Shown here: positions 1 through 64,000 of the stretch, piece by piece
How the letters are laid out: every line of letters begins with the position of its first letter
How positions within the stretch are numbered: position 1 is the stretch's first letter
Assembly: GCA_002269645.1 (NCBI GenBank)
Contig: NIVC01001117.1
Location: 1 to 64,000, forward strand
DNA length: 64,000 nucleotides
Reading direction: 5' to 3'
DNA from: Macrostomum lignano
Lineage: Eukaryota
Notes under the pieces: model-generated
What the model was told of the DNA's origin: nothing
The model's input: the letters and a program-made list of their open reading frames with translations, nothing else
The model's database searches: none
Translations under genes and position numbers: made by a program

Positions 1-56
<56 letters not shown>

Positions 57-57
57 G
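1..57. repeat. (GACA)n microsatellite
   Basis: Direct reading. Confidence 0.95.
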
Positions 58-427
58 TGAGATAGCTGCTCTCTTGCTAACTCTACTTACAAGTGAGTAG
101 CCATAGTATTTATTTATTACCTATGGCAGATGTCAGCGAACTCCGGCCTTCAGGCTGCATGCGGCCCGCGAAGTCTCTAACTGGCCCTCTGGTCCTTTGA
201 AACTTCACAAAAGCACTCTGGCTCCTTCAAGGCTTAATATTTCTTCCCAGTTTCTTCTCTTCTCTAAACTCTTCTTTCTTTCTCCCCTCCCCTCTCTCCC
301 TACTCTCCTCTTCTCTCTTGTCTTTTCTCCTTTCCACTCTCATCGGCCCGCAGACCCTCGAGGTTAAAAAAGTTTTTGGTGACCCCTGTTCTGTGGCACT
401 ACAATGTCTATTAAAAAAACTGAACAG

Positions 428-3400
428 GCCCCTAGATTGCAAGAGCTCACCAGCAGCATTCGGAGTACCTGCGACACACTTCTGGAGCGCCTGTCAGTCA
501 GGGCAAAGCTGAAATTTGTCGGAAAAGGCGTCTACGAAAGCGAGCTGGCCCAGCTGGCCAGAGATGCTCAGGACACGCTGGAGAGTCTGCAGAGGCTGCG
601 CGATTGCCAACTGCTCAGCGCTGATGAGGCCGCGGTGACCGGCATGCGACTGCTGGCTAGGTGCGGTTTGTATCTGTCTGCGGTCCCCAGCCTCTCAGAT
701 CCTCGGGTGCTCGGCCAGCCACCCAGATCCTCAGTTGCTGTGCCAGCCTCCCAGATGCTCAGTTGCTGGGCCATGCAGCCTCCCAGATCCTCAGTTGCTG
801 GGCCATGCAGCCTCCCAGATCATCAGTTGCTGGGCCATACAGCCTCCCAGATCATCAGTTGCTGGGCCATGCAGCCTCCCAGATGCTCAGTTGCTGGGCT
901 ATGCAGCCTCCCAGATCCTCAGTTGCTGGGCCATGCAGCCTCCCAGATCCTCAGTTGCTGGGCCATGCAGCCTCCCAGATCCTCAGTTGCTGGGCCATGC
1001 AGTCTCCCCGATCCTCAGTTGCTGGGCCATGCAGCCTCCCAGATCCTCAGTTGCTGGGCCATGCAGCCTCCCAGATCCTCAGTTGCTGGGCCATGCAGCC
1101 TCCCAGATCCTCAGTTGCTGGGCCATACAGCCTCCCAGATCCTCAGTTGCTGGGCCATGCAGCCTCCCAGATCCTCAGTTGCTGGGCCATGCAGCCCCCA
1201 GATCATCAGTTGCTGGGCCATGCAGCCTCCCAGATGCTCAGTTGCTGGCCATGCAGCCTCCCAGATCCTCAGTTGCTGGGCCATACAGCCTCCCAGATCC
1301 TCAGTTGCTGGGCCATGCAGCCTCCCAGATCCTCAGTTGCTGGGCCATGCAGCCTCCCAGATCATCAGTTGCTGGGCCATGCAGCCTCCCAGATGCTCAG
1401 TTGCTGGGCCATGCAGCCTCCCAGATGCTCAGTTGCTGGGCCATGCAGCCTCCCAGATCCTCAGTTGCTGTGATCAATCCTTACGTATGTCTTCAGACTT
1501 CGATGCTATCAGGCGCTCCCACGATTATAGAATGCTTTAGACAGAGCTGGTGGGATTTTCAAATTGCCCCGCAAACCGCTACCGCAGCTGCCTGGTCATG
1601 AACAGCCAATCCGACCGCGTCATCAAGAAAGGCAAGGCCAAGTACGAGCTGCGCCTGCGCCACCTGTGCCCCCACTACCTGTCACAGCGCCTGCTAACGC
1701 TGCGGGTTGCCGTACTCACCGAGGAGCTGATGCAGAGCCTGGAGACTCTCAACCAAGAACAGTTGGAGAAGCTGCACAGCGAATCCGGCCTGGAGAGCCG
1801 CAGTGGGCAGTGCAGGAGCTCGGCTAGCGGCGAGGTGGTTCTGAAGATGAAGTTCACCTCTCTGCCCAGGGAGACTTCGCACAGCGGCGGCGGGGTCTGT
1901 CATCAAAAATTTGCTCTGGTCGCCTTCACCGAACTGGACTCCAATGAGTTTAGACTGGTGAGACTGACTGACTGACTGACTGACTGACTGACTGACTGAC
2001 TGACTGACTGACTGACTGACTGACTGACTGACTGACTGACTGACTGACTGACTGACTGACTGACTGACTGACTGACTGACTGACTGACTGACTGACTGAC
2101 TGACTGACTGACTGACTGACTGACTGACTGACTGACTGACTGACTGACTGACTGACTGACTGACTGACTGACTGACTGACTGACTGACTGACTGACTGAC
2201 TGACTGACTGACTGACTGACTGACTGACTGACTGACTGACTGACTGACTGACTGACTGACTGACTGACTGACTGACTGACTGACTGACTGACTGACTGAC
2301 TGACTGACTGACTGACTGACTGACTGACTGACTGAGGAACCAGTACCATATTTTTCTTATCCCTGAATCCCTGCGACACCCCTGTGCAACGGGCAGCCTG
2401 ACGGCGCTCTCAGCCTGGCTCTGTGCTGCTCCCAGCCCGTGGTGTTCATCACCCACGACAGCCAGAAGCCGGCCGCCACTGTCACGGTGCTGCACGACTC
2501 CCTGGCTGCGCTGCCGGGCAGGCTCGGCTTCGAGACCGAGCTAGTGAAGAGCGCGAACGACGTTGTTCGAATTTTTGATCAGCTGGCCTACGATGAGCTG
2601 CAGCGGGGCCTCACGGCTGAGCAGATTGGCTATCTGGCCGGGCTGCTGGAGTCTGGACAGCCGGGTGAGCTGGCTAACAATAGGAGAGATCGCAGTCTCC
2701 CAGAGCCTCAGATCCCCGAGAGATCCTCAGATCCCCAGAGATCCTCAGATCCCCAGAGATCCTGAGATCCCCAGAGATCCTGAGATCCCCAGAGATCCTG
2801 AGATCCCCAGAGATCCTGAGATCCCCAGAGATCCTCAGATCCCCAGAGATCCTCAGATCCCCAGAGATCCTCAGATCCCCAGAGATCCTCAGATCCCCAG
2901 AGATCCTCAGATCCCCAGAGATCCTCAGATCCCCAGAGATCCTCAGATCCCCAGAGATCCTCAGATCCCCAGAGATCCTCAGATCCCAGAGATCCTCAGA
3001 TCCCCAGAGATCCTCAGATCCCCAGAGATCCTCAGATCCCCAGAGATCCTCAGATCCCCAGAGATCCTCAGATCCCCAGAGATCCTCAGATCTCAAAAGA
3101 TCCTCAGACCCATAAAGATCCTTAGATCCCCAAAGAAAGATTCTCGAATCTCCAAAGATCCTCAGATCCCCAGAGATCCTCAGATCCCCAGAGATCCTCA
3201 GATCCCCAAAGAAGGATCCTCAGATCCCCAAAGATCCTCAAATCCCCAAAGAAATATTCTCAGATCCCTAAAAATCCTCAGATCCCCAAATAAATCCTCA
3301 ACTCCCAAAAAAAAGATTCTCAGGTCATCAAAGATTAACTCATCCCCAGAGATCCTCAGATCCCCGAGATCCTCAGATCACCAAAGATCCTCAGATCCCC

Positions 3401-4169
3401 AAGATCCTCAGATCACCAAAGATCTTGAAAATTATCAAGATCCCCTTGACCTCAAAATCCAAAAAATCCTCAGTTTCTTGGCCAGCGCAAATACACTTGC
3501 ATATACTTCAAGTATAATGCGCTAGTATGATTTCTAGCACTGTATATGCACTTAATAACCCTTCCCGCAGACGGGGTGCACAGCCTGAGCAGTCTGACCA
3601 AGAACAAGCCGCCCAGTCTGAACAAATCGCTATGCGACTTTGTGTTCGCCTGTCTGAAACACGCCAAAGACTTCTGCCCGAAGCTCTGGTCTGAGGGTCT
3701 CGTATTCGGTTTCGCTAGCAAAGCCGCCGCCGCCAGTAAACTTCTATGCCAGCCCAACTATCCTATTGGCAGTTTCTTATTGCGCTTCTCCGAGACCACC
3801 AGTTACCTGTCCGTCACGTGGAAACGCTCGGACAGTCACGTTGAAGCCTTGGAGCCATTCAGTCCGGAGGAGTTGAAGTCCAGCAAGCTGGAACAGCTGC
3901 TGGCTGGCAAGGCTAAGCTGCGCTATCTAGTGAAACCAGACGGCAGCCACCAGGCCAAGGACATCGCGCTGCGACCGTTGCTGCAGTCGGGCTGGAGCCA
4001 GCGGGGCAGGGCCAGCTTGGATGGCTACGTGCCGCGCGCTGTGCTGGACCAGGACGACGAGTCCATCATCACTGAGTCAGACATGAGCGCCTTGCAGCTC
4101 GGCGGCATTGCGGAGGAGGTCACTTTGAGAGAGCTGATGGGGCAGGACGACTCTGACGGTCTCTGTTAG
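428..4169 (+). CDS. STAT: STAT-family transcription factor (STAT5-like), last four exons: about 428-660, 1588-1957, 2397-2664, 3571-4169; 5' exons probably upstream of the window
   Basis: Phase-consistent GT-AG splicing (phases 2, 0, 1) joins LLASCLVMNSQSDRVIKKGKAKYELRLRHL (DNA-binding domain start), PVVFITHDSQKPAATVTVLHDS (cf. STAT5 [22 protein letters not shown]), RGLTAEQIGYL (linker), SH2 core LWSEGLVFGF...GSFLLRFSE and tail motif DGYVP (cf. STAT5 DGYVK). The exon 1 start is uncertain. Confidence 0.9.
700..1470. repeat. 32-bp minisatellite (gggccatgcagcctcccagatcctcagttgct) in STAT intron
   Basis: Direct reading. Confidence 0.95.
1962..2334. repeat. (GACT)n microsatellite starting right after the STAT donor site
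   Basis: Direct reading. Confidence 0.97.
2700..3470. repeat. 18-bp minisatellite (gatccccagagatcctca), decaying rightward, in STAT intron
   Basis: Direct reading. Confidence 0.93.
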
Positions 4170-4182
4170 TTTAAGCTGAGCT

Positions 4183-4480
4183 TTCCAAGCCTCTGCATGT
4201 GCGGAATCTCTCCCTAATCTCATGAGAGATTTCCAAGCCTCTGCATGTGCGGAATCTCTCCCTAATCTCATGAGAGATTTCCAAGCCTCTGTATGTGCGG
4301 AATCTCTCCCTAATCTCATGTAAGATTTCCAAGCCTCTGCATGTGCGGAATCTCTCCCTAATCTCATGAGAGATTTCCAAGCCTCTGTATGAGTATGTGG
4401 GGAATCTCTCCCTAATCTCATGAGAGATTTCCAAGCCTCTGCATGTGCGGAATCTCTCCCTAATCTTAGGTGAGATTTCC
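4183..4480. repeat. 48-bp tandem repeat just downstream of the STAT stop
   Basis: Unit tttccaagcctctgcatgtgcggaatctctccctaatctcatgagaga. Confidence 0.93.
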
Positions 4481-5064
4481 AATGATCTGATTTGCTTCAT
4501 TCTGGAATCATGCTAAGATTTTAAAAAATCCATTTGGTTTGTTTGGAAATGTTTTAAGAAATAATGAAGATGCTTCAATATTTTTGTATCGTTTTTACTA
4601 AAACTTTTTATCTTAACTTTCCAACTAACAGAACTTGTATTTTTGGAATTCCCTTCTTCTTAAAAGAACGATCAACACTTCGAGCGCCGTTAGTAACTAG
4701 GCAAAATTGTGACGAGTTTTAATTTAGTAGAACATTTGGTGCCTGTCTAGTCTAAAATCTGTATTCTATGCCTACATTCGTTTTGCTGGGAAAATGTACT
4801 AAAATTCTGTGAATAGCTTTCTTTGTATTTTATTAGTGTAATAATAGGCACCATCCAAGTGCTATATATTCGTTCATAATGAATGTTTATCAAAAATTCA
4901 AAATTGACGCGTTAATTATTTGTTAAACAAGCCTTCAAGATCTGGGATATATTGCTGAAATTATTATGTACAGTAGCATATATTGTATTGCTGCTTCGCT
5001 TGCAGACGCCAAAAAGCTGCAATGAAAAGCCTTCTCAGTGTAATGCTCATAGATAAGCTCATTT

Positions 5065-5505
5065 TGGCGCCTTCTCCTGATTCTTGAGCACCCTCTCCTG
5101 ATTCTTGAGCACCCTCTCCTGATTCTTGAGCACCCTCTCCTGATTCTTGAGCATCCTCTCCTGATTCTTGAGCACCCTCTCCTGATTCTTGAGCACCCTC
5201 TCCTGATTCTTGAGCACCCTCTCCTGATTCTTGAGCACCCTCTCCTGATTCTTGAGCACCCTCTCCTGATTCTTGAGCACCCTCTCCTGATTCTTGAGCA
5301 CCTCTCCTGATTCTTGCGCACCCTCTCCTGATCCTCGGGCACCCTCTCCTAATCCTTGAGCACCCTCTCCTGATTCTTGAGCACCCTCTCCTGATCCTCA
5401 AGCACCCTCTCCTAATCCTTGAGCACCCTCTCCTGATTCTTGAGCACCCTCTCCTGATCCTCGGGCACCCTCTCCTAATCCTTGAGCACCCTCTCTTGAT
5501 TCTTG
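5065..5505. repeat. 21-bp minisatellite (gcaccctctcctgattcttga)
   Basis: Direct reading. Confidence 0.93.
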
Positions 5506-5734
5506 GGGTAGACCCCTGCCACCCTCCCTGATGCTGGGCGTGGGCCGCCCGTCACCCTTTCCTGACCGAACTTTGACGCTGTGACTTCATCTTGAATTCT
5601 CTTGAACCCCTTGATTTTCACCTTTTGTATGTTGACAAATTATTAATTATCAAGTAACTTGTAGCATTCAAAATTTTAAGTCTTCTTATCGTTAAATATT
5701 GTTCTTTAAATCATTGGCTGTCCTGTTCAACTCT

Positions 5735-7564
5735 TTAAGTGCCGGTCACCAAGTCAACGAAACAGCGGCGGAGTCGTCGGCTGAACAGCAGGTACCAGAG
5801 CGGCACCAGCACCGTGTTGCAGTAGAACATGATGGTGACTGTCTTGTGCACAGCCAGAAATTGTTGGGAACTCTTTTCGGCTGCCTCGGCCAGTAGGCCG
5901 GGCGCGCAGGTGACCAGGTAGGGCAGGGTCGGCAGCAGAAGCAGCAGGAAAGACACCAGGCTGCGCCGGACCGCCTGTCTCAGGCTCACTTGATCTCGGC
6001 GCCGTTTCAGCGCCTCTTGATGACTAAATCGGCGACTGCGGCTGATGTCCGTGAACTGAGGCTGTTGTTGTTGTTGTTGCTGCTGCTGCTGAGGCCACTC
6101 GGCTGAGGTTGCCAAACTGAGCCTTCGCGAGTCTAGCGAAGCCAAGCTCGGCTCGGCTGGCAGCTGCAGGAAGCTGTTCAACTGCATCATCGACGCGTCG
6201 CCGCCGCCGCCGGAGATGCGCTGGGGCCGGCTTAATCTGGCTCGAAAATTGGACTCGCGGTCGACCAAGATGGACACGGACTCCAGTCCGGTCTCGTAGC
6301 CAACCCGGACTGGTTGGCTCTCCGGGGACGGCGATGTCCTTGCCAACGAGTGCAGAATCGCATAGTAGCCACGGCAAATGTAGGCCACCAGACCCACTAC
6401 CAGGATGATGAGGAGTGCGTATGAGGCCACTGAGCCCGCGTTTGTCTCCTTGATCACCTGGTTTTCGTGCTCCAGCCTGTATGGAACGGTTGATTAGCGG
6501 TAAAGAGCCGGTAGCTTTGACCTCGAGTCGGCTTGAACTGCCAAGTCCTCTTTCTAAAGCCAGTTGTTAGCTAATCCATCTAGACCACTCACTGTCCTGT
6601 CTGTAGCCCCCCCCATCTAGACCACTCACTGCCCTGTCTGTAAGCCCCCCCCCATCTAGACCACTCACTGCCCTGTCTGTGGTCCCATCTAGACCACTCA
6701 CTGCCCTGTCTGTGGTCCCATCTAGACCACTCACTGCCCTGTCTGTAAGCCCCCATCTAGACCACTCACTGCCCTGTCTGTAAACCCCCTCATCTAGACC
6801 ACTCACTGCCCTGTCTGTAAGCCCCCCATCTAGACCACTCACTGCCCTGTCTGTAGCCCCCCCCCCATCTAGACCAGTCACTGTCCTGTCTGTGGTCCCG
6901 TCTAGACCACTCGCTGTCCTGTCTGTAGTCTCATCTAGACCACTCACTGCCCTGTCTGTAGCCCCATTTAGAGTCACACTAGAGAGCACTGAACTACCGC
7001 AACTTGCAATGGTGAATGGTGCACCAACCCAGAGAAGGCAGGCACAGTAAGCGGCAGGAATCTATTCTGCCGGCACTCCGACAGCGGCCTGAACTGCAGC
7101 AGCACCAGGAGCGAGGACAGCAGCAGCGACAGCACCCAGTCCAGCATGAGCAGCTTTCGCACTAACGCCTTCTTCCTGCTCAGCGTCACCTGGAATTGGC
7201 CCAGAACCTTGCCGCGGAAGTAGGCAATGCAGCCGAAGCATATCAGATAGTGAAGCAGGCAGCAGACTATGATAAAACAGCTGAAGGTTTTCAGCACGAC
7301 CGGCATTAGATTATGACAGGCTCGACGCTCCAGGCTAACGCGCAGTATGGACAGGCCGATATCCACGCTAAGCAGCAGGTCGATTGCGCAGAAATTCAGC
7401 AGCAGACCGTTCGGCGGCGCGTGCAGACAAGGCGACTTGACAATGGTTAGAATCAGCGCCGAGTTGACTGTCGCTGATAGAACGAATAGCACGGCTAAAA
7501 CGCTCGTCTCCCCTACTATCATGTCTATTATGTGGTGTATTCGATCTGCTTGTTCCGATGGCAA
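5735..7564 (-). CDS. Orphan rhodopsin-like (class A) GPCR, 2 exons (7564-7029, 6476-5735), about 425 aa
   Basis: Phase-2 intron (GG|gttggt...ccatacag|G) joins the two track ORFs. Seven hydrophobic segments with TM1 Asn (TVNSAL), TM2 Asp (NFCAIDLL), TM4 Trp, TM5 Tyr, TM6 Pro, TM7 VPLWY and helix 8 FSRRLRRCF; polyQ in ICL3. Confidence 0.85.
6575..6970. repeat. About 33-36-bp minisatellite (catctagaccactcactgccctgtctgt...) in the GPCR intron
   Basis: Direct reading. Confidence 0.92.
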
Positions 7565-8639
7565 CCTTTGCTGACAGCTGACTAGCTAAAGAGCTCAGTC
7601 TGCTAAGATCAGATGCTCAAGCAACGTGGATGGCAATCTTCGATCCTCTGCAGTTTAAATTGCGCTTCCTTTATGAGCAGTTGCTTCTCCCAATCCTTTT
7701 AACTAATCACAATCTGTTGCGCTGTGCGGGCGGAATTAGTGCCGAGTTCAGTCGCGCAATCAGATGCTGTTTAAACACAATATCAGGAAGCGATGCAAAG
7801 TGGCGGCTGTGGTCTCCTAACTCTTGTGCCCACGGCCCCAACGCCACTTCGCCTCTTTCAAGACCATGTTAACGCTCTCGTGAATAGCGATAAGAGAGTT
7901 TGACTGCGGTCAACTCTGCATGTGGGCAGCAGGTCATGCGCGTTTCATCTCCTTCGTACTCGTACGATAAGTGACTTAGCTGTTTTACTATGTTTAGTTA
8001 AACACTGTTGCAGAAACAGCATTACAAAACTATTCAATATGATCCGATATAGTATACAGTAGCGTATATAGTATTGTACCTACATGATTTACACCGTGTA
8101 CTATATGATTTGCTGGTAGAGACCCATGCAGATATGATTATTAAGGTCAGCAAATCTTTAAAGAGCATGGTGGTTCCTTAATTTCTTTTAATTCAACAGC
8201 ATAATGTACGAGTACACAGTATATATGTACATTTCGACTGTAACCAAATTAGTTCGTCGAGCACTGACGACCACCCTGACGCAGCGGCTGCTGTCTGAAC
8301 TTTCTCAAATCATCACGAACCTGTTGAAAAAACATACACTGCTGTCTTGGAGGAAACCCTGTTGATGCACACACTCCATCGCATATTTAAAAAAAATGTT
8401 TCCAACCCAAGAGAGGACCCGACGACCTTATGGCCCTGTGAACCAACGCGGCATCGCCCTTAATTATATGTACATGTACCTTGCATGGCCAAGCTGCTCA
8501 ACACAATCCTTCGAAATGGGCTGCTCCCTGGGCTTAACCCGCTTCTCAGCCTTCAAATGGCTTCAGACCTGACAGATCATCGACTAACCGTCCTACAGTA
8601 TACCCACGTACATATATACTGGTACGAGTAGTCCCCTTG

Positions 8640-8885
8640 CTCGATCAAGAGCTTGCGAGCCCTAGCTAGCTGCCTCTCAGTGCGATTCTTCGACGAATGC
8701 GCCTGTCACTCGTTGGCCACGTCCTCAGACGCCACAATAGAGGCAAAGCAAACCCTCTCGCTAAAATGGCTCTGCATGACTACCATGCACTGACATCCAG
8801 GCCATTGACCCATGTGACTGCCTCTTCTTGCTCCTCCCAACTCTTCAGAAAGTTGGGTGCGATAGACCGACCCTTCCGTGTCTGA
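8640..8885 (+). pseudogene. Possible degraded 3' fragment of a non-LTR (RTE-like) retrotransposon ORF
   Basis: Translation PLSAILRRMRLSLVGHVLRR resembles the RRxRLxxxGHVLR motif downstream of LINE reverse transcriptases. No RT core is visible. Confidence 0.3.
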
Positions 8886-10493
8886 GCAGTGAGCATCTGA
8901 TCAGCTGATATTATTAATATTATATATTAATCAATTGTTAGTTTATGTAGATTATTGACGCCGTATTCTTAAATAAATTTATAAAATTATTCCTAAAACT
9001 GTCGTAAAAATACACAGCCTTGACATCTGTTTAAGTAGTTTTTCTGAAAATTGTTTTACTAAAGATAAGGCTTTGGCTATTTTAAATGTTTATTATTTAT
9101 TCGAAACGAGTTGCAGCGAGCCTGTCTTATCCTGCAGAATCGTTCGTTAAATTCACTGTACGCACATTTTTTAACTATTGACATGAAACTTTCCAAAATT
9201 ATGCTAAAATTATGCCAACATTTTAAAAATGTTTTGGCTATTAAATTTCATTTGTGGGGGGTTGTAAGTTACAACCATATTAATACAAATATCGATGTAA
9301 CTTTTATTCATTCATCATTTCAAAGTATCCAAAAATACCTTTTGAACAAGTATTTAATACATCGACTTATATTGGCCGAACAGGCTTTTTGCCAGAGCCA
9401 AACTTACTTACTCTACTACTACTAAAAAAGCTCACAACATAACATGGAACTTTGTGCAGAAGATTTTGACTTTTGAGTGATGTCTGACTTCAGGTAGCCT
9501 CTCAGACTGGAACACACTTGGTCTATATTGCTTTCTGGCGGAGCTGCTGTTCCTGTAGGCTTGTAAATTAGTTTAATAGCTCATTAAAATGCTCGCAATA
9601 CCTTTGTTTGGCATTGGGAGAAAGATTCCATGCTGTAGGCTAACTCGGCAATGTTGCAATTTGTTCAGATTCAGCAGCTCAGCAGCAGGTACAACCTCAG
9701 CAGCTGGGATTATAAATGGTTGTGCAGCTTGACGTCCTGCCATGACTTGCAAAATATTTTATATCTTAAGCAATTCTAGGTTGAGAAACCCCTCACTAAA
9801 ACTTGCCCAAAAGTGTCTATGGCCTTTTAGGATGACGTGGCATGACAAGTCAGCATAAATTTAAACCCTCTGTGACACATTGGTGTGTATTCAAAAGTAA
9901 AAATAATTATGCGAAACAAACTGCAACATTGCTGCTAATGCCTATATCATATTGGTATTCACCATCTCACATACTAGGCCTACCTGCATTTAAAAGCAAA
10001 AAATGGGCCTACTATGGATTAAATATTTGGTTTTATTTGTTTTTTTAAACATTTCATGTGTGCCACTATTAGCCTAGCTATCTAGACCTATGACTAGGCC
10101 TATTGCCTATTGCCTATAACACTACAAGTTATGCTATTATTATACTATGTATTAAGCCAAGTCCAGTACTAAGTGCTAGGCACAATTCTAATATTCAGAT
10201 ACTATTATTAGCATGTAATACTTTTTGTTTTAGGTATTAGAATATCAAAGCCAATACTTTTTGATAATATAGGAGTTTGTTAGGAACTTTCAAAATAATT
10301 TTTAATTTTTTTAATAGTCTAATAGGGCCTAGTCTAATACTAATATTAATAAAATTTTGTACATTAAAACTATATTGAATAGAATTTTAAAAATTGAACT
10401 GGACAAATAATAAAAAGCTATATACTGGCTTTAATAATATAATAATATGATAATATACAAAAGGTAAATATCATAATCAATATTATTTATATA

Positions 10494-10761
10494 CTCGGCA
10501 ACATTGAAAAGTCGCCACTCTATGCGCCAGTGAGCAATTTCTCTTTGACTTTTCTGAACTAAAAGATACGAGAAAACTGATTGGGGTAGCTTTTATCAGT
10601 TCAACCCTAGCACACCGCACTTGCCCAACTTCATTCCTCAACCCAAGTAGCTAAGTTGCGTCACTTGCAAAGATTTAGAGAATTTACCTACACTCTCAAA
10701 AGTGGCAACAGCTGACCACAGATGAAATCTTCTGTGATGGCGACTTTTTGATGTTGCTGAG
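10494..10761. mobile_element. MITE copy 1 (about 26-bp TIRs, TA flanks; Tc1/mariner-like)
   Basis: Left end ctcggcaacattgaaaagtcgccac and right end gcgactttttgatgttgctgag are inverted repeats, flanked by TA on both sides. Confidence 0.75.
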
Positions 10762-11701
10762 TATATATAGCTTTTTATTATTAGTCTACTTCAATTTCTA
10801 AAATTATGTTTAATATAATTTTAGAAAGTAGGTAAGGCCTATTTGTTATCATTCTAAGAAAGACTAAAAAGCTAAGTCTTATTTAGCAAAGCCTAATATA
10901 TTGCTATACTTGCTTATTTCTAAACAACAAAATAACTTCTTTGAATCATTAATCAAATTTGTAAAAAGTCAAAAAAGTCAAACTAATAAAATATAACTTT
11001 TATTTCATTATAATGCTCTTTTTATAACAGGGCACCTTAAGTTTTATTTTAGCTGAAATGGCATATTCCAAAGAGTATACTATATATAAACTCATTGTGT
11101 TGATACTTGATATTATTTAAGAAGCTTTCTATATGAATACGAATCTTGCTTAAACTTTTTAAATGATTACCATGTTAGAGTCATAGTATTGATAATTTGA
11201 AGTCCTAAATTAAGTTTGTCTTATATAGCTATTTATATATTGCTTTATGGTAATATAAGCATGCTAATAATCTCATTAGATTTATTGGTTTATAATACAG
11301 TTGTTCATACACAGACCTTTTTACATATAATGGTTTAAATCTAAAGTAAGTTTAAACATAAGTCTAAAAGAACTTAAACTTGATGAAAGAAACTGAAACT
11401 ATAGGGCCTAAGGGAAATTGGTATATGTCTTACAAAATGCAAACTGTCTGTAATTTTTTTATAAGATGCTATAAAATAATACTTACACTTGATCAATTGT
11501 GGTGCCATAATTTGTTTTAACTTCACTGCCACAGAAGAATTATTTTTGTTTTTTTACTTTGCCATTTTTGAGCCTTCAATTTTTTTAAGCAACAATATCT
11601 GAACTTTCTACTTCAAGTAGCGCAAATCCTTGTTGCCCTCCAGACTAGCACTAGTTAGCCGCCGCGCATCGTACAGTTGCACAGTCAGCAGGCGGGTCGC
11701 C

Positions 11702-13634
11702 ATGCAGCGCCCGTTCGGCGCGAGTGCCGCCGCCTCCCCAACCGCCGTCCAGGCGACTGCATCTTCGCCAGCTTCAACCGCGGTGGCTCCGCCGCCACCT
11801 CACCGTCAGCAGCAACATCAGGCGGTTGCGCGCATTCATCAGCACCCTGCCTCCGCCAACTTGACGACGACCACTCTGCCAGGCAGTCGGGCCGCCGTGT
11901 CTGCCGGCAGTCCGACCCGGGTTGCGCCGCAGGGCGAGGAGAGCCTCCAATCGGGCCTGGCCTCTCTCAGCCCGCCGGCAGAGCCGCGTCCCCAGCCGCC
12001 GCTGCTGTCTAAACTGCTGCCGAGGGCTTTCCCTCCCCTGACCCCGGCCGAGGACAAAGTGGTGGCCTCCGCTACTCACGTGTTCCTGTCCGAGTCCGTG
12101 CCAGTGCAGGGCCGGCGCGGCTCGCAGCAGTTGCCGCCAAAGAGTCCGAAAAGTCCCCGAAGTCCCCGGCCGCCAAAAGGGGCCGCAGCGGCAGCCGCAG
12201 CTCCCTACCAACCTGCCGTTGCTTCTCCTGTGGCTTCGCCGCAGCAGCAGCAACAGCAGCCGCAGCAGCATCAGCTCCTTGGACCGCCTGCTAGTCCCAC
12301 TACTGGTCATCAAAGTCTTCAGCATCAGCAGCATCACGACCAGCAGCAGCAGCAGCAGCAGCAGCATCACGACCACCAGCAGCAGCAGCAGCAGCATACT
12401 TACGCTGTACCCTACGCAGGCCAGTTTCTGCAGCAACAGCTTCAGCAGCAGCAACAGCAGCAGCTCGGCAGCCGTACCCGCTCCCATCCAAACCTGCTCA
12501 ACGATTATGTAAACGTTGTGGACGCCTCGCCAGATAAACCGCCGCTGCCTCATCAAGGCGGTCAGCCTCCGCTTCCGCCGCCTCTTCATCCGTCTCTCCA
12601 GCATCCGCACCATCATCAGCATCATCATCAGCACAATCAGCATCCGGACTCCTCAGGCGCGGCGCTGCACTCGCTCCGGCTTCAACTGGAGGCTGCGCAG
12701 TCGCGTGCCAGCCGAGTGGAGCTGTTGGAACGCGAGCTGTCCCGCTTGGCTGACGCGCACGAAGCTCTGGTTAAATCGGCCGAGCGGAGCGCCCGTCTCG
12801 AGACCGCGGTGCGGCGCCGGCTAGAACGAGAGTGCGCCCTGCTCAGACAGGAGAATGCTCAACTGAGAGACCGGCTGCTCAGCGCTGCCGAGTTTCATCA
12901 TCAGCAGCAGCATCATCAGCATCAGCCGGCTACTCAGGAGACTCTGCAACGATTGGAGGCTGAAAATCTGGCTGTGAGTTTGTTGAGTTTAAATCAATTA
13001 GTGTTAAAGAGGCCAATTATCAGTTGGTTAAAGAGGCCAATTAGCAGTCAGTTAAAGAGGCCACTTATCAGTCAGTTAAAAGGCCAATTAGCAGTCAGTT
13101 AAAGAGGCCAATTAATTATCAGTCAGTTAAAGAGGCCAATTATCAGTCAGTTAAAAAGGCCAATTAGCAGTCAGTTAAAGAGGCCAATTATCAGTCAGTT
13201 AAAGAGGCCAATTAGCAGTCAGTTAAAGAGGCCAATTATCAGTCAGTTAAAGAGGCCAATTATCAGTCAGTTAAAGAGGCCAATTATCAGTCAGTTAAAG
13301 AGGCCAATTATCAGTCAGTTAAAGAGGCCAATTATCAGTCAGTTAAAAAGGCCAATTAGCAGTCAGTTAAAGAGGCCAATTATCAGTCAGTTAAAGAGGC
13401 CAATTATCAGTCAGTTAAAGAGGCCAATTATCAGTCTGTTAAACGGGCCAATTAGCAGCTACTTTATTCAGGTATTCAAAAATTTGTATTTATATTCTTA
13501 GCATAATAATTGCATTATCACAGGTCTCATTTTAATGTCTAAACTCCTTAAATCCTTTTTAGCTCAAAGAGCAGCTGCTGAGCTCTCCAGCGCATCAACA
13601 GCAGCACAATCCCAACTGCAGTAAACAGAGCTGA
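11702..13634 (+). CDS. AMOT: Angiomotin-like coiled-coil protein (exons 11702-12973, 13563-13634), about 447 aa, apparently C-terminally truncated
   Basis: RVELLERELSRLADAHEALVKSAERSARLETAVRRRLERECALLRQENAQLRDRL aligns by eye to the angiomotin coiled coil ([50 protein letters not shown]). Gln/His/Pro-rich N-terminus, gccATG context at 11702, donor gtgagt at 12974, phase-0 acceptor at 13562, AATAAA near 13985. The second exon is less certain. Confidence 0.75.
13000..13460. repeat. 24-bp minisatellite (aaagaggccaattatcagtcagtt) in the AMOT-like intron
   Basis: Direct reading. Confidence 0.93.
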
Positions 13635-14024
13635 CATTCTGACAAAAACGGTCAAGTTGTTCTTGTGGAAACATGTAACTTTTAAACTTTTTTTCTGATT
13701 CGAAATGATTTTTTACAACGAGCTCGTCTCTTTTAAAAATGCAATTTAATTAGCGCAACCTGATGCAAAATCACAAATCGAAATGTTTATATTCTTATTC
13801 TAGTTGGCATTAACTGTATAGCATATCTGTTATTCTGTTAATAATTTTCCAACGGGTTGTACTTGATCATGACGCTCTTCCCTACCTTTGTTTTGTACTG
13901 CTTTTGTCTTCCTGTTTTTTATTGCACCTTTGCTGTCGGCTTCGTGCTCAAGAAAAAAATTACTTATTGTGCTTTTTCACTTTTAATAAATATTGCCCCA
14001 ATAAGTCCTCGGATTGGTCCTATA

Positions 14025-14230
14025 ATACTTTGATAGGTCCTCGGATTGGTCCTGTAATACTTTGATAGGTCCTCGGATTGGTCCTATAATACTTTGATTG
14101 GTCCTCGGATTGGTCCTATAATACTTTGATAGGTCCTCGGATTGGTCCTATAATACTTTGATAGGTCCTCGGATCGGTCCTATAATACTTTGATAGGTCC
14201 TCGGATCGGTCCTATAATACTTTGATACGT
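14025..14230. repeat. 32-bp tandem repeat (ggtcctcggattggtcctataatactttgata)
   Basis: Direct reading. Confidence 0.92.
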
Positions 14231-14847
14231 CCTAGGCTACACAATTTGAAGCAAGTCTTCCTACTGTTTTTAGTGATATTTACACGTGTCACACACTTTA
14301 GAAGCGTCTGTATTAATCATAGCAACTTTACTAACGATACCTCCTATTGTGCTTTAATGGATCAGATTAACAGCTATATGTAGCATGTATGCTATGGTAG
14401 GTAAATTAGCTTTATTAATACTCTCCGCCAGGTCAGTATTACTTGTCCCTTGGCTAGACCTCTCCTGCCTTTGTATTTTTAGTGATTTTTCGCAATTTTT
14501 ACAGTAAATACTTAGTTGCACTAGCCATTTGTACTATTAGCATGCACCGTACTTTGCTCTTTAACTGACCACTGCTGATGGCTTTTGTCCCCGAGGTCTT
14601 GTACCTATCTAGTGTCTTTAATTGGCCTAACTTTTTTTCACTGACAGCCTTGACACCCTTTATCTCCACCGCCAGCGTACACTGCTCATCTTTTTATTTG
14701 TTTGTTTAAATTTATTACTTTAATAAAATGAAAATACAGACTTGTCAGAATCTGTAGTTACATTGCTGTGTCTGATTGAAGCTTTTCCAGTGTAAAAGTT
14801 CTGCTGTGTTGCCAGAATTGCTTAATGTTTAGCGCGCTTATTTATTA

Positions 14848-15840
14848 ATGAGTGTCTGCGATGCTAAAATGAGTGTCTGCAACGCTAAAATGAGTGTCTG
14901 CGATGCTAAAATGAGTGTCTGCGACGCTAAAATGAGTGTCTGCAACGCTAAAATGAGTGTCTGCGATGCTAAAATGAGTGTCTGCAACGCTAAAATGAGT
15001 GTCTGCGATGCTAAAATGAGTGTCTGCAACGCTAAAATGAGTGTCTGCGATGCTAAAATGAGTGTCTGCGACGCCAAAATGAGTGTCTGCGATGCTAAAC
15101 TGAGTGTCTGCGACGCCAAAATGAGTGTCTGCGATGCTAAACTGAATGTCTGCGACGCCAAAATGAGTGTCTGCGATGCTAAACTGAGTGTCTGCGACGC
15201 CAAAATGAGTGTCTGCGATGCTAAACTGAGTGTCTGCGACGCCAAAATGAGTGTCTGCGATGCTAAACTGAATGTCTGCGACGCCAAAATGAGTGTCTGC
15301 GATGCTAAACTGAGTGTCTGCGTCGCCAAAATGAGTGTCTGCGATGCTAAACTGAATGTCTGCGACGCCAAAATGAGTGTCTGCGATGCTAAACTGAGTG
15401 TCTGCGTCGCCAAAATGAGTGTCTGCGGCGCTAAATTGAGTGTCTGAGACGCTAAAATGAGTGTCTGCGACGCTAAAATGAGTGTCTGCGACGCTAAATT
15501 GAGTGTCTGAGACGCTAAAATGAGTGTCTGCGACGCCAAAATGAGTGTCTGCGATGCTAAACTGAGTGTCTGCGTCGCCAAAATGAGTGTCTGCGGCGCT
15601 AAATTGAGTGTCTGAGACGCTAAAATGAGTGTCTGCGACGCTAAAATGAGTGTCTGCGACGCTAAATTGAGTGTCTGAGACGCTAAAATGAGTGTCTGCG
15701 GCGCCAAAATGAGTCTGAGACGCTAAAATGAGTGTCTGCGATGCTAAACTGAGTGTCTGCGGCGCCAAAATGAGTGCCTGCGGCGCCAAAATGAGTGTCT
15801 GAGATGCTAAAATGAATGCCTGCGGCACCAAAATAAGCGC
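14848..15840. repeat. 21-bp minisatellite (gctaaaatgagtgtctgcgac)
   Basis: Direct reading. Confidence 0.95.
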
Positions 15841-15870
15841 TGACAACACCGATTCTAGAAGTAATGTATG

Positions 15871-16087
15871 CTCAACAACATTAAAATGTCGCCACCTTTG
15901 AGAGTGGGCAGTGAATTCTAGCTCAGTATTGACTTTTGAGTGACGCGACGCAGAGTTGGGCTGGGTGAGAAGGGATTGTGAAGAGTGGAGGGCTTTTTAT
16001 TATCAAAATGGTTGGCCAGGTGATAGACGCTGGTCGAAAGACACTGCTCACTGGGGCAAAGGGTGGCGACTATTCAATGTTGCTGAG
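15871..16087. mobile_element. MITE copy 2 (same family as 10494-10761, opposite orientation)
   Basis: TIRs ctcaacaacattaaaatgtcgccacc and ggtggcgactattcaatgttgctgag. Internal blocks gccacctttgagagtg and agtgacgc match the reverse complement of copy 1. Confidence 0.7.
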
Positions 16088-16094
16088 TGTACAT

Positions 16095-17672
16095 GCCTTG
16101 ACATCTCAGTAATTCCCCAGGAGCCTTCACATCTCAGTAATTCCCCATGAGCCTTAACATCTCAGTAATTCCCCATGAGCCTTCACATCTCAGTAATTCC
16201 CCCGTGAGCCTTGACATCTCAGTAAGTCCTCCGGGAGCCTTGACATCTCAGTAATTCCCCAGGAGCCTTCACATCTCAGTAATTCCCCAGGAGCCTTCAC
16301 ATCTCAGTAATTCCCCCGTGAGCCTTGACATCTCAGTAAGTCCTCCGTGAGCCTTGACATCTCAGTAATTCCCCAGGAGCCTTCACATCTCAGTAATTCC
16401 CCAGGAGCCTTCACATCTCAGTAATTCCCCAGGAGCCTTCACATCTCAGTAATTCCCCAGGAGCCTTCACATCTCAGTAATTCCCCAGGAGCCTTCACAT
16501 CTCAGTAATTCCCCATGAGCCTTCACATCTCAGTAATTCCCCATGAGCCTTCACATCTCAGTAATTCCACAGGAGCCTTCACATCTCAGTAATTCCCCAT
16601 GAGCCTTCACATCTCAGTAATTCCCCAGGAGCCTTCACATCTCAGTAATTCCCCATGAGCCTTCACATCTCAGTAATTCCCCAGGAGCCTTCACATCTCA
16701 GTAATTCCCCAGGAGCCTTCACATCTCAGTAATTCCCCAGGAGCCTTCACATCTCAGTAATTCCCCAGGAGCCTTCACATCTCAGTAATTCCCCAGGAGC
16801 CTTCACATCTCAGTAATTCCCCAGGAGCCTTCACATCTCAGTAATTCCCCATGAGCCTTCACATCTCAGTAATTCCCCATGAGCCTTCACATCTCAGTAA
16901 TTCCCCAGGAGCCTTCACATCTCAGTAATTCCCCAGGAGCCTTCACATCTCAGTAATTCCCCAGGAGCCTTCACATCTCAGTAATTCCCCAGGAGCCTTC
17001 ACATCTCAGTAATTCCCCAGGAGCCTTCACATCTCAGTAATTCCCCAGGAGCCTTCACATCTCAGTAATTCCCCATGAGCCTTCACATCTCAGTAATTCC
17101 CCAGGAGCCTTCACATCTCAGTAATTCCCCAGGAGCCTTCACATCTCAGTAATTCCCCAGGAGCCTTCACATCTCAGTAATTCCCCATGAGCCTTCACAT
17201 CTCAGTAATTCCCCAGGAGCCTTCACATCTCAGTAATTCCCCAGGAGCCTTCACATCTCAGTAATTCCCAGGAGCCTTCACATCTCAGTAATTCCCCAGG
17301 AGCCTTCACATCTCAGTAATTCCCCAGGAGCCTTCACATCTCAGTAATTCCCCAGGAGCCTTCACATCTCAGTAATTCCCCATGAGCCTTCACATCTCAG
17401 TAATTCCCCAGGAGCCTTCACATCTCAGTAATTCCCAGGAGCCTTCACATCTCAGTAATTCCCCAGGAGCCTTCACATCTCAGTAATTCCCCAGGAGCCT
17501 TCACATCTCAGTAATTCCCCAGGAGCCTTCACATCTCAGTAATTCCCCAGGAGCCTTCACATCTCAGTAATTCCCCAGGAGCCTTCACATCTCAGTAATT
17601 CCCCAGGAGCCTTCACATCTCAGTAATTCCCCAGGAGCCTTCACATCTCAGTAATTCCCCAGGAGCCTTCAA
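16095..17672. repeat. 28-bp minisatellite (gagccttcacatctcagtaattccccag)
   Basis: Direct reading; head-to-tail with no spacers. Confidence 0.96.
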
Positions 17673-18328
17673 GAGCTTGCATAATATTGATTCATTGGGA
17701 AAAAACTATATAAGTGTAATGCAGCGCATTACGCGACCCTAGCCCAGCTGTCAAACATTATTAGGATTTATTTTCAAAGCAATTTCTCTGGCCAGAATAA
17801 TGATTAGCATCGAATTGTAACAGAATATTTGCGTGTCCCTGTGCGTCCCGAAAGTGCACCGAGTACTAAACACTTGATCCCTTGGATTTCGGGGAGTTTA
17901 GTGATCTTTGCGTGGGAGAAAGTGAACCGAATCGAACAGCTCGTATTAAATTTCTAATCGATAGTTATGCGAGGTTTGCCTGCTAATTAGCCGCTGTTCT
18001 ACCTGTAATTTTCACCATCTAGAAAGAGCAGACAGTTCTCAAATATACAGTTACGGGAGCTTGAGTTCCATTGGCAATTAGTGGTTGTCGATGTGCCGAG
18101 AATATAAAGTACCAAATTTCTAGCCCTTTTTGACACCGCAAACCCAGCGAATCCCGGATGGAACTGGATTTGATATTTGTCTCGCTTATAGATAGAATCA
18201 ATTTTCTCTTATCGGATATTTATCCTGTCGTGAGGGTATATATAGGCATTAAAACACGCTGGCAACCACTAGCAAGGAGTGCAGTACTTTGCCTTGTTGC
18301 CACGAATTAGTCATTCTATACCATCCCA

Positions 18329-21300
18329 ATGAGATCGCCTTTGCTGCTGGTAATTGTATCGCTTCTTCTACTAGGAGAAGCCGCAGAAATTGCCCGGGCT
18401 CTGCGCCTCGCCGTGCTGGCTGAGCCGGGGCTGCTGCAGCCGGGTCTGGTGCAGCGAGTCGTCGACAGGCGGGTCAACCAGAACCCGCTGCTGTTCCCCA
18501 GCCTCGGCGAGTCCAACCCGCTCACCTGCCAGCTCGTGTCCGCTGACGACTCCGTCTTGGCTGTGCAACAGAGTGAGACATCTATGCAGAGCTTACCAGC
18601 AACAGCTGTTGTTTATCTATGGCCAGTCAGGGAATCCTAAAGACCTGGAAGTGACACTGCAATATTCAGGCCCTCCAGGCCGGTCCAACCCAGGCCGATA
18701 ACTTTTTTGGGAGAGAGGACAAAGAGGAAAAACATTTTCTTGCAGGGGCTAGTAAAGCGACTCGAAAAAGGGAGGAACGAAGGATAGAGAAGGGGTTGAG
18801 TGGACTGAGAGGATAGAGAGTGCAGAGAAAATCACTGTCCAAATAAAGACTGATTCAATATGAAAGGAGCGCATTGTACATGAGTGTACGAATTCTAAAC
18901 ATGATGACGCACTGTTGAATGCACACATAACTCTTATGCCCCTATCGAGCTGCATTTAAGTAAGCTTTCGTGTGTTCATAATCAAACTGAATATCCTCTC
19001 ATTTGCAAGCATCATAATGGGTTACAAGTGCTGTGTATTTGGCTGCAAATCTGGCTACGCGTCGCAGAAGACAGAAAATGTGAGCTATTATGCTTTTCCT
19101 AAAGACACCAACTTGCGACAGCGCTGGCTTCGCGCCATTCCAAATGCTGATTTAAATGCTTCCGAATTTCAACGCGTCTGCTCGAAGCATTTCACTGAAT
19201 CAGATTTCGTGAAGAGTTCATCGGATGCGAATCAACGCCGGAAGAAACGACGCTTTTCTGCATCTGATTCAAAGCTGCATCTGATTCGACTCAAAGACGA
19301 TGCAGTTCCATCTCAATTTGAAGGCTTGCCGAAATACCTGAGCAAGCCAATTACGCAGGTAAGAAGTCAAAATGCCACTTCCGCTGCGCGCTTCATGGGA
19401 GACCAAGTCCGCTTAGATGAGGAAATCAGCGACTTTTTTGGCTCCGACGAGTTGTGCGATTTCAGCGATTTGATTCAAAAGCTGGAACAAGCGACGATTC
19501 CCTCTGGATTCGTCAGAAGTAAGGAAGCAGATTCAGTCTCGTTTTACTTGATAACAAGATCTGACTCGATTTCAGCTCCTTGTCTGCTTGCCTCTATGAC
19601 AGTACTGCAGGACCTTACCTTCCAAGTCTTCATCTCTGGCCTTTCTTGCTCTGATAGCATGTTTAAACACCTGCTCAAAGATGACTCGCTACATGTGCGT
19701 CAGCTTTCGACTTTAGAAAACATGTTAGCCTTGATTAAGTCTTCGGCTACTGTTGCTGTTGACTCTCGCAATTCAAATGTGTCGTCTGCATTTGTTGAAG
19801 GCGTTTTAAAAGTCTACCTCGAATCTTTGAGTGATGATTCTGAACTGAGCAGCAATGTCAATTTCTTAGCTGAACAGTTCTCACTGATTCATCAAAAAGT
19901 ATCTGCTCGACGATATTCACCATCAACAACTGTGTTTGCGTACTTGATCTTTTCGACAAGTCGTGCCGCCTATAAGGCAATCCTAGAAAATGGTGCCCTC
20001 TGCCTACCATCTGTAAGAAGCCTTGTCAGGCTAAATGCTGTTCTTTCGAAGGAGCCTGGAGTGGTTGAGGAAATGTACCTGCAGTTGAGGACAGAGTCAC
20101 TGTCTAGCAGAGAGAAGCACGTTGTGCTCATTATTGATGAGGTCGCAACAGCTAAAAGAATCGAGTTCAATTGCGACTCTGCTTACGGCCTTGCGAGTGA
20201 CGGTAAAATGACCTCCTCAATTCTTGCCTTTCTAATCAAGTCCGTCGGCGCATCCTATCAGGATGTTGTCGGTCTATTTCCTGTTAACTGCTTGACCGCT
20301 CTGGACTTATGCAACATGGCCAAGGAAGTGATTGCGGCTGTCACAAAGAGTGGATTTGAAATTGTTGCATTGTCCTGTGACAACTCCTCTGTCAACCGAA
20401 AGTTTTACTCAATGTCAGCTGTACCTGAACATGGGCTGTCTATGCGACATCCATGTGACGATCAGAAAGAAATCTTCTTGCTGATGGACACTACTCACAA
20501 CATTAAAAATGTGTATAACAACTTTCAGAGACGAGGTGTATTTCACTGTCCAGCGTTCGACAATTGCAGCAACTTTGTGGCAAGGTTCAGTGATGTTGAG
20601 GCTATTTTTGAAATTGAAAGAGGTCAGTCGTCAAAGATTGCCTTCCGTCTGTCGGAGAAGGTTTTACGTCCTCTTAATGTCGAGAGAACTAGTGCTTCAC
20701 TGGCTGCAGCTGTGTTCGATGACACAACAGTTTCTGCACTCAGACTGTATTCAAGCACAAAGAGCACGGAGGTAGACACTTCAACGTTCAATAGCACAGC
20801 CAATTTCTTGTCCATGATCAGGAAGCTGTGGGCAATATTGAATGTTCGAACGCCATTCGCCGGTCAACAATTAAGAAGACCGGAAAGTGAGCCGCAAACT
20901 AATATGCAAGACTGGCAGCTCCAGTACCTTGCTGACTTTGTTGGCTTCCTAAAGAAGTGGCGAGCGGTATCAACAGGCGCAGATGGTCTGACAAACGAGA
21001 CATTTGGCAGCCTCATTCAAACATGCTCAGCCATTCCACTATTGTGTGCGAAACTTTTTTCTACTGGCCACTTTGACTACATTCTGCTGGGAAAGTTGTT
21101 GTCCGATCCTCTTGAAAGGCAGTTCGGAAAGTACAGGCAGATGTCCGGCGGATTGTATTTTATCAGTGCAAAGCAGGTCGTTCAGTCCGAGAATAAACTT
21201 AGAATGACTTCATTGCTTAAGCACTCGGAAATAGACTTGCTACGCTTAAAGAAGTCTTTCATGAAGGATGTTGAGCAGGAAGACACTGACGTTAGTCTAA

Positions 21301-24300
21301 GAGCAGCAGAAATCTTCGCTGATGTGTCAGATGAGCCATGCATGACCTTGCGCAGTAACGAGATGGGCTGTTTGAACGTGATGTTCTACATAGCAGGTTA
21401 CCTTTCAAAGTCCATCAGCAAGGGATGTGCTGATTGTAGAGAATTTTTGGTGAGCGAAGACAAGGTCCCTCCAATGGAAGTGACTCTCGACGATGCTCCT
21501 AATCGTGATTTCCTAGTTCGACAGTCATCACGGGGAGGACTGTGCTGTCCATCGGATTCTGCTTTCGTTCTCTGCATGACAGCGTTCAATTCGTTTGAGC
21601 TCATCAAGGGCTCCAAGCAGCTGCTGCAGAAGCTTCTTAGCTTTAAACCGCATCAAACATTCGCATCAGTCGTGATAGTAAAAACTCAAAACTGTGCAAA
21701 ATTTTCGGCTCGTCGCTTCCGCTGCTCAAATCATTCACTTAGACAAGTCATTCGGCAGTTTTCTTTCCGACTCCTAAACTGTTTTCTGAAAAACCTTTCT
21801 TCTGAAGCTAACCGCCCATCCGTTGTAGGCAAACGGAAATCGGGAGAACAGAAGAGAACTGAGGACTGCTCTCGCAAACTGGCCAAATTGAATCCTTAGT
21901 ACTCGTAATAGTATATTTTTATAAGCTTCATTGTTTTGACGATTCCGAGTTACTGCTAATTATTTTATTTACGAGTAAGCTCCCAGTTTATCCTGATGCA
22001 TAATTACTGCCTTTCTGATGTCCGATGATCCTTCAACCCTGGTAAGTTTGATTAAAACCCTTTTTATGTTTATATAGCCTATGGTTTACCAGTTTTATGC
22101 ATAATTGTTTCTTATAAAAGGCCTCATGAAACTTTCGTTTATTTCGTTACAATAAGGACTTTAAAAAATTCAGGGGATATGACTTTTCAGCGCTGTATCA
22201 TCGAGTTGATACTGAAAACCCTATAGAAAATGGCATGGGCTGCCTTGTTTGGTTAGGTAGGATCGGCCTGAGTTGGACCGCCCCCATTGGACAGTGTCAC
22301 TTCCAGGTCTTTAGGATTCCCTGGGCCAGTGCATCAATGCACTCTGTTTATCTATGGCCAGTGCATCAGTGCACTCTGTTTATCTATGGCCACTGCATCA
22401 GTGCACTCTGTTTATCTATGGCCAGTGCATCAGTGCACTCTGTTTATCTATGGCCAGTGCATCAGTGCACTCTGTTTATCTATGGCCACTGCATCAATGC
22501 ACTCTGTTTATCTATGGCCAGTGCATCAATGCACTCTGTTTATCTATGGCCAGTGCATCAGTGCACTCTGTTTATCTATGGCCACTGCATCAGTGCACTC
22601 TGTTTATCTATGGCCAGTGCATCAGTGCACTCTGTTTATCTATGGCCAGTGCATCAGTGCACTCTGTTTATCTATGGCCAGTGCATCAGTGCACTCTGTT
22701 TATCTATGGCCAGTGCATCAATGCACTCTGTTTATCTATGGCCAGTGAATTAGTGCATTCTGATTATCTATGGCCAGTGCATCAGTGCACTCTGTTTATC
22801 TATGGCCAGTGAATTAGTGCACTCTTTTTATCTATGGCCAGTGCATCAATGCACTCTAATACACTCTAGCTGTAAAACAATAACATTAAAATCCTATACT
22901 TAATTAATTACCTTGCAGTCTGTCGGTCCAGCGGATTCCACGGCCTCGTTACAGTCGGCAGCTGCTCTCTGGGCAGCTCGGTGCACCGGCTGGCCAAGTC
23001 CTTGCGAGTGCCCGCCATTTTTGTGCCAGCGGGGGAGCTGTGCCAGCTGGACACTGCAGAGTCTGGTATGTGAGCTGTGCCTGCTGGACACTGCAGAGTC
23101 TGGTATGTGAGCTGTGCCTGGTGCATGGACACTGCAGAGTCTGGTATGTGAGCTGTGCCTGCTGGACACTGCTGAGTCTGGTATGTGAGCTGTGCCAGCT
23201 GGACACTGCTGAGTCTGGTATGTGAGCTGTGCCTGCTGGACACTGCAGAGTCTGGTATGTGAGCTGTGCCTGCTGCATGGACACTGCTGAGTCTGGTATG
23301 TGAGCTGTGCCAGCTGGACACTGCTGAGTCTGGTATGTGAGCTGTGCCTGCTGGACACTGCTGAGTCTGGTATGTGAGCTGTGCTTGAGCTGTGCGTGAG
23401 CTGTGCGTGAGCTGTGCGTGAGCTGTGCGGGAGCTGTGCGTGAGCTGTGCGTGAGCTGTGCGTGAGCTGTGCGTGAGCTGTGCGTGAGCTGTGCGTGAGC
23501 TGTGCGTGAGCTGTGCGTGAGCTGTGCGTGAGCTGTGCGTGAGCTGTGCGTGAGCTGTGCGTGAGCTGTGCGTGAGCTGTGCGTGAGCTGTGCGTGAGCT
23601 GTGCGTGAGCTGTGCGTGAGCTGTGCGTGAGCTGTGCGTGAGCTGTGCGTGAGCTGTGCGTGAGCTGTGCGTGAGCTGTGCGTGAGCTGTGCGTGAGCTG
23701 TGCGTGAGCTGTGCGTGAGCTGTGCGTGAGCTGTGCGTGAGCTGTGCGTGAGCTGTGCGTGAGCTGTGCGTGAGCTGTGCGTGAGCTGTGCGTGAGCTGT
23801 GCGTGAGCTGTGCGTGAGCTGTGCGTGAGCTGTGCGTGAGCTGTGCGTGAGCTGTGCGTGAGCTGTGCGTGAGCTGTGCGTGAGCTGTGCGTGAGCTGTG
23901 CGTGAGCTGTGCGTGAGCTGTGCGTGAGCTGTGCGTGAGCTGTGCGTGAGCTGTGCGTGAGCTGTGCGTGAGCTGTGCGTGAGCTGTGCGTGAGCTGTGC
24001 GTGAGCTGTGCGTGAGCTGTGCGTGAGCTGTGCGTGAGCTGTGCGTGAGCTGTGCGTGAGCTGTGCGTGAGCTGTGCGTGAGCTGTGCGTGAGCTGTGCG
24101 TGAGCTGTGCGTGAGCTGTGCGTGAGCTGTGCGTGAGCTGTGCGTGAGCTGTGCGTGAGCTGTGCGTGAGCTGTGCGTGAGCTGTGCGTGAGCTGTGCGT
24201 GAGCTGTGCGTGAGCTGTGCGTGAGCTGTGCGTGAGCTGTGCGTGAGCTGTGCGTGAGCTGTGCGTGAGCTGTGCGTGAGCTGTGCGTGAGCTGTGCGTG

Positions 24301-27300
24301 AGCTGTGCGTGAGCTGTTGTCCAACTCATTCATCCTGCAGAGTTTGCTTTTGTTGGCGATGATCACCCTAGCAGACTTTTGTCTGCAGTCGTCGCCCTGC
24401 TGAAGTCGCACTCAGCCAGCCTCGTGTCCGTGTTCTATGACAGTCACCAGGGTATGCGGCTGCTCTAAAATTGCCTTTTGTTATAATAGACTTAAACCAT
24501 TGCTAATTGATACGTCGTAAACGACAAACTTCAGATGAGAGCCAGATGCAGTCGCTCCAGTCGCAGCTGTCAGCCTCAGGCATTGCGGCTGTCAGCTTTC
24601 AAACTGATGCTCCAACGTCAAACATATCGAGAATTCTGGCTGATTCCATTAAAAAGAAAATCCGATTCAATCTGATCTTTGCCAGGCCCGATGCTGTCTA
24701 CAGTCTGATAAGACAGGTGCTGTTTCACACTAGCTTTCAATTTCCAAATTTTTGGCCTTTATATTTTGATTGCGAAGCAAATTTTGCAGGCGGTTCAAGC
24801 GGAGGCAGTGCAGGCCCACTACTACTGGCTGGCTCTGGACGAGGGGCTGCGGCCGAACCAGCTGCTGCGGCTGCTGCCACCCAACGTGTCGGCCAACGTC
24901 ATGCTGGTCCGCGGCTCGAGTCACGGCCTGCTGGATCCGCAGCGGCTGCGGCTGAGCGGCGGCTGTCCCGACGCCCTGCGAGCCGTCATGGGCGACTCGT
25001 GCGACCCAGGAGCTGTCAGCGTGAGCATCTGAGCATTCTCATTGAGCCTTGGCATCTGAGCATTCTCATTGAGTCTTGGCATCTGAGCATTCTCATTGAG
25101 CCTTGGCATCTGAGCCAAGGACTTCTAGACTAACAGGACGTAAAACTCAAAAATCGTGCAATTTTTTGGAGGCCACGATTTCCTGGAAATAATACACTGC
25201 GAAGATAGGAAAAAATCAGTTTTTCGTCACAAAATCTGTGATTGTATTTGATCTGGGGCAGTGAAGACTACCATTCTTTTAATTTAACATGCACAACATG
25301 TTACTCTATTATATTTTCATATAGCTGTGTATTGAAGTTTTCATTTTCATGTTGTTTTTACTTCATTTCATAAGCCCAAAGTTGCAAATACTCACAAGTG
25401 GCATTAGCCAAATATCAAATTTAAGAAAAGAAAAGCTATTCAAATTTGTAATATAATATTTTTTTAGCCTTTAAAATAAAAATTATAAAAATACTAATCA
25501 ATGTTTTTTCTTATAGATTACCTAGTAAAAATGGTTAGGGCCTATTTTTGTGATTAAGTCTATTATTCTTAAATCTTAGTCTTAAATATAGGCTTGGCTT
25601 AAAAACTGATAATACAGCTTTCTCAAGCCTAGGTAAACAACAATATGAAACTATGTATTGGTAATCTATATATAATAAAAAAATCTGTCTAAATTTAATT
25701 ACTTATTAGGCTAGATAGTGCAGTGATAGGTCTAGTTCTAGTAGGCCTAGGAATTAGTATAGTTACTAAACCTACAATAATAGCTTAAGATTAAGAGTAC
25801 CTACATGCACAGTTTTTATTACAAATATACTTGATTCAAAAAAGGAACAGCACAAAAAGTTTGGCTAATGCCACTTGTGAGTATTTGCAACTTTGGGCTT
25901 ATGAAATGAAGTAAAAACAACATGAAAATGAAAACTTCAATACACAGCTATATGAAAATATAATAGAGTAACATGTTGTGCATGTTAAATTAAAAGAATG
26001 GTAGTCTTCACTGCCCCAGATCAAATACAATCACAGATTTTGTGACAAAAAACTGATTTTTTCCTATCTTCGCAGTGTATTTTTTCCAGGAAATCGTGGC
26101 CTCCAAAAAATTGCACGATTTTTGAGTTTTACGTCCTGTTAGTCTAGAAGTCCTTGATCTGAGCATTCTCATTGAGTCTTGGCATCTGAGCATTCTCATT
26201 GAGCCTTGGCATTCCGGCCATTGTGACCCGTGGTGGGCAAGCCATTGTGACCCGTGGTGGGCAAGCCATTGTGACCCGTGGTGGGCAAGCCATTGTGACC
26301 CGTGGTGGGCAAGCCATTGTGACCCCTCAGCCTCCGTAGCTGCAGATGCGCTCCCAATCGCACTCAGTGAACTCATTTTCTCATCGAACATTCCAGTCTG
26401 TTGAGCTGCGCACCATTGACGCAGTTCTGGCCATGACGAGGGCTGTCCACAGCGTCACAGGCGGCTACACCAGCTCGAGCTCCACCAACGCCAGCTGCAA
26501 CGGCGCCACTCGAGCATGGCCTGATGGCGCACTGGCAGCTCGCGCTCTCGCTAAGGTTGTGAGCGACTTGTCTGCATTCCAACACATTCACATCCGGCAT
26601 CACTGCTGGGAAACTTTTCATTGGAATTCCAGACCACGGACTTCAACACACTCGGCTCTCTGATTTCCTACAATGGCACCACGAGGCACTTCACCAGCTA
26701 CATCGAGGCGGTGTCCACCTTCCACGCCTTCTACACGAGTCCGCTGAGGTACATCGAGAGCGCCAGGTACCACCTCGACAACGCCTCGCTCAGCGTCTCG
26801 TTCGTCTACAAAGACAGGCGACTGGCTTTCCCGAACACCTTCGTGGACTTCAAGAACCGAACTCTCCGAGTCTGCGCTCCGGATGTAGGAGCTAAATTTC
26901 AACTGTCACACTGAAGTATTTGGATTTCATACTTGAAAACTATACCTATTATTGTCTTGAATTTCAGGTTCGTCCCTACGTAATCTACGACGAGAACACT
27001 TACGGAAAGGTCACCGGCCACGCTGAGGATGTGCTCAATATTGTGCGAGAAAATCTGAACTTCTCGTTAGTGACTCGAAAGCGTGAAAATTCTTAGTCAA
27101 TGCCACCAGTTTTAATGCAACTAACATATTGCACCGAGGGGGGGGGGGGCCGTAGCCCAGCGGTAGCGCAGATGCTCTGGTGTCCAGCGACCCAGGCTCG
27201 ATTCCAAGTGCAGTCGCATTAATTTGGGGCTGAATTGGAATTTCGGCTTGGCTCTGCTCGTGCAATTAACGGCTTTGAGAGCCAACCCCCCAAGGCACAG

Positions 27301-29924
27301 TGAAGTGTACATGCCTAACGATAAATAAAGTTAGGGCCGCTGTACACTCCTGTGTGAGTGTGTGCCTGCGTACGTATCCGCGCGCTTGTGTGCCTGCTCA
27401 GGGGAGTCGGCGGAATGGGCAGTAATGCCTCTCGCCGGTTGTGTGCCTATGTCGCTTAAAAAAACATATTGCACCAATATTGCAGAACCATCGTTCTGAA
27501 GCCGCCAGACGGGCAGTTCGGGGCGCCAATCAATGGCACGCAGCGCTTCTCCGGCTGCATTGGAGAGCTGCAGAATGGCGTGAGTTGCTTCTTGAAGATG
27601 GCTTAAGAGTCGCGACGGCTTCAAGTTGTTTGATAAATCTAGCTGTGAGTTTCAGTTTGTTCATCCGATTTCTCTTCCAGAAAGCAGACTTGGCAGTCGT
27701 TTTCGCTGTCACCAATCTGCGCTATGCCGTCGTGGACTACTTGGACGACTACCTGTACTCATCCAACAACATCCTGGTCCGCATACCGCCTCCTGCCAGC
27801 AAAATCTGGAACGTGTTCACGCCGATGACGCTGCAAGTTTGGCTGCTGCTGGCTGCCTCCATCTTCATCGTGCCCTTCATCATCTACCTGCTGGCCTTGT
27901 TCAGCCCCTTCTCCGTTTGGAACCTGAAACTGAGCTTCGCTTTCGCCGACGAGGTCTGGTACAAGGAATACCTGTGGTCCACCATCGGCAGTTTCTTGCA
28001 ACAGGGTCAGGACTTTTATCCATTCGCAATGTCGCCCAGAACCGTGATGGTGTTCTGGTGGCTGCTCACCGTTATTATATTTGGTGCATACACTGGAGAC
28101 CTGACTGCTCACCTGGCTACATCAGTCAGCAGTTTGACTATTAGGACTCTGGAAGACCTGGTGTCCATGCCTTACTACACGGCTTTAGTACCAAGGGGAA
28201 CCAACATTCACACGGCGATTGACATGGCTACGTCGGGACCGATGTTCCAGCTGAAGTCCATGACTGTGCTGGTGCAATCGCACGAGGACTGCGCTAGGAA
28301 GGTGAGGACTGTGCGCCCCGAATTTGGAATTCTTAGAACAGAAAGGTGCAACGAATCGGTGAAATTATGCGCTTTTAAATTTTCAACTTTCAGCTGCTGG
28401 CCTCAACCAATCCGTACACTGTGTGCATCGCGGATCAGAAGTCCAATCTGTACTTTGCTAACCAATTCTGCGAAGAAATGTACGTGGCTGACGAGTATTT
28501 TAACTTCTACTATCTGGCGTGGCCTGTGCCCAAGGATGCGTTCTATGCTGACGCCATGAACTTAATGTAAGCCGCTAATAAAGGGGATAAAGGGGATAAA
28601 ATGGGGATCTCATGTCAACTTAAGGCTCTGGAATGGAGCCCGAAGTTCAGCTCCGGACCAAACCGACTGCAATCGATAACTTGTCGGCCCAGACGACTAG
28701 AATCGCCGAGACATCCCATCCGGGTCCCTTCCTTGGGCTGACTGAAACTCCTCTTGCTGGCCGCTAGGCTGTTGCTCAGTAGGCTTCCGCTGCTGTGGTA
28801 AAGCATTTTCTCTGGCATAAAGTCTGGCAACAAGGCTGCGTGGAAGAGCGGAATCAACAAAGCGAAGGCTGGCACCAGACCTTCGATAGCTATCTTTGTG
28901 GTAAGCGTAGCAGCCCAGGAGTTTGAGCACTGCCATTGCATGACAATCGCAGCCTGCAGTCCTACTTCCAGCTTTTGCTGATGAGCAGTAGCCATGAAGA
29001 AGTTGCAATCATGGATCTCTAAAACCAAAGCGATTGTCCGCTGCTGTCACATACTCTAAGAATCACGCGGTAGGATTTCGAATTATGGCGCGAGAAAACA
29101 ACAGCTAGAAAAATCAAGACGGATGCCACCGACCGAATCGGTTGCTCCAGTTTTCTGGCTGCGTCTCTTGCCGAAACTTCCAACACTTGGATCCAGCGGG
29201 TTGACAGCAATCCATGCCCTTGCGTTGTTAGCAGAGGGGGGCACGCTTCAGATCACAGTTGAAGTGCAGCTGCTCAATTTCGTCCAGTTCGTTGGACAAG
29301 AGCACTCGGCGCATGAAATTCTCACCGAATTCGAACAACGATAGCCCTGTCCATGACGGTGGCAGCTGTTTAAATGATTCAAAACCTGGATGCGCCCGGT
29401 TGTACTTTGCCATCGAGGTCTCGATAACAACGTCTAATCGGCTGGGCTCACTGAAGCCGGCTGACGGCAGCCACTGATACGGTTTGTGCCTCTCGTTAAC
29501 ACATTAGTCCTGCTTAATGGCAGCAAAGCAGCACATAGCGGAACATAGTGGCACAGCGGATGTCTCGGCGATTCTAGTCGTCTGGGCCGACAAGTTATCG
29601 ATTGCAGTCGGTTTGGTCCGGAGCTGAACTTCGGGCTCCATTCTGGTGCTTAAGTTGACATCCCCTTTACCTTCTAGAATTCGTCGGGCTAAAGAGAACG
29701 GCCTCGTTGACATGCTCCGGTTGAAGTACTTCCCAACTAGCAGCTCAGAGTGCTCAAGTGCACAGGGAGGGATATCGGATGCTGAGCCAATTAACCTGGA
29801 GGGCATCGGCGGATCCTGCTTGGTGCCAGGAGTCCTGTACTTAATTGGACTGCTCATCCTGCTGCTTGAGCTCTTCTGGACCGCCTGTCTGAACAAGGAT
29901 CCGCTGCAATGCGTCCTGTTCTGA
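18329..29924 (+). CDS. Divergent ionotropic glutamate receptor / IR-like subunit, paralog A, 12 exons: 18329-18572, 22919-23065, 24341-24451, 24535-24716, 24790-25020, 26397-26558, 26633-26884, 26968-27065, 27486-27579, 27681-28301, 28394-28566, 29678-29924 (about 853 aa)
   Basis: Splice phases close without a stop (2562 nt). Signal peptide, ATD, S1 (PYVIY...G...NFS; GCIGELQNG; ADLAVVFAVTNLRYAVVDY), M1, pore LWSTIGSFLQQG, M3 GAYTGDLTAHL, S2, ENGLVDMLRLKYF and M4. The exon 6 acceptor could instead be 26339 or 26345. Confidence 0.9.
18628..22323 (+). mobile_element. Full-length P-superfamily (THAP9/Galileo-like) DNA transposon, 3696 bp, in intron 1 of iGluR A
   Basis: Perfect 32-bp TIRs (cagggaatcctaaagacctggaagtgacactg at 18628-18659; reverse complement at 22292-22323), subterminal inverted blocks, and 7-bp TSD ggccagt (18621-18627, 22324-22330). 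The empty site is present in paralog B near 38295-38320. Confidence 0.95.
19017..21899 (+). CDS. THAP-domain P-element-type transposase, intronless, about 960 aa from ATG 19017
   Basis: N-terminal THAP finger (CCVFGC...FP...W...CSKHF...AVP); catalytic motifs LIIDE, SCDNSSVN, DTTHNIKNVYNNF and SDPLERQFG; C-terminal CADC and RGGLCCPS; uninterrupted ORF. Confidence 0.95.
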   Translation: MGYKCCVFGCKSGYASQKTENVSYYAFPKDTNLRQRWLRAIPNADLNASEFQRVCSKHFTESDFVKSSSDANQRRKKRRFSASDSKLHLIRLKDDAVPSQFEGLPKYLSKPITQVRSQNATSAARFMGDQVRLDEEISDFFGSDELCDFSDLIQKLEQATIPSGFVRSKEADSVSFYLITRSDSISAPCLLASMTVLQDLTFQVFISGLSCSDSMFKHLLKDDSLHVRQLSTLENMLALIKSSATVAVDSRNSNVSSAFVEGVLKVYLESLSDDSELSSNVNFLAEQFSLIHQKVSARRYSPSTTVFAYLIFSTSRAAYKAILENGALCLPSVRSLVRLNAVLSKEPGVVEEMYLQLRTESLSSREKHVVLIIDEVATAKRIEFNCDSAYGLASDGKMTSSILAFLIKSVGASYQDVVGLFPVNCLTALDLCNMAKEVIAAVTKSGFEIVALSCDNSSVNRKFYSMSAVPEHGLSMRHPCDDQKEIFLLMDTTHNIKNVYNNFQRRGVFHCPAFDNCSNFVARFSDVEAIFEIERGQSSKIAFRLSEKVLRPLNVERTSASLAAAVFDDTTVSALRLYSSTKSTEVDTSTFNSTANFLSMIRKLWAILNVRTPFAGQQLRRPESEPQTNMQDWQLQYLADFVGFLKKWRAVSTGADGLTNETFGSLIQTCSAIPLLCAKLFSTGHFDYILLGKLLSDPLERQFGKYRQMSGGLYFISAKQVVQSENKLRMTSLLKHSEIDLLRLKKSFMKDVEQEDTDVSLRAAEIFADVSDEPCMTLRSNEMGCLNVMFYIAGYLSKSISKGCADCREFLVSEDKVPPMEVTLDDAPNRDFLVRQSSRGGLCCPSDSAFVLCMTAFNSFELIKGSKQLLQKLLSFKPHQTFASVVIVKTQNCAKFSARRFRCSNHSLRQVIRQFSFRLLNCFLKNLSSEANRPSVVGKRKSGEQKRTEDCSRKLAKLNP
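22324..22860. repeat. 32-bp minisatellite (tctatggccagtgcatcagtgcactctgttta) in iGluR A intron 1; target of the P element
   Basis: Direct reading; the same array lies in paralog B at 38295-38965. Confidence 0.95.
23030..24318. repeat. 37/42-bp exon-end/donor duplications followed by an 11-bp array (gtgagctgtgc)n
   Basis: Direct reading. Confidence 0.95.
25116..26156. mobile_element. Non-autonomous foldback DNA element, 1041 bp, about 297-bp TIRs, 8-bp TSD
   Basis: 25116-25412 is the near-perfect reverse complement of 25860-26156. Ends are CAAGG...CCTTG, the TSD atctgagc lies at 25108-25115 and 26157-26164, and the core is AT-rich and non-coding. Confidence 0.92.
26217..26325. repeat. 24-bp repeat (gccattgtgacccgtggtgggcaa); a 27-bp repeat split by the foldback element lies at 25021-25115 and 26157-26215
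   Basis: Direct reading. Confidence 0.9.
27136..27462 (+). mobile_element. tRNA-derived SINE copy 1 (3' end shorter than the other copies)
   Basis: Pol III A box tagcccagcgg, B box ggctcgattcc, short A tail, and 13-bp TSD aacatattgcacc (27123-27135, 27463-27475). Confidence 0.88.
28579..29669. mobile_element. Terminal-inverted-repeat element occupying almost all of iGluR A intron 11
   Basis: 86-bp perfect inverted repeat (28631-28716 and 29558-29643) with imperfect extension out to taaaggggat / atccccttta. TTAA at 28620-28623 and 29650-29653 is a possible TSD. No intact transposase; superfamily unresolved. Confidence 0.75.
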
Positions 29925-30478
29925 TGGTTGTTTTGGGCGTTTGAAAAATTTTTAATATGCGGTTTTAATCGCAACTTTAATATGCTTAAGTTTTTTCTTG
30001 ATTTAATTGTGAAGCACTAATTAGGCATAAAGTTAAGACATTGGAACTTTTGTGTCACCAGAGATCATGTAACTTGTTATACTGAAGTGATCAGCTGATA
30101 ATTTACCATTAACTGATATCTCACAGTATTGCACTGGCACCTATTCAACTTACTTCGTAGGGTCCCGATATTATCACGTACGCTCGTACACAAACAAATA
30201 ACAGTTGCAAAAAAATGCACCAACTGTAAGTCCTTATATTAAAATATTATCCCCAATTCACATTGGCGTACTAATCTTGAAGTAAGGAATTATGTAAATT
30301 ACTGTATATAGGGTTTGAAAGCCTACCAAAGTATAATATATTCATAAAAAAAATAATTTCTTTATTTCCAGTCCAACCTGATCTGGATTTGCAAGTTAAT
30401 CTATATAGGTTTGAGGCTAAATTCATTTGGGGCTCAGGTGGCAACATTTTTTTTCTAGGGCTTCGTAGTTAGTCAGTC

Positions 30479-30531
<53 letters not shown>

Positions 30532-30532
30532 A

Positions 30533-30624
<92 letters not shown>

Positions 30625-30625
30625 C

Positions 30626-30843
<218 letters not shown>

Positions 30844-30844
30844 A

Positions 30845-30923
<79 letters not shown>

Positions 30924-30924
30924 A

Positions 30925-31087
<163 letters not shown>

Positions 31088-31088
31088 A

Positions 31089-31242
<154 letters not shown>

Positions 31243-31243
31243 G

Positions 31244-31305
<62 letters not shown>

Positions 31306-31322
31306 CAGTCAGTCAGTCAGTC

Positions 31323-31372
<50 letters not shown>

Positions 31373-31375
<3 letters not shown>

Positions 31376-31731
31376 TTTTTTTATTAGAGGCAGGGGTTGT
31401 GTGCACCCTGGCGCACTTGAAGCGACATAGGCACACAACCGGCGAGAGGCATTACTGCCCATTCCGCCGACTCCCCTGAGCAGGCACACAAGCGCGCGGA
31501 TACGTACGCAGGCACACACTCACACAGGAGTGTACAGCGGCCCTAACTTTATCAATTGTTAGGCATGTACACTTCACTGCGCCTTGGGGGGTTGGCTCTC
31601 AAGGCCGTTAATTGCACAAGCGAGCCAAGCCGAAATTCCAATTCAGCCCCAAATTAATGTGGCTGCACTTGGAATCGAGCCTGGGTCGCTGGACACCAGA
31701 GCAGCTGCGCTACCGCTGGGCTACGGCCCCC
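31373..31731 (-). mobile_element. tRNA-derived SINE copy 2 (full length) inside the (AGTT)n array
   Basis: Reverse complement of copy 1 plus 3' tail gggtgcacacaacccctgcctctaataaaa and poly(A). Confidence 0.9.
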
Positions 31732-31793
<62 letters not shown>

Positions 31794-31841
31794 ATTAGTT
31801 AGTTAGTTAGTCAGTTAGTTAGTTAGTTAGTTAATTAGTTA

Positions 31842-34800
31842 TGTTGTAGAAATTGAACAAGTCTGAGGGCCGTCAATTTAGCTAACAAGAAAAAATCAAC
31901 AATTAAGCGCTCACTGAGAGGCCTGCGAATATATTATATATTTAGCTCAGTCTCTCGCAACAACGTGGCAGGCACACAACTAACCCTAACACTCCCCCCT
32001 AATGATGCTTCATCATTACAGTATTTAACACTGATATTCGAAAAAGGAAACTCGCTATGAACTTAAAAGAAATTAAACGAAACGAATAGCAAAAAAACAA
32101 ACGAACAACAAAAAACGCTTCAACATTACAACAGACTTGATAACTAAAAATGTGACGCACCATCACTACCCTCCTGCCCTCCAGACAGCGACTATATATT
32201 TTTCATTGGTCCTACGCGTACATGAATATACCTTAAGAACAAATGTACGGTACAGCAGGGGAGGTGGGGCGGGGTGGCGTGATCGGCGTACGCGTTAATT
32301 ATTGATTGGATGGGTGGGGCAGACTGGAGGGTTGGGGCGGGGCAGGAGGGCGAGAAAGGGCACGATTGCACAACAAAAGCAGAAACAGAATTGGCGCCAA
32401 GGAGCAAAAATGTAAGCACCGTCACCAGCGTACTGTAAATTAGAGAATCCCAAATGTCGCGTTGAAAAGTTTACTCAGAGCACGAGCACGATATGCTGGG
32501 ATAAGAACTGAAGATTGAAACTAAGGAGAGCTAAAGACTGAGAAGTCAGATGTCAATAGTCTCTGTCAGCTTAAGAAAAGTCAATAACAGTTCATTCATT
32601 CACGGCTTCTAGCAAAATCAGGTTCTCAACCGGCCGGCGAATCAAGCATCTCCTGGGTCCGCGGTCTGGCCTTTGCACGACTCGAACTGTTGCCGATCTC
32701 ACTGCTCCGTCTCGTCCCGGATGCACCGCCTCGATAATGCCAGTACACCAGGTGAGCCTCGGTTGGCCAGCTTCGCCTTTCACCAGGACGATGTCACCGA
32801 TCGTTGCCTCTCGGATCACGCCGTGCTTAGGATTGAGCCGATGTTCACGCAGGCTGGTCAGATACTGCCGCTCCCAGCAGTCCCAGAAGGCGTGAAGTCT
32901 GGCGCGCATTCGCTTCAGCATTTTTGGCAACGGTAGCAGAAGATCCGGCGCGCAACTAGAAGTAGGTTCCGCTGTCAGCCGCTGCAACACCAGGAAGTGT
33001 GCCGGTGTCAGACCTTTGGGCTCGGCATCCACGTAGAGCAGAGGGCGACTGTTGAGCACCGCCTCCACCCCATGAGCAGTGTCAGCAGTTCGTCCAGTGT
33101 TAGACTTGCATTCAGAAGGGTTTTGCGCAGCGCCAGTTTGATGTCCTTAATCAGTCGCTCCTAGAAGCCTCCTTGCTAGGGTGCGCGTTCGGTGATGAAC
33201 TGCCAGGTAATCTTCCGAGCGGCGCAGAACTCCTGAACCTTTTGACTCTCCGATGCTTGTAATATCCGCGCGGCTTTGACGAATGTCTTAGCTTTATCGC
33301 TGATGAGACTAGGGATACCTCTCCTTGCACAGAATCTCCTTAGGGCTCTTAAGAAGGTCTCAGTTGTTAGATCTTTCACCAGTTCTAGATGAAGCGCTCG
33401 CGTTGCTGCGCAGGTAAACACTAAAATTTAGCCCTTCTCGACAGCAGTGTCTTCTCTCAGCTTGACCGGACCACAGTAGTCGAGCCCGCTCCACTCGAAT
33501 GATCTCATTGCTTTCACGCGAGATTCTGGCAACGCAGGAACTTGCTTCACAGCGAACGGGAGTCCCTGAAGACGCCTGCAGACGACGCATTTTCCAAGAA
33601 TTGCCTTCACTCGCTGCCTGCCACGGATCAGCCAAAACTTCTCTCGCAGTTTGCAAAGGGTGCTTGGAACTCCCCCGTGCAGAACTTTGCTGTGCGCGTC
33701 TCGGATGAGGAGAACTTCTAGATGAGTCTTGTTCGGGATGAGGATGGGGCAATCAGCAGCTATTCGGTGCCTCTCGAGGAAGAGATTAAGCTGCTTTGCG
33801 AGGTCCATAGATGCTGTCGACCTTTCAAAGTGAGCAATCTCAGCAGGGAAACTCCTTCGTTGTACATCTTTCAGCCAACGCTCCTCTGCTTCTGACACTT
33901 CTGCAGCTGTCAAAGTTCCTGCTCGCTCCTCCCCCGCTGCGGAAGTTCGAACTTGTAGGTTCTTGACAAATCGAAAGACGTAAGCCGTCACCCTAATGAG
34001 CTTGGTCCAGGAGGAGAAATCCGAATCTGGTATAACTCGATGCAGTCCCAAGTCCGGAACATCAGTGAGAAGGACGATTGATTTGTCTGCTGATGGCTTC
34101 TGCTCCTCGTCTGCCGTTGCTGAGGTTAGATTGAGAAAGGATTGGCCAGGCTAGCCTTCTGGAGGTCGAGTCAGCCAATCAGGACCATGCCACCAGCTGG
34201 TATCAGTCTTCAGCTTGTCGACCGAAGTGCCGCGAGATGCAACACTGGCAGGGTTCTCATTGCCTGGCACGTGTCGCCATGATTCCTCCGGAAGCAGCCC
34301 GCGGATCTCAGAGACTCGGTTGTGAACAAAAGAGCTTCCATGGCTTGTGCTGTCGGATCCAGTACAGAGTATCGGCACTATCTGTCCAGCAGAAAACTTG
34401 GCGGACTTGAGGATGTTGACTCAGGGCTGAAATCACTAGTCTGGCCAGTATCAGGGCAGCTAATAGTTCCAGCCGAGGAACCGACAGGGCCGATAGTGGA
34501 GCCACTCCGGCCTTCGCCGTCACCAGGATATAGCTGACAGAACCGTCGGTGTACTGAACTCGTAGGTAGAGACAAGCCGCGTAGCATTTTGCGGATGCGT
34601 CACAGAAGCCATGCAGCTGCATCTCTTGGACCACCCGTGTCGCGAAAAGCACCAGCCGCGGTACCTGGAATCGTGCTTTCAGCATGTCCTGCAGCCACTT
34701 CTGCCACAGCTGTTCAGTCGGCTCATCCAGCGGGCAATCCCAAGCAACTTTGTGAGCACAGAGCGTCTGAAACATTGTTTTCGGCTAAGTCAGTAGTGGA

Positions 34801-36783
34801 ACTAGGAAGCCGAGAGGATCATAGTCACGTGCCAGAAGCTGTAGCATGACTCGCTTGGATTGCGTAGCTCTGAGTAACTCCTCTGGTGGTGAGAACCGAA
34901 GCACGAACACGTCCGATCCGGTTTCCCAGTGCAACCCAAGGACCTTCGACAACACGCCCTCCTCACTCAATGAGGCGGAGGAGTAGCTCCCCTGGTCCTC
35001 CGTCATTCTGAGAGTCTCTACTGACAGGGCTGGAGCCAGAATGTCCTGGTCTGTAGCGCTAGCTCGAACTGCGGACAAAACCGCTTTACTGTTGGACTGC
35101 CGATGGCGTAGACTCATACCTGCCTGGCGGAAGACGTGACGGGATTTTTGGATGAGTTCCATGGCTTGCCGTTCGCTTGCACACCCAGAGATTAGATTGT
35201 CCACATAGATCTCTTTCGATACTTTGTCCATGAACTGCGCATCCTGGTCCTGATGAGATGCTAAATGATGTTGAATGACCGTCTCCAGAATCGCAGGTGA
35301 GCAGGTGAGTCCGAATACCAAAGCGGCGTAACGAAGAACAACGAGTGGCGATTCAGCTCGACTTGGATCCTGTGGCCAGAGAAACCGCAGTGCATCCCGA
35401 TCTTCTTCAGCAATGCGAATCTGAAGAAACGCCTCAATATCAACTGTAAGAGCGATCGGATGAAACCGGAATGCTTGAAGAAGACGAGGAATCTCGACTA
35501 ACGAACACGATCCAGTCTCCAGGCACTCATTCAAGGACGAGCTCCACCGATCTCGCTTAGCACTGGCATCGAAAACTACTCTGACCTTTGTCGACTCTGC
35601 TTCAGGACGAATCACTGCTCGGTGAGGCAAGTAGTGGACAAGATGGTGCGTGCCGTCGGGAACCTCCTCCACTATTCCAGCTGTAGCTGTAGAGAAGATG
35701 TAGGGTACCGTGTTAGCGCGCAATGTGAAGGGAGTGACGCCGTCAAGCTTACGAAGTTGTAACTCAACCTTTTCCGTTTGTAAGACCTTGGGCTCGGTGC
35801 CTCCAAATGTAGTCACTTCCATTGTCTCTGCCGATCACACAGAGTCCCATACGCTCAGCTACGCCCGACAGGATGAATGAACGGTTGCTCGCAGAGTCAA
35901 AGAGAATTCGAACCCGTGTTTCACTGCAGCCATCTGGTGAAATCAGTACAGCTCCCGCAGTACGAAGAACTACTGTCTGGGCCTTGGTGACCATCGCCAT
36001 AGTCTTTACTTCGTGACTCTTGACACTCTGCGCGGCCGACTGTTCGACTTTCTTCTTCTCTGAACCCGCCGTATCGAAGGTGCAATAGGCGTCTTGTCTG
36101 CCGGTCTCGGTGGCTGTTCCACTCGCGCAGCGCAGACTGGGATGATGCTTTAACCACAGATCTTATAAACACTAGATAGGCCACTCCAGCTAATTTATTC
36201 ACAACACGACTGTTTACTCTACTTTCTGCTTAGTAGTAGTAAAAGCATTTTAGCGTTATTTATATTTAAAAAACAAAAAAACAAAATGAATGCAATGCAG
36301 CAATTGTATTGATTTTAATTGCAAAAAGAAACTTATAATTATACTTTCTACAATTCAAAGCAACATAGTGAATGCTTTAGATTGCATTGAAGGCTATATT
36401 ATTGTAGTCAACTATTGTATATTTAGCAAATACGACCTATATCATATACTCTATATTCGTGTAGCAAAATAGAAAGATTTCTCGTTTTAATCAGCTCATC
36501 TGTTTGTGAAACTTTCGCAGCGTGCTGTCGAAGCACAGGGTCGCCAGTCGCCTTTGTTCAGAGGCAGCATTCAGCACGGCTTAAGAGATGAAAAAAACTG
36601 GCAAATCCCCCTTCGAATCCCCCTTAATCAACAATTAAGCGCTCACTGAGAGGCCTGCGAATATATTATATATTTAGCTCAGTCTCTCGCAACAACCACC
36701 CCACCATGCGTACAGAGGAGAGGGGACGCTAAGCGTACATACAAACCAGAGGGTGCTAGGCAGGCACACAACTAACCCTAACA
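31842..36783 (-). mobile_element. Decayed Bel/Pao LTR retrotransposon
   Basis: 3' LTR at 31842-31991 (TG...CA) with polypurine tract aggggggag adjacent; partial 5' LTR at about 36626-36783; agtta flanks; internal pol fragments in Bel/Pao order PR-RT-RH-IN. Confidence 0.92.
32592..36120 (-). pseudogene. Frameshifted, internally deleted Bel/Pao pol polyprotein; gag almost absent
   Basis: Protease ILFDSASNRSFI; RT YLPHRAV...VRVVFDAS...FGLTCSPAIL...YVDNL; RNase H LHGFCDAS...PRLELLAA...WTDS; WRHVPG.ENPA; integrase zinc finger H..LH...C..C, GLDYCGP, FTCAATRALHLE, RRGIPS and LNSRPL; split over several frames. Confidence 0.92.
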
Positions 36784-36823
36784 AGTTAGTTAGTGAGTTA
36801 GCTATTTAGTCAGTTAGTTAGTC

Positions 36824-37162
<339 letters not shown>

Positions 37163-38294
37163 GTAGCTAATCAGTTATTAGCTAGACTTTAGTTTTTCGG
37201 CTACAAACAAAAACCAAGAGCATAGAGCATACTCTCCCTGAAGAGACTGATAATTATATAATATAACCTGAAAATTAAATAAGTGTACAAGTAGTTAATA
37301 AGTATACAAAAAATTCATGGTATGCTGAAAAGTACGCGTAGGTGAATCGATACAAATAAATGTAAATGAAGCCCTCTCCTAAGCAGTCAGTTGCACCCCC
37401 GCCAGTCGATTGTGCTCGGCAGGCAAACTGTGGCAGACAAATGACAGCATCCCTGTGCAGTGTCACTCAACTCTGCTTAAACGGGGTGTGGCTACGGTGT
37501 ACTTTCTGCGTGCAGTTGCACCGGTGCACAGCGCCAGACATATTGGTGCAGACGTCAGCACGATAGGAAATTCCTAATTACTTTTGTCTTGCCATTTGGG
37601 TTCCCGATTATCAACTGCACGCAGTTCCCCCTGCCCTAACTGGCTATTGTGGATCGCTTTGGAGGCAAAAGGAGTCCTGATTAGTGCGACAAAAGTAATG
37701 ATACACGAAAATGAAAGCTGAAGCCGTTAATTCGCGAGCCAAATATCGATTCGAGCATCGCTGAGACTCTGATCCCGTTAAGAAACTGTCCTTAGTGCAT
37801 CGATTCGACCCCAAAAACACCCAACCAGCTTAGTTATCTCAGTGTCGCCTCCGGGAAGTTCTTGTCTCTGTTAAATTAACGGTTTCTCTGGTCGATATCG
37901 ATTGATTATTCACTGAGACACGGCGAGATGACCAACTTCTGTCTATATAATAACTCACCTGATCCTCTGCCGTTGAATTTTCTTTGCTCCGCAATCTAAG
38001 AGTCAAGAGTCTGCCTCTAAAGCTACGGATTTTATTCACAATGCTGGCGCTGCTAATGTTGTCGCTTCTTTTACTAGGAGAAGCCGCAGAAATTGCCCGG
38101 GCTCTGCGCCTCGCGGTGCTGGCTGAGCCGGGGCTGCTGCAGCCGGGTCTGGTGCAGCGAGTCGTCGACAGGCGGGTCAACCAGAACCCGCTGCTGTTCC
38201 CCGGCCTCGGCGAGTCCAATCCGCTCACCAGCCAGCTCGTGTCCGCTGACGACTCCGTCTTGGCTGTGCAACAGAGTGAGACATCTATGCTGTT

Positions 38295-38965
38295 GTTTAT
38301 CTATGGCCAGTGCATCAATGCACTCTGTTTATCTATGGCCACTGCATCAGTGCATTCTGTTTATCTATGGCTACTGCATCAGTGCACTCTGTTTATCTAT
38401 GGCCAGTGCATCAATGCACTCTATCTATCTATGGCCAGTGCATCAGTGCACTCTATCTATCTATGGCCAGTGCATCAGTGCACTCTGTTTATCTATGGCC
38501 AGTGCATCAGTGCATTCTGTTTATCTATGGCCAGTGAATTAGTGCACTCTGTTTATCTATGGCCAGTGCATCAGTGCATTCTTTTTATCTATGGCCACTG
38601 CATCAGTGCACTCTGTTTATCTATGGCCAGTGCATCAATGCACTCTATCTATCTATGGCCAGTGCATCAGTGCACTCTATCTATCTATGGCCAGTGCATC
38701 AGTGCACTCTGTTTATCTATGGCCAGTGCATCAGTGCATTCTGTTTATCTATGGCCAGTGAATTAGTGCACTCTGTTTATCTATGGCCAGTGCATCAGTG
38801 CATTCTTTTTATCTATGGCCAGTGCATCAGTGCACTCTGTTTATCTATGGCCAGTGAATTAGTGCATTCTGTTTATCTATGGCCAGTGCATCAGTGCACT
38901 CTGTTTATCAATGGCCAGTGAATTAGTGCACTCTGTTTATCTATGGCCAGTGAATTAGTGCACTC
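38295..38965. repeat. 32-bp minisatellite in iGluR B intron 1 (no P element)
   Basis: Direct reading. Confidence 0.95.
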
Positions 38966-41029
38966 TAATACACTAGCTGTAAAACAATAACATTAAAATC
39001 CTATACTTAATTAATTACCTTGCAGTCTGTCGGTCCAGCGGATTCCACGGCCTCGTGGCAGTCGGCAGCTGCTCTCTGGGCAGCTCGGTGCACCGGCTGG
39101 CCAAGTCCTTGCGAGTGCCCGCCATTTTTGTGCCAGCGGGGGAGCTGTGCCAGCTGGACACTGCTGAGTCTGGTATGTGAGCTGTGCCTGCTGCATGGAC
39201 ACTGCAGAGTCTGGTATGTGAGCTGTGCCTGCTGCATGGACACTGCTGAGTCTGGTATGTGAGCTGTGCCTGCTGCATGGACACTGCAGAGTCTGGTATG
39301 TGAGCTGTGCCTGCTGCATGGACACTGCAGAGTCTGGTATGTGAGCTGTGCCTGCTGCATGGACACTGCAGAGTCTGGTATGTGAGCTGTGAGCTGTGTA
39401 GCCAGGTGCATCAAGACCCGTCCGCCAACCCAATTGCAGAGTTCTCATTCGTTGGCGAAGACCATCCCATCGGCCGCATTGGGTCTATCGAAGCCTTGCT
39501 TCGGTCAAAGTCAGCCAGTGTCGTGTCGATATTTTTTGACAATCATCAGAGTGAGCACAGGCGTTTTGAACTCAACTCTGCCGTTCATCACTTTTTTTAA
39601 ATGCCTAGGTAATACAAAAAATTGAAAAAAAAACACTTCAGATGAGCAGCTCATTCGGTCCCTGCACAACCAGCTGGCAGATGTGGACCAGCTCGAGCTC
39701 CACCAACGCCAGCTGCAACGGCGCCACTCGAGCATGGCCTGATGGCGCACTGGCAGCTCGCGCTCTCGCTAAGGTTGTGAGCGACTTGTCTGCATTCCAA
39801 CACATTCACATCCGGCATCACTGCTGGGAAACTTTTCATTGGAATTCCAGACCACGGACTTCAACACACTCGGCTCCCTGATTTCCTACAATGGCACCAC
39901 GAGGCACTTCACCAGCTACATCGAGGCGGTGTCCACCTTCCACGCCTTCTACACGAGTCCGCTGAGGTACATCGAGAGCGCCAGGTACCACCCCGACAAC
40001 GCCTCGCTCAGCGTCTCGTTCGTCTACAAAGACAGGCGACTGGCTTTCCCGAACACCTTCGTGGACTTCAAGAACCGAACTCTCCGAGTCTGCGCTCCGG
40101 ATGTAAGTCGAGAAGGCTTCCTATTAAGTTTGTAGGAGTATTGCTCACCTAATTTAAGACTTTAACAGTAGAACAACCTAGAGGGGAAGAATTCCCCCTG
40201 ACAATTTTTTGTCAACGCAGGCACACGAAATTCAAGTCTACGGACTAACTTTCTGTTGCGCACCTTCTCAAACAAGAATCAAGTCGCCAGCCCTCCAGAC
40301 CGTCGAGATATTCGACCATTCTGCCAGAAGGTCGGAATTTTTCCATAAGCGCTACTGTTCTCAGTACACCCCAGTGCGCCAAACAGCACTGCGCCAAGCC
40401 TCTAAATTTCATCATCACGTCGAAAACATGTGTCTGCATCAGCTCTGACTTCGTTGGTCACTGGCCTTCACCCTAGCGGAGCTTCTGGACCTTCACCCTG
40501 GCGGTGGGCAAGCCTCAACTGCTGGACATCCTCAGCTAGTCTCTCAAGAATTCCGTCATCACCTCGATGTTGAATTTCGTGTGCCTGCGTTGCTCCCCCC
40601 GTCCGGCGGAAAATGGCTTGGTTTTCCTACTGTTGATCCGGCTTTCCAGTTCCGGCCGTACACCGTATTCGATAACAGGACGGACGGCAAGGTCACTGGC
40701 CACTCTGAAGATCTGCTTAACGTGCTGAGGATCGACCTTAATTTCTCGTGAGCGCCGAATAATACTTGAAAATCATGATGCTTTCGGATAAAAGAGAGTT
40801 AATGAACCGCTTTTGTTGATCTGAATCTGTAGCACCATCGTTTTAAAGCCGCCTGATGGCGTCTTCGGCACTCCGATCAATGGAACTCAGCAATTTTCCG
40901 GCTGCATCGGAGAGCTGCAGAAGGGAGTGAGTCGTGCTGCTTGCTTCTATTCAATGCTTTTCTTTCCAAAGTAAATTTAAACTGGGGATTTTTAATACAG
41001 TCTTTAATTAGTCTTTGTTGTCTTTGTTG

Positions 41030-41482
41030 TTCCTGTCTATGACCAGTCCTCACCTGCTCCTGTCTATGACCAGTCCTCACCTGCTCCTGTCTATGACCAG
41101 TCCTCACCTGCTCCTGTCTATGATCAGTCCTCACCTGCTCCTGTCTATGACCAGTCCTCACCTGCTCCTGTCTATGATCAGTCCTCACCTGCTCCTGTCT
41201 ATGACCAGTCCTCACCTGCTCCTGTCTATGACCAGTCCTCACCTGCTCCTGTCTATGACCAGTCCTCACCTGCTCCTGTCTATGACCAGTCCTCACCTGC
41301 TCCTGTCTATGATCAGTCCTCACCTGCTCCTGTCTATGATCAGTCCTCACCTGATCCTGTCTATGATCAGTCCTCACCTGCTCCTGTCTTTGACCAGTCC
41401 TCACCTGCTCCTGTCTATGATCAGTCCTCACCTGCTCCTGTCTTTGACCAGTCCTCACCTGCTCCTGTCTATGACCAGTCCT
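41030..41482. repeat. 27-bp minisatellite (ctatgaccagtcctcacctgctcctgt)
   Basis: Direct reading. Confidence 0.95.
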
Positions 41483-42297
41483 AACCTTGCTGAACTCGAA
41501 CCGTTGCACTTCTCACAAGAATTCGGATCTGGCCATGCTGTTTGCCATCACGAACGTTCGCTATGCCGTCGTGGACTACTTGGATGACTACCTGTACTCA
41601 TCCAACAACATCCTGGTCCGCATACCGCCTCCTGCCAGCAAAATCTGGAACGTGTTCACGCCGATGACTCCGCAAGTTTGGCTGCTACTGGTTGCCTCCA
41701 TCTTCATCGTGCCCTTCATCATCTACCTGTTGGCCTTGTTCAGCCCTTTCTCCGCTTATAACCTCAAACTGAGCTTTGGTTTTGCCGACGAAATCTGGTA
41801 CAAGGAGCACCTCTGGTCCACCATAGGCAGTTTCTTGCAACAGGGTCAGGACTTTTATCCGTTCGCAATGTCTGCCCGAATCGTGATGGCTTTCTGGTGG
41901 CTGCTCACCGTTATTATATTTGGAGCCTACACCGGTGACCTTGCGGCTCACCTGGCTACATCAGTCAGCAGTCTGCCGATCCAGACTCTGCAGGACCTGG
42001 TGTCCATGCCTTACTACACTGCTTTAGTACCAAGGGGAACCAACATTCAGACAGCGATCGACATGGCTACGTCGGGACCGATGTTCCAGCTGAAGTCCAT
42101 GACTGTGCTGGTGCAATCGCACGAGGACTGCGCTAGGAAGGTGAGGCTCGAAAAGGCAGACTTGTTTTGTTGGCGGCACGAGAGTTGCCCGCCGGGAGCT
42201 GAATAGAGATTTTCGGCAGGCGTAGCCATGTACTCACCGCCCAGCAGCTGGTTGCAGCCAGCTTCTAGCAGGAAGCAGTTACAGGCACCTTTGTAGT

Positions 42298-43270
42298 TTG
42301 CCCCTCTGTAGCTGGCGCCCCCTCTGTAGCTGGCGCCCCCTCTGTTGCTGGCGCCCCCTCTGTAGCTGGCGCCCCCTCTGTTGCTGGCGCCCCCTCTGTT
42401 GCTGGCGCCCCCTCTGTAGCTGGCGCCCCCTCTGTAGCTGGCGCCCCCTCTGTAGCTGGCGCCCCTCTGTAGCTGGCGCCCCCTCTGTAGCTGGCGCCCC
42501 TCTGTAGCTGGCGCCCCCTCTGTAGCTGGCGCCCCCTCTGTAGCTGGCGCCCCTCTGTAGCTGGCGCCCCTCTGTAGCTGGCGCCCCTCTGTAGCTGGCG
42601 CCCCCTCTGTAGCTGGCGCCCCTCTGTAGCTGACGCCCCTTTGTAGCTGGCGCCCCCTCTGTAGCTGGCACCCCCTCTGTTGCTGGCGCCCCCTCTGTAG
42701 CTGGCGCCCCTCTGTAGCTGGCGCCCCCTCTGTAGCTGACGCCCCTCTGTAGCTGGCGCCCCCTCTCTTGCTGGCGCCCCCTAATCCAATCTACACACCC
42801 TATCACCCCAGCTACACCCTAGAACCTCAGTTGCATTCCCAGTAACCCAGCTACATACCCAGTTCCCCAGCTACACACCCCAGTAACCCAACTACACACC
42901 CCAGTAACCCAGCTACACACCCCAGTAACCCAGCTACACACCCTAGTAACCCAGCTACACACCCTAGTAACCCAACTACACACCCCAGTAACCCAGCTAC
43001 ACACCCCAGTAACCCAGCTACACACCCCAGTAACCCAGCTACACACCCCAATAACCCAGCTACACACCCCAATAACCCAGCTACACACCCCAGTAACCCA
43101 GCTACACACCCCAATAACCCAGCTACACACCCCAGTAACCCAGCTACACACCCCAGTAACCCAGCTACACACCCCAGTAACCCAGCTACACACCCCAATA
43201 ACCCAGCTACACACCCCAGTAACCCAGCTACACACTCCAGAACCCCAGCTACATGTACATAACCCAGTAC
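42298..43270. repeat. Adjacent about 18-bp (gctggcgccccctctgta) and 21-bp (cccagtaacccagctacacac) minisatellites
   Basis: Direct reading. Confidence 0.93.
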
Positions 43271-43714
43271 CCCAGAGCTCTACATACCCTTAGTAGACAC
43301 TCAGTGTCTCGCGTACAAAATTTACGCGGGAAAATCTCGGCGGACAATTCTTGTACATTTAGATCTCGTTTGGTTTCGTGTAGAGTCTCAGTCTTCAAAA
43401 TATTGCCTGCATTTTCAGCTTTTAGCAACAAACAATCCGTACACTGTGTGCATCGCGGATCAGATGTCCAATCTGTACTTTGCTAACCAATTCTGCGAAA
43501 ATGTTTACGTGGCTAAGGAATATTTTAACTTTTACTATCTGGCTTAGACGGTGCCACAGGATGCGTTTTACATCGATGCTATGAATTTTGTGTAAGTTTA
43601 TTAAATGTTTATGAGATTCATGATGGACTGTAGATCTTTGAGTCGTTAAGCGTATGCGCACTGATTCGAAATACTCCAAGATCCTCAGGCCTCTCCAGCT
43701 CTTCGCGCTAACTT

Positions 43715-44300
43715 AAGGGTTCTGCTGATACGCACTTCAATTCCTCAAGCTAGCCCACACTGTACATTCGTTTCTAAATTTAGGGCTTCTGCTGATACAC
43801 GCTTCAACTCCAACCCCCTCAAGCTAGCCCACACTGTACATTCGTTTCTAAATTTAGGGCTTCTGCTGATACACGCTTCAACTCCAGCCCCCTCAAGCTA
43901 GCCCACACTGTACATTCGTTTCTAAATTTAGGGCTTCTGCTGATACACGCTTCAACTCCAACCCCCTCAAGCTAGCCCACACTGTACATTCGTTTCTAAA
44001 TTTAGGGCTTCTGCTGATACACGCTTCAACTCCAGCCCCCTCAAGCTAGCCCACACTGTACATTCGTTTCTAAATTTAGGGCTTCTGCTGATACACGCTT
44101 CAACTCCAACCCCCTCAAGCGAGCCCACACTGTACATTCGTTTCTAAATTTAGGGCTTCTGCTGATACACGCTTCAACTCCAACCCCCTCAAGCTAGCCC
44201 ACACTGTACATTCGTTTCTAAATTTAGGGCTTCTGCTGATACACGCTTCAACTCCAACCCCCTCAAGCTAGCCCACACTGTACATTCGTTTCTAAATTTA
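43715..44300. repeat. 74-bp tandem repeat in the last intron of iGluR B
   Basis: Unit gggcttctgctgatacacgcttcaactccaaccccctcaagctagcccacactgtacattcgtttctaaattta. Confidence 0.93.
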
Positions 44301-44919
44301 GAGCAGTTTTTTTAGATTATATACTTTCTTTGTAGTTATACTCAAACAGTTCACTTAGTCTCATTTTACTGTGTATTCAATTTTTTTATTCTCCTGTACT
44401 ACCAGTCTTACTTTATCTAACAACACCGTTCTCATTCTTACTAAATTTCCTCTTGCTGAAACATCCACCAGCGTAAGTCGAGCCAGAGAGAACGGCCTCG
44501 TTGACATGCTCCGACTGAAGTACTTTCCAGCCAGCAGCTCAGAGTGCTCAAGCTCCCAGCTGATGGCGGAGGCTGACCCAATCAACCTGGATGGCATCGG
44601 CGGATCCTGTTTGGTGCCAGGAGTCCTGTATTTAATTGGAATGCTCATCCTGCTGCTTGAGCTCTTCTGGACCGCCTGTCTGAGCAAGGACCCGCTGCAA
44701 TGCATCATATTCTGACTTTCTATTGATAACAGTGTCTATTCAATGCCACCCATAATTATTGAATGCACCGCATGTAAGAACAATGCCCTATGTTCAAATC
44801 ATGGCCGCACTTTACTACTTGCTAAGCGAAGTAGTCGCATCGCAAACAACTCTATTGCAAACTCAATAAAGTTCTATCTGACACTTTTAACGGCCTCATT
44901 ATCGCCAGCTGTCGTTTGG

Positions 44920-45950
44920 ACCCTCACTATCTAGACTGAAATCCGTTCTTCTGACCCTCACTATCTAGACTGAAATCCGTTTTTCTGACCCTGACTATCT
45001 AGACTGCAATCCGTCCTCCTGACCCTCACTATCTAGACTGCAATCCGTCCTCCTGACCCTCACTATCTAGACTGAAAGCCGTCCTCCTGACCCTCACTAT
45101 CTAGACTGAAACCCGTCCTCCTGACCTTCACTATCTAGACTGAAACCCGCCCTCCTGACCCTCACTATCTAGACTGCAATCCGCCCTCCTGACCCTCACT
45201 ATCTAGACTGAAATCCGTCCTCCTGACCCTCACTATCTAGACTGCAATCCGCCCTCCTGACCCTCACTATCTAGACTGAAACCCGCCCTCCTGACCCTCA
45301 CTATCTAGACTGAAACCCGCCCTCCTGACCCTCACTATCTAGACTGCAATCCGCCCTCCTGACCCTCACTATCTAGACTGAAATCCGTTCTTCTGACCCT
45401 CACTATCTAGACTGCAATCCGTCCTCCTGACCCTCACTATCTAGACTGCAATCCGTTCTTCTGACCCTCACTATCTAGACTGCAATCCGTCCTCCTGACC
45501 CTCACTATCTAGACTGCAATCCGCCCTTCTGACCCTCACTATCTAGACTGAAATCCGTTCTTCTGACCCTCACTATCTAGACTGCAATCCGTCCTCCTGA
45601 CCCTCACTATCTAGACTGCAATCCGTCCTCCTGACCCTCACTATCTAGACTGCAATCCGTCCTCCTGACCCTCACTATCTAGACTGCAATCCGCCCTTCT
45701 GACCCTCACTATCTAGACTGAAATCCGTTCTTCTGACCCTCACTATCTAGACTGCAATCCGTCCTCCTGACCCTCACTATCTAGACTGCAATCCGCCCTT
45801 CTGACCCTCACTATCTAGACTGCAATCCGTCCTCCTGACCCTCACTATCTAGACTGCAATCCGCCCTTCTGACCCTCACTATCTAGACTGAAACCCGTCC
45901 TCCTGACCCTCACTATCTAGACTGAAACCCGTCCTCCTGACCCTCACCAG
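44920..45950. repeat. 34-bp minisatellite (tgaccctcactatctagactgcaatccgtcctcc)
   Basis: Direct reading. Confidence 0.95.
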
Positions 45951-46599
45951 ACTGTAATGCCCCTTCTCTGCCCAAGCTACTTGTATGCATAGTTTTTTAC
46001 TTTTACCACTTCGTTCATAAATTCTACTTTGAAAAATAGCTCACACAAGTCATTGCACGCTAAAAGCTAAGTTCTCGCACAAAATGTTTGTCGCGGGTAG
46101 CTTTGTCGGTCTTCTACTAGCCAATGAATAGTATTTGAGCTCCAATTTAAGAGAGAGCATTCACGACTTGAAAAGCGTGACAGGATGCGAGAGCCAGACG
46201 AAAGAGGCTCAGGCTTGAGGGTTGCCGCTTTTAGAGCGAATAGAAAGTATTTTTAAATCTTCGTTCACAAGCTTGGCTTCTACTGTATATTTTTGGAAGA
46301 TTATTAGGTTGTAGCTGAACTTATTTCATCAGCCTCGTTGCTGCGATCAACGGATTCAAACTTGTCAATCAGTGAACTTTTAAATGTAATAAAAGTTCCT
46401 AGACTTTCTCTACTAGAGAATCTGGAAATTCTGACTGACTAGGATTCTTTTGTCAATTTCTACCATACCCTTGAGCTCACTTCCTTGGGGTAATTCGCTT
46501 TGTAAAGTAATTTAGCTAGCTCTCATGTATTCTCATTCATCTGCATTTGATCACCGCACACTGTGAGTGCAGGATTAGAAATCCCGAAAGAGTGATTGT

Positions 46600-46985
46600 G
46601 CAGGATTTATTATGTCTATAGTCAAACCTCCCCCGGAGCGTGCAGGATTGATTATGTCTATGGCCAAACCTCCCCCGGAGCGTGCAGGATTGATTATGTC
46701 TATGGCCAAACCTCCCCCGTAGCGTGCAGGATTGATTATGTCTATGGCCAAACCTCCCCCGGAGCGTGCAGGATTGATTATGTCTATGGCCAAACCTCCC
46801 CCGGAGCGTGCAGGATTGATTATGTCTATGGCCAAACCTCCCCCGGAGCGTGCAGGATTGATTATTTCTATGGCCAAACCTCGGGCCCGGAGCGTGCAGG
46901 ATTGATTATGTCTATGGCCAAACCTCGGGCCCGGAGCGTGCAGGATTGATTATATCTATGGTTAAACCTCGGCCCCGGAGCGTGT
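46600..46985. repeat. 42-bp minisatellite (gcgtgcaggattgattatgtctatggccaaacctcccccgga)
   Basis: Direct reading; a remnant continues after the SINE to about 47410. Confidence 0.92.
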
Positions 46986-46989
46986 GGGA

Positions 46990-47340
46990 TTTTTTTATTA
47001 GAGGCAGGGGGTTGTGTGCACCCTGGCGTACTTTAAGCGACATTGTCGCACAACCGGCGAGAGGCATTACTGCCCATTCCGCCGACTCCCCTGAGAAGGC
47101 ACACAAGCGCGCGGATACGTAAGCAGTCATACGCACAGGCAAACACTCACACAGGAGTGTACAGCGGCCCTAACTTTATTTATCGTTTATCGGGGTTTGG
47201 CCCTCAAGGCCGTTAGTTGCACGAGCAGAGCCAAGCCGAGGTTCCAATTTAGCCCCAATTCAATGTGACTGCACTTGGAATCGAGCATGGGGTCGCTGGC
47301 ACATCAGAGCGCCGCGCCAGACCACTGGGCTACGACCCCC
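46990..47340 (-). mobile_element. tRNA-derived SINE copy 3 (full length, more diverged) inserted in a 42-bp minisatellite
   Basis: Same body and poly(A) tail as copy 2; imperfect TSD gcgtgtggg / gcgtgcggg. Confidence 0.88.
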
Positions 47341-47945
47341 TGCGTGCGGGTTTGATTTCGTCTATGGCCAAACCACCCGAGATAGTGCAGGATTGATTAT
47401 GTCCATGGGTTAGCCTCATCAGACTCAGGCTCTCGCAAGGCTCTCTCTGTCTATATTATCAATGAAAACCTTTCATTCCAGTAGTCATTTGGCCATTGGT
47501 TGTCATGTAATTAATTTACCAGTGCTAAAGCTAAATTATTCTATGATATTGTCAGCCAATAAGAATGGATGAGAAGCCACCGGGACATTATTGAGCAGCT
47601 GAGCATTCACTCTAGCTTTTCAATTTAAGTCCTCCCAGATGCGCACAATCTCGCCAATAAATAACTCAACGACATTCAATAGCAGAGAATTTTTCGCTAA
47701 AGAAAAAAATAGTAACAGGCCATAATAAAACTTTTGCCTGAAAGGCGATTCCAGATACCCGACAGATAGCATCTGCTATCCGCACCGCTGCCAACGGGAA
47801 GGCAAAGTCAAGCAAGTCACAATACAGACGACTCAGGCTTCACCTACACAGTATCTGGGATAAATAGAGAGAAAGTCATCCGTTCCCCCTTCAACTCCGG
47901 CTGCGATGCCAAAAGATTAATTGGCCTTGCCGTGCGACCGTCGGA

Positions 47946-47947
<2 letters not shown>

Positions 47948-47991
<44 letters not shown>
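47948..47991. repeat. (GA)n microsatellite upstream of the BAMBI-like start
   Basis: Direct reading. Confidence 0.9.
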
Positions 47992-47994
<3 letters not shown>

Positions 47995-48080
47995 CACAGC
48001 AGCAGCAATCTATTAAAAAGCGGAGCAGCAGAGAAGGATCAGATTCAATCATTCTTAGAATTCCCAGCTGCGGAGACCCG

Positions 48081-50689
48081 ATGCCGAGACCAACCAGTTC
48101 CAGGCTGATGCACCTGCTGGCAGTGCTCATCGTCGGCTGCGGCGCCTCAGCCCTACTCTGTGAGTCCTGGAAGCTCAACCCTCAAAAAATGCCTAAAATC
48201 TCAGCTTGGGAGAAGTTGCATAGAGGACGCTGTTTCCGCTAGGTGGACTTGCAAGATTTCCCGTCGCACAGCTCAACCAAGGCGTGAGACATACCTTCAC
48301 CTCTGGCTTTACTCTGTAGAATTAAGGAACAGGATTAGAATGGTGCAGATCGCTTGGTTCCTGAGGCTGGTATGCGAGGGCGGCCAGGCGTGAGAGAGTA
48401 GGAATGTCTGCGCGGGAGGTGAGCCTATCTTTGTTAAGTCGCTGACGCCCTGTAGAGTTTGTTTTTCTGCTGAATTTTGTCACGGCGGCTGCTTCAGCAC
48501 CTCTCTCAGCCCCGGCTCGCTCTCCGGCTCATGCTATTGAACAGGCTGCAGAGCAAAGTTAATGGAGAAGCTCTGGGAAAGCAGTTCAGAGAGGAGTTGA
48601 GAAGTAGGGACCGAGAGCAGTGCTCTCTTGGCTAGGGTGGGTCGGGCGGGCGGCATCCGCTTAGCGGAAGACGGCTTGGAAGGCTTGGGCTCCCTGCCTG
48701 ATGCAAGCTGGCGCTCTGCGGCCGGTCTTCTTCTTTTTCTGTGTTTCTTTCTTTTGCTTCGCCTTTCTTTTTGGCTCATCTGTCTCGCTGTGCAGCACCC
48801 TCCACACTGCAGCACCCTCCTATCCTACAGCACCCTCCTATCCTACAGCACCCTCCACACTGCAGCACCCTCCTATCCTACAGCACCCTCCTATCCTACA
48901 GCACCCTCCACACTGCAGCACCCTCCTATCCTACAGCACCCTTCAATCCTACTGCACCCTTCAATCCTACAGCACCCTTCAATCCTACGGCACCCTCCTA
49001 TCCTACAGCACCCTCCTATCCTGCAGCACCCTCCTATCCTACAGCACCTTCCTATCCCCACAGCACCCTCCTATCCTACAGCACCCTCCTATCCTACAGC
49101 ACCCTCCTATTCCCACAGCACCTTTCAATCATACAGCACCCTCCTATCCTACAGCACCCTCCTATCCTACAGCACCCTCCTATCCTACAGCACCCTCCTA
49201 TCCCCACAGCACCTTTCAATCATACAGCACCCTCCTATCCTACAGCACCCTCCACACTGCAGCACCCTCCTATCCTACAGCACCCTCCACACTGCAGCAC
49301 CCTCCTATCCTACAGCACCCTCCTATCCTACAGCACCCTTCTATCCTACAGCACCCTCCACACTGCAGCACCCTCCTATCCTACAGCACCCTCCTATCCT
49401 ACAGCACCCTCCTATCCTACAGCACCCTCCTACGGCACCTTCCTATCCCCACAGCACCCTCCTATTCTTTTCTCGCTACTCGCTAGTAGTCAGTCTATAA
49501 TTCAGCATCCTTCGCTGTATCTTCAGCAAACTCGGCAGGATTCGAACCCACGACCTGCGCCTGCACAACCGCGGACTGCATCGGGGCGGGCACGGACATC
49601 TGCCGAGCTCCGCAGCTCTGCTACAGCCGGCTGAAGGCATTCAGCGGAGGCTCGCCAGAACCGCTTGACAAAGGCTGCGTGCTCAGCAGCAAGGATCAGG
49701 GAGCCTGCAGTCTAGACGAGCCTGTGAAGGACTCGGAAGGGGCCTTCCTGGTCTGCTGCTCGGGCTCCTGGTGCAACAGCAAGCCGTCTGAGATAATGCC
49801 CACCCTGCCGGGCCAAGCCGGTGAGTGGCGCCTGACCAAATGCATAGCCCGACTGGTCCTTAGCTGACAGAATGCATAGCCCGACTTGTCCTTAGCTGAC
49901 AGAATGCTTAGCCCGACTTGTCCTTAGCTGACAGAATGCTTAGCCCGACTGGTCCTTAGCTGACAGAATGCTTAGCCCGACTTGTCCTTAGCTGACAGAA
50001 TGCTTAGCCCGACTTGTCCTTAGCTGACAGAATGCTTAGCCCGACTTGTCCTTAGCTGACAGAATGCATAGCCCGACTTGTCCTTAGCTGGCAGAGTGCA
50101 TAGCCCGACTGGTCCTTAGCTGACAGAATGCATAACCTGGCCTGTCCTTAGCTGGCAGAATGCTCAGCTTGACTTGTCCGCCCTTCCGCCAGCCGTCTCA
50201 GGCCAAGGCCAGGCTCTGCACTCAACAGTCCCAAAGCAGATTCTGCAGCCATCTGCAACACCAGCGATGACGTCTCCCACTGCAGCAAGCAGCAGCACCT
50301 CGGCGTCAACCACGGAGACTCTGCAGCAGCTGCGGCATCGCCGACCGATTCCGCAGTCGCCGAGAGTTGCCGACGGCAGTCTGGACGGCAGCGCGGCAAT
50401 CTTGGCCACCGGACTGACCGCGGTGCTGCTGGGCATAACTGTGGCAGTCGCCGCTGCTGCCCTGCTGGTCCTGCTGGTCAGGCGTCGCCAACAAAGCCGG
50501 CGGCATCAACGACACGACCGGAGTCAGGAGGCCGAGCTGGAGGCCGCTGCCCAGCAGCTGCCGATGCCGGAGTCGCCGACTCTGTCGCAGTTGGCTCAGT
50601 TTGACCTGCACTACAGGAACAGCCTGGCTGAGCAGCTCTGCTCACCGCTGCCAGCAAGGACTCAAGCCAAGCTGGATGCGGTCTATTGA
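48081..50689 (+). CDS. BAMBI: BAMBI-like TGF-beta/BMP type I pseudoreceptor without kinase domain; exons 48081-48159, 49506-49820, 50193-50689 (about 296 aa)
   Basis: Both introns are phase 1. Signal peptide; Cys-rich ectodomain CACTTADCIGAGTDICRAPQLCYSRL...PLDKGC...C...CCSGSWCN (cf. BAMBI CYCDAAHCVATGYMC...CFSRL...PLTHGC...CCHEDMCN); single TM starting AAILA; short tail ending at a stop with no GS box or kinase. Confidence 0.78.
48790..49465. repeat. 18-bp minisatellite (cagcaccctcctatccta)
   Basis: Direct reading. Confidence 0.93.
49845..50160. repeat. 32-bp minisatellite (tgtccttagctgacagaatgcttagcccgact)
   Basis: Direct reading. Confidence 0.93.
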
Positions 50690-51319
50690 ATCAGATTTGC
50701 CCGCCCCGTCTTAGTCTACTATTCTCCTTAGTGTAAATTAATCACAAAATAGCGTATAAAATTCAGCAATGTTTACAAAGCTACTATAAGTAGTTTAAAA
50801 GATGCGAATTTGAAATTTTTAGCAAAAATGAACTAATTTAATCGTATGTAAATAATTTATATGCCAATAAATTGGAAATATAACGTCAACTATGTTTTCT
50901 GGTTATATCGAAATTATTGTGTTTGTTTTAATAAAGATGTTGGAAATTTACAGAAAATATCCCGTCTCGCTGATGTATTTTGAAGCTCCAGTGAAATTTG
51001 CACGAATTGAGAGTGTAGTTAAAATTTAATTGGAACGAAGAGGGTAGAGAACATCGAGAGACCTGCTTGACCATCTCTTGAACTCATTCTGAACAATTTC
51101 TGCAGGTGCTGCATGACGCACTGTGGTGATTAAATATGCAGACCACCCTTGCTCATGCAAATTTTATCGATTTCAATGTGTGGTGAGTGCAAATTCATTT
51201 AGATAGCAATCTGCACCAGTGTTTTGTAGCAGCCGACCAGAGCCCACTGTCTGGCACGATATTGTTGTGTCTTGTCAGAGCTGCGCGTGAATCACGTGGA
51301 CACATCTCTTTAGCGTGGA

Positions 51320-51985
51320 CAAAAGCACTAAACGAGGACACAAACAATCACTAAATGAGGTCAGACACAAGCACTAAATGAGGACACAAACAAGCACTAA
51401 ATGAGGACACAAGCAGGCACTAAATGAGGACAAAAAACACTATAAGCGAGGACACAAACAGGCACTAAATGAGGGCGCAAACGCTAAGCGAAGACACAAG
51501 CAAGCCCTTAAACGAAGACAACAAACAAGTACTAAACGAAGATAACAAACAAGTACTAAACGAAGACAACAAACAAGTACTAAACGAAGACAACAAACAA
51601 GTACTAAACGAAGACAACAAACAAGTACTAAACGAAGATAACAAACAAGTACTAAACGAAGACAACAAACAAGTACTAAACGAAGATAACAAACAAGTAC
51701 TAAACGAAGACAACAAACAAGTACTAAATGAAGACAACAAACAAGTACTAAACGAAGACAACAAACAAGTACTAAATGAAGACAACAAACAAGTACTAAA
51801 CGAAGACAACAAACAAGTACTAAATGAAGACAACAAACAAGTACTAAATGAAGACAACAAACAAGTACTAAACGAAGACAACAAACAAGTACTAAATGAA
51901 GACAACAAACAAGTACTAAATGAGGACACAGACAAGTACTAAATGAGGACACAGACAAGTACTAAATAAGGACACAAACAAGCAC
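51320..51985. repeat. 24-bp minisatellite (actaaacgaagacaacaaacaagt)
   Basis: Direct reading. Confidence 0.93.
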
Positions 51986-52404
51986 AAATTATTATGATAT
52001 TAAGCCACCAGTGTATTGCCATTGGTTCCGACTAATATATTTACAGAACACTTGCTTATGCCATTATAATAATGCATGGAATTCCGATAAAAATTGAAAC
52101 TGTGTGTACAGCCACTCGTAGAAATCGCAGATAAGAATTTTAGCAAAGAAATAACGCCAACGGAAATTAGTTCACACGGTACGCTGCTCTCAGGAAAATT
52201 TGTTAGGGCAACGAGAAGCTGACTGGGCGAGAGCAATGATGATGGGCTTAACTTCGAATACTCTTCTTCTGGGTGCCGAATAAATAACTGATTTGCTAAT
52301 TTATGATCAAGTGTACGATTGCACTGCGGCTGCCGGCTGAATAAAAGGGAAGGCACTCTGGGCAGATCTCTCGCCCTTCTCAGGCTTGCTCATATTCTTG
52401 AATT

Positions 52405-52985
52405 GACTCAGAACCTGACTCAGAATCTCACTCAGAATCTCACTCGGAATCTCACTCGGAATCTCACTCAGAATCTCACTCAGAATCTCACTCGGAATCT
52501 CACTCGGAATCTCACTCGGAATCTCACTCGGAATCTCCCTCGGAATCTCACTCGGAATCTCACTCGGAATCTCACTCGGAATCTCGCTCGGAATCTCACT
52601 CGGAATCTCACTCAAGCTCAGAAGCAAGTCTCACACCAAATCTTACTTGAAATCTCAACCCGAACCTCAATCAGAATCTCACTTGGAATCTCACTTGGAA
52701 TCTCAATCAGAATCTCAATCAGAATCTCATTCAGAAGAATCTCACTCGGAATCTCACTCGGAATCTCACTCAAGCTCAGAAGCAAGTCTCACACCAAATG
52801 TCATGCTAAATCTCACTCCGAATCTCACTCTAAATCTCACTCCAAATCTTACTTAAAATCTCACTCCAAATTTCACTCTAAATCTCACCTCAAATCTTAC
52901 TTTAAATCTCACTCCAAATCTCACTCTAAATCTCACCTCAAATCTTACTTTAAATCACACCTCGAATCTCACTCTAAATCTCACC
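52405..52985. repeat. 12-bp minisatellite (aatctcactcgg), decaying
   Basis: Direct reading. Confidence 0.88.
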
Positions 52986-55900
52986 CCAGATTCTCCTCAC
53001 AGTCCCAGTGAGAGTCACAGTCACAGCTCGGTGCCGAGGTCCGACTGCAGCGGCAGCCTGGAGTGCACCGGGCTGAGCCGCGCCCTGCTGCCCTGGGCTG
53101 ACAGCGGTACATAGTCCAGGTGGCTCGCCGGTCGCCCCGCTTCCCGGCCTTCCAGCCTGACGACAGTTTCAATATCGATCGGAGATTCGAACCAACGACT
53201 CTGCCGCCGCTGCCGCTGCCGCCGTTCTCGCATCCGTTTCGAGAGCCGGTGGCCAGCATCGGCATCGAGGATGGCTTTGCTGTCGAGCAGTTGTTCGCGC
53301 TGACAGCCTCCGCTGTCGGTACGGCTGCTCCGTTGGCGGTGACGGCGGCGGCGGCGGCGGCTCTTGCGCCAGCCGGCAACGTTTGGCGCCGTCTGACGCC
53401 CAAGACAGCCGACGCCGCCGACGAGGCGCCGCTACTGCCGGTAGCTCCAACCTGGCGCCGGCTGCGGTACGTGGCGTAGGACAGGCCGGCGGTCACCGCA
53501 ACCACCGCGGCGCTGAACAAGAGGCCCGCTGTCAGGCCCGCGATCGTGTGCTTTGAGATGCCTTTGAGTACGTGTAGAGTAGAGTAGAGTAGAATAGAGT
53601 AAAATAGAGTAGAGTAAAGTAGAGTAGAGTAGAGTAGAGTAGAGTAGAATAGAGTAGAGTAGAGTAGAGTAGATAGTGTAGAGAAGAATGGAGTAGAGTA
53701 GAGTAGGAAAGATCAGAAGGATATGAGAGGATAATGCAGAACAGACAGAAACAAGTGACTGAGTGACTGGATATTGTAAAAGTGCATTCACATTGTGCAG
53801 GAAACCAGAGAACTCACAGCCTTGCTCATCTGTTACTTCAGTTTTTCAGCAGCTGCGCACTCCGTTGCACCTGGCGCTGGAGTGCAGGCAGAAGCTGGGC
53901 AACTTGATGCAGCTGAGCTTGGTAGAGTCTTTGCACTGATCAGCGCCTTTGCAGAGGAAGCCAGGGCATTTTTCTGGCAGTTTTGAAACGAATATTTTTG
54001 ATACGCGAGAACACGAAGTGTTCATCAGCACTTGCTCAAAGCACTCACCTGAACCTGTGTAGGCTTTTAATGCTGCAGTGTACTTTAATTTGAATTTGAT
54101 ACGGCTGTCCAGGGACTTTCTGCTGACAAAGAATCTGCGGTAGGAGAAGCACAGCATATTGATGTTGTGTCCGCGATGGTGTCTCTACCGAGTTGGGTCA
54201 TTTGGGACAGGGTTAGGGTAGGGACAGGAATGGGGTAGTTACTGGGGAATGAGGAGGCGCTGCAGAAAAACTGGTGGAGGAAGGAGGGCTGCACAAAGAC
54301 TAGGGAAGGAGGAGGGGCTGCACAAAGACTAGGGAAGGAGGAGAAGGGGCTGTACAAAAACTAGGGAAGGAGGAGGAAGGGCTGCACAGAGACTGGTCGG
54401 GAACGAGAGGCAGGACAAAGACAGGTGGAGGGAGGAGTGGCTGCATAAAGACTGGTGGAGGGAGGAGTGGCTGCATAAAGACTGGTGGAGGGAGGAGTGG
54501 CTGCATAAAGACTGGTGGAGGGAGGAGTGGCTGCATAAAGACTGGTGGAGGGAGGAGTGGCTGCATAAAGACTGGTGGAGGGAGGAGAGGCTGCATAAAG
54601 ACAGGTGGAGGGAGGAGAGGCTGCATAAAGACAGGTGGAGGGAGGAGTGGCTGCATAAAGACTGGTGGAGGAGAGGCTGCATAAAGACAGGTGGAGGGAG
54701 GAGTGGCTGCATAAAGACAGGTGGAGGGAGGAGTGGCTGCATAAAGACTGGTGGAGGGAGAAGTGGCTGCATAAAGACTGGTGGAGGGAGAAGTGGCTGC
54801 ATAAAGAATGATGGAGGGAGAAGTGGCTGCATAAAGAATGGTGGAGGGAGAAGTGGCTGCATAAAGAATGGTGGAGGGAGGAGTGGCTGCATAAAGACTG
54901 GTGGAGGGAGGAGTGCTGCATAAAGACAGGTGGAGGGAGGAGTGGCTGCATAAAGACTGGTGGAGGGAGGAGTGGCTGCATAAAGACAGGTGGAGATAGG
55001 AGTGGCTGCATAAAGACTGGTGGAGGAGAGGCTGCATAAAGACAGGTGGAGGGAGGAGTGGCTGCATAAAGACAGGTGGAGGGAGGAGTGGCTGCATAAA
55101 GACTGGGGAACAGAGTAATGGCAGCAAAAGACTGAGAGGTTTTCATAGGTGGAAAAGTTTAGAAGCCTACAGACCACCCACCTGACAAAGATCACGTGGC
55201 CGCTGCTAATGATGAGCTGCTCAGGCGACTCCTGCTCTCTGTTCGAGTGCTGCTGCCTACCGCAGATTCGCTCGAATGGCGGTTTAAACGCTTGAGGAAA
55301 TCCGTCATAGATGGCCAGGTAAGCTGAGCTGCAACCTGCGGCTAAAATGGGTAAATGAGCACCTCATCGGCTCACTGAGTGACGGAATGCGGGGAGCGGT
55401 TCACTGAGTGAACGAAATGAAAGGTTGAACTCACACTCCTCGCCAAGCCAGACGCCGGACACAGACAGCGCCACCTGCCAACCGTGCGGCACCAGCAGCA
55501 GCCAGGCGCAGCGGACGTCGGCTCGGCTTGAGGCAGCCGGTCCAAACGATGCAGCATGCGGGATTCTGGGCGATTTGACGAGTCCGTGCCAGCCGGAATG
55601 GCTGTCCGGTCCGCAGTCTGTGGTCACCCCCGAGGCTTCGTTCTCTGCTTTGGCCAGCTCGCCTACAAACCGTTTCAGCGGCGTTTGTGACGTCATGACT
55701 TTTTGAAAAAGCGGCGCTTAGCATTAATAGCTGTTGTGTATCTTTGTCACTAATAATGCCCCAAGGGCTATAAAATGGGGTGGGGTCTGAGAGGGTGCCT
55801 CTGGAGGGCTATAAAATGGGGTGGGGTCTGAGAAGGTGCGTCTGGAGGGCTATAAAATGGAGTGGGGTCTGAGCCATGCCTCTGGAGGGCTATAAAATGG

Positions 55901-56310
55901 GTTGGGGTTTGAGATGGTGCCTCTAAAAAGCTATAAAATGGGGTGGGGTCTGAGAGGGTGCGTCTGGAGGGCTATAAAATGAGGTGGGGTCTGAGCCGTG
56001 CCTCTGGAGGGCTGTAAAATGGGGTGGGGTCTGAGAGGGTGCCTCTGAGAGGTCAATTAAAATTTTCTTGACTGTCTAGCGTGCAAGGTAGCAAACTCCA
56101 GACTCCCAAGCAGTGGGCGCTAATTACGAGCACTGGAATTCCTGTGCACCTGAGAGGATTCACTACCTCTGAGTCTGTCCGGCAGGCTCGAATCTCTGCT
56201 CTCAGTGCTTAACAAACAGATTGTTTACGAGCTAATGACTTTGCGAGCCGCCGGGATAGAGGGGCTGTAGTTAGGTAATGATTTGAGAGATATATCAGAT
56301 TGTGCCATAG

Positions 56311-56351
<41 letters not shown>

Positions 56352-56353
56352 GC

Positions 56354-56406
<53 letters not shown>

Positions 56407-56409
56407 GGC

Positions 56410-56474
<65 letters not shown>

Positions 56475-59400
56475 CACAGACAGACAGACAGACACACAGA
56501 CAGACACACAGACAGAGCCGGCATTGATACTCACCAACAGGTATAAACCTGTATTCAAACCGAAATCCTCTATAAACCTCCCACCGAACGGCCGAACTGT
56601 GAAATCGAACTCGGACCCTGGCGCTGTCCGAGATGATCCGGCCGGGCCGGCTGTCGCCGCACAGGTGCTCCAAGGCCAGACTAGAGCGCTGCTTGAACAC
56701 GTTGAGCACAGCAACATAGTCTGCGTGACAGCTGCAGGAGGGGCATGGGAGGGGCCGGCAGGCCCGGTCATTGTGTGCGGCATTAGGAGAAAGTCGGGGC
56801 TGCTCAGGAAGCTGCTTTCTTGGCTGATAATACTGGAAGCAAACAGTCAAGAATCGGTTTCTATGAAAAGAAAATTCGCAGTGAACCATACATTCTTTAT
56901 TGGTTTGTTTATATCCGAATCGAATGTTCAGAATTAATTTTTACGGTCAATGCTAGTGGAGATTCTCGATGTTTCATATGGCATACATATTTTTTATCCC
57001 AAGTAGGAGTCTTACTTGAGTACCATAGGGTGAGATTATTAGTTCTCACAGTCCTACTTGAGTATTATGGGGTTAGATTATTAGTTCTCAAAGTCTTACT
57101 TGAGTACCATAGGGTGAGATTATTAGTTCTCACAGTCCTACTTGAGTATGATAGGGTGAGATCATTAGTTCTCACAGTCCTACTTGAGTATGATAGGGTG
57201 AGATTATTAGTTCTCACAGTCCTACTTGAGTATTATGGGGTTAGATTATTAGTTCTCAAAGTCTTACTTGAGTACCATAGGGTGAGATTATTAGTTCTCA
57301 CAGTCCTACTTGAGTATGATAGGGTGAGATCATTAGTTCTCACAGTCCTACTTGAGTATGATAGGGTGAGATCATTAGTTCTCACAGTCCTACTTGAGTA
57401 TGATAGGGTGAGATCATTAGTTCTCACAGTCCTACTTGAGTATCATGGGGTTAGATTATTAGTTCTCAAAGTCTTACTTGAGTACCATAGGGGGAGATTA
57501 TTAGTTTTCACAGTCCTACTTGAGTATGATAGGGTGAGATCATTAGTTCTCACAGTCCTACTTGAGTATGATAGGGTGAGATCATTAGTTCTCACAGTCC
57601 TACTTGAGTATGATAGGGTGAGATCATTAGTTCTCACAGTCCTACTTGAGTATGATAGGGTGAGATTATTAGTTCTCACAGTCCTACTTGAGTATCATGG
57701 GGTGAGATCATTAGTTCTCACAGTCTTACTTGAGTATCATAGGGTGAGATCATTAGTTCTCACAGTCCTACTTGAGTATCATGGGGTGAGATCATTAGTT
57801 CTCATAGTCCTACTTGAGTATGATAGGGTGAGATCATTAGTTCTCACAGTCCTACTTGAGTATCATGGGGTTAGATTATTAGTTCTCAAAGTCTTACTTG
57901 AGTACCATAGGGGGAGATTATTAGTTCTCACAGTCCTACTTGAGTATCATGGGGTTAGATTATCAGTTCTCAAAGTCTTACTTGAGTACCATAGGGTGAG
58001 ATTATTAGTTCTCACAGTCCTACTTGAGTATCATGGGGTTAGATTATTAGTTCTCAAAGTCTTACTTGAGTACCATAGGGGGAGATTATTAGTTCTCACA
58101 GTCCTACTTGAGTATCATGGGGTTAGATTATCAGTTCTCAAAGTCTTACTTGAGTACCATAGGGTGAGATTATTAGTTCTCACAGTCCTACTTGAGTATC
58201 ATGGGGTTAGATTATTAGTTCTCAAAGTCTTACTTGAGTATCATGGGGTTAGATTATTAGTTCTCACAGTCTTACTTGAGTACCATAGGGTGAGATTATT
58301 AGTTCTCACAGTACTACTTGAGTATCATGGGGTTAGATTATTAGTTCTCACAGTCTTACTTGAGTATCATGGGGTTAGATTATTAGTTCTCACAGTCCTA
58401 CTTGAGTATGATAGGGTGAGATCATTAGTTCTCACAGTCTTACTTGAGTATGATAGGGTGAGATCATTAGTTCTCACAGTCTTACTTGAGTATGATAGGG
58501 TGAGATCATTAGTTCTCACAGTCCTACTTGAGTATGATAGGGTGAGATCATTAGTTCTCACAGTCTTACTTGAGTATGATAGGGTGAGATCATTAGTTCT
58601 CACAGTCCTACTTGAGTATCATGGGGTGAGATCATTAGTTCTCACAGTCTTACTTGAGTATGATAGGGTGAGATTATTAGTTCTCAAAGCCGCACTTGAG
58701 TCTTGAGAACTCAATACACAATAGCTGATAGCCAGCCTCTCTAATCCCCAAATTTTCCCGCAGCCCGCAGCCTAGCTGCTCAAAGTGATGGGGCACACGA
58801 GGCCTACAATGGACTACATTGATTGCCGACAAAAGTCGCTTTGAAAGAAACCACACAAAACCAGACAGAAAATTGCTACAAGTGCTTCTGTTGGTCTGCC
58901 AACCCCTCCCCCGCTGTGTAAGGAGGCGGCAGCTGAGAGACTCTGTTTTGATGAAGCTTGCCACCAACAGGCGCTTGAGTCTCTCAGCCTCTCCCGACGC
59001 GCTTTCTGCATCCTTTCTTGTCTCCCGCATCCGTGAGGCAGCGTGCGGGCTGACGGAAGGCAAAAATACAATTGAAGTCTGAGACGGCTCCACCCCGCTG
59101 TGTAACTTGAGCGAGTGCCCGCCCTCTCTCAGTCCCGACTCAGCGCTCTGAGTTGCCTGCCGGCCTCAGCTCGGATCGAAAGTCCACCACCCCCCCCCCC
59201 TACCGGGTCCTCCTCGATCCAGCCTCGCGAGTAAATCTCCTCTTTACTAGCGAGTTCCTCAATTTCCTCCCCACCCCCGATTTTCCTGTTTTTTGCGATT
59301 CCCCAACCCGCCGCCGAACTGAGAGCTAGCTAATCCCACTAATCCTCCTAATCCCCTAATCCCCCGGTGTACGCGTATCCCAACTTGGGGGCTGCTCAAC

Positions 59401-62400
59401 AAATTAACTTTTGCCCCGAGGACCAACTGCCTACCGAAACTACCCCCTCCCTCACGACCAGCAGTTGCCAAGGCTGCTCAGGTTTGCTGGTTAATTAGCG
59501 AACAAACTTGGCCACTCAATTTTGGTTTAAAATTGACTCAGGCGCAATAGTGAAGCTTTGAGGCACCAAGATGAGCATTGTGATGTCAAAATGAATGTTA
59601 AGACGGCAAAATGAACTTCTGAAGCCAAATTGACAGCCCAACGCAATACCCAGATCTCGCTCACAGTGTTGACGCCGCCAAATGCAAGTCGGTGAAGTCG
59701 ATGACCACCCGCTGACCCGGCTGTCCGATCAGCTCGTAGACGCAGTCGGTCAGGGGCGCGTAGCCGGACTCGCCGTCGTTGTCCCCGGCGCTGACACGAT
59801 AGCCGGGCGAGCTGATCCACCCTGACAGCTGGTCGGAGCTGCGGAACTGCGTCACACCGCAGCCCACTGGAATTCGGTTGACAAGTCTGACACTAATTCA
59901 GTCTGACACCAAATCAGTCTGACACTAATTCAGTCTGACACCAACTCAGTCTGACACTAATTCAGTCTGACACTAATTCAGTCTGACACTAATTCAGTCT
60001 GACACTAATTCAGTCTGACACTAATTCAATCTGACACTAATTCAGTCTGACACTAATTCAGTCTGACACTAATTCAGTCTGACACTAATTCAGTCTGACA
60101 CTAATTCAGTCTGACACTAATTCAGTCTGACACTAATTCAGTCTGACACTAATTCAATCTGACACTAATTCAATCCGACACTAATTCAGTCTGACACTAA
60201 TTCAGTCTGACACTAATTCAGTCTGACACCAATTCAGTCTGACACTAATTCAATCCGACACTAATTCAGTCTGACACTAATTCAGTCTGACACTAATTCA
60301 GTCTGACACTAATTCAATCCGACACTAATTCAGTCTGACACTAATTCAGTCTGACACTAATTCTGTCTGACACTAATTCAATCTGACACTAATTCAATCC
60401 GACACTAATTCAGTCTGACACTAATTCAGTCTGACACTAATTCAGTCTGACACTAATTCAATCTGACACTAATTCAGTCTGACACTAATTCAGTCTGACA
60501 CTAATTCAGTCTGACACTAATTCAATCCGACACTAATTCAGTCTGACACTAATTCAATCTGACACTAATTCAATCCGACACTAATTCAATCTGACACTAA
60601 TTCAGTCTGACACTAATTCAGTCTGACACTAATTCAGTCTGACACTAATTCAATCCGACACTAATTCAGTCTGACACTAATTCAGTCTGACACTAATTCA
60701 GTCTGACACTAATTCAATCTGACACTAATTCAATCCGACACTAATTCAGTCTGACACTAATTCAGTCTGACACTAATTCAGTCTGACACTAATTCAATCT
60801 GACACTAATTCAATCCGACACTAATTCAGTCTGACACTAATTCAGTCTGACACTAATTCAGTCTGACACTAATTCAGTCTGACACTAATTCAATCCGACA
60901 CTAATTCAGTCTGACACTAATTCAGTCTGACACTAATTCAGTCTGACACTAATTCAGTCTGACACTAATTCAATCTGACACTAATTCAATCCGACACTAA
61001 TTCAGTCTGACACTAATTCAGTCTGACACTAATTCAGTCTGACACCAATTCAGTCTGACACTAATTCAATCCGACACTAATTCAGTCTGACACTAATTCA
61101 GTCTGACACTAATTCAGTCTGACACTAATTCAGTCTGACACTAATTCAGCCTGATAGTGAGTAAGTCTCTCTGCAAACTAATTCAGTATGGCTTGAGATA
61201 TAATTTTTAGTCAAAAAAACAAAGGGATTAAGTTTCATATTACCCTAGCAAATATTCACTTAGATTACTGTCATTGATTATAGCATTTGCCTTAAAAGTA
61301 ACTGGGGGGGACATTCAATATAGTTGTTCTCGCTGTAATTCTAGTAGTTAATGCAAGATTAGTGCATTTGTCATGCAGAAGTCTTTAGTACATTGATAAT
61401 GGGATTAAAATTACAATTTTTAACAAAATGCTTTGAAACAACTCTTAGTACATGTTGCTACCCCGACAGACAGGAAATATCCCCCCTGCAGAGGCCATCC
61501 CAAACCCTTTGGAACTGCCCGTGTACCATTTTCATATACATGTAACATTAAAAGTTAATTTTGATTCTTTTTGGGACGCCCAGGACATGAAACCATGTCC
61601 TGACCTGACCTGACCTGACCTTACATCCTAAAATCAGTATACCCCACCACTCTTGTATGCACGCTTGTATGCCTGCTCAGGGGAGTCGGCGGAATGGGCA
61701 GTAATGCCTCTCGCCGGTTGTGTGCCTATGTCGCTTAAAGTACGCCAGGGTGCACACAACCCCCCTGCTTCTAATAAAAAAAATACCCCACCACTCATAA
61801 AACCTGAACACATCTAATGGACAAATCTCTCACACGGAATCAGGGGCACACCAACTTGGACCCCCTTATCCCAGACACCCCATCCCGGACACATCTGTGA
61901 GACATGCCTTACCGGACACTTCATTCCGAGCACCCTATATCAGACTCCCCATCTTGGACAAACCAACCCGGACACCCTATCCCCCACACTCCATCCTGGA
62001 CATCTTATACCATGCACTCCACCCCGGAGACCTATCTCGGACACTCCATGCCGGACATCCTATCTCGGACACTCCATCCCGGACATCCTATACCGGACAC
62101 TCCTCCCCGGAGACCTATCTCGGACACTCCATGCCGGACATCCTATCCCGGACACTGTATCCCTGAAACCTCATCCCGGACACCTCATCCGGGAAATAAC
62201 ATCAAGGGCAAACCATCTCGGACACTCCACAATTGGCATCTCAGCCACCTGATCCCAGCGCAAGCGCAACCAGCCCAGCCCGCACCTCTATACTGGAACT
62301 CGTAGGCGATGCGGAATCCCCAACTGCCGGAGTCTCCCCAGCCTCCGCCCTGCACGGAGTACAGCACGAATGTGACGTTGGACACTCCGCGCAGCTGACC

Positions 62401-63882
62401 GCCGGACATATTGCCGCACAGACGGCGCAGGTAGAACGACTCAACGTAGAAATCCACGAAGTCGGATTCGCATCTGGTCGAGAATTGTGAAGAAAATGCA
62501 ATGCTATTCGTCCGATAGCTGTGCCGTTTTTCTATGTTCCATTTTAGCTCTTCAATGACTCCCGGAATTGAGTGCCGGGTTGGAGATAGTTAAAAAAAGC
62601 GGCCAGGGAGGTGGGGTAGAGCTGGGGAGATGGGGTAGAGGGAGATGGGATAGAGGAAGGTGGGGCAGAAGAAGATGCGGCACTCATAGAGGAAGATGCG
62701 GGATAGAGGAAGGTGGGGCAGAAGAAGATGCGGCAGAGGGAGATGGGGTTAGAGGGAGATTGGGTAGAGGAAGTTGGGGTAGAGGCAGGTGGGGTAGAGG
62801 CAGGTGGGGTAGAGGCAGGTGGGGTAGAGGGAGGTGGGGTAGAGGAAGGTGGGGCAGAGGGAAGTGGGGTAGAGGAAGGTGGGGCAGAGGGAAGTGGGGT
62901 AGAGGAAGGTGGGGCAGAGGGAAGTGGGGTAGAGGAAGGTGGGGCAGAGGGAAGTGGGGTAGAGGAAGGTGGGGTAGAGGCAGGTGGGGTAGAGGCAGGT
63001 GGGGTAGAGGAAAGTGGGGCAGAGGGAAGTGGGGTAGAGGAAGGTGGGGCAGAGGGAAGTGGGGTAGAGGAAGGTGGGGCAGAGGGAAGTGGGGTAGAGG
63101 AAGGTGGGGTAGAGGCAGGTGGGGTAGAGGGAGGTGGGGTAGAGGAAGGTGGGGCAGAGGGAAGTGGGGTAGAGGGAGATGGGTTAGAGGGAGTTGAGGT
63201 AGAGGGAGGTGGGGTAGAGGAAGGTGGGGCAGAGGGAAGTGGGGTAGAGGAAGGTGGGGCAGAGGGAGGTGGGGTAGAGGAAGGTGGGGCAGAGGGAAGT
63301 GGGGTAGAGGAAGGTGGGGCAGAGGGAAGTGGGGTAGAGGAAGGTGGGGCAGAGGGAAGTGGGGTAGAGGAAGGTGGGGCAGAGGGAAGTGGGGTAGAGG
63401 AAGGTGGGGTAGAGGTAAGTGGGGTTCGAGGATGTGGGTAGAGTGAGGTGGGGTAGAGGAAGGTGGGGCGGAGGGAGGTGGGCCAGAGGGAAATGCGGCA
63501 GAGGGAGATGGAGTTAGAGTGGATGGGTAGAGGCAGGTGGGGTAGAGGCAGGTGGGGTAGAGGGGTGGGGATAGAGGGGGTGGGGATAGAGAGAAATAGT
63601 GGTAGAGGGAAATGGGGCGAGAGTGGGGGAGTGTGGGAGATTAGGGTGAAGGGAGCCAGGCAGAAGGGTGAGTGAGCACGCGCAGTCTGCTCACCCTTTG
63701 TTTCCCGGCCGGGAGCCAATGGAGAAGTGCAGCAGCCGCAGCAGCACCAGCTGGTTGGGGCCGGCCAGCAGGCTGTAGACAAAGCAGACCCCCCCGGGGG
63801 TAGCCGCCGGGCTGACCGAAATTCGGTGACTTGAGCTCTCCAAATCGACTGGCATTGCTGAGCACGGTGTCAGATCTGGCAG
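52981..63882 (-). CDS. Type I membrane protein with at least 3 CUB domains, one LDLa domain and a TM (NETO/SOL-2/LEV-10-type architecture); exons 63882-63695, 62473-62286, 59866-59665, 56731-56535, 55698-55435, 55335-55182, 54134-54049, 53973-53818, 53561-52981; 5' end outside the window
   Basis: CUB motifs [58 protein letters not shown] and GFR..Y; LDLa-like CPGFLC...CI...[14 protein letters not shown]; [26 protein letters not shown]. Phases are consistent apart from one extra G (63789-63795) and an in-frame TGA (53846-53848). Confidence 0.8.
53575..53705. repeat. (AGAGT)n microsatellite adjacent to a CUB-gene acceptor
   Basis: Direct reading. Confidence 0.9.
54290..55105. repeat. 30-bp minisatellite (ggtggagggaggagtggctgcataaagact)
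   Basis: Direct reading. Confidence 0.93.
55765..56050. repeat. About 42-bp repeat containing ctataaaatggggtgggg
   Basis: Direct reading. Confidence 0.88.
56311..56515. repeat. (GACA)n microsatellite
   Basis: Direct reading. Confidence 0.95.
57000..58700. repeat. 42-bp minisatellite (ttagttctcacagtcctacttgagtatgatagggtgagatca)
   Basis: Direct reading; explains the 628-aa pseudo-ORF. Confidence 0.96.
59885..61150. repeat. 16-bp minisatellite (ctgacactaattcagt)
   Basis: Direct reading. Confidence 0.96.
61653..61782 (+). mobile_element. 5'-truncated SINE copy 4
   Basis: 3' half of the same SINE, with AATAAA plus poly(A) and a 14-bp TSD ataccccaccactc (61639-61652, 61783-61796). Confidence 0.88.
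62610..63600. repeat. 15-bp G-rich minisatellite (ggggtagaggaaggt / ggggcagagggaagt)
   Basis: Direct reading. Confidence 0.93.
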
Positions 63883-64000
63883 CTGAAGGTGTTGAGGGAA
63901 TGGGCAGTCATTTTAGCGCCGCAAGTGCTCATCTTTCTAAAGCAGCGAGGAGAGGAGAGGGAAGAAGGGGATAAGAGAGTAGAGACATGAGAGGGGTGAG

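Follow-up and report, generated by a model that had tools for sequence, protein, structure and literature searches.

The locus and the element

The 64-kb stretch of Macrostomum lignano DNA analysed here (the window) contains two tandem paralogs of a gene whose Lig_chan domain, downstream of exon 1, identifies it as ionotropic-glutamate-receptor-like. In paralog A this gene is interrupted by an element of 3,696 bp (18628-22323), which lies about 55 bp 3' of the presumed GT splice donor at 18573 (a donor read by eye), within an intron and in the same orientation as the host gene. The features of the locus are collected in Table 1.

Table 1. Features of the element, its insertion site and the host gene.
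Feature	Position	Strand	Remarks
Host gene exon 1, paralog A	18329-18572	+	Signal peptide; 96.3% identical to 38049-38290
TSD, left copy	18621-18627		GGCCAGT; same as 22324-22330
Left TIR	18628-18659	+	32 bp, CAGGGAATCCTAAAGACCTGGAAGTGACACTG; 100% complementary to right TIR
5' non-coding part	18660-19016	+	Presumed promoter and 5' UTR
Left subterminal inverted repeat	18678-18699	+	22 nt, 18 bp inward of TIR
Transposase gene	19017-21899	+	Single 960-aa ORF, intronless; stop codon included
THAP C2CH zinc finger	19029-19319	+	aa 5-101; Pfam PF05485, E=3.8e-17
RNase H-like core, N-terminal half	20055-20408	+	aa 347-464; Pfam PF21787
D(2)H motif and helical insertion domain	20487-20864	+	aa 491-616; Pfam PF21788
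DPLE motif	21105-21116	+	Helix alpha4; D697 (= Drosophila D528), E700 (= E531)
3' non-coding part	21900-22291	+	Contains ATTAAA (22051), AATAAG (22151)
Right subterminal inverted repeat	22262-22283	-	8 bp inward of TIR
Right TIR	22292-22323	-	32 bp, 100% complementary to left TIR
TSD, right copy	22324-22330		GGCCAGT; opening bases of 32-bp minisatellite 22324-22857
Unoccupied target site, tandem paralog	38305-38311		Single GGCCAGT

The element is bounded by terminal inverted repeats (TIRs) for which no further match with up to three mismatches was found in the 64-kb window (0 expected). A second, subterminal pair of inverted repeats is 91% complementary, and the spacer separating it from the TIR is 10 bp shorter at the right end than at the left; beyond the 32-bp TIR and the 22-nt subterminal repeat the alignment of the two ends stops. 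The left subterminal repeat is a candidate internal binding site for the transposase, or an enhancer. The short TIRs, the subterminal inverted repeats and a target-site duplication (TSD) within the 7-8-bp range of the P superfamily (PMC3698922) are all present. The two hexamers in the 3' non-coding part are possible poly(A) signals, and the GC content of the element is 44% versus 48% for the window.

The insertion occurred where a 32-bp minisatellite begins, and the 7-mer GGCCAGT occurs 36 times in the window. The chance of a 7/7 match between the flanks is approximately 6e-5. In paralog B the corresponding site (38296-38320) reads TTTATCTATGGCCAGTGCATCAATG, with the 7-mer present once, and joining the flanks of the element after removal of one 7-mer reproduces the paralog B sequence exactly over approximately 52 nt. 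The tandem doublet GGCCAGTGGCCAGT is absent from the window, and because it is never present the TSD is not a product of repeat register. The insertion is later than the duplication of the host gene, and the target was cut with a 7-bp stagger. These observations bear out the initial annotation in its description of perfect 32-bp TIRs, an unbroken intronless ORF of about 960 aa, a TSD on both flanks and a paralogous site with a single 7-mer.

The encoded transposase

The open reading frame runs from an ATG at 19017 to a stop codon at 21897-21899 with no internal stops, and its product matches the Pfam THAP (E=3.8e-17), TNP-like RNaseH_N (E=4.7e-12) and TNP-like GBD (E=1e-5) families. The catalytic residues of the Drosophila P transposase have been defined experimentally (PMC8230255), and the DDE triad of the window protein (D374, D455 and E700) aligns to D230, D303 and E531 of that enzyme. 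In the AlphaFold2 secondary structure D374 (codon 20136-20138) is placed on beta1 and D455 (codon 20379-20381) directly after beta4. The relationship to the Drosophila enzyme is detected by phmmer against PDB 6p5a (E=1.4e-12) and more strongly with a profile (E=2.1e-39), the profile alignment placing the motifs FDE, SD..N and D..E..FG in register with D230, D303, D528 and E531. The D(2)H motif, the signature located after beta5, is formed by D491 and H494. The helical insertion domain that follows is the homologue of the P transposase GTP-binding domain, with a PF21788 score of 26.4 bits that barely exceeds the cut-off of 24.8.

The AlphaFold2 model of the transposase (pLDDT 82, pTM 0.66) was matched by Foldseek to chain A of 6p5a with an E value of 4e-22, a target-normalised TM score of 0.85 and an rmsd of 3.4 Å; the next-best folds, those of Hermes, reach TM scores of only 0.27-0.31. 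Across 36 full-length relatives the THAP ligands C5, C10, C55 and H58 are invariant, as are D374, E375, D455, N460, D491, D697 and E700. The motif S-V-K-L-A, conserved in the clade, reads S-A-S-L-A in the window protein. With its THAP finger and its RNase H core carrying an inserted domain, the protein is, as judged from sequence and predicted fold, a transposase of the P/THAP9 type, in agreement with the superfamily assignment and the THAP finger of the initial annotation. The same annotation had credited the protein with all catalytic motifs; this holds for the DDE triad and the D(2)H motif but only in part for the residues that contact GTP.

In the Drosophila enzyme GTP is bound by D528, K385, K400, V401, S409, F443, D444 and N447, whose counterparts here are, in the same order, D697, R544, S559, A560, D568, W605, A606 and N609. 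Two of these eight contacts are identical (D697 and N609) and two are conservative replacements (R544 and W605), while Ala606 stands in place of D444, a residue essential in Drosophila. Since the contacts are conserved in part and the score of the GTP-binding domain lies so close to its threshold, the cofactor requirement may differ from that of the Drosophila enzyme. The non-conserved positions are common to the whole clade, including hundreds of full-length members, and are for this reason not a sign of decay.

A second copy in the same genome

A second copy of the element is found at an unrelated gene of M. lignano (locus L001; GenBank NIVC01000016.1, product P0001, PAA94070.1), and the element is the only sequence that this locus shares with the window. 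It is flanked in non-repetitive DNA by a 7-bp TSD of its own, GTCCAGC; the resemblance of this 7-mer to GGCCAGT is an observation on two sites. The two copies differ at 3 of 3,530 bases (0.085%), differences which could include assembly errors: two change the protein (Q627L and E861stop) and one lies in the 3' non-coding part. Because the copies differ at so few positions, the family must have transposed very recently. The finding of this 99.9%-identical copy also upholds the earlier reading of an intact and recent P-superfamily insertion. The further proposal, that the insertion postdates the last homogenisation of intron 1 between the paralogs, fits the divergence of 4-8% between paralogs A and B near the insertion site, as against the 0.085% between element copies; what the data establish is limited to an insertion after the duplication.

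The second copy is damaged, both by the stop at codon 861 and by a deletion at its left end. Here exactly 17 nt of the TIR are retained and are followed by 24 nt of TIR-derived filler and a 149-bp deletion, the missing segment corresponding to 18645-18793 of the window element. The Drosophila P element is cut with a 17-nt stagger and has unequal spacers of 9 and 21 bp (PMC7776569), and both P and Pdre2 have been reported to undergo one-ended cuts that leave small deletions at the termini (PMC10983969). The left end of the second copy looks like such a one-ended P-type cut after repair, in this single case; if that reading is right, the transposase would have acted in vivo with the 17-nt stagger typical of P elements.

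The GenBank annotation of the assembly consists of RNA-seq-derived transcripts only, minus those that overlap annotated repeats (PMC5730564). The second copy bears a gene model despite this removal, which is indirect evidence for its transcription. A more distant relative in the same species (P0002) is 65% identical and internally deleted.

Interpretation and alternative explanations

We consider it very probable that the locus holds a cut-and-paste DNA transposon of the P superfamily, full-length and of the autonomous type, that inserted recently in the genome of M. lignano. As it shows no visible defect, the window copy is judged from its sequence to be coding-competent and is probably still mobilisable. 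If the mechanism follows that of the homologous Drosophila enzyme, the THAP domain would bind sites within the ends of the element and a transposase multimer would pair these two unequal ends; the DDE site would then make a long-stagger cut at each end, the 3' ends would be joined to target DNA 7 bp apart, and repair of the resulting gaps would yield the 7-bp duplication.

It is possible, though somewhat unlikely, that the element looks intact and is nonetheless immobile, a very young copy with an inactive transposase or from a family already under silencing, for instance by piRNAs, with the ORF open merely for want of time to decay. In keeping with such a state, just two copies were found, one of them broken, no annotated product is on record for the window ORF, and the protein combines several unconserved GTP contacts with a departure from its own clade in the S-V-K-L-A motif. 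The GTP changes lose force as signs of decay in being shared clade-wide, however, and against immobility stand the perfect TIRs, the presence of every clade-invariant residue and the transcript-derived gene model on the sister copy; the copies also differ minimally, and the footprint of a repaired cut implies recent action of the transposase. A stronger proposal in the opposite direction, that laboratory M. lignano harbours a currently active element whose transposase cuts with the 17-nt stagger but lacks the canonical GTP pocket (D444 to Ala, K400 to Ser) and would thus be naturally GTP-independent or differently regulated, seems to us quite unlikely. Also very unlikely, and compatible with our preferred reading of a recent P-superfamily insertion, is a recent horizontal arrival in M. 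lignano in place of descent within an old resident lineage. In favour of such an arrival, the copies hardly differ and seem to be few in number, the passage of the second-copy gene model through the repeat filter suggests that the authors' repeat annotation missed that copy, and the closest sequences from outside M. lignano have an identity of only 34-38% and are spread over arthropods and metagenome or run-assembly (JGI, Logan) contigs; on the other hand, the internally deleted P0002 suggests that the wider lineage has long been resident, a search for donor-like sequence found none, and the element and the window have similar GC contents.

Two further explanations were considered. The element went into the first unit of a minisatellite, GGCCAGT forms part of the repeat unit, and the published assembly is redundant and repeat-rich (PMC5730564), which might suggest that the 7-bp TSD and the empty site are artefacts of the repeat or of misassembly. 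We regard this as extremely unlikely: the doubled 7-mer occurs in no other minisatellite unit of the window in either paralog, the rebuilt empty site equals paralog B, and a 7-bp TSD also flanks the independent copy, which lies in non-repetitive DNA. That the ORF is a domesticated THAP9-like host gene and not part of a transposon is barely conceivable. THAP9-type genes have been domesticated in vertebrates (PMC8230255), and the second copy is annotated as a plain protein-coding gene; this identity was rejected in view of the perfect TIRs, the subterminal repeats, the TSDs, the occurrence at two unrelated loci nested in the introns of other genes and the empty paralogous site.

Significance

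Many animal phyla are already known to harbour P-like elements that have TIRs and TSDs of 7-8 bp. To our knowledge, activity has been demonstrated for few members of the P superfamily: the P element of Drosophila and, on the basis of assays, zfTHAP9/Pdre2 of zebrafish and THAP9 of humans. The element described here is ordinary in kind and matters mainly as one that is possibly still active in a regeneration model animal; its perfect copy, 99.9%-identical sister and cut-and-repair footprint make it a good candidate for another active P element. It offers a natural test of how far the P mechanism (17-nt stagger, GTP cofactor, unequal end spacing) is conserved outside insects and vertebrates, in a host for which embryo injection and transgenesis already exist, and may mark continuing genome instability in lines of M. 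lignano. Were it active today with a transposase that is GTP-independent or differently regulated, no other DNA transposon native to a flatworm would have been demonstrated to be mobile before it, and it could be put to use for insertional mutagenesis or as a vector in flatworms without it. Its use as a transgenesis tool in M. lignano, put forward in the initial annotation, is speculation: a vector would be unstable in a host with an endogenous source of transposase, and piggyBac is already functional in this species (PMC8717057). A mutagenesis or vector system is possibly of use in flatworms that lack the element.

Comparison with known systems

The element resembles the Drosophila P element (6p5a/6pe2) in its N-terminal THAP finger, the register of the DDE and D(2)H residues, the helical domain inserted between beta5 and alpha4 and the predicted fold. 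The likeness extends to the DNA, where TIRs of 32 bp here compare with 31 bp in P, both elements have 5'-CA termini and subterminal repeats with end spacers unequal by about one helical turn, and the sister-copy footprint fits the 17-nt stagger. It differs in its 7-bp TSD (8 bp in P), its lack of introns (three in P), the length of its protein (960 aa, including a long C-terminal extension, against 751 aa in P), an identity of approximately 19% in structural alignment and the lack of conservation of half of the GTP contacts, D444 among them. The Tnp_P_element HTH domain (PF12017) gave no Pfam match in the transposase even at E<=10, and membership of the canonical Drosophila/Diptera P family was rejected on this ground together with the 7-bp TSD and the single ORF.

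Drosophila P makes 8-bp TSDs and has a spliced gene, whereas Galileo and 1360 make 7-bp TSDs and are intronless (PMC3698922), as the initial annotation had stated for P and for the TSD of Galileo. In these two respects the element is like 1360 (Hoppel/ProtoP) and Galileo, which we compared by description only. Galileo TIRs are very long and internally repetitive (PMC3688188); identity with Galileo and its long, Foldback-like TIRs was rejected, as the TIR here is 32 bp and the ends cannot be aligned beyond the subterminal repeat. Zebrafish Pdre2/zfTHAP9 and human THAP9 share with the window protein the THAP9-type architecture of about 900 aa, the domain order and the DDE triad (PMC8230255, PMC10983969). 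Pdre2 also has TIRs, subterminal repeats and 5'-CA ends, is present in multiple internally deleted copies and encodes a transposase active in excision assays, but its TIRs are 13 bp and its TSDs 8 bp; human THAP9 is a single-copy domesticated gene that has lost its TIRs and TSDs (PMC8230255, PMC10983969).

The closest likeness is to a clade of THAP/P-like proteins of approximately 930-950 aa from invertebrates and metagenomes, among them Nymphon striatum KAG1651616.1, Caligus rogercresseyi QQP35180.1 and JGI metagenome contigs, of which we found no description in the literature searched. These align end to end with the window protein at 30-38% identity and share its invariant residues. One such contig (L004, 35% identity) has 34-bp TIRs and subterminal repeats with spacers of 24 and 13 bp, the same asymmetry as in the window element. 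Since no clade member outside M. lignano exceeds 38% identity, the sequence comparison indicates that the window element represents a separate, new family.

Results

The initial annotation had described an intact, recently inserted P-superfamily transposon, and the ends, the reading frame, the target-site duplication (TSD) and a near-identical second copy all bear this out; together they support a young, structurally perfect element of the autonomous type. The perfect 32-bp terminal inverted repeats (TIRs) that had been claimed are found at its boundaries, with arms that are 100% complementary (CAGGGAATCCTAAAGACCTGGAAGTGACACTG and its reverse complement); the rest of the 64-kb window contains no further match to this sequence at up to 3 mismatches, and an exact search of metagenome contigs gave no match. 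Each TIR is followed on its inner side by a 22-nt subterminal inverted repeat, GGC(C/G)GGTCCAAC(C/T)CAGGCCGAT, set off by a spacer of 18 bp on the left and 8 bp on the right, and past this repeat the left and right ends do not align. The single uninterrupted ORF encodes a predicted transposase of 960 aa, again as claimed. The element has a G+C content of 44%, against 48% for the window.

Coordinates of the element, its second copy, the host genes and other features
Feature	Sequence	Position	Remarks
Host ORF	window	3546-4169 (+)
Host ORF	window	5735-7564 (-)
Rhodopsin-type 7TM match	window	6974-7561	weak
Host ORF	window	11630-13102 (+)	Gln/His-rich
Signal-peptide exon, paralog A	window	18329-18572
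19-bp stretch cagagcttaccagcaacag	window	18587-18605	22 bp upstream of the insertion site
GGCCAGT, left flank	window	18621-18627
Element	window	18628-22323	3,696 bp, bounded by 32-nt TIRs
Transposase ORF	window	19017-21899	ATG at 19017, stop at 21897-21899
Minisatellite	window	22324-22857	32-bp unit
Lig_chan domain, paralog A	window	27441-28556
ORF fragments of pol type	window	32592-35822 (-)	between the paralogs
GGCCAGT, paralog B	window	38305-38311	single copy
Second-copy locus (L001)	NIVC01000016.1	12143-34725
GTCCAGC, left flank	L001	9730-9736
Second copy	L001	9737-13307	same orientation as the gene; intron of adhesion-type GPCR gene
35%-identical relative	L004 (JGI metagenome 3300005984)	2223-4591	34-bp TIRs

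The 7-mer GGCCAGT adjoins both TIRs on the outside. Since the element is located at the first unit of a minisatellite whose unit includes this same 7-mer, the duplication might have been an artefact of repeat register or assembly, and this was checked. GGCCAGT occurs 36 times in the window, in no case as a tandem doublet, and joining the flanks minus one 7-mer reproduces the unoccupied site in the tandem paralog of the host gene (paralog B, 38262 onward) exactly for about 52 nt around the site. No 8-bp repeat is present at the element ends under any boundary shift. The artefact is rejected on the missing doublet and the match to the empty site; minisatellite register cannot mimic this duplication, which is genuine, and the claim of a 7-bp TSD facing a single-copy empty site in the paralog stands.

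The database protein nearest to the window ORF is PAA94070.1 ('hypothetical protein BOX15_Mlig022091g1', Macrostomum lignano, 860 aa), which differs from residues 1-860 by one substitution, Q627L; a database look-up found no entry identical to the full 960-aa product. The locus that encodes PAA94070.1 holds a second copy of the element, flanked on both sides by the 7-bp sequence GTCCAGC. The element is the only sequence common to this locus and the window, and the two are therefore independent insertions. Over 3,530 collinear bases the second copy shows 3 differences (99.9% identity; 0.085% divergence), namely Q627L, a change of codon 861 from GAG to TAG, which accounts for the 860-aa annotation of PAA94070.1, and a single-base change in the non-coding sequence 3' of the ORF. 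Two insertions so alike, each with its own 7-bp TSD, demonstrate very recent transposition of the family.

At its left end the second copy retains TIR nucleotides 1-17 and no more, followed by a 24-nt filler, TCCTATCCTAAAGGGAATCCTAAA, assembled from two partial TIR copies (positions 7-15 and 2-14), after which the copy picks up at window position 18794; the deletion of 149 bp comprises the remaining TIR and the left subterminal repeat. The fly P transposase cleaves 17 nt inside each TIR (PMC7776569), and one-sided cleavage accompanied by short deletions at the terminus has been reported both for P and for Pdre2 of zebrafish (PMC10983969). On the basis of the 17-nt remnant, the 17-nt fly stagger and these reports, we read this one footprint (n = 1) as a putative repaired P-type cut, in which cleavage of one end would have been followed by resection on the element side and rejoining with templated filler. 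If true, this reading implies past transposase action in vivo and conservation of the long stagger.

The host gene (paralog A) is ionotropic-glutamate-receptor-like, and paralog B starts near 38040. The two are 96.3% identical in exon 1, 94.5% identical in the best alignment over the minisatellite region and 87.6% to 99.5% identical farther downstream. Set against this divergence, the 0.085% between element copies makes the insertion younger by far than most of it, and the insertion postdates the duplication. It had been thought newer than the last homogenisation of intron 1 between the paralogs; its arrival after the duplication holds. Homogenisation is possible, and a 99.5% block hints at gene conversion, but the data can be explained without it. 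Between 18346-29924 and 38049-44715 the Lig_chan paralogs show mosaic identity, with 99.5% at 26469-26887 and 87-96% elsewhere, a pattern that suggests patchy gene conversion. The 19-bp stretch next to the insertion site is found in paralog A only and has no similarity to the element.

The ORF fragments between the paralogs carry domains of reverse transcriptase, integrase zinc-binding and DUF5641 type and form the disrupted pol of an LTR retrotransposon. The minisatellite density of the window is extraordinary (68 TRF rows, with many arrays of 0.4-1.7 kb and periods of 11-74 bp), and long (TAGT)n, (AGTT)n, (GACT)n and (GACA)n tracts are also present; this repeat density is consistent with the genome paper, which gives 13% tandem repeats and 3% DNA transposons for M. 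lignano with no family detail (PMC5730564).

Pfam detects in the window ORF a THAP finger and the N-terminal RNase H domain of P-like transposases, and the GTP-binding insertion domain at a score barely over threshold. The sole non-THAP match to a solved structure is the Drosophila P transposase (6p5a/6pe2), at E=1.4e-12 with the single sequence and E=2.1e-39 with a small family profile. In the alignment to 6p5a, whose chain numbering is that of Drosophila, the catalytic triad of the fly enzyme, defined by experiment as D230, D303 and E531 (PMC8230255), is matched by D374, D455 and E700, and its D528 by D697. At E<=1e-3 an exhaustive search with HMMER returned 7,115 cluster representatives, and at E<=1e-30 it returned 505; many of the relatives have 900-950 aa and can be aligned over their whole length, at 30-38% identity. 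An alignment with 35 full-length relatives shows no variation at the triad, at the four THAP ligands (C5, C10, C55, H58) or at N460, D697 and the D(2)H-motif residue D491. The AlphaFold2 model built from this alignment (36 sequences; pLDDT 82, pTM 0.66), which supersedes an earlier run on 6 sequences (pLDDT 59.5), superposes on 6p5a_A with a target-normalised TM of 0.85 and an rmsd of 3.4 A, while the next folds, Hermes, reach only 0.27-0.31. D374 is placed on beta1, D455 directly past beta4, D491 and H494 past beta5, and E700 on a helix downstream of the helical insertion.

A THAP finger and all catalytic motifs had been attributed to this protein; the finger, the triad and the D(2)H motif are in register, but the residues that contact GTP in Drosophila are conserved only in part. 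GTP is held in the fly enzyme by D528, K385, K400, V401, S409, F443, D444 and N447 (PMC7776569), for which the 6p5a alignments give, in the same order, D697, R544, S559, A560, D568, W605, A606 and N609, so that two of the eight are identical and two conservative. The position of D444, which is essential in the fly enzyme (PMC8230255), is alanine here and variable across the clade of relatives.

Discussion

The GenBank annotation of M. lignano consists of RNA-seq-derived transcripts only, from which those overlapping annotated repeats were discarded (PMC5730564). The presence of a gene model on the second copy thus suggests, indirectly, that the family is transcribed and that the genome authors' repeat annotation did not cover this copy. 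In transgenesis of M. lignano Minos failed and piggyBac works (PMC5730564, PMC8717057). The use of the element as a tool is speculative, and would suit flatworms without the element better, since an endogenous transposase would destabilise vectors in M. lignano.

All structural hallmarks of the P superfamily that could be tested here are present in the element. The literature agrees with the initial annotation that fly P has an 8-bp TSD and a spliced gene and that Galileo has a 7-bp TSD; 1360 has a 7-bp TSD as well, both 1360 and Galileo are without introns, and the superfamily probably descends from an intronless ancestor (PMC3698922). The 7-bp TSD, the lack of introns and the lack of an HTH Pfam domain lead us to reject the canonical P family, and membership of Galileo is rejected on the long TIRs with which Galileo is described, against 32 bp here. 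A domesticated THAP9 gene is likewise rejected, as the element does not show the defining features of such genes. With at most 38% identity to proteins outside M. lignano and 65% to a relative within it, the window ORF would represent a separate new family within the known superfamily, judged by protein identity. The M. lignano relative (UniProt A0A1I8IVA6), found inside a chimeric 1,173-aa gene model, lacks the stretch between residues ~600 and ~935 of the window protein and is thus an internally deleted copy from a second, older P-like lineage of the genome; a look-up of its locus gave no record. A sea spider and a copepod are the sources of the named relatives, and a profile search of a word-indexed protein database yielded no new or named ones. 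The contigs of a 34%-identical relative (L002 and L003) showed no convincing TIRs, probably because they are short. We found no description of P-like elements from Macrostomum or Platyhelminthes in the literature, and a 2025 paper on M. lignano transposons treats LTR elements only.

Comparison with known systems extends to the target sites and the element ends. The duplications GGCCAGT and GTCCAGC are alike at 5 of 7 positions (calculated chance probability ~0.013) and resemble the published Drosophila P target motifs GGCCAGAC and GTCCGGAC (PMC2577343); from two sites (n = 2) this is a lead that target preference may be conserved. The internally deleted metagenome relative on L004, whose TIRs open with CACGG and whose 7-8 bp on either side differ, leaving no visible TSD, has 18-nt subterminal repeats 24 bp (left) and 13 bp (right) from its TIRs, and shares with our element the asymmetry of a long left and a short right spacer. 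The unequal placing of the internal repeats described here, at 18/8 bp, is reminiscent of the transposase-binding sites of Drosophila P, at 21/9-bp spacing (PMC7776569).

Follow-up and report, generated by a model that had tools for sequence, protein, structure and literature searches.

An intact iGluR-family gene with a derived M3 gate motif, and its tandem pseudogene, in the flatworm Macrostomum lignano

No element of iGluRs is more conserved than the SYTANLAAF motif, and current models of gating give a central role to its hinge alanine and to the residues that line the gate. Divergent lineage-specific expansions of iGluRs and IRs are common in invertebrates. In GluA2 the gating hinge is A618, and the gate is lined by T617, A621 and T625 (PMC9068512). 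Sequences with fewer than four matching SYTANLAAF positions were excluded by Ramos-Vicente et al. (2018), and flatworms lie outside the sampling of the main 2018 iGluR classification. Among the described systems that resemble the locus presented here, Delta receptors (GluD1/GluD2) are recognized by an S1 signature (A/S)(I/M)TIT..ER (AITITPER), by D-[ST]-[SA] in αF and by W-D at β10/αI, and their invertebrate members are gated by GABA (Rosano et al. 2024; PMC10861852). AMPA and kainate receptors (GluA1-4, GluK1-5) carry the signature G-S/A-T and L/M-E. Protostome IRs (IR25a/IR8a and the divergent IRs) are derived from iGluRs, expanded by lineage and often in tandem, with a diverged LBD and M3. 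Finally, a spiralian set of AKDF-like receptors includes the "delta-1-like" proteins of Haliotis and Pecten together with proteins of Elysia, Mytilus, Babylonia, Lineus, Tubulanus and Owenia. They possibly correspond to one or both of the mollusc classes, Phi and "Zeta", described by Zeng et al. 2021 (PMC8437780).

The window analyzed here is a stretch of 64,000 nucleotides from M. lignano contig NIVC01001117.1 (assembly GCA_002269645.1). It contains a complete 12-exon iGluR gene of 852 amino acids on the + strand, referred to as copy A. From ATG to stop the model spans exactly 18329-29924, all its junctions are GT-AG and the frame is intact. In this splice model exons 1 to 6 lie at 18329-18572, 22919-23065, 24341-24451, 24535-24716, 24790-25020 and 26397-26555, and exons 7 to 12 at 26633-26884, 26968-27065, 27486-27579, 27681-28301, 28394-28566 and 29678-29924, all on the + strand. 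Over its entire length the model is collinear with that of an independent, full-length paralogue (P0178). Across S1-M4 it is 99% identical to a UniRef protein of M. lignano, P0001, for which PF10613 and PF00497 are recorded. A first model of 861 amino acids, with an upstream exon 3 acceptor at 24314, was dropped in favour of 24341, the sole acceptor that is conserved and in frame in the neighbouring tandem paralogue, copy B.

The protein starts with a hydrophobic N-terminus which, by inspection of the translation, is predicted to be a signal peptide (MRSPLLLVIVSLLLLGEAAE, 18329-18388, immediately preceding 18389; this and the following segments are all on the + strand). The ATD and the ATD-S1 linker follow in exons 1-7 (18389-26884), as delimited by a Pfam ANF_receptor match, a match to 5kc9 and a GluD1 alignment starting at residue 65. 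Pre-M1 and the M1 transmembrane helix (27804-27902) were placed from Pfam Lig_chan and the GluD1 alignment, the pore loop LQQGQD (27996-28013) from the alignment and its conservation in paralogues, and the M3 helix (28044-28112) from the alignment. The M4 helix (29811-29879), located by alignment with GluD1 and P0178, is followed by a cytoplasmic tail of 14 residues ending in PLQCVLF (29901-29921), so that the whole segment covers 29811-29921. The C-terminal pattern P-L-[DQ]-C-x-x-[YF] is also conserved in paralogues.

Rat GluD1 is the best match of copy A among solved structures, ATD included, and aligns to the whole protein across residues 65-849 with an E-value of 4e-40; the alignment runs through M4, to GluD1 residue 837. 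AMPA and kainate chains align with E-values of about 1e-30, and the alignments with GluD1, GluA and GluK chains cover both S1 and S2. No NMDA chain is present among the best 60 PDB matches to the full-length protein. With Pfam, Lig_chan is matched at an E-value of 1.5e-19, ANF_receptor at 26.0 bits, barely over the cut-off of 25.4, and Lig_chan-Glu_bd weakly, at 26.6 bits and under its 30-bit cut-off. The N-terminal 408 amino acids alone match the isolated GluD1 ATD (5kc9) with an E-value of 4.4e-8. These matches show that copy A has a genuine ATD, albeit a highly diverged one. Copy A thus has the bipartite S1/S2 LBD flanking the channel and the M1, re-entrant pore loop, M3 and M4 topology of iGluRs, and it alone of the two copies has an ATD of the LIVBP/ANF_receptor fold. 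Its homology to iGluRs is decisive, and the locus is an intact, uncharacterized iGluR-family gene of the ordinary kind rather than a new kind of molecule. The earlier note described copy A as a subunit of the iGluR family that bears an ATD and whose M3 gate is strongly derived, including an Asn to Asp change, and this is supported. Its claim of a full ATD stands for copy A, with the ANF_receptor and 5kc9 matches, and falls for copy B, where about 150 residues are lost and the domain is disrupted.

Intron 1 of copy A carries, outside the receptor itself, a P-element/THAP9-like DNA transposon (18628-22323, +), recognized from its terminal inverted repeats, its domains and a flanking duplication. 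It is bounded by perfect 32-bp terminal inverted repeats and its open frame (18960-21896) encodes a THAP domain, a TNP-like RNase H domain and a GTP-binding insertion domain. The flanking duplication is GGCCAGT, and the corresponding site is empty in copy B.

Copy B (38041-44715, +) was delimited by tblastn with copy A and by splice models. It had been taken for a second receptor copy; it is in fact a pseudogene in this assembly, with a frameshift and a TAG codon that had passed unnoticed. Its exon remnants 1 to 5 lie at 38041-38275, 39026-39172, 39440-39550, 39642-39773 and 39851-40102, and remnants 6 to 10 at 40650-40747, 40833-40926, 41520-42140, 43419-43591 and 44472-44715 (all +). The first lesion is a fusion exon (39642-39773, +) in which the start of exon 4 is joined to the end of exon 6. 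This deletion removes about 150 amino acids of the ATD, corresponding to residues ~187-337 of copy A in the 861-residue model and ~178-328 in the 852-residue model, and results in a frameshift and a premature stop. The second lesion is an in-frame TAG (43545-43547, +) in exon 11, within S2 upstream of M4, where copy A has TGG (Trp). A rescue by an in-frame alternative acceptor or by exon skipping was sought, and the splice phases allow none. Within the pseudogene the M3 motif AYTGDLAAH (41925-41951, +), LQQG (41835-41846), TNVR (41550-41561) and IADQ (43452-43463) can still be read. These motifs and their copy A counterparts AYTGDLTAH, LQQG, TNLR and IADQ were each located where the earlier note had placed them. 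Copy B is a recently inactivated tandem duplicate. With one member of the tandem pair lost to pseudogenization, turnover is under way at this locus. The dN/dS ratio between the two copies is 0.19 over 494 codons, indicating long-term purifying selection.

In copy A the gate motif is AYTGDLTAH (28086-28112) where iGluRs have SYTANLAAF. It matches the canonical motif at four of nine positions (Y, T, L and A8), exactly at the threshold of Ramos-Vicente et al., and copy B matches at five of nine. On the GluA2 map the hinge A618 is replaced by Gly and N619 by Asp, with a His at i+4, while gate-lining A621 becomes Thr, T625 Ala and M629 Ser. From these hinge and lining substitutions, the gating energetics of copy A would be expected to be unlike those of canonical iGluRs. 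The motif is not private to copy A: xYTGDLTA[HK] is carried by at least 10 M. lignano paralogues, and a graded series AYTANLTAF, AYTGNLTAY, xYTGDLTA[HK] is found among them. Within the Macrostomum clade the M3 Asp is always accompanied by His or Lys at i+4. Its charge is thus probably compensated, and the extra acidic gate residue proposed earlier was overstated. From helix geometry, the Asp is also unlikely to be an extra pore-facing charge: position 5 lies two residues past T617, on another face of the helix.

Residue equivalences in the ligand-binding pocket were taken from a 101-sequence alignment with GluA1_Hsa as reference, which confirmed an earlier by-eye mapping on GluA2 (R485 kept, T480 to Ala, S654-T655 to T-N, E705 to Asp). 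The R485 equivalent, the α-carboxylate binder, is the Arg of the S1 segment FAVTNLR (27702-27722, +; TNLR at 27711-27722). In S1 the T480 equivalent is Ala and that of P478 is Val; Val is also found in place of the aromatic lid Y450. The αF segment PRGTNIH (28191-28211, +) has G-T-N for G653-S654-T655. The β10/αI segment CIADQ (28424-28438, +; IADQ at 28427-28438) has A-D for L704-E705, the Asp occupying the position of the α-amino binder. The Arg485 and Asp705 equivalents, the Arg/acidic pair of iGluRs, are kept in all paralogues with a readable segment. Because the carboxylate Arg and the amino-group acidic residue are both present, copy A most likely still binds some α-amino acid. The loss of the Y450, P478 and T480 equivalents suggests that its pocket may be substantially remodelled.

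In the table of Wang et al. (2026; PMC13648236), every receptor selective for glutamate has Gly as its first αF residue, and neither T480 nor the β10/αI residue is predictive of the ligand. This αF glycine, a correlate of glutamate selectivity, is retained in copy A. By these published correlations the LBD signature, previously read as "non-glutamate", is ambiguous, and the specific ligand cannot be predicted from it. Nor is the signature special to copy A, as had been proposed: G-[ST]-N and x-D are also found in mollusc, nemertean and annelid relatives with a TYTANLAAF-type gate. In the pore (LQQG, 27996-28007), a Gln is present at the Q/R site and an Asp at the +4 site, and we infer from this QQGxD motif that the pore is AMPA/kainate-like. 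The segment GSFLQQGQDFYPFAMS is almost invariant across M. lignano paralogues.

The relationships of copy A were analyzed with group HMMs and with trees, all of them neighbour-joining trees, rooted on NMDA with GluN1_Hsa and GluN1_Cte as outgroup. Amphioxus Phi, GluA1 and GluN1 references came from the Ramos-Vicente supplement, Phi being represented by amphioxus alone and IRs by IR-like arthropod and nemertean sequences other than IR25a and IR8a. The Macrostomum clade is recovered with 100% bootstrap in these trees, and the ingroup is separated from the GluN1 outgroup with 100% support, so that the clade is not within NMDA. It is also excluded from an AMPA clade including GluA1_Hsa (95-98%), from the kainate clade, and from a Delta clade formed by vertebrate GluD1 (P0050) and an amphioxus delta-2-like protein (P0065) at 75-84%. 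The amphioxus pair GluF1_Bbe and GluF2_Bla (98%) lies elsewhere in this tree, where it stands for Phi. Thus the copy A lineage falls, in keeping with the variant receptor proposed in the earlier note, outside the AMPA, kainate, Delta, NMDA and amphioxus Phi families in the neighbour-joining trees. The only labelled Epsilon sequence of the set, P0075 (TRIADDRAFT_55165, GluE1_Tad), is placed apart from the Macrostomum clade, through weak nodes. Deep nodes are weak overall (34-59% bootstrap), and long-branch effects are likely.

Copy A is one of at least 10 gene models in an expansion specific to Macrostomum, which sits in or next to an uncharacterized spiralian group of AKDF-like receptors that takes in mollusc "delta-1-like", nemertean, annelid, cestode and monogenean proteins. 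The spiralian clade is nearest to the Macrostomum clade in the neighbour-joining trees, with 48% bootstrap. The spiralian-clade HMM also gives the highest score with copy A (229 bits, against 221 for arthropod/nemertean IR-like, 195 for Delta, 170 for kainate and 144 for AMPA), and P0010 scores 417 bits with it compared to at most 297 for all other group HMMs. Homologue searches from a single sequence and from a 27-sequence profile gave almost only M. lignano paralogues, owing to the word index. Literature searches found no published description of this Macrostomum family.

The spiralian AKDF-like receptors share with the Macrostomum clade an S1 of the GPFTITxxR type, G-[ST]-N in αF, x-D at β10/αI and an (E/Q)QG pore loop. 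They differ at the gate. Molluscs retain TYTANLAAF and nemerteans have only the N to D change, whereas the Macrostomum clade adds A to G, A to T and F to H/K, together with the QQGQDFYPFAMS pore loop. AMPA and kainate receptors have in common with copy A the QQGxD filter, the Gln of the Q/R site and the first αF Gly. However, copy A has G-T-N and A-D instead of their signature, with T655 replaced by Asn and E705 by Asp, and its gate hinge and lining residues are altered. Delta receptors resemble copy A in their domain order (ATD, LBD, M1, pore loop, M3, S2, M4), in the Asp at the E705 position and in the Gln at the Q/R site. In contrast, their three signatures are replaced in copy A by VFAVTNLR, G-T-N and A-D, their gate is SYTANLAAF rather than AYTGDLTAH, and they have a long C-terminal domain instead of a tail of 14 residues. 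Finally, the traits listed above for protostome IRs are also those of the Macrostomum family, but copy A retains the ATD and the Arg/Asp dyad, whereas loss of the ATD and of the glutamate-binding residues would mark a divergent IR, and its clade has no supported grouping with the IR-like sequences of the comparison set.

Judged from its sequence, copy A probably codes for a working iGluR-superfamily subunit, one that would form part of a tetrameric, ligand-gated cation channel. Closure of the clamshell would pull M3 open as in canonical iGluRs, and the altered gate would shift only the energetics.

It is possible, though unlikely, that copy A is instead an IR-like chemosensory receptor, facing the environment, turning over fast and working in sensory cells. 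It would respond to a cue that is no neurotransmitter, such as an acid, an amine or a different amino acid, and might act as a tuning subunit alongside a co-receptor. Chemoreceptor families typically show lineage-specific expansion, tandem layout and newly formed pseudogenes, as seen here, but genome duplication inflates paralogue counts in M. lignano. The upper lobe of the pocket is remodelled and variable among paralogues (Y450 to V, A or Y; P478 to V; T480 to A), whereas the amino-acid-binding dyad and the αF glycine are kept. The full ATD of copy A also argues against an IR-like receptor, as most of the divergent arthropod IRs have none. While the chelicerate/nemertean IR-like HMM scores nearly as high as the best one, the grouping of the Macrostomum clade with IR93a-like chelicerate sequences is unsupported, at 42% bootstrap, among the IR-like sequences covered. 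Further points against this alternative are the extreme conservation of the pore loop and a hydrophobic motif kept at the C-terminus, which is rather reminiscent of a scaffold ligand; a ligand that is not predictable from sequence (PMC13648236) would be compatible with it. No test supported the IR-like or chemosensory label that the locus had been given.

It is quite improbable that copy A is no normal ligand-gated channel, being either an unexpressed pre-pseudogene or a leaky or non-gating subunit. The neighbouring copy B is dead, but the open reading frame and all splice sites of copy A are intact and the dN/dS of 0.19 argues against decay. The 3.7-kb transposon in intron 1 is apparently recent, yet it is intronic and clear of the splice sites. 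Lurcher and A7-type substitutions in SYTANLAAF can make iGluRs constitutively active, and five of the nine positions are altered in copy A, including the hinge (Gly) and the gate-lining residues (A621 to Thr, T625 to Ala). However, eight or more paralogues, at 37-55% identity, have kept the derived motif, which indicates selection for it rather than decay.

Membership of a flatworm Delta (GluD) line, whether GABA-gated like invertebrate Deltas (PMC10861852) or acting, like vertebrate GluD, as a poorly gated, D-serine/glycine-binding synaptic organizer, is very unlikely: GluD1 is the top solved-structure match, Delta ATDs alone are detected with significance, the nearest relatives among molluscs are listed at NCBI as "delta-1-like" and the Asp at the E705 position is Delta-like, but the Delta clade leaves the Macrostomum clade out, the Delta HMM scores below that of the spiralian clade and the S1, αF and β10/αI signatures of Delta are absent.

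The interest of this family is mainly for specialists of receptor evolution, and its practical value is modest, the predicted proteins being already in public databases. The spiralian clade has no functionally characterized member, and it marks a gap in the ligand-selectivity map of iGluRs. We consider it doubtful, on present evidence, that the xYTGDLTA[HK] receptors are a functionally distinct, flatworm-specific iGluR type combining new gating with a ligand outside glutamate, glycine, D-serine and GABA. If so, the glycine hinge, the swapped lining residues and the Asp-His/Lys pair could give these channels gating of a new kind, such as modulation by protons or pH, a high open probability or constitutive activity, and the distinct ligand site could be the G-T-N/A-D pocket with its aromatic lid lost. 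Since purifying selection is found despite the Ala to Gly change at the hinge, the lining swaps and the Asp-His/Lys pair, the Macrostomum family is a natural mutagenesis experiment on gating.

Copy A, the iGluR-family gene on the forward strand of this DNA from the free-living flatworm Macrostomum lignano, was modelled as 12 exons (18329-29924) with GT-AG junctions throughout and a continuous 852-aa frame that opens with the ATG at 18329 and closes with the stop at 29922-29924. Every motif quoted in the earlier note was found in place on that strand. For exon 3, an acceptor at 24314 was dropped for that at 24341, which alone is preserved, in phase, in the tandem paralogue, copy B. Over S1-M4 the gene shares 99% identity with a UniRef M. 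lignano protein (P0001), and all its close relatives belong to this species. The full-length, independent paralogue P0178 (816 aa) aligns collinearly with copy A, N-terminal domain included, with small gaps only (37% identity, E 7e-167). Pfam recognizes Lig_chan (E 1.5e-19) and, marginally above cut-off, ANF_receptor; Lig_chan-Glu_bd falls below it (26.6 vs 30 bits). Among all solved structures the top match is rat GluD1 (residues 65-849, E 4e-40). AMPA and kainate receptors match at about 1e-30 over the ligand-binding domain (LBD) and channel only, and no NMDA chain is present among the best 60 matches. The N-terminal 408 residues alone match the isolated amino-terminal domain (ATD) of GluD1 (5kc9, E 4e-8) and that of GluD2 (4e-4). 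Together these matches indicate that copy A encodes a complete predicted subunit (ATD, LBD and channel), which bears a putative signal peptide and has just 14 residues beyond M4. In every family member the protein stops about 14 residues past M4, in P-L-[DQ]-C-x-x-[YF]-COOH (29901-29921 in copy A and 44692-44712 in copy B, both forward; also P0003, P0004, P0005 and P0178), with the variants PLQCVLF, PLQCIIF, PLDCVVY, PLDCIIY and PLDCFFY. The C-terminus, conserved and hydrophobic, may act as a class II PDZ ligand or as a signal for trafficking.

Copy B (38041-44715, forward) is a pseudogene. It has no counterpart of copy A residues ~187-337 (counted on the initial 861-aa model), and in a single 132-bp exon (39642-39773) the beginning of exon 4 runs directly into the last part of exon 6. 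The only phase-compatible splicing of this fusion exon gives a frameshift and then a stop, and no AG in the region provides an in-frame alternative acceptor. A second, independent lesion lies in exon 11, where a TAG (43545-43547) replaces a TGG of copy A. The dN/dS between the copies is 0.19 over 494 alignable codons, which indicates a lineage under constraint for most of its history and a recent inactivation. Synonymous divergence is mosaic: dS is 0.017 in exon 7, which with its flanks is 99.5% identical between copies (26469-26887 vs 39687-40105), and saturated in exon 8 (26968-27065 vs 40650-40747; 59% amino-acid identity). Such a pattern suggests that paralogues have exchanged sequence by gene conversion or recombination, or that different paralogues were joined in a chimera.

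Intron 1 of copy A harbours a full-length, 3,696-bp P-element/THAP9-like DNA transposon (18628-22323, forward) with perfect 32-bp terminal inverted repeats (18628-18659 and 22292-22323) and a flanking GGCCAGT direct duplication. Domains of the THAP, TNP-like RNase H and GTP-binding insertion types are encoded in its uninterrupted frame of 979 codons (18960-21896), and it may be an autonomous element. Copy B is empty at the paralogous site (~38285-38305), and the insertion is therefore recent. The introns of both copies are otherwise largely minisatellite (22324-24317 in introns 1-2 of copy A; 38294-39391, 41031-41487 and 42301-44301 in copy B), with units of 32 bp (17-21 repeats), 37/41 bp (6-9), 11 bp (GTGAGCTGTGC, 86) and arrays of 27, 18, 21 and 74 bp. 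The 37/41-bp unit contains the exon-2 splice donor CTG|GTATGT; each of the 86 copies of the 11-bp unit brings a donor-like GTGAG, of which the first alone is in frame. A 316-bp inverted repeat (96.5% identity) links intron 8 of copy A (27145-27460) to downstream sequence (31731-31417) and probably represents a short interspersed element or one resembling a MITE. Between the copies lie retroelement remnants on the reverse strand (33428-35822), comprising an open frame for an integrase zinc-binding domain (33428-34051) and a second whose reverse-transcriptase match is weak and under the Pfam cut-off (34785-35822). Long tetranucleotide arrays, (TAGT)x227 and (AGTT)x100, flank this intergenic region (30466-31374 and 36784-37185). 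Open frames with weak Pfam matches to 7tm_1 (5735-6457, reverse) and SH2 (56209-56889, reverse), both below cut-off, and to CUB (3546-4169, forward), just above it, hint at other genes in the window.

An alignment of 101 sequences upheld the LBD residue equivalences of the earlier note. GluA2 R485 is kept, T480 becomes Ala, P478 and Y450 become Val, G653-S654-T655 becomes G-T-N, and L704-E705 becomes A-D. The retained Arg/Asp dyad argues for an α-amino-acid ligand. The note had further proposed a non-glutamate binding signature. That conclusion is not possible, since the signature is shared by spiralian relatives and the published correlations point both ways. The first αF residue is Gly in all tabulated glutamate-selective receptors and non-Gly in glycine-type and other receptors, and T676 (T655 in mature numbering) is important for glutamate potency; T480 and the β10/αI positions are not predictive of selectivity, and the agonist may differ between close paralogues (PMC13648236). 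That study yielded no characterised receptor carrying G-T/S-N. G-[ST]-N, x-D and a GPFTITxxR-type S1 also occur in relatives from molluscs (Haliotis, Pecten, Elysia), two nemerteans and one annelid. Because Haliotis, Pecten and some other carriers retain a canonical TYTANLAAF gate, the LBD signature, on these alignments, is older than the M3 gate change and independent of it. Against clade HMMs copy A scores 229 bits with the spiralian clade of uncharacterised AKDF-like receptors, 221 with IR-like, 195 with Delta, 170 with kainate and 144 with AMPA receptors; for P0003 and P0010, paralogues that are less derived, the spiralian HMM leads by 68-120 bits. We consider an IR-like chemosensory role unlikely.

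The rewritten M3 motif is a property of the M. lignano paralogue family and not of copy A alone. When 1.84 billion representative proteins were scanned exhaustively with P0001 in HMMER, M. lignano paralogues came back at 43-53% identity, beyond which identity falls to <=33%. In M. lignano gene models M3 grades from AYTANLTAF through AYTGNLTAY and CFAGNLTAY to xYTGDLTAH (most members) or xYTGDLTAK, and the pore loop GSFLQQGQDFYPFAMS is near-invariant. Within the Macrostomum clade, every motif with Asp at position 5 has His or Lys one helical turn on, at position 9, and those with Asn or Val at position 5 have Phe or Tyr there, an observation on related sequences rather than a statistical test. 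The extra acidic residue (N to D) noted earlier is thus probably charge-compensated. Position-5 Asp is also found outside the clade, in another M. lignano group (YYTADMIGY), a monogenean (TYQADMTAF) and nemerteans (TYTADLVAF, TYTADLAAY). The GluA2 gate constriction comprises T617, A621, T625 and M629, with the M3 bend at the "gating hinge" A618 (PMC9068512). When SYTANLAAF is numbered from S615, copy A keeps T617 and changes A621 to Thr, T625 to Ala, M629 to Ser and the hinge to Gly; the changes N619 to Asp and F623 to His are not gate-lining. These substitutions would be expected to alter gating energetics. A non-gating, leaky or dying gene, for which one might point to the altered gate and the defunct neighbour, appears improbable for copy A with its intact frame.

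Neighbour-joining trees (100 bootstraps) were built from the 100 best database relatives over their LBD and channel core, with GluA1_Hsa, GluN1_Hsa, GluN1_Cte and amphioxus GluF1 and GluF2 from the Ramos-Vicente alignment as references. Vertebrate GluD1, an amphioxus delta-2-like sequence, Trichoplax GluE1 and GluAkdf4 and one Nematostella sequence, probably GluAkdf1_Nve from its 408-aa length, were also labelled. The Macrostomum clade (100%) lies outside the Delta (75-84%) and AMPA (95-98%) clades and the amphioxus Phi pair (98%), in an ingroup supported at 100% with NMDA as outgroup. Its nearest neighbours are flatworm sequences (a cestode and the other M. lignano group), an unnamed transcriptome group and the spiralian clade, groupings with bootstraps of only 48-59%. 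The clade HMM scores agree with this placement. That copy A is a true Delta orthologue, as its best structural match might suggest, is very improbable with the Delta clade closed to it. Members of the spiralian clade go under inconsistent NCBI names (delta-1-like, kainate 3-like, glutamate receptor 1-like), and the clade therefore has no clear class; it may correspond to the mollusc Phi genes and/or the mollusc-only "Zeta" class of Zeng et al. 2021. Ramos-Vicente et al. did not sample flatworms and discarded sequences with <4 SYTANLAAF residues. Literature searches found no description of the Macrostomum xYTGDLTA[HK] receptor family, whose proteins public databases already list as unnamed predictions. 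With moderate confidence, we favour a functional copy A, as a subunit of a Q-site, AMPA/kainate-like cation channel gated by an amino acid, in which the energetics of the gate would be modified. The Macrostomum family is a variant inside a very well known kind of receptor, the iGluRs.
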